Below, one piece after another: positions 1-64,000 of a stretch of 64,000 nucleotides of DNA. The stretch lies in assembly GCA_964016885.1 (NCBI GenBank), contig OZ024740.1:415152001-415216000 (forward strand), written 5' to 3'. Each line of letters opens with the position of its first letter. Within the stretch, counting starts at the first letter, position 1. The translations under genes and the position numbers were made by a program. This stretch comes from Eledone cirrhosa (lineage: Eukaryota). Under the pieces are notes generated by a model that was not told where the DNA came from, did not search any database, and saw only the letters and a list, made by a program, of their open reading frames with translations.

Positions 1-3000
1 TAGTCACAGCCACATGTCTTGTAGTAAAGATACTACCACATATTCACAGTCACATCTCTTATAGTAAAGATAATACTACATAGTCACAGCCACATGTATT
101 GTAGTTAAGATACTACCATATTATAGTCACAGCCACATGTCTTGTAGTAAAGATACTACCACATTATAGTCACAGCCACATGTCTTGTAGTAAAGATACT
201 GCCACATTATAGTCACAGACACATGTCTTGTAGTAAAGATACTATCACATTATAGTCACAGCCATATGCCTTGTAGTAAAAAGACTACCACATATTCACA
301 GCCACATGTCATATATTGAAGATACTACCACATGATAGTCACAGCCACATTTCTTGTAGTAAAGATGCTACCACAAAGTCACAGCCACATGTCATGTAGT
401 AAAGATACTACCACATAGTAACATCACATGTGTTGTAGTAAAGATACTACCACATTATAGTCACAGACACATGTCCTGTATTAAAGATACTACCACATTA
501 TAGTCACAGTCACATGTCTTGTAGTAAAGATACTACCACAATATATTCACAGCTACATGCCTTCTAGTAAAGATACTACCACATAGTCACAGTCACATGT
601 CTTGTAGTAAAGATACTACCACATAATCACAACCACATGTCTCGTAGTAAAGATACTACCACACTTCAGTCACAGCCACATGTCTTGTAGTAAAGATAAT
701 AACACATAGTCACAGCCACATCTCTTATAGTAAAGATAATACCACATAGTCACAGCCACATGTCTTGTAGTAAAGTTACTACCAAATTATAGTCACAGCC
801 ACATGTCTTTTAGTAAAGATACTCCCACATTATAGTCACAGCCACATACCTTGTAGTAAAGATACTACCACATTATAGTCACAGCCACATGTCTTGTAGT
901 AAAGTTGCGACCACATAGTCACAGACACATGTCATATACTAAAGATACTACCACATTATAGTCACCGTCACATCTCTTGTAGTAAAGATGCTACCACATA
1001 GTCACAGCCACATGTCATAGTTTAATGATACTACCACACTATAGTCACAGCGACATGTTTTGTGGTAAAGATACTACCATATTATACTCAAAGCCACATG
1101 CCTTGTAGTAAGTTACTACCACATTTTAGTCACATCACATGTCTTGTAGTAAAGATGGTACCACATAGTCACAGCCACATGTCATATAGTAAAGATACTA
1201 CCACATTATAATCACAGCCACATGTCTTGTAGTAAAGATACAACCACTTAGTCACAGCCACATGTATTGTAGTAAAGATACTACCACGTTATAGTCACAG
1301 CCACATGTCTTTTAATAAAGATATAACCACATAGTCACAGCCATGTGTCTTGTAGTAAATTTACTACCTCATAGTCACAGCCACATGTCATGTAGTAAAG
1401 ATACTACCACATTATAGTCACAGCCACATGTCATATAGTAAAGATAATACCACATAGTCACAGCCACATGTCTTGTAGTAAAGATACTACCAAATTATAG
1501 TCACAGCCACATGTCTTTTAGTCAAGATACTCCCACATTATAGTCACAGCCACATACCTTGTATTAAAGATACTACCACATGATAGTCACAGCCACATGT
1601 CTTGTAGTAAAGTTGCGACCACATAGTCACAGCCACATGTCATATACTAAAGATACTACCACATTATAGTAACAGCCACATGTCATATAGTAAAGATACT
1701 ACCACATGATAGTCACAGCCACATGTCATGTAGTAAAGATACTACCACATTATAGTGACAGCCACATGTCATATATTGAAGATACTACCACATGATAGTC
1801 ACAGCCACATTTCTTGTAGTAAAGATGCTACCACATAGTCACAGCCAATTGTCATGTAGTAAAGATACTACCACTTAGTAACATCACATGTGTTGTAGTA
1901 AAGATACTACCACATAATCACAACCACATGTCTCATAGTAAAGATACTAGCACATTTCAGTCAAGTAACCACATGTCTCATAGTAAAGATACTACCACAT
2001 AGTAACATCACATGTGTTGTAGTAAAGATACTACCACATAATCACAACCACATGTCTGATAGTAAAGATACTACCACATTTCAGTCACAGCCACTTGTCT
2101 TGTAGAAAAGATACTGCCACATTATAGTCACAGCCACATGTCTTGTAGTAAAGATACTACCACACTATAGTCACAGCCACATGTCTTGTAGTAAAGATAC
2201 TTCCACATAGTCACCACGACATGTCTTGTAGTAAAGGTACTACCACATTATAGTCACAGCCACATGTCTTGTAGTAAAGATACTACCACATAGTCACCAC
2301 GACATGTCTTGTAGTAAAGGTACTACCACATTATAGTCACAGCCACATGTCTTGTAGTAAAGATACTACCACATTATAGTCACAGCCACGTCATATAGTA
2401 AAGAAACTACCACATTATAGTCACAGCCACATGTCTTGTAGTAAAGATACTACCACATAGTCACCACGACATGTCTTGTAGTAAAGGTACTACCACATTA
2501 TAGTCACAGCCACATGTCTTGTAGTAAAGATACTACCACATTATAGTCACAGCCACGTCATATAGTAAAGAAACTACCACATTATAGTCACAGCCACATG
2601 TCTTGTAGTAAAGATACTACCACATATTCACAGCCACATGTCTTGTAGTAAAGATACTGCAACATTATAGTCACAGCCACATGTCTTCTAGTAAAGATAC
2701 TACCAAATAGTCACAGCCACATGTCTTTTAGTAAATATACTACCATATTATAGTCACACCCACATGTCTTGTACTAAAGATGCTACCACATAGCCACAGC
2801 CACATGTCTTGTAGTGAAGATACTACCACATTATAGTGACAGCTACATATCTTGTAGTGAAGATACTACCACATTATAGTCACAGCCACATGCCTTGTAG
2901 TAAAGATACTACCACATTATAGTCACAGTCACATGTCTTGTAGTAAAGATACTACCACATAGTCACACCCAACTATCTTGTAGTAAAGATACTACCACAT

Positions 3001-6000
3001 AGTCACAGCCACATGTCATGTACTAAAGATACTACCACATAGTCACAGCCACATGTCTTGTAGAAAAGATACTATCACTGAGTCACAGCCACATTCCTGG
3101 TAGTAAAGATACTACCACATTATAGTCACAGCCACATTTCTTGTAGTAAAGATACTACCACATAATCACAGCTAAATATCTTGTAGTAAAGATACTACCA
3201 CATAGTCACAGCCACATGTCATGTATAAAGATACTACCACATAGTCACAGCCACATGTGTTGTAGTAAAAATACTACCACATAGTCACAGCCACATGTGT
3301 TGTAGTAAAGATACTACCACAGTATAATCACAGCAACATGTCTTGTAGTAAAGATACTACCACATTATTGTCACAGCCACATGTCTTGTAGTAATGATAC
3401 TACCACATTATAGTCACAGTCACATGTCTTGTAGTAAAGATACTACCACATAGTCACAGCCAGATGCCTTGTAGTAAAGATACTACCACATAGTCACAGC
3501 CACATGTCTTGTAGTAAAGATGCTACCACATAGTCACAGCCTCATGTCATGTAGTAAAGATACTACCACTGAGTCACAGCCACATTCCTGGTAGTAAAGA
3601 TACTACCACATTATAGTCACAGCCACATGCCTTGTAGTAAAGATACTACCACATTATAGTCACAGCCACATTTCTTGTAGTAAAGATGCTACCACATAGT
3701 CACAGCCACATGTCATGTAGTAAAGATACTACCACATAGTAACGTCACATGTCTTGTAGTAAAGATACTACGACATAATCAAAACCACATGTCTCATAGT
3801 AAAGATACTACCACATTTCAGTCAAGTAACCACATGTCTCATAGTAAAGATACTACCACATAGTAACATCACATGTGTTGTAGTAAAGATACTACCACAT
3901 AATCACAACCACATATCTGATAGTAAAGATACTACCACATTTCAGTCACAGCCACTTGTCTTGTAGTAAAGATACTACTCCATAGTCACAGTCACATCTC
4001 ATATAGTAAAGATAATACTACATAGTCACAGCCACATGTCTTGTAGTAAAGATACTATCACATTATAGTCACAGCCACATGTCTTGTAGTAAAGATACTA
4101 CCACATATTCACAGTCACATCTCTTATAGTAAAGATAATACTACATAGTCACAGCCACATGTATTGTAGTTAAGATACTACCATATTATAGTCACAGCCA
4201 CATGTCTTGTAGTAAAGATACTACCACATTATAGTCACAGCCACATGTCTTGTAGTAAAGATACTGCCACATTATAGTCACAGACACATGTCTTGTAGTA
4301 AAGATACTATCACATTATAGTCACAGCCATATGCCTTGTAGTAAAAAGACTACCACATATTCACAGCCACATGTCATATATTGAAGATACTACCACATGA
4401 TAGTCACAGCCACATTTCTTGTAGTAAAGATGCTACCACAAAGTCACAGCCACATGTCATGTAGTAAAGATACTACCACATAGTAACATCACATGTGTTG
4501 TAGTAAAGATACTACCACATTATAGTCACAGACACATGTCCTGTATTAAAGATACTACCACATTATAGTCACAGTCACATGTCTTGTAGTAAAGATACTA
4601 CCACAATATATTCACAGCTACATGCCTTCTAGTAAAGATACTACCACATAGTCACAGTCACATGTCTTGTAGTAAAGATACTACCACATAATCACAACCA
4701 CATGTCTCGTAGTAAAGATACTACCACACTTCAGTCACAGCCACATGTCTTGTAGTAAAGATAATAACACATAGTCACAGCCACATCTCTTATAGTAAAG
4801 ATAATACCACATAGTCACAGCCACATGTCTTGTAGTAAAGTTACTACCAAATTATAGTCACAGCCACATGTCTTTTAGTAAAGATACTCCCACATTATAG
4901 TCACAGCCACATACCTTGTAGTAAAGATACTACCACATTATAGTCACAGCCACATGTCTTGTAGTAAAGTTGCGACCACATAGTCACAGACACATGTCAT
5001 ATACTAAAGATACTACCACATTATAGTCACCGTCACATCTCTTGTAGTAAAGATGCTACCACATAGTCACAGCCACATGTCATAGTTTAATGATACTACC
5101 ACACTATAGTCACAGCGACATGTTTTGTGGTAAAGATACTACCATATTATACTCAAAGCCACATGCCTTGTAGTAAGTTACTACCACATTTTAGTCACAT
5201 CACATGTCTTGTAGTAAAGATGGTACCACATAGTCACAGCCACATGTCATATAGTAAAGATACTACCACATTATAATCACAGCCACATGTCTTGTAGTAA
5301 AGATACAACCACTTAGTCACAGCCACATGTATTGTAGTAAAGATACTACCACGTTATAGTCACAGCCACATGTCTTTTAATAAAGATATAACCACATAGT
5401 CACAGCCATGTGTCTTGTAGTAAATTTACTACCTCATAGTCACAGCCACATGTCATGTAGTAAAGATACTACCACATTATAGTCACAGCCACATGTCATA
5501 TAGTAAAGATAATACCACATAGTCACAGCCACATGTCTTGTAGTAAAGATACTACCAAATTATAGTCACAGCCACATGTCTTTTAGTCAAGATACTCCCA
5601 CATTATAGTCACAGCCACATACCTTGTATTAAAGATACTACCACATGATAGTCACAGCCACATGTCTTGTAGTAAAGTTGCGACCACATAGTCACAGCCA
5701 CATGTCATATACTAAAGATACTACCACATTATAGTAACAGCCACATGTCATATAGTAAAGATACTACCACATGATAGTCACAGCCACATGTCATGTAGTA
5801 AAGATACTACCACATTATAGTGACAGCCACATGTCATATATTGAAGATACTACCACATGATAGTCACAGCCACATTTCTTGTAGTAAAGATGCTACCACA
5901 TAGTCACAGCCAATTGTCATGTAGTAAAGATACTACCACTTAGTAACATCACATGTGTTGTAGTAAAGATACTACCACATAATCACAACCACATGTCTCA

Positions 6001-9000
6001 TAGTAAAGATACTAGCACATTTCAGTCAAGTAACCACATGTCTCATAGTAAAGATACTACCACATAGTAACATCACATGTGTTGTAGTAAAGATACTACC
6101 ACATAATCACAACCACATGTCTGATAGTAAAGATACTACCACATTTCAGTCACAGCCACTTGTCTTGTAGAAAAGATACTGCCACATTATAGTCACAGCC
6201 ACATGTCTTGTAGTAAAGATACTACCACACTATAGTCACAGCCACATGTCTTGTAGTAAAGATACTTCCACATAGTAACAGTCACATGTGTTGTAGTAAA
6301 GATATTACAACATTATAGTCACAGCCACATGTCTTGTAGTAAAGATACTACCACATAGTCACCACGACATGTCTTGTAGTAAAGGTACTACCACATTATA
6401 GTCACAGCCACATGTCTTGTAGTAAAGATACTACCACATTATAGTCACAGCCACGTCATATAGTAAAGAAACTACCACATTATAGTCACAGCCACATGTC
6501 TTGTAGTAAAGATACTACCACATATTCACAGCCACATGTCTTGTAGTAAAGATACTACTACATAGTCACAGTAACATCTCTTATAGTAAAGATAATACTA
6601 CATTGTCACAGCCACATGTCTTGTAGTAAAGATACTATCACATTATAGTCACAGCCACATGTCTTGTAGTAAAGATACTACCACATATTCACAGTCACAT
6701 CTCTTATAGTAAAGATAATACTACATAGTCACAGCCACATGTCTTGTAGTAAAGATACTACCATATTATAGTCACAGCCACATGTCTTGTAGTAAAGATA
6801 CTACTCCATAGTCACAGTCACATCTCTTATAGTAAAGATAATACTACATAGTCACAGCCACATGTCTTGTAGTAAAGATACTATCACATTATAGTCACAG
6901 CCACATGTCTTGTAGTAAAGATACTACCACATATTCACAGTCACATCTCTTATAGTAAAGATAATACTACATAGTCACAGCCACATGTCTTGTAGTTAAG
7001 ATACTACCATATTATAGTCACAGCCACATGTCTTGTAGTAAAGATACTACCACATTATAGTCACAGCCACATGTCTTGTAGTAAAGATACTGCCACATTA
7101 TAGTCACAGACACATGTCTTGTAGTAAAAAGACTACCACATATTCACAGCCACATGTCATATATTGAATATACTACCACATGATAGTCACAGCCACATTT
7201 CTTGTAGTAAAGATGCTAGCACAAAGTCACAGCCACATGTCATGTAGTAAAGATACTACCACATAGTAACATCACATGTGTTGTAGTAAAGATACTACCA
7301 CATTATAGTCACAGACACATGTCCTGTATTAAAGATACTACCACATTATAGTCACAGCCACATGTCTTGTAGTAAAGATACTACCACAATATATTCACAG
7401 CTACATGCCTTCTAGTAAAGATACTACCACATAGTCACAGTCACATGTCTTGTAGTAAAGATACTACCACATAATCACAACCACATGTCTCGTAGTAAAG
7501 ATACTACCACATTTCAGTCACAGCCACATATCTTGTAGTAAAGATAACACATAGTCACAGCCACATCTCTTATAGTAAAGATGATACCACATAGTCACAG
7601 CCACATGTCTTGTAGTAAAGGTACTACCAAATTATAGTCACAGCCACATGTCTTTTAGTAAAGATACTCCCAATATTATAGTCACAGCCACATAACTTTT
7701 AGTAAAGATACTACCACATTATAGTCACAGCCACATGTCTTGTAGTAAAGTTGTGACCACATAGTCACAGACACATGTCATATACTAAAGATACTACCAC
7801 ATTATAGTCACCGTCACATCTCTTGTAGTAAAGATGCTACCACATAGTCACAGCCACATGTCATAGTTTAATGATACTACCACACTATCGTCACAGCGAC
7901 ATGTTTTGTGGTAAAGATACTACCATATTATACTCACAGCCACATGCCTTGTAGTAAGTTACTACCACATTTTAGTCACATCACGTGTCTTGTAGTAAAG
8001 ATGATACCACATAGTCACAGCCACATGTCATATAGTAAAGATACTACCACATTATAATCACAGCCACATGTCTTGTAGTAAAGATACAACCACATAGTCA
8101 CAGCCACATGTATTGTAGTAAAGATACTACCACATTATTGTCACAGCCACATGTCTTTTAATAAAGATATAACCACATAGTCACAGCCATGTGTCTTGTA
8201 GTAAAGTTACTACCTCATAGTCACAGCCACATGTCATGTAGTAAAGATACTACCACATTATAGTCACAGCCACATGTCATATAGTAAAGATAATACCACA
8301 TAGTCACAGCCACATGTCTTGTAGTAAAGATACTACCAAATTATAGTCACAGCCACATGTCTTTTAGTAAAGATACTCCCACATTATAGTCACAGCCACA
8401 TACCTTGTATTAAAGATACTACCACATGATAGTCACAGCCACATGTCTTGTAGTAAAGTTGCGACCACATAGTCACAGCCACATGTCATATACTAAAGAT
8501 ACTACCACATTATAGTAATAGCCACATGTCATATAGTAAAGATACTACCACATGATAGTCACAGCCACATGTCATGTAGTAAAGATACTACCACATTATA
8601 GTGACAGCCACATGTCATATATTGAAGATACTACCACATGATAGTCACAGCCACATTTCTTGTAGTAAAGATGCTACCACATAGTCACAGCCAATTGTCA
8701 TGTAGTAAAGATACTACTACATAGTAACATCACATGTGTTGTAGTAAAGATACTACCACATTATAGTCACAGCCACATTTCTTGTAGAAAAGATGCTACC
8801 ACATAGTCACAGCCACTTGTCATGTAGTAAAGATACTACCACATAGTAATATCACATGTGTTGTAGTAAAGATACTACCACATAATCACAACCACATGTC
8901 TCATAGTAAAGATACTAGCACATTTCAGTTAAGTAACCACATGTCTCATAGTAAAGATACTACCACATAGTAACATCACATGTGTTGTAGTAAAGATACT

Positions 9001-12000
9001 ACCACATAATCACAACCACATGTCTGATAGTAAAGATACTACCACATTTCAGTCACAGCCACTTGTCTTGTAGAAAAGATACTGCCACATTATAGTCACA
9101 GCCACATGTCTTGTAGTAAAGATACTACCACATTATAGTCACAGCCACATGTCTTGTAGTAAAGATACTTCCACATAGTAACAGTCACATGTGTTGTAGT
9201 AAAGATACTACAACATTATAGTCACAGCCACATGTCTTGTAGTAAAGATACTACCACATAGTCACAACGACATGTCTTGTAGTAAAGGTACTACCACATT
9301 ATAGTCACAGCCACATGTCTTGTAGTAAAGATACTACCACATTATAGTCACAGCCACGTCATATAGTAAAGAAACTACCACATTATAGTCACAGCCACAT
9401 GTCTTGTAGTAAAGATACTACCACATATTCACAGCCACATGTCTTGTAGTAAAGATACTACTACATAGTCACAGTCACATCTCTTATAGTAAAGATAATA
9501 CTACATAGTCACAGCCACATGTCTTGTAGTAATGATACTATCACATTATAGTCACAGCCACATGTCTTGTAGTCAAGATACTACCACATATTCACAGTCA
9601 CATCTCTTATAGTAAAGATAATACTACATAGTCACAGCCACATGTCTTGTAGTAAAGATACTATCACATTATAGTCACAGCCATATGCCTTGTAGTAAAA
9701 AGACTACCACATATTCACAGCCACATGTCATATATTGAAGATACTACCACATGATAGTCACAGCCACATTTCTTGTAGTAAAGATGCTACCACACAGTCA
9801 CAGCCACATGTCATGTAGTAAAGATACTACCACATAGTAACATCACATGTCTTGTAGTAAAGATACTACCACATTATAGTCACAGACACATGTCCTGTAT
9901 TAAAGATACTACCACATTATAGTCACAGCCACATGTCTTGTAGTAAAGATACTACCACAATATATTCACAGCTACATGCCTTCTAGTAAAGATACTACCA
10001 CATAGTCACAGTCACATGTCTTGTAGTAAAGATACTACCACATAATCACAACCACATGTCTCGTAGTAAAGATACTACCACATTTCAGTCACAGCCACAT
10101 GTCTTGTAGTAAAGATAATAACACATAGTCACAGCCACATCTCTTATAGTAAAGATAATACCACATAGTCACAGCCACATGTCTTGTAGTAAAGGTACTA
10201 CCAAATTATAGTCACAGCCACATGTCTTTTAGTAAAGATACGCCCACATTATAGTCACAGCCACATACCTTGTAGTAAAGATACTACCACATTATAGTCA
10301 CAGCCACATGTCTTGTAGTAAAGTTGCGACCACATAGTCACAGACACATGTCATATACTAAAGATACTACCACATTATAGTCACCGTCACATCTCTTGTA
10401 GTAAAGATGCTACCACATAGTCACAGCCACATGTCATAGTTTAATGATACTACCACACTATAGTCACAGCGACATGTTTTGTAGTAAAGATACTACCATA
10501 TTATACTCACAGCCACATGCCTAGTAGTAAGTTACTACCACATTTTAGTCACATCACATGTCTTGTAATAAAGATGGTACCACATAGTCACAGCCACATG
10601 TCATATAGTAAAGAGACTACCACATTATAATCACAGCCACATGTCTTTTAATAAATATATAACCACATAGTCACAGCCATGTGTCTTGTAGTAAAGTTAC
10701 TACCTCATAGTCACAGCCACATGTCATGTAGTAAAGTTACTACCACATTATAGTCACAGCCACATGTCATATAGTAAAGATAATACCACATAGTCACAGC
10801 CACATGCCTTGTAGTAAAGATACTACCAAATTATAGTCACAGCCACATGTCTTTTAGTAAAGATACTCCCACATTATAGTCACAGCCACATACCTTGTAT
10901 TAAAGATACTACCACATTATAGTCAGAGCCACATGTCTTGTAGTAAAGTTGCGACCACATAGTCACAGCCACATGTCATATACTAAAGATACTACCACAT
11001 TATAGTAACAGCCACATGTCATATAGTAAAGATACTACCACATGATAGTCACAGCCACATGTCATGTAGTAAAGATACTACCACATTATAGTCACAGCCA
11101 CATGTCATATATTGAAGATACTACCACATGATAGTCACAGTCACTTTTCTTGTAGTAAAGATGCTACCACATAGTCACAGCCAATTGTCATGTAGTAAAG
11201 ATACTACCACATAGTAACATCACATGTGTTGTAGTAAAGATACTATCACATTATAGTCACAGACACATGTCCTGTATTAAAGATACTACCACATTATAGT
11301 CACAGCCACATGTCTTGTAGTAAAGATACTACCACAATATATTCACAGCTACATGCCTTCTAGTAAAGATACTACCACATAGTCACAGTCACATGTCTTG
11401 TAGTAAAGATACTACCACATAATCACAACCACATGTCTCATAGTAAAGATACTACCACATTTCAGTCACAGCCACATGTCTTGTAGTAAAGATACTACTA
11501 CATTATAGTCACAGCCACATCTCTTATAGTAAAGATAATACCACATAGTCACAGCCACATGTCTTGTAGTAAAGATACTACCAAATTATAGTCACAGCCA
11601 CATGTCTTTTAGTAAAGATACTCCCACATTATAGTCACAGCCACATGTCTTGTAGTAAAGTTGCGACCACATAGTCACAGCCACATGTCATATACTAAAG
11701 ATACTACCACATTATAGTCACCGTCACATCTCTTGTAGTAAAGATGCTACCACATAGTCACAGCCACATGTCATAGTTTAATGATACTACCACACTATAG
11801 TCACAGCGACATGTTTTGTAGTAAAGATACTACCATATTATACTCCCAGCCACATGCATTGTAGTAAGTTACTACCACATTTTAGTCACATCACATGTCT
11901 TGTAGTAAAGATGGTACCACATAGTCACAGCCACATGTCATATAGTAAAGATACTACCAACTTTATAATCACAGCCACATGTCTTGTAGTAAAGATACAA

Positions 12001-15000
12001 CCACATAGTCACAGCCACATGTATGGTAGTAAAGATACTACCACATTATAGTCACAGCCACATGTCATATAGTAAATGTACTACCACATGATAGTCACAG
12101 GCACATGTCATGTAGTAAAGATACTACCACATTATAGTCACAGCCACATGCCATATAGTAAAGATACTACCACATGATAGTCGCAGCCACATGTCTTGTA
12201 GTAAAGATACTTCCATATTTAAGTCCCAGTCACATGTCTTGTAGTAAAGATACTACCACATAATAGTCACAGCCACATGTCTTGTAATAAAGATACAACA
12301 ACCTAGTCACAGCCATGTGTCTTGTAGTAAAGTTCCTACCTCATTGTTACAGTCACATGTCTTGAAGTAAAGATACTACCCCATAGTAACAGCCACATGT
12401 CTTGTAGTAAAGATACTTCCATATTTTAGTCCCAGCCACATGTCTTGTAGTAAAGAGACTACCTCATTATAGTCACAGCCATATGTCTTGTAGTAAAGAT
12501 ACTATCACATATTCACCGTCAAATGTCATGTAGTAATGATACTACCACATAGTCACAGCCACATGCCTTTTAGTAAAGATACCTCCACATAGTCACAGCC
12601 ACATGTCTTGTAGTACAGATACTACCACATTATATTCACAGCCACATGTCTTGTAGTAAAGATACTACCACATAGTCACAGCCACATGTATTGTAGTAAA
12701 GATACTACCACATTATAGTCACAGTCACATGTCTTGTAGTAAAGATGCTACCACATAGTCACAGCCACATGTCATATAGTAAAGATACTACCACATTATA
12801 GTCACAGCCACATGTCTTGTAGTAAAGATACTACCACATAGTCACAGCGATATATCTTGTAGTAAAGATAATACCACATAGTCACAGCCACATGTCTTGT
12901 AGTAAAGATACTACCACATTATAGTCACAGCGACATGTCTTGTAGTAAAGATACTACCACATTATAGTCACAGCCACATCTCTCGTAGTAAAGATACTAC
13001 CACATTATAGTCACAGCTATATTTCTTGTAGTAAAGATACTACCACATTATAGTCACAGCCACATGTCTTGTAGTAAAGATACTACCATATAGTCACAGC
13101 CACATGCCTTGTAGTAAAGATGCTACCACATAGTCACAGCCACATGTCATATAGTAAAGATACTACCACATTATAGTCACAGCCACATGTCTTGTAGTAA
13201 AGATACAACCACAAGTCACAGCCACATGTATTGTTGTAAAGATACTACCACATTATAGTCACAGCCACATGTCCTGTAATAAAGATACAAGCACATAGTC
13301 ACAGCCATGTGTCTTGTAGTAAAGTTCCTACCTCATTGTTACAGTCACATGTCTTGTAGTAAAGATACTACCCCATAATAACAGCCACATGTCTTGTAGT
13401 AAAGATACTTCCATATTTTAGTCCCAGCCACATGTCTTGTAGTAAAGATACTACCACATTATAGTCACAGCCATATGTTTTGTAGTAAAGATACTATCAC
13501 ATATTCACCGTCAGATGTCATGTAGTAAAGATACTACCAAATAGTCACAACCAAATGTCTTTTAATAAAGATACCTCCACATAGTCACAACCAAATGTCT
13601 TGTAGTAAAGATACTACCACATTATAATCACAGTCACATGTCTTGTAGTAAAGATACTACCACATTATAGTCACAGCCACATATCTTGTAGTAAAGATAC
13701 TACCACATAGTCACAGCCAGATGTCATATAGTAAAGATACTACCACATTATAGTCACAGCCACATGTTTTGTAGTAAAGATACTACCACATAGTCACAGC
13801 CACATGTATTTTAGTAGAGATACTACCACATTATAGTCACAGCCACATGTCTTGTAATAAAGATAATACCACATAGTCACAGCCACATCTCTTCTAGTAA
13901 AGATACTACCACATTATAGTCTACACCCACATGACTTGTAGTAAAGATACTACCACATTATAGTCACATCCACATGCCTTGTAGTAAAGATTCTATCACA
14001 TTATAGTCAGAGCCACATGTCTTGTAGTAAAGATATTACCACATTATAGTCATAGTCACATGTCTTGTAGTAAAGATGCTACCACATAGTCACAGTCACA
14101 TGTCATATAATAAAGATACTACCACATAGTCACAGCCACATGTCATATATTAAAGATACTACCACATGATAGTCACAGCCACATGTCTTGTAGTTAAGAT
14201 ACTACCACATTATAATCACAGTCACATGTCTTGTAATAAAGATACTACCACATGATTGTCACAGCCACATGTCATGTAGTAAAGATACTACCACATAGTC
14301 ACAGCCACATGTCATATATTAAAGATACTACCGCATGATAGTCACAGCCACATGTATTGTAACAAAGAGACTACCACATAGTCACAGCCACATGTCATAT
14401 AGTAAAGATACTACCACTTTATAGTCACAGCCACATGTCTTGTAGTAAAGATACTACCACATAGTCATAGCCACATGTCTTGTAGTAAAGATACTACCAC
14501 ATAGTCACAGTCACATGTCATGTAGTAAAGATACTACTACATAGTCACAGCCACATGCCTTGTAGTAAGGATACTTCCACATTATAGTCACAGCCACATG
14601 TCTTGTAGTAAAGATACTACCACATAGTCACAGCTACATGACTTGTAGTAAAGATACTACCACATTATAGTCACAGCCACATGACTTGTAGTAAAGATAC
14701 TACGACATTATATTCAGAGCCACATGTCTTGTAGTAAGGATATTACCACATTATAGTCATAGTCACATGTCTTGTAGTAAAGATGCTACCACATAGTCAC
14801 AGCCACATGTCATATAGTAAAGATACTACCACATTATAGTCAAAGCCACATCTCTTGTAGTAAAGATACTACCAAATTATAATCACAGTCACATGTCTTG
14901 TAATAAAGATACTACCACATGATTGTCACAGCCACATGTCATGTAGTAAAGAGACTACCACATTACAGTCACAGCCACATGTCTTGTAGTAAAGATACTA

Positions 15001-15080
15001 CCACATTATAGTCACAGCCACATGTCTTGTAGTAAAGTGACTACCACATTATAGTCACAGCCACATGTCTTGTAGTAAAG
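1..15080. repeat. Satellite array A, 40/43-bp monomer TAGTCACAGCCACATGTCTTGTAGTAAAGATACTACCACA(TTA), roughly 360 copies, open at the left edge
   Basis: Continuous tandem monomer from base 1. 40- and 43-bp forms differ by a TTA indel. Ends at ...GTAGTAAAG 15080. Confidence 0.98.
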
Positions 15081-16500
15081 CTACTTAGTACACTGTGCAT
15101 ATGAGTGGTGTTACACTGAAGTCGGACGTGCGAACCATTCTCCGCCAGGTGCAGGTGATCCCTAGAGAGGATGTCCTCATCCTCAGGTCACTGATCCTCC
15201 CGCCTATCACCCGCTCCACTATCAGGTCTTGGCTCCAGCAGCTCACGACCCTCATGAGTAGACTGGACATGGTTGATGTTCATCCAGCTCTCTTCCCGTT
15301 GAGGATCTGCTTCGCTATGCTGAAGCTCCTCTACACATTTCGTAGCGCTCCTTGCTACAGCCACGCATCTTTCCTCACTGATCTCGATACTTGTATCCTA
15401 TTGGCAACTGAGGGGATATGCAACGTCAGATTCGACGTGGTTTGATGGCAATAGGCCACCTTAAAGGTTAGATATGGCGGTCTATGTCTCGGGTCCCCGG
15501 TCTCGCAGGCTTTGCGAGATATCGTCAGTATCCTTTTGCCGTGTCCTCATCAATAGGGTTCTCCACCATACAACCGAACCCACCGTTCTGCCAGACTTGG
15601 AACCGCTTGTACTCTACCTGTCCTTCCTCCTCTTCCCCCTGTAGAGGCCAAATTCCCCCAGAGCATATGGGATGCCATCCAGTGCGACATGGCCTCAGAC
15701 AGGCTAGCGCGCCAGCTCGACCAGCACCGTCTCGCATGCTTTCGCTCGGCTTCGCAACCCCACAGTGGTGCCTGCCTCAATACCTTACCCTCCTTTTCAA
15801 CTGGCACGTAGCTGGATAATGATAGCCTGCAAATCGGGTTTTCTCTGAGGCCCGGCGTCCGGATCTGTAAGCCACACAGGTGTCGCTGCGGATCTACCGT
15901 AGACTCTTTCGGCCTCCACCCGCATCCCGTCGCTTAATGCCGGCCGCCTTCCATGCCATGATGCTCCCAACGAGATCATAAAGTATGGCTTGGATGCTGT
16001 AAGCTTCTCCTCCCAGTTCGAGCCAGTGAAGCTGAACCGATGGGACGACAAAAGTCAGACGGCATGACCATCATGCAGTTCCGAGGTGGTAAAACCCTCA
16101 CCTAGGATGCCACATGCATCGACACATTCTCCAGCGGCAACCTGGTGCAGTCTGCGACTAACCCAGGCTCTGCTGCCCTTCGGGCTGAGGAGGGTAAACT
16201 CTCCAAATATCGGTCGCTCTCCGACAGGCTTGCAGTCGAGCCCGTAGCAATGGAGACTTCTGGTGTCCTTCGCCCTAGGATCACCTCCCTACTCACCACC
16301 ACCGGCACAGAGTTGGCTACCCAGCAGGTATAAGCCTCACCAGCTGGAATGGCTCTTCCAGCGCGTCTTCTTCACCATCCTCCGGGGAAACGCCTTCTCT
16401 ATTGTGTCCGCCGGGACCGTTGTGCGGCCAAAGCATGGGCCCCTCATAATAGTGAGAGATAGGGGAGAGCGGGAGACAGGGAAGGAGTGTCAGTGAGAGT
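15081..16500 (+). mobile_element. 5'-truncated, frameshifted CRE-clade non-LTR retrotransposon (RT C-terminus, zinc knuckle, restriction-like endonuclease)
   Basis: Across frames: HPALFPLRICFAMLKLLYTFRSAPCY, WQ*ATLKVRYGGL, LDNDSLQIGFSLR, ICKPHRC, DGMTIMQFRGGKTLT*DATCIDT, AALRAEEGKLSKY..L...VEPVAMETSG, EWLFQRVFFTILRGNA. These match CRE-type motifs (RPDG..T..PW..GK.L.WD.T; K..KY; P.A.ET.G; QR.S.AIQRGNA). Several stops and frameshifts. Confidence 0.85.
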
Positions 16501-17254
16501 TTGGTTCCATTGTGTTCGGACCTGGTGTATATATTTATTTACCACACCAAATTAATACCATTTCACATGTCGATTCTGACAACATTTGACGGTTTTACAG
16601 AGGTTTTTCTACTTTGCACCAAAATATTTTGTGGTTCTAAAGAAAAATCTTTGTATTTGTGATTTCTTCTTCTTCTACTTCTTCTTGCTGCTCCGGATTC
16701 TACCGCTGTTACTGGTCATATCTCTTTTATGTGCACAGATATGGTCGTGTGTTTAAGAAGTTTACTTATTAACCCCACATCACCAAAAGTCATGCAGGTG
16801 AAAATTAGTCGACTGTATGAATGTCCGTCTGAAGGACCTATAACGGAATACTCTTATGTTTTACCGGCGAAGATTCGAAACCGAATCTGAGGTTTCTCGC
16901 CTCTGGGACCATCTATCGTTAGAGGTTCCCACCAGTGTCTTGTCAAAAGACAACGATGATTAACGTAAATACCACCTGACCTATGACCCCCAGCTTGTAG
17001 ACAGGGGAAACACAGATGGCTGCCCGTAAATCAACACATATACACATCCTTCTAGCTATAAGGTTATTATAAATACAAGGAGTTAGGAAACCCAACATAG
17101 ACCCGAAGCAGCAGTCAGTGAGAGATAACCATATAGGCATCAGCAGACCTTTTACCCTTTCTCTCTCCTGGCCCTTACTGGTTCTCGCCTTATCGGCCAC
17201 AGACACTGCCAGACACGAAGCAGCAGTCCTTGAGACAAATAATGTATACTAAGA

Positions 17255-17255
<1 letters not shown>

Positions 17256-17339
<84 letters not shown>
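17256..17339. repeat. (CA)n microsatellite
   Basis: Pure CA run. Confidence 0.99.
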
Positions 17340-17342
<3 letters not shown>

Positions 17343-18183
17343 TAAGTTCATATTGTTTACATTCTACGCTCATTCTAGTCTTCCATCTCACTGTAATATT
17401 GTAACGTCGTATTGATACATACATTCACGCTAGCTCGTAGTAGCTAGCCAATGTAGCGATAAATTCTGTCACATATTGTTATTGTAAAATAAACATTGTT
17501 AACATCACAATCATGGCTTTATTCTTTTCATCAAACACCCATCAAACATCTTATCCGCTACAGACCGTTCTTGTTCTTGGGTGGCAGACTTAATACATCT
17601 ACCTGGTCCTTGAGTGTCTTTAGCAGAGTCCACTCTGTTGATCACCGAGCTGGGGATAACGTCTTCCTTTCCTCCCACCAGTCATAATGTGTGGTTCTGA
17701 AAAATATCATGGATGCTGACCTTCCTCTTTTGACTAAGCCATTAAAAACAACAATTACACAAGTAACAACAATATACACAAGAGGATTATTTGTTCAACT
17801 TTAGGTTAACTAAACATTAACTCTTTAGATATAACTTTGGCTTAATGTCAAATTGACATATGATAACCAGTTATTCTTCTATTATAATTCCATTCATATC
17901 TAGAATGTTTTGTGAAAATATACTAGACTTTAATGTAAACCTTCTGTCCACCTCACAGTTTTAATTTCCAAGTTACCATATCTCTATAGAGGCGTTATAC
18001 TTAATCATAGAATAGACTATGGAAAGAAAGGTGTTAAGTTACATGTTTCCATTAGTCAATTATTAGTTGTAAAGATTATGTTTTAGGATTTTAAGCATAC
18101 GATTAAAGAATAGATTTTTTTAATATCCGTTTACTGCGTCCCTTAAAATAACAGTCATTATGTTATGTGTCACGTTATTTCCC

Positions 18184-18369
18184 AATAATTGTTTCTACTT
18201 TTGGCACAAAGCCAACAATTACCCAGTACATTACTGGCACTTCATTTTATTGACCCCGTAAGGATGAAAGGCAAAGTTAACCTCGGCGAGATTTGAACTC
18301 AGATCGTAAAGGGCCGTAACTCCATGCTGTAAAGTATGGCGTCCGACCCTCTACCGATACTGCCAATCC
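18184..18369 (-). mobile_element. tRNA-derived SINE
   Basis: Minus strand reads GGATTGGCAGTATCGGTAGAG (A-box-like), GAGTTCAAATCTCGCC (B box), TTTGCCTTTCATCCTTACGGGGTCAATAAAAT, then tail GTGCCAAAAGTAGAAACAATTATT. About ten copies in the window. Confidence 0.88.
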
Positions 18370-19124
18370 GACCCTCCTATTATTTTCCAATAATATTCAC
18401 GATTTATTATCAGTGAACTCAGCAAAATTTGGCTAAATTACATTTCATAAAGTAATATATTGTAAAAAATACGAGTGTCTTTTGTGGTTATGAAAACGGA
18501 AAAGGAAGGGAAAGACAAGGGCTGTAGGGTCACAGAAGAATGGAGAGGGTGAGGGATGAACGGCTCTGGGCCTAGGGCGCAGCGGTATTTTGTCCACGGA
18601 ATTAAAATCTTTAGTTTATCTCTCCGTTTCTTAGGACATGACCCTTTCGTCTTCAATTTATTTGTTATCAATGTGCTTATATCTCTGCATGTGGGGAGTC
18701 CACCAGTAGGCTTTTGTTTGAATTTACTGCAAGTTGCTAATTTTTTTCTTCGTATATATGTTTTGTATAACGAGATCGTTGCTTTACTTGTAGTTTTCTG
18801 AACGACATCATGAGCACATATAAGGACTATAGTAGTTTTTATTGTATTTTATTCAGATGTAATGTGTAAGTGATGTAGTGTTGTACTTTTCAAGAACGTC
18901 TTGAAATGCATCCACTTAAAAAGTATGTAGATAAATAAGGCGAGCCTTATTAGAAGAGTGGATGAGTGAGTATCTGACTGATAAAATAACTAGTCTACTG
19001 CTAGAAGGCAATAGACTAGTTGAAAGGTCGCTGTACAGAGAGAAAAGGAAGGATTAATGATAGATATACAGTTATTAACGACAGCAACAGTTGACTGATA
19101 AAATGACAAGTCAGTAAATCATAT

Positions 19125-19430
19125 TGGTGGCCTCCCCACAGCCCCGGCAGACAGAATGGAGAAGGCGTTTCCCCGGAGGACGGCAAGGGAGACGCGCTGG
19201 AAAAGCCATTCAGCTCGCGAGGCTCACACCTGCGGCTGGCCAGCTCAGCGCCTATGGTGGTGAGTAGGGAGGTAGCCCTAGGGCCGAGGACACCAGAATT
19301 CTCCACTGCCAAGGGTACAACCGCAAACCTGTCGGAGAGCGACCGGTATTTGAAGAGTTTCGCTTCCTCAGCTCGACGTACAGCAGAACCTGGGTTAGTC
19401 ACAGACTGCACCAGGTTGCGGCTGGAGAGT
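19125..19430 (-). mobile_element. Second CRE-clade fragment (endonuclease C-terminus only), inverted relative to the first
   Basis: QSVTNPGSAVRRAEEAKLFKYRSLSDRFAVVPLAVENSGVLGPRATSLLTTIGAELASRR aligns with the 16145-16333 translation. Confidence 0.85.
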
Positions 19431-19914
19431 AAGTTAAAACGAGGCTGTGAATGGTGTAGTCTAACTCTCTGGAATGGGTAGGAATGGGTAGGAAGGCAAA
19501 TTGTCGTTTGAAAGGATCGAGCTTCATTTGCTGTATACCAGGCAAGCTTCTAATGATAATAAATTTTGCTGCATAGAATGAGAATTGGTATCGATATTCT
19601 TATGTTTATGTCAGGGCACCGTCTTCCAAATGTCTTAATATAGAGGAGATGATTACTTTAGACAAGCTTTTTAGAATAGTGACGGCCTTAAGACAGAAAC
19701 CTGTGGTGTCCCAATGTTATCGGAATTACTTGATTTGTGACCATTCAACACCTGCAGTTCTCTATCAGACACTTATCTTTGCCAATTCACGAGAAAGATT
19801 CTAAACATTGCATAAACCATAAAATGAACTTCTATGTAATCATTACGATTGCTAGAAATAGCAACCAAATTTCCTTCAAATTACACTCTATCTTTAAAAG
19901 GGAAGATTACATTA

Positions 19915-20258
19915 AATAATTGTTTCTACTTTTGGCACAAGGCAATTATCCCAGTGCATTACTGGTACTTTATTTTATCGACCCCGTAAGGATGAAAGGC
20001 AAAGTTAACCTCGGCGGGATTTGAACTCTGAATGGCAAGGGCCGTAACTCTATGCGTCAAAGCATAGCGTCCGACCCTCTACCGATAATTGTTTCTACTT
20101 TTGGCACAAGGCCAGCAATTACCCAGTGCCTCACTGGTACTTTATTTTATCGACCCCGTAAGGATGAAAGGCAAAGTTAACCTCGGCGGGATTTGAACTC
20201 AGATCATACAGGGAGGTAACTCTATGCTTCAAAGCATGGCATCCGATCCTCTCCGATA
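19915..20258 (-). mobile_element. Two head-to-tail tRNA-SINE copies, apparently nested in another dispersed repeat
   Basis: Two consecutive copies (19915-20085 and 20086-20258) of the same SINE. The upstream flank GCTAGAAATAGCA recurs at ~20428, indicating a second repeat family. Confidence 0.82.
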
Positions 20259-20735
20259 ATGCAGTCTTAGAATCCTCTAAAAAGATGGAGTGATCATGAT
20301 TAGAACACCGTTGGTCATAAATATGCTCGGTCAGGATTAACCTGGAGCTAGACTACAATAATTTAGCACTAAATACCTATAGAATATTCAATCTTGCAAA
20401 ACTGCTGTAGTTTTGATCATTCGACCTGCTAGAAATAGCAGCTGAATTTGCTTCGAATGACACGTTGTCTTAGAATGACAGATGACATGTGTATCTAGGA
20501 TCCCAGTGCCTTTTATCAGAGTCGACGTGAAGCTAAAGGTCAACAACAAAAATTACTCGACCACTCTGTGATGCGCTGAGCTGATGTGTTGAGACTGCAA
20601 ACCTTTTGGTTGGGCGTTTAGTGACTGTTAGGGTAGTCAATTCTGTTAGTTGTCATATATTGGATATTTTGTTAGTTAAAAATAACTAGTCTTTGTTAGT
20701 TAAAAATAACTAGTCTTTCCAACGAGCGCCTACAG

Positions 20736-20775
20736 CAGAGGTTCTCAAATTGAGCGTTACCGCCTCCGCCCTGGG
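20736..20775 (+). mobile_element. Possible orphan hAT/Charlie-like TIR end
   Basis: CAGAGGTTCTCAAA preceded by GCCTACAG (TA at positions 4-5, Charlie-like target). No partner TIR found. Confidence 0.35.
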
Positions 20776-21461
20776 GTCGATTTAATCGACTTTCGCCTCC
20801 CCTTCAAATTGCTGGCCTTGTGCCATTAGATTTAGATTGCAGTGAATTGGTTGTATCTGTAGAGCGTCGGACAAGATTATTTGCGGTACTTAGTTACGAA
20901 TTCCTACATTCTGTGTTCAAATTCTGCTGATGTCACCATTGCCTTTCATCCTCCTGGGGTCGATAAAATAAAGTACCAGTAAAATACAGGATCGATGTAG
21001 TCGACTTCCCTATCCCCTAAATTGCTAGCTTTGTGCCTAAATCAGAAATCATTATTAGTGGGATTGGTAGATTGGCAGTATCGGTAGAGAGTCGGACGCC
21101 ATGCTTTCTAGCATAGTTACGTCTCTTTACGGTCTGAGTTCAAATCCCGCCGAGGTTAACTTTGCTTTTCATCCTTACTGGGTCGATGAAATAAAGTACC
21201 AGTAATGCACTAGGGTAATTGCTTGCCTTGTGCCAAAAGTAGAAACAATTATTAGTGGATTGGCAGTATCGATAGAGCGTTGGGTAAAATGCGTTGTGGC
21301 ATCGAGTCGCAACCCTTTACGTTCTGAGTTCAAATCCCGCCGAGGTTAGTTTTGCCTTTCTTCCTTACGGTGTCGATAAAATAAGTACCAGTAATGCACT
21401 GGATCGATATAGTCCTATCCCCTAAATTACTAGCTTTGTGTCTCAATCAGAAACCATTATT
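20770..21461 (+). mobile_element. Cluster of head-to-tail tRNA SINEs (a 3' fragment plus three copies)
   Basis: Repeated TGGCAGTATCG..AGAG / GTTCAAATCCCGCCGAGG / GCCTTTCATCC..GGGTCGATAAAATAAAGTACCAG / AGAAA(C/T)CA(A)TTATT modules. Confidence 0.85.
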
Positions 21462-21696
21462 AAAACAATTAATTACTATAAGATAGATCGCCGGAAATAA
21501 ATTATAAGCTAAAGGTTTACCTTTCTATTTTACTCCAACACTACACCAGAATAGAAGTTGTAAACTCTTTATCGATCGTTTCAGGGTTAATGTTTAATAC
21601 TTAATTCCTCATGTCACCTTTATATTTCCTCTGTGTTGTAGAAACTTGTGTTGGGAAAATATATCTTAACTTTTCATCTTGGTTATTGTTGTAGAC

Positions 21697-24600
21697 CAGT
21701 GGTTCTCAACCCATTTTGCCAATGACACACCTTGGAACACATGAAAAAATAGCGGCACACCTGGCTAAATATATATGAAAAATATTTGAATTTTACAAAA
21801 TAAAAACATGGCAAGTCATAGACGGCATACAACCGTAGACACAAACTAGTCATAGACGCCATACAACCGTAGACACAAACTAGTCATAGACGCCATACAA
21901 CCGTAGACACAAACTAGTCATAGACGCCATACAACCGTAGACACAAACTAGTCATAGACGCCATACAACCGTAGACACAAACTAGTCATAGACGCCATAC
22001 AACCGTAGACACAAACTAGTCATAGACGGCATACAACCGTAGACACAAACTAGTCATAGACGCCATACAACCGTAGACACAGACTAGTCATAGACGCCAT
22101 ACAACTGTTGACACAGACTAGTCATAGACGCCATACAACCGTAGACACAAACTAGTCATAGACGGCATACAACTGTAGACACAGACTAGTCATAGACGCC
22201 ATACAACTGTAGACACAGACTAGTCATAGACGGCATACAACTGTAGACACAGACTAGACATAGACGCCATACAACCGTAGACACAGACTAGGCATAGACG
22301 GCATACAACCGTAGACACAAACTAGTCATAGACGCCATACAACTGTAGACACAGACTAGTCATAGACGGCATACAACTGTAGACACAGACTAGTCATAGA
22401 CGCCATACAACCGTAGACACAAACTAGTCATAGACGCCATACAACTGTAGACACAGACTAGTCATAGACGCCATACAACCGTAGACACAAACTAGTCATA
22501 GACGGCATACAACCGTAGACACAAACTAGTCATAGACGGCATACAACTGTAGACACAGACTAGTCATAGACGCCATACAACCGTAGACACAGACTAGTCA
22601 TAGACGCCATACAACCGTAGACACAAACTAGTCATAGACGCCATACAACTGTAGACACAGACTAGTCATAGACGCCATACAACCGTAGACACAGACTAGT
22701 CATAGACGCCATACAACTGTAGACACAGACTAGTCATAGACGGCATACAACTGTAGACACAGACTAGTCATAGACGCCATACAACTGTAGACACAAACTA
22801 GTCATAGACGGCATGCAACTGTAGACACAGACTAGTCATAGACGCCATACAACCGTAGACACAAACTAGTCATAGACGGCATGCAACTGTAGACACAGAC
22901 TAGTCATAGACGCCATACAACTGTAGACACAGACTAGTCATAGACGGCATACAACTGTAGACACAGACTAATCATAGACGCCATACAACCGTAGACACAG
23001 ACTAGTCATAGACGCCATACAACTGTAGACACAGACTAGTCATAGACGCCATACAACCGTAGACACAAACTAGTCATAGACGCCATACAACCGTAGACAC
23101 AGACTAGTCATAGACGCCATACAACTGTAGACACAGACTAGTCATAGACGCCATACAACCGTAGACAGAAACTAGTCATAGACGGCATACAACTGTAGAC
23201 ACAAACTAGTCATAGACGCCATACAACCGTAGACACAGACTAGTCATAGACGCCATACAACTGTAGACACAGACTAGTCATAGACGCCATACAACCGTAG
23301 ACATAGACTAGTCATAGACGGCATACAACTGTAGACACAAACTAGTCATAGACGGCATACAACTGTAGACACAAACTAGTCATAGACGGCATACAACTGT
23401 AGACACAGACTAGTCATAGACGCCATACAACTGTAGACACAGACTAGTCATAGACGCCATACAACTGTAGACACAAACTAGTCATAGACGGCATACAACT
23501 GTAGACACAAACTAGTCATAGACGGCATACAACTGTAGACACAGACTAGTCATAGACGGCATACAACCGTAGACACAAACTAGTCATAGACGCCATACAA
23601 CCGTAGACACAAACTAGTCATAGACGCCATACAACCGTAGACACAAACTAGTCATAGACGCCATACAACCGTAGACACAAACTAGTCATAGACGCCATAC
23701 AACCGTAGACACAAACTAGTCATAGACGCCATACAGCCGTAGACACAAACTAGTCATAGACGCCATACAACCGTAGACACAAACTAGTCATAGACGGCAT
23801 ACAACCGTAGACACAAACTAGTCATAGACGCCATACAACCGTAGACACAGATTAGTCATAGACGCCATACAACTGTAGACACAGACTAGTCATAGACGCC
23901 ATACAACCGTAGACACAAACTAGTCATAGACGGCATACAACTGTAGACACAGACTAGTCATAGACGCCATACAACTGTAGACACAGACTAGTCATAGACG
24001 GCATACAACTGTAGACACAGACTAGTCATAGACGCCATACAACCGTAGACACAGACTAGTCATAGACGCCATACAACCGTAGACACAAACTAGTCATAGA
24101 CGCCATACAACTGTAGACACAGACTAGTCATAGACGCCATACAACTGTAGACACAGACTAGTCATAGACGGCATACAACTGTAGACACAGACTAGTCATA
24201 GACGCCATACAACCGTAGACACAAACTAGTCATAGACGCCATACAACTGTAGACACAGACTAGTCATAAACGCCATACAACCGTAGACACAAACTAGTCA
24301 TAGACGGCATACAACTGTAGACACAGACTAGTCATAAACGCCATACAACTGTAGACACAGACTAGTCATAGACGGCATACAACTGTAGACACAGACTAGT
24401 CATAGACGCCATACAACCGTAGACACAAACTAGTCATAGACGCCATACAACTGTAGACACAGACTAGTCATAGACGCCATACAACCGTAGACACAAACTA
24501 GTCATAGACGGCATACAACTGTAGACACAAACTAGTCATAGACGCCATACAACCGTAGACACAAACTAGTCATAGACGGCATACAACTGTAGACACAGAC

Positions 24601-27600
24601 TAGTCATAGACGGCATACAACCGTAGACACAGACTAGTCATAGACGCCATACAACCGTAGACACAGACTAGTCATAGACGGCATACAACCGTAGAAACAG
24701 ACTAGTCATAGACGCCATACAACCGTAGACACAGACTAGTCATAGACGCCATACAACCGTAGACACAGACTAGTCATAGACGCCATACAACTGTAGACAC
24801 AGACTAGTCATAGATGCCATACAACCGTAGACACAGACTAGTCATAGACGCCATACAACCGTAGACACAAACTAGTCATAGACGCCATACAACCGTAGAC
24901 ACAGACTAGTCATAGACGCCATACAACTGTAGACACAGACTAGTCATAGACGCCATACAACCGCAGACACAAACTAGTCATAGACGCCATACAGCTGTAG
25001 ACACAGACTAGTCATAGACGGCATACAACAGTAGACACAAACTAGTCATAGACGGCATACAACCGTAGACACAGACTAGTCATAGACGCCATACAACCGT
25101 AGACACAGACTAGTCATAGACGGCATACAACTGTAGACACAGACTAGTCATAGACGGCATACAACCGTAGACACAGACTAGTCATAGACGGCATACAACT
25201 GTAGACACAGACTAGACATAGACGGCATACAACCGTAGAAACAGACTAGTCATAGACGCCATACAACCGTAGACACAAACTAGTCATAGACGCCATACAA
25301 CTGTAGACACAAACTAGTCATAGACGCCATATAACTGTAGACACAGACTAGTCATAGACGGCATACAACTGTAGACACAAACTAGTCATAGACGGCATAC
25401 AACTGTAGACACAGACTAGTCATAGACGGCATACAACTGTAGACACAGACTAGACATAGACGGCATACAACTGTAGACACAGACTAGTCATAGACGCCAT
25501 ACAACTGTAGACACAGACTAGTTATAGACGCCATACAACTGCAGACACAGACTAGTCATAGACGGCATACAACTGTAGTCACAGACTAGTCATAGACGGC
25601 ATACAACTGTAGACACAGACTAGTCATAGACGCCATACAACTGTAGACATAGACTAGTCATAGACGCCATACAACTGTAGACACAGACTAGTCATAGACG
25701 GCATACAACTGTAGACACAGACTAGTCATAGACGCCATACAACTGTAGACACAGACTAGTCATAGACGCCATAGAATTGTAGACACAGACTAGTCATAGA
25801 CGGCATACAACCGTAGACACAGACTAGTCATAGACGGCATACAACTGTAGACACAGACTAGTCATAGACGCCATACAACTGTAGACACAGACTAGTCATA
25901 GACGCCATACAACTGTAGACACAGACTAGTCATAGACGGCATACAACTGTAGACACAGACTAGTCATAGACGGCATACAACCGTAGACACAGACTAGTCA
26001 TAGACGCCATACAACTGTAGACACAGACTAGTCATAGACGGCATGCAACCGTAGACACAAACTAGTCATAGACGGCATACAACCGTAGACACAAACTAGT
26101 CATAGACGGCATACAACTGTAGACACAGACTAGTCATAGACGGCATACAACCGTAGACACAAACTAGTCATAGACGCCATACAACCGTAGACACAAACTA
26201 GTCATAGACGGCATACAACTGTAGACACAGACTAGTCATAGACGGCATACAACCGTAGACACAAACTAGTCATAGACGCCATACAACCGTAGACACAAAC
26301 TAGTCATAGACGGCATACAACTGTAGACACAGACTAGTCATAGACGCCATAAAACCGTAGACACAAACTAGTCATAGACGCCATACAACCGTAGACACAG
26401 ACTAGTCATAGACGCCATACAACCGTAGACACAAACTAGTCATAGACGGCATACAACTGTAGACACAGACTAGTCATAGACGCCATACAACTGTAGACAC
26501 AGACTAGTCATAGACGGCATACAACTGTAGACACAGACTAATCATAGACGCCATACAACCGTAGACACAGACTAGTCATAGACGCCATACAACTGTAGAC
26601 ACAGACTAGTCATAGACGCCATACAACCGTAGACACAAACTAGTCATAGACGCCATACAACCGTAGACACAGACTAGTCATAGACGCCATACAACTGTAG
26701 ACACAGACTAGTCATAGACGCCATACAACCGTAGACATAGACTAGTCATAGACGGCATACAACTGTAGACACAAACTAGTCATAGACGGCATACAACTGT
26801 AGACACAAACTAGTCATAGACGGCATACAACTGTAGACACAGACTATTCATAGACGCCATACAACTGTAGACACAGACTAGTCATAGACGCCATACAACT
26901 GTAGACACAAACTAGTCATAGACGGCATACAACTGTAGACACAAACTAGTCATAGACGGCATACAACCGTAGACACAGACTAGTCATAGACGCCATAACA
27001 ACCGTAGACACAGACTAGTCATAGACGCCATACAACTGTAGACACAAACTAGTCATAGACGCCATACAACCGTAGACACAAACTAGTCATAGACGGCATA
27101 CAACTGTAGACACAGACTAGTCATAGACGGCATACAACCGTAGACACAGACTAGTCATAGACGCCATACAACCGTAGACACAGACTAGTCATAGACGCCA
27201 TACAACCGTAGACACAGACTAGTCATAGACGCCATACAACTGTAGACACAGACTAGTCATAGACGCCATACAACCGTAGACACAGACTAGTCATAGACGC
27301 CATACAACCGTAGACACAAACTAGTCATAGACGCCATACAACCGTAGACACAGACTAGTCATAGACGCCATACAACTGTACACACAGACTAGTCATAGAC
27401 GCCATACAACCGTAGACACAAACTAGTCATAGACGCCATACAACTGTAGACACAGACTAGTCATAGACGGCATACAACCGTAGACACAAACTAGTCATAG
27501 ACGGCATACAACCGTAGACACAGACTAGTCATAGACGCCATACAACCGTAGACACAAACTAGTCATAGACGCCATACAACTGTAGACACAAACTAGTCAT

Positions 27601-30600
27601 AGACGCCATACAACTGTAGACACAGACTAGTCATAGACGGCATACAACTGTAGACACAAACTAGTCATAGACAGCATACAACTGTAGACACAAACTAGTC
27701 ATAGACGCCATACAACCGTAGACACAGACTAGTCATAGACGGCATACAACCGTAGACACAGACTAGTCATAGACGCCATACAACTGTAGACACAGACTAG
27801 TCATAGACGGCATACAACCGTAGACACAAACTAGTCATAGACGGCATACAACCGTAGACACAAACTAGTCATAGACGGCATACAACTGTAGACACAGACT
27901 AGTCATAGACGGCATACAACCGTAGACACAAACTAGTCATAGACGCCATACAACCGTAGACACAAACTAGTCATAGACGCCATACAACCGTAGACACAAA
28001 CTAGTCATAGACGCCATACAACCGTAGACACAAACTAGTCATAGACGCCATACAACCGTAGACACAAACTAGTCATAGACGCCATACAACCGTAGACACA
28101 AACTAGTCATAGACGCCATACAACCGTAGACACAAACTAGTCATAGACGGCATACAACCGTAGACACAAACTAGTCATAGACGCCATACAACCGTAGACA
28201 CAGACTAGTCATAGACGCCATACAACTGTAGACACAGACTAGTCATAGACGCCATACAACCGTAGACACAAACTAGTCATAGACGGCATACAACTGTAGA
28301 CACAGACTAGTCATAGACGCCATACAACTGTAGACACAGACTAGTCATAGACGGCATACAACTGTAGACACAGGCTAGTCATAGACGCCATACAACCGTA
28401 GACACAGACTAGTCATAGACGCCATACAACCGTAGACACAAACTAGTCATAGACGCCACACAACTGTAGACACAGACTAGTCATAGACGCCATACAACTG
28501 TAGACACAGACTAGTCATAGACGGCATACAACTGTAGACACAGACTAGTCATAGACGCCATACAACCGTAGACACAAACTAGTCATAGACGCCATACAAC
28601 TGTAGACACAGACTAGTCATAGACGCCATACAACCGTAGACACAAACTAGTCATAGACGGCATACAACTGTAGACACAGACTAATCATAGACGCCATACA
28701 ACTGTAGACACAGACTAGTCATAGACGGCATACAACTGTAGACACAGACTAGTCATAGACGCCATACAACCGTAGACACAAACTAGTCATAGACGCCATA
28801 CAACTGTAGACACAGACTAGTCATAGACGCCATACAACCGTAGACACAAACTAGTCATAGACGGCATACAACTGTAGACACAAACTAGTCATAGACGCCA
28901 TACAACCGTAGACACAAACTAGTCATAGACGGCATACAACTGTAGACGCAGACTAGTCATAGACGGCATACAACCGTAGACACAGACTAGTCATAGACGC
29001 CATACAACCGTAGACACAGACTAGTCATAGACGGCATACAACCGTAGACACAGACTAGTCATAGACGCCATACAACCGTAGACACAGACTAGTCATAGAC
29101 GCCATACAACCGTAGACACAGACTAGTCATAGACGCCATACAACTGTAGACACAGACTAGTCATAGATGCCATACAACCGTAGACACAGACTAGTCATAG
29201 ACGCCATACAACCGTAGACACAAACTAGTCATAGACGCCATACAACCGTAGACACAGACTAGTCATAGACGCCATACAACTGTAGACACAGACTAGTCAT
29301 AGACGCCATACAACCGTAGACACAAACTAGTCATAGACGCCATACAGCTGTAGACACAGACTAGTCATAGACGGCATACAACCGTAGACACAAACTAGTC
29401 ATAGACGGCATACAACCGTAGACACAGACTAGTCATAGACGCCATACAACCGTAGACACAGACTAGTCATAGACGGCATACAACTGTAGACACAGACTAG
29501 TCATAGACGGCATACAACCGTAGACACAGACTAGTCATAGACGGCATACAACTGTAGACACAGACTAGTCATAGACGCCATACAACTGTAGACACAGACT
29601 AGTCATAGACGCCATACAACTGTAGACACAGACTAGTCATAGACGGCATACAACTGTAGACACAGACTAGTCATAGACGGCATACAACCGTAGACACAGA
29701 CTAGTCATAGACGCCATACAACTGTAGACACAGACTAGTCATAGACGGCATACAACCGTAGACACAAACTAGTCATAGACGGCATACAACCGTAGACACA
29801 AACTAGTCATAGACGGCATACAACTGTAGACACAGACTAGTCATAGACGGCATACAACCGTAGACACAAACTAGTCATAGACGCCATACAACCGTAGACA
29901 CAAACTAGTCATAGACGCCATACAACCGTAGACACAAACTAGTCATAGACGCTATACAACCGTAGACACAAACTAGTCATAGACGCCATACAACCGTAGA
30001 CACAAACTAGTCATAGACGCCATACAGCTGTAGACACAAACTAGTCATAGACGCCATGCAACCGTAGACACAAACTAGTCATAGACGCCATACAACCGTA
30101 GACACAAACTAGTCATAGACGCCATACAACCGTAGACACAAACTAGTCATAGACGCCATACAACCGTAGACACAAACTAGTCATAGACGCCATACAACCG
30201 TAGACACAAACTAGTCATAGACGCCATACAACCGTAGACACAAACTAGTCATAGACGCCATACAACCTTAGACACAAACTAGTCATAGACGGCATACAAC
30301 TGTAGACACAGACTAGTCATAGACGCCATACAACTGTAGACACAGACTAGTCATAGACGGCATACAACTGTAGACACAGACTAGTCATAGACGGCATACA
30401 ACTGTAGACACAGACTAGTCATAGACGCCATACAACTGTAGACACAGACTAGTCATAGACGCCATACAACTGTAGACACAGACTAGTCATAGACGCCATA
30501 CAACTGTAGACACAGACTAGTCATAGACGGCATACAACTGTAGACACAGACTAGTCATAGACGCCATACAACTGTAGACACAGACTAGTCATAGACGCCA

Positions 30601-33600
30601 TACAACTGTAGACACAGACTAGTCATAGACGGCATACAACAGTAGACACAGACTAGTCATAGACGGCATACAACTGTAGACACAGACTAGTCATAGACGC
30701 CATACAACTGTAGACACAGACTAATCATAGACGCCATACAACTGTAGACACAGACTAGTCATAGACGGCATACAACTGTAGACACAGACTAGTCATAGAG
30801 GGCATACAACCGAAGACACAGACTAGTCATAGACGCCACACAACTGTAGACACAGACTAGTCATAGACGCCATACAACTGTAGACACAGACTAGTCATAG
30901 ACGGCATACAACTGTAGACACAGACTAGTCATAGACGCCATACAACCGTAGACACAAACTAGTCATAGACGCCATACAACTGTACACACAGACTAGTCAT
31001 AGACGCCATACAACCGTAGACACAAACTAGTCATAGACGCCATACAACCGTAGACACAAACTAGTCATAGACGCCACACAACTGTAGACACAGACTAGTC
31101 ATAGACGCCATACAACTGTAGACACAGACTAGTCATAGACGGCATACAACTGTAGACACAGACTAGTCATAGACGCCATACAACCGTAGACACAAACTAG
31201 TCATAGACGCCATACAACTGTAGACACAGACTAGTCATAGACGGCATACAACCGTAGACACAGACTAGTCATAGACGCCATACAACCGTAGACACAGACT
31301 AGTCATAGACGCCATACAACCGTAGACACAGACTAGTCATAGACGCCATACAACTGTAGACACAGACTAGTCATAGATGCCATACAACCGTAGACACAGA
31401 CTAGTCATAGACGCCATACAACCGTAGACACAAACTAGTCATAGACGCCATACAACCGTAGACACAGACTAGTCATAGACGCCATACAACTGTAGACACA
31501 GACTAGTCATAGACGCCATACAACCGTAGACACAAACTAGTCATAGACGCCATACAGCTGTAGACACAGACTAGTCATAGACGGCATACAACCGTAGACA
31601 CAAACTAGTCATAGACGGCATACAACCGTAGACACAGACTAGTCATAGACGCCATACAACCGTAGACACAGACTAGTCATAGACGGCATACAACTGTAGA
31701 CACAGACTAGTCATAGACGGCATACAACCGTAGACACAGACTAGTCATAGACGGCATACAACTGTAGACACAGACTAGTCATAGACGCCATACAACTGTA
31801 GACACAGACTAGTCATAGACGCCATACAACTGTAGACACAGACTAGTCATAGACGGCATACAACTGTAGACACAGACTAGTCATAGACGGCATACAACCG
31901 TAGACACAGACTAGTCATAGACGCCATACAACTGTAGACACAGACTAGTCATAGACGGCATACAACCGTAGACACAAACTAGTCATAGACGGCATACAAC
32001 CGTAGACACAAACTAGTCATAGACGGCATACAACTGTAGACACAGACTAGTCATAGACGGCATACAACCGTAGACACAAACTAGTCATAGACGCCATACA
32101 ACCGTAGACACAAACTAGTCATAGACGCCATACAACCGTAGACACAAACTAGTCATAGACGCTATACAACCGTAGACACAAACTAGTCATAGACGCCATA
32201 CAACCGTAGACACAAACTAGTCATAGACGCCATACAGCTGTAGACACAAACTAGTCATAGACGCCATGCAACCGTAGACACAAACTAGTCATAGACGCCA
32301 TACAACCGTAGACACAAACTAGTCATAGACGCCATACAACCGTAGACACAAACTAGTCATAGACGCCATACAACCGTAGACACAAACTAGTCATAGACGC
32401 CATACAACCGTAGACACAAACTAGTCATAGACGCCATACAACCGTAGACACAAACTAGTCATAGACGCCATACAACCTTAGACACAAACTAGTCATAGAC
32501 GGCATACAACTGTAGACACAGACTAGTCATAGACGCCATACAACTGTAGACACAGACTAGTCATAGACGGCATACAACTGTAGACACAGACTAGTCATAG
32601 ACGGCATACAACTGTAGACACAGACTAGTCATAGACGCCATACAACTGTAGACACAGACTAGTCATAGACGCCATACAACTGTAGACACAGACTAGTCAT
32701 AGACGCCATACAACTGTAGACACAGACTAGTCATAGACGGCATACAACTGTAGACACAGACTAGTCATAGACGCCATACAACTGTAGACACAGACTAGTC
32801 ATAGACGCCATACAACTGTAGACACAGACTAGTCATAGACGGCATACAACAGTAGACACAGACTAGTCATAGACGGCATACAACTGTAGACACAGACTAG
32901 TCATAGACGCCATACAACTGTAGACACAGACTAATCATAGACGCCATACAACTGTAGACACAGACTAGTCATAGACGGCATACAACTGTAGACACAGACT
33001 AGTCATAGAGGGCATACAACCGAAGACACAGACTAGTCATAGACGCCATACAACTGTAGACACAGACTAGTCATAGACGGCATACAACCGTAGACACAAA
33101 CTAGTCATAGACGGCATACAACCGTAGACACAAACTAGTCATAGACGGCATACAACTGTAGACACAGACTAGTCATAGACGGCATACAACCGTAGACACA
33201 AACTAGTCATAGACGCCATACAACCGTAGACACAAACTAGTCATAGACGCCATACAGCTGTAGACACAGACTAGTCATAGACGGCATACAACCGTAGACA
33301 CAAACTAGTCATAGACGGCATACAACCGTAGACACAGACTAGTCATAGACGGCATACAACTGTAGACACAGACTAGTCATAGACGCCATACAACTGTAGA
33401 CACAGACTAGTCATAGACGGCATACAACTGTAGACACAGACTAGTCATAGACGCCATACAACCGTAGACACAGACTAGTCATAGACGCCATACAACCGTA
33501 GACACAAACTAGTCATAGACGCCACACAACTGTAGACACAGACTAGTCATAGACGCCATACAACTGTAGACACAGACTAGTCATAGACGGCATACAACTG

Positions 33601-36600
33601 TAGACACAGACTAGTCATAGACGCCATACAACCGTAGACACAAACTAGTCATAGACGCCATACAACTGTAGACACAGACTAGTCATAGACGCCATACAAC
33701 CGTAGACACAAACTAGTCATAGACGGCATACAACTGTAGACACAGACTAGTCATAGACGCCATACAAGTGTAGACACAGACTAGTCATAGACGGCATACA
33801 ACTGTAGACACAGACTAGTCATAGACGCCATACAACCGTAGACACAAACTAGTCATAGACGCCATACAACTGTAGACACAGACTAGTCATAGACGCCATA
33901 CAACCGTAGACACAAACTAGTCATAGACGGCATACAACTGTAGACACAAACTAGTCATAGACGCCATACAACCGTAGACACAAACTAGTCATAGACGCCA
34001 TACAACTGTAGACGCAGACTAGTCATAGACGGCATACAACCGTAGACACAGACTAGTCATAGACGCCATACAACCGTAGACACAGACTAGTCATAGACGG
34101 CATACAACCGTATACACAGACTAGTCATAGACGCCATACAACCGTAGACACAGACTAGTCATAGACGCCATACAACCGTAGACACAGACTAGTCATAGAC
34201 GCCATACAACTGTAGACACAGACTAGTCATAGATGCCATACAACCGTAGACACAGACTAGTCATAGACGCCATACAACCGTAGACACAAACTAGTCATAG
34301 ACGCCATACAACCGTAGACACAGACTAGTCATAGACGCCATACAACTGTAGACACAGACTAGTCATAGACGCCATACAACCGTAGACACAAACTAGTCAT
34401 AGACGCCATACAGCTGTAGACACAGACTAGTCATAGACGGCATACAACCGTAGACACAAACTAGTCATAGACGGCATACAACCGTAGACACAGACTAGTC
34501 ATAGACGCCATACAACCGTAGACACAGACTAGTCATAGACGGCATACAACTGTAGACACAGACTAGTCATAGACGGCATACAACCGTAGACACAGACTAG
34601 TCATAGACGGCATACAACTGTAGACACAGACTAGTCATAGACGCCATACAACTGTAGACACAGACTAGTCATAGACGCCATACAACTGTAGACACAGACT
34701 AGTCATAGACGGCATACAACTGTAGACACAGACTAGTCATAGACGGCATACAACCGTAGACACAGACTAGTCATAGACGCCATACAACTGTAGACACAGA
34801 CTAGTCATAGACGGCATACAACTGTAGACACAAACTAGTCATAGACGGCATACAACCGTAGACACAAACTAGTCATAGACGGCATACAACTGTAGACACA
34901 GACTAGTCATAGACGGCATACAACCGTAGACACAAACTAGTCATAGACGCCATACAACCGTAGACACAAACTAGTCATAGACGCCATACAACCGTAGACA
35001 CAAACTAGTCATAGACGCCATACAACCGTAGACACAAACTAGTCATAGACGCCATACAACCGTAGACACAAACTAGTCATAGACGCCATACAGCTGTAGA
35101 CACAAACTAGTCATAGACGCCATGCAACCGTAGACACAAACTAGTCATAGACGCCATACAACCGTAGACACAAACTAGTCATAGACGCCATACAACCGTA
35201 GACACAAACTAGTCATAGACGCCATACAACCGTAGACACAAACTAGTCATAGACGCCATACAACCGTAGACACAAACTAGTCATAGACGCCATACAACCG
35301 TAGACACAAACTAGTCATAGACGCCATACAACCTTAGACACAAACTAGTCATAGACGGCATACAACTGTAGACACAGACTAGTCATAGACGCCATACAAC
35401 TGTAGACACAGACTAGTCATAGACGGCATACAACTGTAGACACAGACTAGTCATAGACGGCATACAACTGTAGACACAGACTAGTCATAGACGCCATACA
35501 ACTGTAGACACAGACTAGTCATAGACGCCATACAACTGTAGACACAGACTAGTCATAGACGCCATACAACTGTAGACACAGACTAGTCATAGACGGCATA
35601 CAACTGTAGACACAGACTAGTCATAGACGCCATACAACTGTAGACACAGACTAGTCATAGACGCCATACAACTGTAGACACAGACTAGTCATAGACGGCA
35701 TACAACAGTAGACACAGACTAGTCATAGACGGCATACAACTGTAGACACAGACTAGTCATAGACGCCATACAACTGTAGACACAGACTAATCATAGACGC
35801 CATACAACTGTAGACACAGACTAGTCATAGACGGCATACAACTGTAGACACAGACTAGTCATAGAGGGCATACAACCGAAGACACAGACTAGTCATAGAC
35901 GCCATACAACTGTAGACACAGACTAGTCATAGACGGCATACAACCGTAGACACAAACTAGTCATAGACGGCATACAACCGTAGACACAAACTAGTCATAG
36001 ACGGCATACAACTGTAGACACAGACTAGTCATAGACGGCATACAACCGTAGACACAAACTAGTCATAGACGCCATACAACCGTAGACACAAACTAGTCAT
36101 AGACGCCATACAGCTGTAGACACAGACTAGTCATAGACGGCATACAACCGTAGACACAAACTAGTCATAGACGGCATACAACCGTAGACACAGACTAGTC
36201 ATAGACGGCATACAACTGTAGACACAGACTAGTCATAGACGCCATACAACTGTAGACACAGACTAGTCATAGACGGCATACAACTGTAGACACAGACTAG
36301 TCATAGACGCCATACAACCGTAGACACAGACTAGTCATAGACGCCATACAACCGTAGACACAAACTAGTCATAGACGCCACAAAACTGTAGACACAGACT
36401 AGTCATAGACGCCATACAACTGTAGACACAGACTAGTCATAGACGGCATACAACTGTAGACACAGACTAGTCATAGACGCCATACAACCGTAGACACAAA
36501 CTAGTCATAGACGCCATACAACTGTAGACACAGACTAGTCATAGACGCCATACAACCGTAGACACAAACTAGTCATAGACGGCATACAACTGTAGACACA

Positions 36601-39600
36601 GACTAGTCATAGACGCCATACAAGTGTAGACACAGACTAGTCATAGACGGCATACAACTGTAGACACAGACTAGTCATAGACGCCATACAACCGTAGACA
36701 CAAACTAGTCATAGACGCCATACAACTGTAGACACAGACTAGTCATAGACGCCATACAACCGTAGACACAAACTAGTCATAGACGGCATACAACTGTAGA
36801 CACAAACTAGTCATAGACGCCATACAACCGTAGACACAAACTAGTCATAGACGCCATACAACTGTAGACGCAGACTAGTCATAGACGGCATACAACCGTA
36901 GACACAGACTAGTCATAGACGCCATACAACCGTAGACACAGACTAGTCATAGACGGCATACAACCGTATACACAGACTAGTCATAGACGCCATACAACCG
37001 TAGACACAGACTAGTCATAGACGCCATACAACCGTAGACACAGACTAGTCATAGACGCCATACAACTGTAGACACAGACTAGTCATAGATGCCATACAAC
37101 CGTAGACACAGACTAGTCATAGACGCCATACAACCGTAGACACAAACTAGTCATAGACGCCATACAACCATAGACACAGACTAGTCATAGACGCCATACA
37201 ACTGTAGACACAGACTAGTCATAGACGCCATACAACCGTAGACACAAACTAGTCATAGACGCCATACAGCTGTAGACACAGACTAGTCATAGACGGCATA
37301 CAACCGTAGACACAAACTAGTCATAGACGGCATACAACCGTAGACACAGACTAGTCATAGACGCCATACAACCGTAGACACAGACTAGTCATAGACGGCA
37401 TACAACTGTAGACACAGACTAGTCATAGACGGCATACAACCGTAGACACAGACTAGTCATAGACGGCATACAACTGTAGACACAGACTAGTCATAGACGC
37501 CATACAACTGTAGACACAGACTAGTCATAGACGCCATACAACTGTAGACACAGACTAGTCATAGACGGCATACAACTGTAGACACAGACTAGTCATAGAC
37601 GGCATACAACCGTAGACACAGACTAGTCATAGACGCCATACAACTGTAGACACAGACTAGTCATAGACGGCATACAACCGTAGACACAAACTAGTCATAG
37701 ACGGCATACAACTGTAGACACAGACTAGTCATAGACGGCATACAACCGTAGACACAAACTAGTCATAGACGCCATACAACCGTAGACACAAACTAGTCAT
37801 AGACGCCATACAACCGTAGACACAAACTAGTCATAGACGCCATACAACCGTAGACACAAACTAGTCATAGACGCCATACAACCGTAGACACAAACTAGTC
37901 ATAGACGCCATACAGCTGTAGACACAAACTAGTCATAGACGCCATGCAACCGTAGACACAAACTAGTCATAGACGCCATACAACCGTAGACACAAACTAG
38001 TCATAGACGCCATACAACCGTAGACACAAACTAGTCATAGACGCCATACAACCGTAGACACAAACTAGTCATAGACGCCATACAACCGTAGACACAAACT
38101 AGTCATAGACGCCATACAACCGTAGACACAAACTAGTCATAGACGCCATACAACCTTAGACACAAACTAGTCATAGACGGCATACAACTGTAGACACAGA
38201 CTAGTCATAGACGCCATACAACTGTAGACACAGACTAGTCATAGACGGCATACAACTGTAGACACAGACTAGTCATAGACGGCATACAACTGTAGACACA
38301 GACTAGTCATAGACGCCATACAACTGTAGACACAGACTAGTCATAGACGCCATACAACTGTAGACACAGACTAGTCATAGACGCCATACAACTGTAGACA
38401 CAGACTAGTCATAGACGGCATACAACTGTAGACACAGACTAGTCATAGACGCCATACAACTGTAGACACAGACTAGTCATAGACGCCATACAACTGTAGA
38501 CACAGACTAGTCATAGACGGCATACAACAGTAGACACAGACTAGTCATAGACGGCATACAACTGTAGACACAGACTAGTCATAGACGCCATACAACTGTA
38601 GACACAGACTAATCATAGACGCCATACAACTGTAGACACAGACTAGTCATAGACGGCATACAACTGTAGACACAGACTAGTCATAGAGGGCATACAACCG
38701 AAGACACAGACTAGTCATAGACGCCATACGACTGTAGACACAGACTAGTCATAGACGGCATACAACCGTAGACACAAACTAGTCATAGACGGCATACAAC
38801 CGTAGACACAAACTAGTCATAGACGGCATACAACTGTAGACACAGACTAGTCATAGACGGCATACAACCGTAGACACAAACTAGTCATAGACGCCATACA
38901 ACCGTAGACACAAACTAGTCATAGACGCCATACAGCTGTAGACACAGACTAGTCATAGACGGCATACAACCGTAGACACAAACTAGTCATAGACGGCATA
39001 CAACCGTAGACACAAACTAGTCATAGACGGCATACAACCGTAGACACAGACTAGTTATAGACGCCATACAACCGTAGACACAGACTAGTCATAGACGGCA
39101 TACAACTGTAGACACAGACTAGTCATAGACGGCATACAACCGTAGACACAGACTAGTCATAGACGGCATACAACTGTAGACACAGACTAGACATAGACGG
39201 CATACAACCGTAGAAACAGACTAGTCATAGACGCCATACAACCGTAGACACAAACTAGTCATAGACGCCATACAACTGTAGACACAAACTAGTCATAGAC
39301 GCCATATAACTGTAGACACAGACTAGTCATAGACGGCATACAACTATAGACACAAACTAGTCATAGACGGCATACAACTGTAGACACAGACTAGACATAG
39401 ACGGCATACAACTGTAGACACAGACTAGTCATAGACGGCATACAACTGTAGACACAGACTAGTCATAGACGCCATACAACTGTAGACACAGACTAGTCAT
39501 AGACGCCATACAACTGTAGACACAGACTAGTCATAGACGCCATACAACTGTAGACACAGACTAGTCATAGACGGCATACAACTGTAGACACAGACTAGTC

Positions 39601-42600
39601 ATAGACGCCATACAACTGTAGACACAGACTAGTCATAGACGCCATACAACTGTAGACACAGACTAGTCATAGACGGCATACAACTGTAGACACAGACTAG
39701 TCATAGACGCCATACAACTGTAGACACAGACTAGTCATAGACGGCATACAACCGTAGACACAGACTAGTCATAGACGCCATACAACTGTAGAAACAGACT
39801 AGTCATAGACGGCATACAACAAAGACACAAACTAGTCATAGACGGCATACAACCGTAGACACAAACTAGTCATAGACGGCATACAACTGTAGACACAGAC
39901 TAGTCATAGACGGCATACAACCGTAGACACAAACTAGTCATAGACGCCATACAACCGTAGACACAAACTACTCATAGACGCCATACAACCGTAGACACAA
40001 ACTAGTCATAGACACCATACAACCGTAGACACAAACTAGTCATAGACGCCATACAACAGTAGACACAAACTAGTCATAGACGCCATACAGCTGTAGACAC
40101 AAACTAGTCATAGACGCCATGCAACCGTAGACACAAACTAGTCATAGACGCCATACAACCGTAGACACAAACTAGTCATAGACGCCATACAACCGTAGAC
40201 ACAAACTAGTCATACACGCCATACAACCGTAGACACAAACTAGTCATAGACGCCATACAACCGTAGACACAAACTAGTCATAGACGCCATACAACCGTAG
40301 ACACAAACTAGTCATAGACGCCATACAACCGTAGACACAAACTAGTCATAGACGGCATACAACCGTAGACACAAACTAGTCATAGACGGCATACAACTGT
40401 AGACACAGACTAGTCATTGACGCCATACAACTGTAGACACAGACTAGTCATAGACGGCATACAACTGTAGACACAGACTAGTCATAGACGGCATACAACT
40501 GTAGACACAGAGTAGTCATAGACGCCATACAACTGTACACACAGACTAGTCATAGACGCCATACAACTGTAGACACAGACTAGTCATAGACGCCATACAA
40601 CTGTAGACACAGACTAGTCATAGACGGCATACAACTGTAGACACAGACTAGTCATAGACGCCATACAACTGTAGACACAGACTAGTCATAGACGCCATAC
40701 AACTGTAGACACAGACGAGTCATAGACGGCATACAACCGTAGACACAGACTAGTCATAGACGGCATACAACTGTAGACACAGACTAGTCATAGACGCCAT
40801 GCAACTGTAGACACAGACTAGTCATAGACGCCATACAACTGTAGACACAGACTAGACATAGACGGCATACAACTGTAGACACAGACTAGTCATAGACGGC
40901 ATACAACCGTAGACACAGACTAGTCATAGACGCCATACAACTGTAGACACAGACTAGTCATAGACGGCATACAACCGTAGACACAAACTAGTCATAGACG
41001 GCATACAACCGTAGACACAAACTAGTCATAGACGGCATACAACTGTAGACACAGACTAGTCATAGACGGCATACAACCGTAGACACAAACTAGTCATAGA
41101 CGCCATACAACCGTAGACACAAACTAGTCATAGACGCCATACAACCGTAGACACAAACTAGTCATAGACGCCATACAATCGTAGACACAAACTAGTCATA
41201 GACGCCATACAGCTGTAGACACAAACTAGTCATAGACGGCATACAACTGTAGACACAGACTAGACATAGACGGCATACAACTGTAGACACAGACTAGTCA
41301 TAGACGGCATACAACTGTAGACACAGACTAGTCATAGACGCCATACAACTGTAGACACAGACTAGTCATAGACGCCATACAACTGTAGACACAGACTAGT
41401 CATAGACGCCATACAACTGTAGACACAGACTAGTCATAGACGGCATACAACTGTAGACACAGACTAGTCATAGACGCCATACAACTGTAGACACAGACTA
41501 GTCATAGACGCCATACAACTGTAGACACAGACTAGTCATAGACGGCATACAACTGTAGACACAGACTAGTCATAGACGCCATACAACCGTAGACACAGAC
41601 TAGTCATAGACGCCATACAACCGTAGACACAAACTAGTCATAGACGCCATACAACTGTAGACACAGACTAGTCATAGACGCCATACAACAGTAGACACAG
41701 ACTAGTCATAGACGGCATACAACTGTAGACACAGACTAGTCATAGCCGCCATACAACCGTAGACACAAACTAGTCATAGACGCCATACAACTCTAGACAC
41801 AGACTAGTCATAGACGCCATACAACCGTAGACACAAACTAGTCATAGACGGCATACAACTGTAGACACAGACTAGTCATAGACGCCATACAACTGTAGAC
41901 ACAGACTAGTCATAGACGGCATACAACTGTAGACACAGACTAGTCATAGACGCCATACAACCGTAGACACAAACTAGTCATAGACGCCATACAACTGTAG
42001 ACACAGACCAGTCATAGACGCCATACAACCGTAGACACAAACTAGTCATAGACGCCATACAACCGTAGACACAGACTAGTCATAGACGCCATACAACTGT
42101 AGACACAGACTAGTCATAGACGCCATAGAACCGTAGACACAAACTAGTCATAGACGGCATACAACTGTAGATACAAACTAGTCATAGACGCCATACAACC
42201 GTAGACACAGACTAGTCATAGACGCCATACAACTGTAGACACTGACTAGTCATAGACGCCATACAACCGTAGACATAGACTAGTCATAGACGGCATACAA
42301 CTGTAGACACAAACTAGTCATAGACGGCATACAACTGTAGACACAAACTAGTCATAGACGGCATACAACTGTAGACACAGACTAGTCATAGACGCCATAC
42401 AACTGTAGACACAGACTAGTCATAGACGCCATAGAACTGTAGACACAAACTAGTCATAGACGGCATACAACTGTAGACACAAACTAGTCATAGACGGCAT
42501 ACAACCGTAGACACAGACTAGTCATAGACGGCATACAACTGTAGTCACAGACTAGTCATAGACGGCATACAACTGAAGTCACAGACTAGTCATAGACGGC

Positions 42601-45600
42601 ATACAACTGTAGACACAGACTAGTCATAGACGGCATACAACCGTAGACACAGACTAGTCATAGACGCCATACAACTGTAGAAACAGACTAGTCATAGACG
42701 GAATACAACCGTAGACACAAACTAGTCATAGACGGCATACAACCGTAGACACAAACTAGTCATAGACGGCATACAACTGTAGACACAGACTAGTCATAGA
42801 CGGCATACAACCGTAGACACAAACTAGTCATAGACGCCAAACAACCGTAGACACAAACTAGTCATAGACGCCATACAACCGCAGACACAAACTAGTCATA
42901 GACGCCATACAACCGTAGACACAAACTAGTCATAGACGCCATACAACCGTAGACACAAACTAGTCATAGACGCCATACAGCTGTAGACACAAACTAGTCA
43001 TAGACGCCATGCAACCGTAGACACAAACTAGTCATAGACGCCATACAACCGTAGACACAAACTAGTCATAGACGCCATACAACCGTAGACACAAACTAGT
43101 CATAGACGCCATACAACCGTAGACACATACTAGTCATAGACGCCATACAACCGTAGACACAAACTAGTCATAGACGCCATACAACCGTAGACACAAACTA
43201 GTCATAGACGCCATACAACCGTAGACACAAACTAGTCATAGACGGCATACAACCGTAGACACAAACTAGTCATAGACGGCATACAACTGTAGACACAGAC
43301 TAGTCATTGACGCCATACAACTGTAGACACAGACTACTCATAGACGGCATACAACTGTAGACACAGACTAGTCATAGACGGCATACAACTGTAGACACAG
43401 AGTAGTCATAGACGCCATACAACTGTACACACAGACTAGTCATAGACGCCATACAACTGTAGACACAGACTAGTCATAGACGCCATACAACTGTAGACAC
43501 AGACTAGTCATAGACGGCATACAACTGTAGACACAGACTAGTCATAGACGGCATACAACTGTAGACACAGACTAGTCATAGACGCCATACAACTGTAGAC
43601 ACAGACTAGTCATAGACGCCATACAACTGTAGACACAGACTAGTCATAGACGGCATACAACTGTAGACACAGACTAGTAATAGACGCCATACAACTGTAG
43701 ACACAGACTAGTCATAGACGCCATACAACTGTAGACACAGACTAGACATAGACGGCATACAACTGTAGACACAGACTAGTCATAGACGGCATACAACCGT
43801 AGACACAGACTAGTCATAGACGCCATACAACTGTAGACACAGACTAGTCATAGACGGCATACAACCGTAGACACAAACTAGTCATAGACGGCATACAACC
43901 GTAGACACAAACTAGTCATAGACGGCATACAACTGTAGACACAGACTAGTCATAGACGGCATACAACCGTAGACACAAACTAGTCATAGACGCCATACAA
44001 CCGTAGACACAAACTAGTCATAGACGCCATACAACCGTAGACACAAACTAGTCATAGACGCCATACAACCGTAGACACAAACTAGTCATAGACGCCATAC
44101 AATCGTAGACACAAACTAGTCATAGACGCCATACAGCTGTAGACAGAAACTAGTCATAGACGCCATGCAACCGTAGACACAAACTAGTCATAGACGCCAT
44201 ACAACCGTAGACACAAACTAGTCATAGACGCCATACAACCGTAGACACAAACTAGTCATAGACGCCATACAACCGTAGACACAAACTAGTCATAGACGCC
44301 ATACAACCGTAGACACAAACTAGTCATAGACGGCATACAACTGTAGACACAAACTAGTCATAGACGCCATACAACCGTAGACACAGACTAGTCATAGACG
44401 CCATACAACTGTAGACTCAGACTAGTCATAGACGCCATAGAACCGTAGACACAAACTAGTCATAGACGGCATACAACTGTAGACACAGACTAGTCATAGA
44501 CGCCATACAACTGTAGACACAGACTAGTCATAGACGGCATACAACTGTAGACACAGACTAGTCATAGACGCCATACAACCGTAGACACAGACTAGTCATA
44601 GACGCCATACAACCGTAGACACAAACTAGTCATAGACGCCATACAACTGTAGACACAGACTAGTCATAGACGCCATACAACAGTAGACACAGACTAGTCA
44701 TAGACGGCATACAACTGTAGACACAGACTAGTCATAGCCGCCATACAACCGTAGACACAAACTAGTCATAGACGCCATACAACTGTAGACACAGACTAGT
44801 CATAGACGCCATACAACCGTAGACACAAACTAGTCATAGACGCCATACAACTGTAGACACAGACCAGTCATAGACGCCATACAACCGTAGACACAAACTA
44901 GTCATAGACGCCATACAACCGTAGACACAGACTAGTCATAGACGCCATACAACTGTAGACACAGACTAGTCATAGACGCCATACAACCGTAGACACAAAC
45001 TAGTCATAGACGGCATACAACTGTAGATACAAACTAGTCATAGACGCCATACAACCGTAGACACAGACTAGTCATAGACGCCATACAACTGTAGACACTG
45101 ACTAGTCATAGACGCCATACAACCGTAGACATAGACTAGTCATAGACGGCATACAACTGTAGACACAAACTAGTCATAGACGGCATACAACTGTAGACAC
45201 AAACTAGTCATAGACGGCATACAACTGTAGACACAGACTAGTCATAGACGCCATACAACTGTAGACACAGACTAGTCATAGACGCCATAGAACTGTAGAC
45301 ACAAACTAGTCATAGACGGCATACAACTGTAGACACAAACTAGTCATAGACGGCATACAACCGTAGACACAGACTAGTCATAGACGGCATACAACTGTAG
45401 TCACAGACTAGTCATAGACGGCATACAACTGTAGTCACAGACTCGTCATAGACGGCATACAACTGTAGACACAGACTAGTCATAGACGGCATACAACTGT
45501 AGACACAGACTAGTCATAGACGGCATACAACCGTAGACACAGACTAGTCATAGACGGCATACAACCGTAGACACAGACTAGTCATAGACGGCATACAACT

Positions 45601-47500
45601 GTAGACACAGACTAGTCATAGACGGCATACAACTGTAGACACAGACTAGTCATAGACGGCATCCAACTGTAGACACAGACTAGTCATAGACGGCATACAA
45701 CCGTAGACACAGACTAGTCATAGACGGCATACAACTGTAGACACAGACTAGTCATAGACGGCATACAACTGTAGACACAGACTAGTCATAGGCGGCATAC
45801 AACTGTAGACACAGACTAGTCATAGACGGCATACAACTATAGACACAGACTAGTCATAGACGGCATACAACCGTAGACACAGACTAGTCATAGACGGCAT
45901 ACAACTGTAGACACAGACTAGTCATAGACGGCATACAACTGTAGACACAGACTAGTCATAGACCGCATACAACCGTAGACACAGACTAGTCATAGACGGC
46001 ATACAACCGTAGACACAGACTAGTCATAGACGGCATACAACCGTAGACACAGACTAGTCATAGACGGCATACAACCGTAGACACAGACTAGTCATAGACG
46101 GCATACAACTGTAGACACAGACTAGTCATTGACGGCATACAACTGTAGACACAGACTAGTCATAGACGGCATACAACCGTAGACACAGACTAGTCATAGA
46201 CGGCATACAACTGTAGACACAGACTAGTCATAGACGGCATACAACTGTAGACACAGACTAGTCATAGACGGCATACAACCGTAGACACAGACTAGTCATA
46301 GACGGCATACAACTGTAGACACAGACTAGTCATAGACGGCATACAACTGTAGACACAGACTAGTCATAGACGGCATACAACTGTAGACACAGACTAGTCA
46401 TAGACGGCATACAACTGTAGACACAGACTAGTCATAGACGGCATACAACTGTAGACACAGACTAGTCATAGACGGCATACAACTGTAGACACAGACTAGT
46501 CATAGACGGCATACAACTGTAGACACAGACTAGTCATAGACGGCATACAACCGTAGACACAGACTAGTCATAGACGGCATACAACTGTAGACACAGACTA
46601 GTCATAGACGGCATACAACTGTAGACACAGACTAGTCATAGACGGCATACAACCGTAGACACAGACTAGTCATAGACGCCATACAACCGTAGACACAGAC
46701 TAGTCATAGACGGCATACAACCGTAGACACAGACTAGTCATAGACGCCATACAACTGTAGACACAGACTAGTCATAGACGCCATACAACCATAGACACAG
46801 ACTAGTCATAGACGCCATACAACTGTAGACACAGACTAGTCATAGACGCCATACAACCATAGACACAGACTAGTCATAGACGCCATACAACTGTAGACAC
46901 AGACTAGTCATAGACGCCATACAACCGTAGACACAGACTAGTCATAGACGCCATACAACTGTAGACACAGACTAGTCATAGACGGCATACAACTGTAGAC
47001 ACAGACTAGTCATAGACGGCATACAACCGTAGACACAGACTAGTCATAGACGGCATACAACTGTAGACACAGACTAGTCATAGACGCCATACAACCGTAG
47101 ACACAGACTAGTCATAGACGGCATACAACCGTAGACACAGACTAGTCATAGACGCCATACAACTGTAGACACAGACTAGTCATAGACGCCATACAACTGT
47201 AGACACAGACTAGTCATAGACGCCATGCAACTGTAGACACAGACTAGTCATAGACACATAGAATGACTCAAACTAAATAAAGAAAAACACTTGGAATAAA
47301 GAAAGACATTTGGAAACATTTCGCTCATCCCTAAATGAACAAAGCTATGTGGTGCGACATGTTACACCACAGACTGAATACTCAATTGGGATCACGTGGT
47401 TTTTCGCATTTTCTTAGTATGCCGTTCAAAATTTCGCGGCACACTTAGGAAGAACTCGCGCTATACCTGTGTGCTGCGGCACACTGGTTGAGAATCACTG
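21697..47500. mobile_element. Non-autonomous hAT (Charlie-type) element containing satellite B
   Basis: Left TIR CAGTGGTTCTCAACC (21697-21711) versus right TIR reverse complement CAGTGATTCTCAACC (47486-47500), 14/15 identical. Flanks TTGTAGAC (21689-21696) and TTGTAGAG (47501-47508) form an 8-bp TSD matching 7/8 with central TA. Subterminal GCGGCACAC motifs at both ends. No transposase. Confidence 0.88.
21814..47255. repeat. Satellite array B, 34-bp monomer CTAGTCATAGACG(C/G)CATACAAC(C/T)GTAGACACA(A/G)A, 748 copies plus 10 bp
   Basis: Period 34. Begins and ends in AGTCATAGAC. 25442 bp = 748x34+10, with one +1 indel near 26998 and one -1 near 39821. Confidence 0.98.
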
Positions 47501-47502
47501 TT

Positions 47503-48068
47503 GTAGAGGGTTGGACGCCATGCTCTCTAGCATAGTTACGTCCCTTTACGGTCTGAGTTCAAATCCCGCCGAGGTTAACTTTGCCTTTCATCCCTACGGA
47601 GTCGATAAAATAAAGTACCACTGGATAATTGATGGCCTTGTACCAAAAGTAGAAACAATTATTAGTGGGATTGGCAGAATCGATAGAGCGTTGGACACCA
47701 TGCTTTGCAGCATAGAGTTATTGCCCTTTATGTTCTGAGTTCAAATCCCGCCGGGGTTAGCTTTGCCTTTCATCCTTACGAGGTCGATAGAATAAAGCAC
47801 CAGTAACATACTGGGTCATTTAATCGACTTTCCCCTCCTCCCATATTACTGGTCTTGTGCCTATATAAGAATTCATTATGGTTTGGCAGTATCGGTAGAG
47901 CGTCAGACACCATGCTTCGCAGTATAGGAGTTATGGGTCTTTACGTTCTGGATTCAAATCCCACCGGGGTTAGCTTTGCCTTTCATCCCTACGGATGGTA
48001 AAATAAAGTACCAGTAATGCACTGAGATAATTGCTGGCCTTGTGCTAAAAGTGGAAACATTGTTATTA
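47503..48068 (+). mobile_element. Three head-to-tail tRNA SINEs
   Basis: Same SINE modules at ~47503-47663, 47664-47878 and 47880-48068. The first lacks its 5' ~15 nt. Confidence 0.87.
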
Positions 48069-48187
48069 TTACTGTAAATAAAAATTACATTATTTCATAC
48101 ACACTAAAGAAAATCGTGGGAGAAACTAGAGATTGTAAATGAGATGAGGCGGAGAGGATTTCTTTACTCATTTGTGTATCTGTCAGT

Positions 48188-48664
<477 letters not shown>

Positions 48665-48912
48665 GAAAGCTGAAGAAGCCTGTTTGATTCCTATATTAAG
48701 CTTGTCAGACAACATTGTGTGTCACTACAGATACACGATGGAAGTCTTGTCTAGGAGATAGTTTACGATAGAAATGTTGGCGGGAAGTGCATTATTATTG
48801 TGTCCAAAACAAGATTGCAGAGTAAGGGTCTGCTACTATAACTGTCAACTTGAATGGGTGGACCTTCTGTAGGCTGGGCACTTTTTGTCGAGACACTTAC
48901 ATGACCACTTTT

Positions 48913-49088
48913 AATAATTGTTTCTACTTTTGGCACAAGACCACCAATTACTCAGTGTATTACTGGTACTTTATTTTATCGACCCCGCAAGAATGAAAGG
49001 CAACGTTAACCTCGGCGGCATTCGAACTCAGAATGGCAAGGGTCGTAACTCTATGCGTCAAAGCATAGTGTCCGACGCTCTACCGATA
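48913..49088 (-). mobile_element. tRNA-derived SINE
   Basis: Close to the 19915-20085 copy (shared GAATGGCAAGGG.CGTAACTCTATGCGTCAAAGCATAG). Confidence 0.87.
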
Positions 49089-49192
49089 CATTAATAATAA
49101 ATATTATTTTGAATCTAAAAGCTGTAGATTAGTTTTTTTTTATTCCGTGCATGCATGATTAGTGTATTTATTACTGAAACCTAAAAACAACC

Positions 49193-49903
<711 letters not shown>

Positions 49904-49943
49904 TATATATATATTATTAATGTATCGGTAGATATATATCGGT

Positions 49944-49997
<54 letters not shown>

Positions 49998-50115
49998 TTA
50001 AAATTGTTGGGTTACAACAAGTAAATATTTTATAACCGATATAAAGCACTCGACAAGTTTTTGGAGTAGATATACGATATTAAACAAATGGAAACTATAT
50101 TTATAAAACCATATT

Positions 50116-50181
50116 TATTTCATTATACATATTTCAGGGATACCATATTAAAAATATGGCATGCCTTCGTCAGATAAAATA
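50116..50181 (-). ncRNA. Type I hammerhead ribozyme motif (family A)
   Basis: Reverse complement of the 50328-50393 motif. Confidence 0.8.
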
Positions 50182-50327
50182 CAATATATAAACAGTTTTA
50201 TAAATAATTTTGACGTACCATAAATATAAGCGACCATTAAGATAGGACTACCAAGCCAGCCTCCTATCTTAATGGTCGCTTATATTTATGGTACGTCAAA
50301 ATTATTTATAAAACTGTTTATATATTG

Positions 50328-50393
50328 TATTTTATCTGACGAAGGCATGCCATATTTTTAATATGGTATCCCTGAAATATGTATAATGAAATA
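50328..50393 (+). ncRNA. Type I hammerhead ribozyme motif (family A)
   Basis: Stem I UAUUUUAU/AUGAAAUA; core CUGACGA; long stem II AGGCAUGCCAUAUU-UUU-AAUAUGGUAUCCCU; GAAA; minimal stem III; AUA cleavage triplet (predicted cut after 50385). Confidence 0.82.
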
Positions 50394-50434
50394 AATATGG
50401 TTTTATAAATATAGTTTCCATTTGTTTAATATCG

Positions 50435-50463
<29 letters not shown>

Positions 50464-50465
<2 letters not shown>

Positions 50466-50722
50466 AAGGCGAGTAAAATTCCCGAGATCCATGGACGAGT
50501 TCTCTCCAGCGGTCTCTGTCCCTCATTATCGCTGCCATGTCCTGCGTCTCCAACAGACCAGTATCTGTCCTTAGGGCATCAACATACGTTAACCTTGGTC
50601 TTCCTCTTCTAGTGTGTCCATGTAGGGGCTCCCAAAGGAGCACTGAGTGCAATGTCAACTCTGGATGTCGGTGAGCATGTCCAGCTAACCTCAGTCTCCT
50701 CTGTGTCACTTTTGAGCTGACT
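50464..50722 (-). mobile_element. 5'-truncated RTE-clade LINE 3' end with a (TA)n tail
   Basis: QRRLRLAGHAHRH..LLWEP.HG..RRGRPRLTYVD.L..DTGL...M.DRDRWR is an RTE C-terminal signature. The stop is followed directly by (TA)n. Confidence 0.85.
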
Positions 50723-50724
50723 TT

Positions 50725-51165
<441 letters not shown>

Positions 51166-51180
51166 GTTTTAATATAGATG

Positions 51181-51231
51181 AGATTCTACAGGACTAGAAC
51201 TGTTTCATTCTTTAGAAATCATCAGGAATCT
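51181..51231 (-). ncRNA. Type I hammerhead ribozyme motif (family C)
   Basis: Minus strand AGAUUC-CUGAUGA-UUUCUAAAGAAU-GAAA-CAG-UUCUAGUC-CUG-UA-GAAUCU. Stem I is 6 bp, stem III CAG/CUG, triplet GUA. Stem II is weak (U-U closing). Confidence 0.72.
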
Positions 51232-51428
51232 GGGTATCAAAAAATAAATATGGTATTTATAGGTCTCTACAAGTGGTAGGAGAGGGTGGGGAGTGGGATG
51301 GGTGAAGGTCATTGGTTGATAGAAAAGGGAATTCATTAAAAGCTAATTCTACAAAGCTATAGTTTATTTTTATTTATTTTTGTTTTTAGAGTAACAAAGG
51401 CAGACAGAATTCTATAAACAGGTTCAGG

Positions 51429-51950
51429 ATGGCAGCCAACCACAATTCTAAAAAATTAAATAAGCCAACCACCTCCGAACCCAATCCCCGGACTGGAGCT
51501 CTGTGTAATTGCCTAAATAAGGAAGCATGCCCACTTGAAAACAAATGCCTCACAAATGATATCGTATACAAATGCGATGTCATCTCAGGCACCGATGATT
51601 GCAAAAAAACTTACATCGGCATGACCTCCAACAACTTTAAGACCCGTTGGTATGCCCATACCCACTCCTTCAGAAGACCGGACAAATCAAACCAGACAAC
51701 ACTCGCCTCCTACGTTTGGGACCTCAAAAGGAACTCCACCCCCTTCACGCTTAAATGGAAAATACTCCAGAAAGCACGCTCTTACAACGGAGGACACAAG
51801 GGCTGCGACCTTTGTATTTCAGAGAGCTACGAAATTTTATTCGCCAAGGGCCCGCTACTGAACAAACTCTCTGAACACTGCCCGAACTGCATGCACAAGA
51901 ACTTTGCAACTTTCAAACACTTTAAGCCAGTGTTAAAGCCCGATGGCTAA
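51429..51950 (+). CDS. Penelope-like element GIY-YIG endonuclease domain (5'-truncated copy, no RT)
   Basis: CNC..CPL..CL...IVY..V...YIGMT..FKTRW..H..SF....T.LASYVW.LK....KWKIL..A..Y....CDLC..E..I....LN..SE..C.H is the PLE C-terminal endonuclease with Cys/His linker. A C-rich 3' UTR follows. Confidence 0.88.
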   Translation: MAANHNSKKLNKPTTSEPNPRTGALCNCLNKEACPLENKCLTNDIVYKCDVISGTDDCKKTYIGMTSNNFKTRWYAHTHSFRRPDKSNQTTLASYVWDLKRNSTPFTLKWKILQKARSYNGGHKGCDLCISESYEILFAKGPLLNKLSEHCPNCMHKNFATFKHFKPVLKPDG

Positions 51951-52149
51951 AAACGACCTCCCCCTATTGGCCCCTATACCTCCTTCCCCCCTACCCCTAC
52001 CCCCCTCAACCTGAAATACGGCCACTATGGTTATGTGAGTACCTCTTACCTATCTACATTTTCTGCCTGTAGAGGTGTTTTTATGTGCCTGCGTATATGC
52101 GTATATTTATTGAGTACTTATTTATTTGTATGTGTATATTTTTTTTTTT

Positions 52150-52265
52150 TGTGTGTGTGTATGTGTGTATATGTATGTGTATGTATATATATGTGTGTGT
52201 ATATGTGTTTATCTATGTATATATATGTATGTGTGTGTATGTATGTGTGTATATATATGTATATA

Positions 52266-52298
<33 letters not shown>

Positions 52299-52423
52299 AT
52301 TTGTATGTATATGTATGTATGTATATGTGTGTATATATGTATATGTATGTGTATATGTGTATGTGTATATATGTATATATATATATATATGTATATGTGT
52401 ATATATATATATATATATGTATG

Positions 52424-52460
<37 letters not shown>

Positions 52461-52560
52461 GTATATATGTGTGTATGTGTGTATATATGTATATGTATAT
52501 GTATATATATGTATATATGTGTGTGTGTGTGTATATATATGTGTGTGTGTGCATGTGTAT

Positions 52561-52604
<44 letters not shown>
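52150..52604. repeat. Compound (TA)/(TG) microsatellite
   Basis: Mixed TATG/TGTG/TATA run. Confidence 0.95.
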
Positions 52605-52609
<5 letters not shown>

Positions 52610-52643
52610 AAAGAATAGAGATGTAACACACAAGTTATTATAT

Positions 52644-53058
52644 ATTGGTAAACGGAATAGAAAATGCTGACAAATTGTTCACAGTTGAAAAATGGTTTAA
52701 TTAGGAATAAAAGAGTATTAGTGATTGTATGGGTTAGTATTCAGTTGTGGTTTTAAGTTTTTAAGTTTTTACCGGTTGCGCATTTCTAAATGCTTTTCAA
52801 AAATAATTTTGAGATAGAGTGTCCGTGCTGTTTGCTCTGATCAGAGCAAACAGCACGGACACTCTATCTCAAAATTATTTTTGAAAATTATTTTTGAAAA
52901 TTATTTTTGAAAAGCATTTAGAAATGCGCAACCGGTAAAAACTTAAAAACTTAAAACCACAACTGAATACTAACCCATACAATCACTAATACTCTTTTAT
53001 TCCTAATTAAACCATTTTTCAACTGTGAACAATTTGTCAGCATTTTCTATTCCGTTTA

Positions 53059-53063
<5 letters not shown>
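52644..53063. repeat. Spacer-less palindrome, family B copy 2
   Basis: Near-identical to 49287-49720 and folds at the same TGA|TCA (52840/52841). Three copies of the 13-mer in the right arm. Confidence 0.95.
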
Positions 53064-53126
<63 letters not shown>

Positions 53127-53170
53127 TGAAAAAGAACAAAGGAACTATTATGACATTATAACAAGTTTAT

Positions 53171-53217
53171 TGCCGACAGCCGTTTCGTCCGACCCCATGG
53201 TGGGACTTATCAAGGCA
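53171..53217 (-). ncRNA. Type I hammerhead motif with U3-A8 core variant (family D)
   Basis: Minus strand UGCC-UUGAUAA-GUCC(CACCAUGGGGUC)GGAC-GAAA-CGGCU-GUC-GGCA. Confidence 0.72.
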
Positions 53218-54129
53218 TATAACATGTGATTGCAAGATCATTGTTTACATCAACGTATCACTCAAGGCTAGCAGTTTGAAATTGTTGTATACATCAGCAA
53301 CTCCGCTTTAAGGGGGGCTCTTTTATATTAGTTGTCGGGGTCAGGGATTGAAGTTTAAAAATTAGACAAAAATATATAATTCACGCATCAACATTAAACC
53401 AAGAGACTTGGGGTCCCGCAGAAGTACCTCAGAAAATCCCTCAATGAGTGCATAAAGCTTACAGGCTCCAATACACCTATTAGTCTATAAGAAAATTAAG
53501 AGGCTAATAAAATAAGAAAATAAAAATATAAAGTTTCCCTAAAAAATATATAGAGTTCCTATGAAATTTCTTCTAGAGAAAAAAATTTTTTCCGAAAGAA
53601 AAAAACCTTCTTCCCCCGAGATCACGTTTACAAAATTCAGAAAACTGAATTGAAAACTAGGTTGAAAGAAACTAATCAATTAGAGGTTAATACAGAGAGC
53701 CTTCCATAAATCTCTCAGAAAAGGCCCCTTTACTATTTCCAGTAGGAACTTCTTCCGAGAGACCCTTCGAAGAATTAAAATTTTAGAGAGCCTTTGAGGA
53801 TAAATATAAAAACGAATTGAGGGAAATTATACATTAAAAGTTAAAAATTAAAAATTACGGTATTTGGGATATCCGAGGAATTTTCAAAGGGCCGCTTCAA
53901 CAGATACAACCTAGGTACAATAATCTAAGCAATTTAAGCAATTTAATTATGTAGCAATTCAAGGAGTTTATCAAGTTGGGCAAGATTAAAGAAAGTGGTA
54001 ACTAAGAAAATACATAAGCAAAAAGACAATAATTATAAAATGTATCTTTAAGAAGGTACAAGGTAGCTTCAGTGATCTAACCCCGTATTATCACAAAAAA
54101 ACATTCCAAAATTATTGATACAGGATTAA

Positions 54130-54282
54130 AAATTATTACAAAATCATTACAAAATTACCACAAAATCATTACAAAATTATCAAATCATCACAAAATTACC
54201 ACAAAATCATTACAAAATCATCAAATTATCATAAAATTATCGCAAAATCATTACAAAATTATCATAAAATTATTGCAAAAAT
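54130..54282. repeat. Degenerate 11-bp minisatellite (AAAATCATTAC/AAAATTATCAC)
   Basis: About 13 imperfect copies. Confidence 0.8.
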
Positions 54283-55060
54283 ATAACAGGATGAACATTA
54301 CTGGTGACCGTGTGGGCGCGATATCCATTCTGCCTATGCAGTCCCCTGCACAGCTCCAGGCACGATATCCACTAGGCGTAAGCAGTCATCTGCCTAGCTC
54401 CAGGCGCAGCTGGTCATGTTTAAACGTTCATAGATCACCTGGGGTTCACTATTATCTGCGTGGACTCTCTGGGAGATGTACCTGTGGATCTAATAGCCAG
54501 TGGTTGCCGGATGTGGTCCGTTCGATCCTTTAGTTTCAGGGGTTGAACGCTTTCGCGATAGACGAGCCTGCTGGTTCTAAGTCTAAGGTTTCGCCACGCA
54601 TGATGTATTGGTCCACATGCTATATCGTTAAAAAACCAGTGTGGATTTGACTGGGGTGGTATATTACGAATTCCAAGTCCGCACGCGACTGGTCAAAAGC
54701 GAAAGGCTGTCCTCTCTTTGTTTAATGTATGGGTCGTTCTCAGCTTAGATGGTGGTCGTGTTATCCATATTCCGTCAGCCCTGTATATTTAAGACAGATC
54801 AGGGTATGTATTTGCGGGTATGGTCCTGCGTCTACGTTATCCAGAGGGTCTCGCTTGTGATATTTTCAAGTTCGCATGTCATCTCCCGGTTAAGACTGCG
54901 CATGCTTCGGTGAATCTCAGGCATGGAATCTTAGGGTATCATATTACACGGGGTGACCAGCAGAAAATATACATTCTATGCTATCGCGCACGCATCCAAA
55001 AGTAACGGTCGCATTTTGAAAGGGTACGTCAATGTTTATCTATAAAACTGGTATATATTA

Positions 55061-55125
55061 TATTTTGTCTGATGAAGGCATACCATAATTTAACTTGGTA
55101 TCCTTGAAATATGTATAATGAAATA
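55061..55125 (+). ncRNA. Type I hammerhead motif (family A) in a single pLTR-like end (~55003-55165)
   Basis: UAUUUUGU-CUGAUGA-AGGCAUACCA(UAAUUUAACU)UGGUAUCCUU-GAAA-UAUGU-AUA-AUGAAAUA, followed by the family A tail and (TA)n. Confidence 0.8.
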
Positions 55126-55177
55126 AATATGGTTTTATAAATATAGTTTCCATTTGTTAATATCGTATATATATATG

Positions 55178-55342
<165 letters not shown>

Positions 55343-55628
55343 AATAACGAAACGAAATTAAATTTCGTTTCGTTTGTAACTCACTTTTGTATGACTGACG
55401 CTTAAACAATTAAGTTAAAAATGTACATCCACATATGTATACTGAAATACTAGTATGCATATGAATACACACACGTATACATATGTAGATGTACCGAGTT
55501 TTTCACTGGTCACTTTACTGTGAGTGTCCAGCTATTCTGTATGTAAACACACAGACAAACCGGTTTTTAGAGTCATACTGGTTTTTGAGGAAACACCTTT
55601 CCTCTATTCTCCAGAAAGCCAGACAAGG

Positions 55629-55673
55629 AATATTGAACTAGTTTCGATGTTGTTACATCTCATCAGCAATATT
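55629..55673 (-). ncRNA. Minimal type I hammerhead (family E)
   Basis: AAUAUUG-CUGAUGA-GAUG(UAACAA)CAUC-GAAA-CUA-GUU-CAAUAUU. Stem III is the palindrome ACUAGU. Confidence 0.85.
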
Positions 55674-56094
55674 TACCTATCTTCCGGCCTCTCTAGAGAA
55701 TCGTAAAAGCACATATCGTTATATGCTTTTTCTATGAAAATTAGTAGTGGGCAGACTAATTTGCATAGAGCGTGAGTACGTACCGGTTCAACGGAGACGA
55801 TAAAAACAAATAACGAAACGAAATTAAATTTCGTTTCGTTTGTAACTCACTTTTGTATGACTGACGCTTAAACAATTAAGTTAAAAATGTACATCCACAT
55901 ATGTATACTGAAATACTAGTATGCATATGAATACACACACGTATACATATGTAGATGTACCGAGTTTTTCACTGGTCACTTTACTGTGAGTGTCCAGCTA
56001 TTCTGTATGTAAACACACAGACAAACCGGTTTTTAGAGTCATACTGGTTTTTGAGGAAACACCTTTCCTCTATTCTCCAGAAAGCCAGACAAGG

Positions 56095-56139
56095 AATATT
56101 GAACTAGTTTCGATGTTGTTACATCTCATCAGCAATATT
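56095..56139 (-). ncRNA. Minimal type I hammerhead (family E)
   Basis: Identical to 55629-55673, 466 nt away. Confidence 0.85.
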
Positions 56140-56575
56140 TACCTATCTTCCGGCCTCTCTAGAGAATCGTAAAAGCACATATCGTTATATGCTTTTTCTA
56201 TGAAAATTAGTAGTGGGCAGACTAATTTGCATAGAGCGTGAGTACGTACCGGTTCAACGGAGACGATAAAAACAAATAACGAAACGAAATTAAATTTCGT
56301 TTCGTTTGTAACTCACTTTTGTATGACTGACGCTTAAACAATTAAGTTAAAAATGTACATCCACATATGTATACTGAAATACTAGTATGCATATGAATAC
56401 ACACACGTAACGAAACGAAATTTAATTTCGTTTCGTTATTTGTTTTTATCGTCTCCGTTGAACCGGTACGTACTCACGCTCTATGCAAATTAGTCTGCCC
56501 ACTACTAATTTTCATAGAAAAAGCATATAACGATATGTGCTTTTACGATTCTCTAGAGAGGCCGGAAGATAGGTA

Positions 56576-56620
56576 AATATTGCTGATGAGATGTAACAAC
56601 ATCGAAACTAGTTCAATATT
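56576..56620 (+). ncRNA. Minimal type I hammerhead (family E), inverted copy
   Basis: aatattgctgatgagatgtaacaacatcgaaactagttcaatatt read directly on the + strand. Confidence 0.85.
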
Positions 56621-56841
56621 CCTTGTCTGGCTTTCTGGAGAATAGAGGAAAGGTGTTTCCTCAAAAACCAGTATGACTCTAAAAACCGGTTTGTCTGTGT
56701 GTTTACATACAGAATAGCTGGACACTCACAGTAAAGTGACCAGTGAAAAACTCGGTACATCTACATATGTATACGTGTGTGTATTCATATGCATACTAGT
56801 ATTTCAGTATACATATGTGGATGTACATTTTTAACTTAATT

Positions 56842-56901
<60 letters not shown>

Positions 56902-56938
56902 GTGTATATATATATATATATATGTACATATATATATG

Positions 56939-56993
<55 letters not shown>

Positions 56994-56994
56994 T

Positions 56995-57049
<55 letters not shown>

Positions 57050-57054
57050 GTATA

Positions 57055-57234
<180 letters not shown>

Positions 57235-57277
57235 TACAATATTAAATAAATGGAAACTATATTTATAAAACCATATT

Positions 57278-57343
57278 TATTTCATTATATATATTTCGGG
57301 GATATCATATCAACAATATGCTATGCCTTCCTCAGACAAAATA
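57278..57343 (-). ncRNA. Type I hammerhead motif (family A)
   Basis: Reverse complement of 57485-57550. Confidence 0.75.
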
Positions 57344-57484
57344 CAATATAAACAGTCTTATAGATAAATAGATTCGACATACCGTTATAACACCGACTTC
57401 CATTTGAAGAGGTTTAAGCTTCAAATGGAAGTCGGTGTTATAACGGTATGTCGAATCTATTTATCTATAAAACTGTTTATATTG

Positions 57485-57550
57485 TATTTTGTCTGAGGAA
57501 GGCATAGCATATTGTTGATATGATATCCCCGAAATATATATAATGAAATA
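57485..57550 (+). ncRNA. Type I hammerhead motif (family A)
   Basis: UAUUUUGU-CUGAGGA-AGGCAUAGCAUAUU(GUU)GAUAUGAUAUCCCC-GAAA-UAUAU-AUA-AUGAAAUA. Confidence 0.75.
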
Positions 57551-57680
57551 AATATGGTTTTATAAATATAGTTTCCATTTATTTAATATTGTAAATATAC
57601 TCCAAATATTTGTCGAGTGCTTTTATATCAGTTATAAATATTTACTAGTTGTAACCCAACAATTTTAAATATAACTTTCC

Positions 57681-57723
<43 letters not shown>

Positions 57724-57727
57724 TATA

Positions 57728-57945
<218 letters not shown>

Positions 57946-57950
57946 TATAC

Positions 57951-58647
<697 letters not shown>

Positions 58648-58675
58648 ATCAAAAGATGGTTAAAAGAGTTCCATG

Positions 58676-58746
58676 TATTTTATTATGCGCATTTCAAAAA
58701 CAAATATCATCATGCGATGACATTTGTGTTTTCGTCAGATAAAATA
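58676..58746 (-). ncRNA. Type I hammerhead motif (family A-related)
   Basis: Minus strand UAUUUUAU-CUGACGA-AAACACAAAUGUCAUC(GCAU)GAUGAUAUUUGUUUUU-GAAA-UGCGC-AUA-AUAAAAUA. Perfect 8-bp stem I; palindromic AUGCGCAU stem III. Confidence 0.85.
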
Positions 58747-59080
58747 GGGAGACATGATATGAAGGTTAAAAAACACTTGTGAATAGTGCAGTTTTAAATC
58801 AACATATGAAAAATAGTTTTAGATTGATGTGTGATATTGGGGAAAAAAATGAGGGGGGGGGGGTGAAAAAGAGGAGGAGATGAGAGTAAAGGATGGAGGA
58901 GGAGGAGTATAATAAGGAAGGATGAGATAGGAGGAGAGATGGGTGATAGAGAGAGAGAGATAGCTTTTATAACTGAGAAAAATATATTGTTTTACAGAGA
59001 GAGGTTAAAAAACCGTTGGAAGATAATATATAAATTAAAAGAATTTGAAAATTAACGAAGAGAAAAATTTAAGAATAATG

Positions 59081-59257
59081 TTAAATTAAGGTTTGTATAT
59101 TGAAGGGTTTAATAATATGTGTGATGGAAAGAAATATAATATTAAATTAAGGTTTGTATATTGAAGGGTTTAATAATATGTGTGATGGAAAGAAATATAA
59201 TATTAAATTAAGGTTTGAATATTGAAGGGTTTAATAATATGTGCGATGGAAAGAAAT
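59081..59257. repeat. 61-bp tandem repeat, ~2.9 copies
   Basis: TTAAATTAAGGTTTG.ATATTGAAGGG... at 59081, 59142 and 59203. Confidence 0.92.
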
Positions 59258-59885
59258 TGTTGATATGTATTATTAAAAATAAAAATAGTAATGTATTTAA
59301 GGATATATTATGAAAAGAAGTAGAAGAGTGGATGAATTATGAATTTAGATGAATTAGTTAGTGTTTAAGTTTGTTTTTTATGTAATGTAATATGTATGTG
59401 TAATATATGTAAATAGTTTGTTTACAAATGAGCGCAGAAAGCAAAGAAGGAGATAGTGTTTAAGGAGAAGACCTTAACATCAAAATATGTATGTTTAATG
59501 AAGTATTTCCTAATGGTAATAATATAATGTAATAAAGGAGATTAGTTAGGGTTTAAGTTTGTTTTTATGTGTTGTGATGTGTAAGTTAGACGAGCATGAA
59601 AGGGAGAAAAAAAAAATGAATTGAGGATGAATAATCTAACGTAAAAAAAAATGTTTATGTTTGCGAAGGATTTTTCAAGGTGATACTATAAAGTATTTAA
59701 AAGGGTAATAGTAAGTTTTATGGCCAGTGATAGGATGGAAGAAGGAAGAGTGGATATATTGTGGTGAGTAATAATGAGAATTGAGAAGTATCTAGGAAGA
59801 AAAGGAACAGATTAGAGGTTAGATTACCGTTATGGATGGATGAGCTGAGAATAAATTTGAGCAACTCTGAATTAATAGATGACAT

Positions 59886-62800
59886 ATGTATCTGCGAGCT
59901 ACCAAGCACCCATGTGAAGCGCCAATCCAGAGACCCTTCCCTACTAGTGTCGACAAATGCCCAAAACTCCGAGTTGGTACCATCAATGTAGGCTCAATGA
60001 AAGGAAGAGCAGGAGAAATCGTAGAAATGCTAGAGCGAAAGGAAATTGATGTATGCTATGTGCAAGAGACTAGATGGAGAGGAGAGTCTGCTAGAGTTCT
60101 TGTAGGAAAAAGTCGGTGCTACAAATTTTTCTGGGTGGGACATGACGATGGGATGGGTGGTGTAGGTATACTACTAGCTGACAAGTGGGTAGATAAAGTA
60201 ATCTCAGTGTACAGGGTAAATGCAAGAATCATTAAACTCAGACTAGTCCTGAATAAAACAATTACCACAATAATATCAGCTTACGCACCCCAATCAGGGC
60301 TGCCAGACGAACTTAAGGATAGGTTTTACGAGTCCCTAATGCACACTACTGCTCTAACAGACGACAATGACTTCCTAATCATCGCAGGAGATTTTAACGG
60401 ACACGTAGGTAAACACTGCGACGGCTTCAATAGAGTACATGGAGGCCATGGGGTTGGCACAAGAAATGAGGAAGGATTCAGACTTCTAGAATTCTGCGAC
60501 GCCAATGACATGTCGATATGTAACACAAACTTTAAAAAACCCGACAACCACCTGATCACCTATAGATCAGGGGAGCACTCTAGTCAGATAGATTTTATCC
60601 TCATCAGAGGACGTGACAGATGGACGGTCGTAAACACAAAAGCCTTCCCTAGTGAGGAATGTACATCCCAACATAGCTTAGTTGTCAGCGACCTCACAGT
60701 CAGAACTAGACGAACCTGGAAACAGGCCAACCTGGAGAAGAAAGATCTGGAAGCTGAAAGACCCCTCAACTAGTAACAGATTTAAAGATATTTTACTAAA
60801 CGCCTACGACAGTAAAGAAGAACAGATAGAGACATTCAATGTAGAAGAGAACTGGGAGTTCCTAAAAAATAACTTATTAGAGGCGACGGATGAGGTCTGT
60901 GGGTGGAGTAAGACCTCAAGCAGGAGGAGAGTGACTTGGTGGTGGAACAATAAGGTAAATGAGGCAGTTAAGGCCAAGAGACAGGCATGGAAAGAATGGA
61001 AGAATGGGGGGAGCAGTGTACATTACATAGAGACCAAGAGGGAAGCTAGGCGACAAGTATACTTAGCTAGGAGGGAAGCAGAAGATAGAAAATTCAAGCA
61101 TGTTTTGCAACGTGAGGACCAGAAACAGGAGGTGTTCAAGATTGCGAGGCAGTGTGTCAGAGAGAGTTGTGATGTCATTGGAGAGAAGTGTATCCGGAAT
61201 GATAAAGGTGAGCTTGCCCTCACAAGTGCTGAGAAGAAAGATGCATGGAAGAGTCATTATGATAGATTACTAAATGAGGAGAATGCATGGGAAGAAGAGA
61301 CCCTACCCCAAGTAGACCCTATAGAGGGGCCAGCAGTACAAGTCAGCAGCAACGTAGTAAGTAAGGCAATCAAAGACATGGAGATGGGGAAGGCAACCGG
61401 TCCATCGGGTATAGCTGCCGAGATGCTGAAGGCATCTGGGTCTGTAGGTCACACTATAACCACACGTATTGTTAACCAGGTAATACTAGAAGGTGTCATA
61501 AAAAAAGATTGGTGCAGTAGCATCATTGTCAATTGCTACAAAGGTAAAGGTGATGCACTAGATAGAGGAAACTATAGAGGTATAAAGCTGATGGACCAGG
61601 TCATGAAAGTAACAGAAAGAGTTATAGCACAGTTGATTAGGGACCGGGTGAAACTAGACGAGATGCAATTTGGGTTTGTACCAGGAAGAGGCACCACTGA
61701 TGCCCTCTTCCTTGTGAGACAGTTACAGGAAAAGTACCTAGCTAAAAGTAAGCCACTCTACCTGGCATTTGTCGACCTTGAGAAAGCCTTTGACAGAGTT
61801 CCACGTGCTGTAATCTGGTGGGCTCTTAGAAAACTAGGAGTAGACGAATGGCTTGTGAAAGCGGTACAAGCCATGTATAGGTGAGCAGTCAGCAAAGTTA
61901 GGATTAGCAATGAGTATAGCGAGGAATTTAGCATACAGGTCGGGGTCTACCAGGGCTCAGTTCTTAGCCCCCTCCTGTTCATCATAGTCCTGCAGGCAAT
62001 AACAGAGGAGTTTAAGACCGGATGCCCATGGGAACTCCTGTATGCTGATGATCTCGCACTCATAGCTGAATCTTGGTAGAACTAGAGAAGAAATTCCAAA
62101 CTTGGAAGCAGGGACTAGAAAGAAAGGGTCTCAAAGTCAACATGACAAAGACTAAGGTCCTTGTAAGTAGACGAGAAAACAGAACCCAGATCCCCTCAGG
62201 GAAATGGCCTTGCTCAGTATGTAGGAAAGGTGTAGGTAGGAACTCCATTCTCTGCCCCAAATGCAAACAATGGGTACACAAGAGATGTAGCGGGATCTCA
62301 GGGAGCTTAATTAAGAATGTAGGCTTCACATGCAGCAGCTGTGCTGGGACAGCAAGCAGCAAACAGCCACAGGAAACAAGTACCACCAATATATGGGAGG
62401 GCTCTGTAGAAACAGTAGACAGCTTCTGCTACCTAGGTGACCGAATTAGCAGCGGAGGTGGGTGTTCAGAAAGTACAATAACTAGGGTAAGAACGGGATG
62501 GAAGAAGTTTAGGGAACTACTACCACTGCTAGCTGCAAAAGGCTTCTCCCTCAAAATGAAAGGCAGACTGTATGATGCGTGTATCCGAACAGCCATGTTG
62601 CATGGTAGTGAGACCTGGGCGCTGAAGGTGGAAGACTTACGTAGATTAGAGAGAAACGAAGCCTGCATGCTCCGATGGATGTGTAACAGTAATATACGCG
62701 AACGACAAAGCATAAATGAATTGAGAGAGAGACTGAGCATAAGAGGAATTAAATGCTGTGTGCAGGAGAGGCGGTTGCGCTGGTATGGACATGTGATGCG

Positions 62801-63005
62801 TATGAAGGATGACAGCTGCATAAAAAGGTGCAGAGCACTAGAAGTCGATGTAAACCGCGGAGTGGGGAGACCCAAGATGTCCTGGGATGAGGTGATAAAA
62901 GTCTACCTTACCCAATTACACCTCTCAAAGGCAATGACACACGACCGTGACCTCTGGCGTCACGCAGTAATACAGAGTACCCGACCGCCCATGAGTACAA
63001 GCTGA
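59886..63005 (+). pseudogene. Disrupted RTE ORF
   Basis: Frameshift near 60715, in-frame TGA at 61882-61884 and a second frameshift near 62073. Confidence 0.9.
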
Positions 63006-63302
63006 AGCATATAGACAATATGCCCCCACACCCCCCACCGCAAGGTGGTCGTGGAGGTGCCATGGCAAAAAAGCACCCAGGCCACACTGTAAAGTGGACG
63101 TGTAGGCGTCACGAAAAAGCACCCAGCACTCACTGTAAATGAGGTTGGTGTTAGGAAGGGCATCCAGCTGTAGAAATCAAGCCAAATCAGTTCCTGTATG
63201 AGAAAGGCATGGTCAGCCGACCAGACACTGCCCACAACAGGACAACCCGTCTAACCCATGCTAGCGTGGAAGAACGGACGTAAAACGGTGATGATGATGA
63301 TG
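59886..63302 (+). mobile_element. RTE-clade LINE, near full-length single ORF (APE endonuclease, RT, PHD-like finger), 3' UTR and (GAT)n tail
   Basis: APE motifs INVGSM, VQETRW, SAYAPQ, GDFNGHVG, QIDFILI, SQHSLV. RT motifs NYRGIKL, QFGFVPGRGT, FVDLEKAFDRV, QGSVLSP, YADD (62041). CSVC..C..CKQWVHKRC..C..C. RRLRWYGHVMR..GRPK. Tail CCCATGCTAGCGTGGAAG..CGGACGTAAAACG(GAT)n. Confidence 0.95.
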
Positions 63303-63500
63303 AAATTAAAAGAAAAAAGGAAAAAAGGAAGAAAGGGAAGTGATAAATAGGAATGATATAGAATGAGTAACTAGTATTATATAATGTATAATAAATAACA
63401 TTGAAATAAGGTAGAAAGATGGGTATATTTTTAAAGAAATATATATATATATATATGTGCCTTTGAGAAAAAGGATTTTAAATTGGTAAAGTATTAGATA

Positions 63501-64000
63501 TTAGCTGTATACTTTATGGAATGTTCTGTGGAATTTATGCAAGCAGAGAGAAAACAAGTCAGTGCGTCTATTTATTATAGAATCTAAATTAGATATAATG
63601 GTAAATTTCTCACATAAACAGAGATTATATGTTTTGGATAGAGAGGCATTCAAGTATGGAGAGGCAGAACAAATCTTCCCCCAAGAGATGTTATAGTTAA
63701 TATTTTTGTCTTTCAAGGACCATATGAGTCCTGAGAGTGCCGTGTTGGTTCTTTTAAGTTGGTATTTAAAAGACGAATGATGATTATAAAGACGAGCTTT
63801 AAAGGAGGTGGAAGTGGAGCCAAATTAGGTAAAGGAATTGGTGTCAGTTATAACTTTACATTCATAGATTAAGTTTTTTTCAAGACAATGGTTGTTGAGA
63901 GGACATTTATTTTTAACAGGGCAATTACAATTGCGATTAGAGAAATTAACAGAGTTATTAACAAGTGACCTCGTGTTATCTATAGGAGGGATTGGATTGG
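63501..64000 (-). pseudogene. Penelope-like GIY-YIG endonuclease with a stop in the YIG motif
   Basis: Manual translation: RNCNCPVKNKCPLNNHCLEKNLIYECKVITDTNSFT*FGSTSTSFKARLYNHHSSFK...TALSGLIWSLKDKNINYNISW...NLCLCEKFTII...IINRRTDLFSLCLH. TAA at 63825-63827 replaces the Tyr. Homologous to 51429-51950. Confidence 0.88.

Follow-up and report, generated by a model that had tools for sequence, protein, structure and literature searches.

Satellite growth inside non-autonomous DNA transposons is already known, from miDNA4 of Xenopus tropicalis and from oyster Helitrons. miDNA4 is a non-autonomous cut-and-paste element of the Tc1/mariner type with many known copies, and it encloses a tandem array whose copy number varies; the available parts of the literature on it give the model of Scalvenzi and Pollet, in which the array is proposed to become a free satellite as the ends decay (PMC12628747, PMC9659126). 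In Crassostrea gigas, the Helitron/Helentron satellite CgiSat01 (= Cg170/HindIII) forms arrays between the conserved ends of a rolling-circle host; long and short arrays coexist, and those above 100 monomers mostly occur without element ends (PMC8268682). The longest element-associated array of CgiSat01 has 89 monomers, or about 15 kb when scaled from 40 kb for 232 monomers. Merlin elements with internal tandem repeats and the CACTA Jozin-derived CficCl-61-40 are likewise TIR transposons with short-unit arrays, but of superfamilies other than hAT. The Jozin arrays derive from transposase sequence and in reads attain lengths of about 125 monomers (5 kb); the available portions of the sources do not describe enclosure by both ends. 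Xenopus 1723, which has short TIRs, makes an 8-bp TSD and contains an internal tandem repeat able to expand, is reportedly a hAT-like precedent, and is said to be unlike the element described here in its size of 6-10 kb, its longer repeat unit and its many copies. Our literature search found no case of a hAT-hosted internal satellite, and hAT hosts are absent among the available table rows on such arrays in PMC9659126. That a repeat inside a transposon gives rise to a free satellite is the standing model, and its late step, in which both ends still bracket a very long array, is seldom caught.

We analysed a 64-kb stretch of Eledone cirrhosa DNA (the window) and found an element of 25,804 bp on which hAT-like ends bracket an array of 34-bp units. 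The 15-bp TIRs, at 21697-21711 and 47486-47500, are identical at 14/15 positions when the first is compared with the reverse complement of the second. They are abutted by an imperfect 8-bp TSD on the plus strand, TTGTAGAC at 21689-21696 and TTGTAGAG at 47501-47508, matching at 7/8 positions and carrying TA at positions 4-5 in both copies. The last base of the left copy is probably the mutated one, because the flanking repeat has G there in 9/9 of the other copies listed. We evaluated these ends by shuffling 1 kb on each side of the array. An inverted repeat of at least 14/15 was not rare alone (46/1000 shuffles), whereas its combination with an abutting duplication of at least 7/8 never appeared (0/1000); when the inverted repeat was relaxed to at least 12/15, the combination appeared in 2/300 shuffles. 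Pairing of the right TIR with a TIR-like site at 20736 was rejected, since the 8-mers beside the two differ and no partner end turned up.

Both ends also carry a 9-bp motif, GCGGCACAC, which occurs three times in the window (21752, 47436 and 47476), all within the element ends; its mean count in shuffles was 0.05, and 0/100 shuffles reached three. Counted inward, motif sites lie at 17, 24, 35 and 57 in the right end and at 26 and 56 in the left end, an asymmetry as in hAT. The two left-end sites, one exact (21752-21760) and one with 3 changes (21722-21730), are offset by 30 bp, and the right end includes a degenerate site with 3 changes (47458-47466) and an exact one (47436-47444). Degenerate sites make up 3/6, among them the 3' site nearest the TIR. 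Because both ends carry this one private motif, they are assigned to one family. The preliminary description had reported hAT-like ends and subterminal motifs at this locus and had relied on a common family for the two ends, and our results agree with it on each point.

The hAT superfamily is defined by features that include an 8-bp TSD, and the Buster TSD consensus is nnnTAnnn (PMC3517528). At this locus the 8-bp TSD matches at 7/8, the 15-bp TIRs lie within the short range of hAT elements (5-27 bp), and the TSD, from one site only, fits the Buster pattern. Ac-type elements have the TSD pattern nTnnnnAn, and the 8-mer fits that too; since it matches both patterns, the TSD alone cannot separate Buster from Ac-type. 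The left TIR was identical by eye at 15/15 positions to the second SPINon TIR (PMC12637253 Table S2). We further compared both ends with AnBT, ungapped, by a hand count against this single reference element instead of a profile search. The right end matched the AnBT 5' (left) end at 38/65 positions overall and 27/49 beyond the TIR (positions 17-65), and the left end matched the AnBT 3' (right) end at 24/50 beyond the TIR (positions 17-66). Assuming a chance identity of 26%, the binomial p for these two matches beyond the TIR is about 1e-5 and 7e-4, and assuming 30% it is 2e-4 and 6e-3. With the pairings swapped, the counts were 13/49 and 18/50, where about 13 are expected by chance. This hand comparison with published ends supports assignment to the Buster (Charlie-type) family as a non-autonomous hAT element, which sharpens the earlier hAT/Charlie-type label. 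It also supports placement on the minus strand, because the right end would be the Buster 5' end and the left end the 3' end.

Read on the minus strand, the TIR of the 5' end (47486-47500) is followed by a putative Buster-type 5' subterminal region (47436-47485) in which a near-palindrome with one mismatch (47469-47484) directly adjoins the TIR and is followed by a degenerate and an exact motif site. The unique internal part of the 5' arm (47256-47435) is non-coding and has a 19-bp two-copy repeat at 47276-47315. On the other side of the array, the putative Buster-type 3' subterminal region (21712-21813), with a T-run, two motif sites and then an AT-rich spacer, leads to the TIR of the 3' end (21697-21711). 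Similarity among Buster ends extends about 106 bp, and the 5' end is better conserved than the 3' end (PMC4298943). AnBT, SPINon, TcBuster, the non-autonomous Buster1/Buster2 and the Mar MITE resemble the element in their 15-16-bp TIRs starting CAG and their 8-bp TA-centred TSD. Further likenesses to Buster elements are a palindromic pair of motifs immediately internal to the 5' TIR, a 3' end bearing a T-run and two motifs with a 30-bp spacing, a short non-coding body and similar arm lengths; the arms of 245 and 117 bp are near AnBT's most active ends (240/126 bp with the TSD). Unlike Buster elements, this one has its own subterminal motif (0 matches in the supplements searched), carries no transposase, and contains an internal satellite, which the available parts of the Buster descriptions do not mention. 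There is no coding capacity inside the element; within the 245-bp arm, stop-free stretches reach at most 46 codons. Of the 48 window ORFs of at least 90 aa, 12 were scanned and none gave a transposase domain, and Rfam gave 0 matches and ARAGORN 0 genes.

The array lies at 21814-47255, with no strand assigned, and has a 34-bp period and 748.3 copies by TRF. Our parse resolved it into 748 units, of which 746 measure exactly 34 bp, one 33 bp and one 35 bp, followed by a 10-bp partial unit; they are arranged head-to-tail over 25.4 kb between the two element ends. The unique sequence is 117 bp on the left and 245 bp on the right, so the parse reproduces the counts of the preliminary description. 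Mean unit identity is 94.5%, and indels are borne by only 2/748 units. Three sites within the unit are commonly variable (12, 21 and 31), and all 8 haplotypes of these sites were found among 737 scored units. The 34-bp unit showed no special folding (z = 0.80), and its kinship with the 43-mer of a neighbouring array was rejected, with 1175/2000 shuffles scoring equally well. As in miDNA4, the array runs head-to-tail between the element ends and has been amplified and homogenised (94.5% identity, blocks, 8 haplotypes); the present element differs in being a hAT known from one copy. With 748 units and 25.4 kb, its array exceeds the 89 monomers (about 15 kb) of CgiSat01. What stand out here are the hAT host and the 748 units with both ends kept.

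By arithmetic, the element without its array would measure 372 bp with no unit or 406 bp with one, corresponding to inflation of 69x or 64x. The earlier figure of ~370 bp inflated ~70-fold thus stands as a calculation, but its short form is derived and not an observed copy. Listed non-autonomous Busters measure 246-908 bp, among them 365, 366 and 373 bp (PMC4298943), in contrast to 25.8 kb for this element, which is also above the hAT norm of less than about 4 kb. Like MITEs, it is non-coding with TIRs and a TSD; the short uniform size of MITEs is lacking. The large size is an anomaly of this element, not a sign of another family.

Block duplications within the array span 65-85 units (2.2-2.9 kb) and take in 596/748 units. 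At an offset, up to 53 consecutive units were identical, versus 4-7 in 30 shuffles. Inner blocks diverge by 0-0.26% and outer blocks by 0.4-0.95% in their best-aligned parts, as measured from local alignments, which favour the most similar parts. The youngest blocks, at 29-38 kb of the window, are only 0-0.3% apart, which points to recent growth of the array in place. Since one 1,829-bp stretch is exactly duplicated, the copy number in the assembly may be off. The TIR and TSD pairs differ at 2/23 positions (8.7%, 95% CI 1-28%), exceeding the block divergence, and the age contrast between ends and blocks is weak. The TIR mismatch may be native rather than mutated, because SPINon's own TIRs differ at 1/16, which leaves 1/8 TSD bases.

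We consider it probable that the locus is a non-autonomous Buster element whose array was amplified after insertion and which is now most likely immobile. The ancestor would have been an internally deleted Buster derivative of about 0.4 kb with few units; lying on the minus strand, it would have retained the cis-ends bound by Buster transposase, with their customary 5'/3' asymmetry. Cut-and-paste in trans would have placed it in a TA-centred site where, or close to where, a SINE-like repeat begins, producing the 8-bp duplication. The 34-bp segment between the arms, at first one or few units, would then have been amplified at the locus. In a first phase, slippage or short unequal exchange may have reshuffled the three variable sites into eight unit types; in a second, repeated duplication of 2.2-2.9-kb blocks, by unequal crossing-over or repair template switching, may have brought the array to 25.4 kb. 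Meanwhile the ends would have gathered changes, because they were presumably no longer under selection.

Alternatively, the 34-mer was a pre-existing genomic satellite that entered the element by capture or insertion, as several units or a long array, for example through circular DNA or repair. The preliminary description had the satellite born inside the element, a claim that our results do not establish: no similarity was detected between the unit and the unique ends (324/500 and 334/500 shuffles score equally well), and the window holds no shorter copy of the element, so an existing repeat may instead have been captured. The GC content of the array (44% versus 34% and 41% in the arms) also suits capture, which Scalvenzi and Pollet proposed for miDNA4 according to the part of PMC12628747 that summarises them. 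The 10-bp partial unit is not diagnostic, because any array stops in some phase. Against capture, the array-arm junctions are sharp and undegraded on both sides, no stray unit was found elsewhere in the window beyond short chance matches, and in-place growth is still required for the young blocks; the array-less remainder is sized like ordinary non-autonomous Busters, though this fits either view. We regard capture as unlikely.

It is quite unlikely that copies of this family carry from one unit to tens of kb and are mobile at multi-kb size, with the transposase scattering satellite blocks. If true, array length against TSD age would measure both the cargo limit and the rate of satellite growth. 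Very unlikely, too, is an origin of the arms from two copies, joined by inter-array recombination or by the assembly, or an array length that is largely an assembly artefact. In its favour, assembly through 25 kb of units that share 94.5% identity is difficult, the left flank lacks a clear continuation of the right-flank repeat, and other 100%-identical direct and inverted duplications are present in the window. Against it, unrelated copies would give a TSD of at least 7/8 with a frequency of ~5e-4 (local composition; somewhat oftener given the TA preference), the block copies have private variants and graded divergence, and indels affect only 2/748 units.

The preliminary description also held that both ends are intact and the array in principle movable in trans; both ends are indeed kept, but one TIR base and one TSD base differ, and the case for mobility is weakened by the degenerate motif sites and by the lack of a transposase domain in the scanned ORFs. 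Transposition of the whole ~26-kb unit, or of a multi-kb version, as cargo, with Buster transposase spreading long arrays, would be in keeping with the two TIRs, the TSD and arms of about the length that AnBT requires, and Tol2 is able to carry BAC-sized inserts. We find this most improbable, as AnBT activity drops about 90% from 1.6 to 8.5 kb, the long oyster arrays mostly stand alone (PMC8268682), half of the motif sites depart from the motif, and in Hermes the BED domain binds at the subterminal repeats (PMC10368747), and the TSD is already mutated, yet the inner blocks are nearly identical.

With amplification after insertion as the preferred reading, the locus most likely represents a satellite that has no function and no longer moves, seen at a stage before the transposon ends erode. 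It is an unusually large, clean example of a known route from transposon to satellite; the mechanism is not new, and nothing indicates a function. The TSD marks the insertion site, the arms mark the ancestral boundaries and the variants record the duplication history; therefore growth rate and mechanism could be measured at one locus across individuals and species. The hAT superfamily would join those seen hosting such arrays.

Neither arm has a further copy in the 64-kb window beyond short chance matches. Seeking stray eukaryotic copies in a prokaryotic genome collection, we found 0 loci with a strict 5'-end pattern. A loose pattern gave 7 loci, all in bacterial records and taken as chance; blastn of these showed no arm or unit match beyond the pattern, with 1/7 giving a 25-bp match over the pattern itself. 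A blastn search of plasmids with 47200-47500 gave no match.

The right flank is an interspersed SINE-like repeat of ~172 bp, the start of which coincides with the last six bases of the right TSD copy. As a continuation of this repeat, the left flank gave an ungapped p of about 0.08 and 0.52 in a gapped test, no better than background. A 5'-truncated SINE-like copy explains the flank equally well, because the head upstream of the insertion point is also absent in 3/9 of the other copies listed. The window also encodes a LINE protein, with an Elysia chlorotica match at 53% identity among the at least 120 matches listed.

The element at 21697-47500, a non-autonomous hAT transposon carrying an internal satellite, is real, well defined and a single locus. 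Its terminal inverted repeats (TIRs) at 21697-21711 and 47486-47500 are identical at 14/15 positions when paired in inverted orientation, and the pairing stops after 15 bp without extension. They abut a target-site duplication (TSD) whose copies, TTGTAGAC (21689-21696) and TTGTAGAG (47501-47508), agree at 7/8 positions. Inside the element, unique arms of 117 bp (left) and 245 bp (right) flank an array at 21814-47255, in which 748 units, 746 of them exactly 34 bp long, are accompanied by a 10-bp partial unit. This is the structure that the preliminary description had proposed, and the whole measures 25,804 bp. When the 1-kb regions on each side of the array were dinucleotide-shuffled 1000 times, an inverted repeat of at least 14/15 arose in 46/1000 shuffles, and one with an abutting duplication of at least 7/8 in 0/1000; with the inverted repeat relaxed to 12/15, the combination arose in 2/300. 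In addition, a private 9-bp motif occurs three times window-wide, every time in the arms (expected 0.05).

The TSD carries TA at positions 4-5, as does the Buster consensus (PMC3517528), and the left TIR is identical across 15 bases to one TIR of the Buster transposon SPINon (PMC12637253, Table S2). We compared the ends by hand and without gaps to those of one reference element, the Buster AnBT (PMC12637253, Table S3). Read inward, the right end matched the AnBT 5' end at 38/65 positions (27/49 past the TIR) and the left end matched the AnBT 3' end at 24/50 positions past the TIR, giving binomial p values of ~1e-5 and 7e-4 at 26% background and of 2e-4 and 6e-3 at 30%; the swapped pairings gave 13/49 and 18/50, against an expectation of 13. 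The layouts are also alike. As at the AnBT 5' end, the right TIR is followed by a motif palindrome at 17-32 and by further motif sites finishing in register with AnBT near 46 and 65; as at the AnBT 3' end, the left TIR is followed by a T-run and two motif sites 30 bp apart, with their ends at 36 and 66 in the two elements alike. This pattern agrees with the account of Buster ends drawn from PMC4298943, in which they are similar over ~106 bp, 5' more than 3', and the subterminal motif varies between families.

Because the right end resembles the AnBT 5' end and the left its 3' end, the element appears to lie on the minus strand. The question whether the two ends belong to different families is answered in favour of one family, as judged from sequence, since both arms share the private motif in the same orientation as the motif of AnBT. 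The hAT assignment made earlier thus stands, and TSD, TIR and AnBT-like ends sharpen it to Buster; the label MITE fails on size (25,804 bp). The arm lengths (245 and 117 bp) are near those of the most active AnBT ends (240 and 126 bp, TSD included; PMC12637253), and the recorded non-autonomous Busters include some of 365-373 bp (PMC4298943).

The ends are recognisable yet not pristine. Among the six motif sites in the arms, three match exactly, a fourth carries 1 change and the remaining two carry 3 each; one of these two is the 3' site closest to the TIR. Some of these departures may be native. The claim that both ends are intact therefore holds for their recognisability and not for their condition (3/6 motif sites inexact, TSD 7/8, TIR 14/15). 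The right TSD copy takes in the first bases of a ~172-bp interspersed repeat, which we take to be SINE-like and presumably an octopus repeat, with ~10 copies at 18184-18372, 19915-20260, 20846-21440, 47503-48060 and 48912-49087 (70-95% alike, often tandem pairs or triples, no Rfam or ARAGORN match). Since the last TSD position is G in 9/9 other copies of this repeat, the left TSD copy is probably the mutated one. The left flank as a continuation of the repeat gave p ~0.08 ungapped and no signal gapped, and the repeat head absent at the insertion point is also absent from 3/9 other copies. The last-base difference of the left TSD makes 21690-21696 (seven bases) identical to part of the 34-bp unit, probably by chance.

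We consider it likely that a short non-autonomous Buster inserted at the present locus and that a 34-bp segment inside it subsequently expanded at that site, at first possibly through slippage and unequal exchange and later through kilobase block duplication, while the ends would have started to decay. Array units have a mean identity of 94.5% and differ by 1.3% outside three common variable sites. The 737 units scored (11 were set aside because of other bases or lengths) include all 8 combinations of these sites, which requires exchange within units. The longest run of identical units at an offset is 53, compared with 4-7 in 30 shuffles, and such runs fall at offsets 65, 83-85 and sums of these. 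In total, 596/748 units sit in duplicated blocks, with divergences of 0-0.26% (inner) and 0.4-0.95% (outer) in the best-aligned parts, where local alignment favours low values. The TIR and TSD pairs differ at 2/23 positions (95% CI 1-28%), which weakly suggests that insertion predates the last block duplications, weakly because the TIRs of SPINon differ from each other natively.

About the last 40 units fall outside the duplicated blocks. The last ~68 units (about 44900-47245) have G at site 12 in 72% (32-46% elsewhere) and A at site 31 in 9% (29-50% elsewhere), and this distinct variant mix near 47245 is local homogenisation beside the 5' arm.

Capture of a pre-existing satellite by the element is an improbable alternative. 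In its favour, the unit revealed no similarity to the arms in a shuffle test; no short relative of the element was seen within the 64-kb window. The unit has a faint 17-bp half-period (18/34 at shift 17; 2.9% of 5000 shuffles) and no special fold was found for it; the array does not contain an entire open frame of 35 codons. We give less credence to the locus being chimeric or mis-assembled. Within the array, a single 1,829-bp stretch is duplicated exactly, which may be genuine or a slip of assembly, and rare unit variants reappear a single time in each block, so that the greater part of the array length is real history. That the array was already long when the element transposed is very unlikely, since AnBT keeps only ~10% activity at 8.5 kb, a loss of about 90% (PMC12637253).

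The array had been proposed as movable in trans in principle; we find that the element is probably immobile today. In favour of mobility, Tol2 is able to carry BAC-sized DNA. Present mobility of this element is unlikely given the AnBT loss at 8.5 kb, the inexact motif sites, the reading of subterminal repeats by hAT transposases (Hermes, PMC10368747), and the finding of no transposase domain in the 12 of 48 window ORFs scanned.

Recorded cases in other superfamilies and one further precedent make the element an extreme example of an already known satellite-in-transposon kind. The precedent is the Xenopus 1723 element, which we take to be a hAT-like element with an array. Xenopus miDNA4 (PMC12628747, PMC9659126) and oyster Helitron-embedded arrays (PMC8268682) work alike, the host being Tc1/mariner and Helitron there, whereas it is hAT here; Merlin and CACTA cases are also on record (PMC8101967, PMC7320549). 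The longest Helitron-bound oyster array has 89 monomers, and oyster arrays of >100 monomers are mostly standalone (PMC8268682). Searches of titles and abstract openings, largely outside subscription journals, found no paper describing a long satellite set between hAT ends. Of relevance if the host is an octopus, recently active hAT families are described in O. vulgaris (21 families, 153 insertions; PMC13282606).

The window is eukaryotic and repeat-rich, with long TA and CA runs. A second satellite of mixed 40/43-bp units (1-15085; at least 15 kb, continuing past the window edge) lies 6.6 kb from the 34-mer array, has similar strand skews and contains a 2,211-bp stretch duplicated exactly at an offset of 4,065; no transposon end was noticed at its right edge. 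Its 43-mer was considered as kin of the 34-mer and rejected, no similarity being found. A lone Buster-like terminus at 20728-20775 (12/15 to the TIR, after a TA-centred 8-mer) gives way after ~35 bp to the tail of a SINE-like copy, and no partner end was found within the window.

Palindromic (foldback) stretches of ~400 bp lie in TA runs at 49193-49813, 50067-50442, 52567-53123 and 58381-58645. One family (two whole copies and one half, 99% alike) has a perfect centre with 47-bp arms and 13-bp repeats in variable number. These stretches represent palindromic elements that target TA or, alternatively, artefacts of foldback. At 55337-56846, flanked by TA runs, a 466-bp unit is repeated in tandem with 100% identity and is followed by an inverted copy that is 100% identical over 438 bp; this is either a rearrangement of very recent date or an artefact of the assembly or the library. 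Presumably Penelope-like remnants lie at 51390-51950 (plus strand; a weak match to GIY-YIG at E 0.0045, short of the Pfam cut-off) and 63501-63824 (minus strand; no domain match). A broken LINE on the plus strand (59883-63005) has endonuclease, reverse transcriptase and PHD-finger domains over three frames; its best relative among the matches listed is 56% identical, and the only species-named match among them is a sea slug protein (53%).
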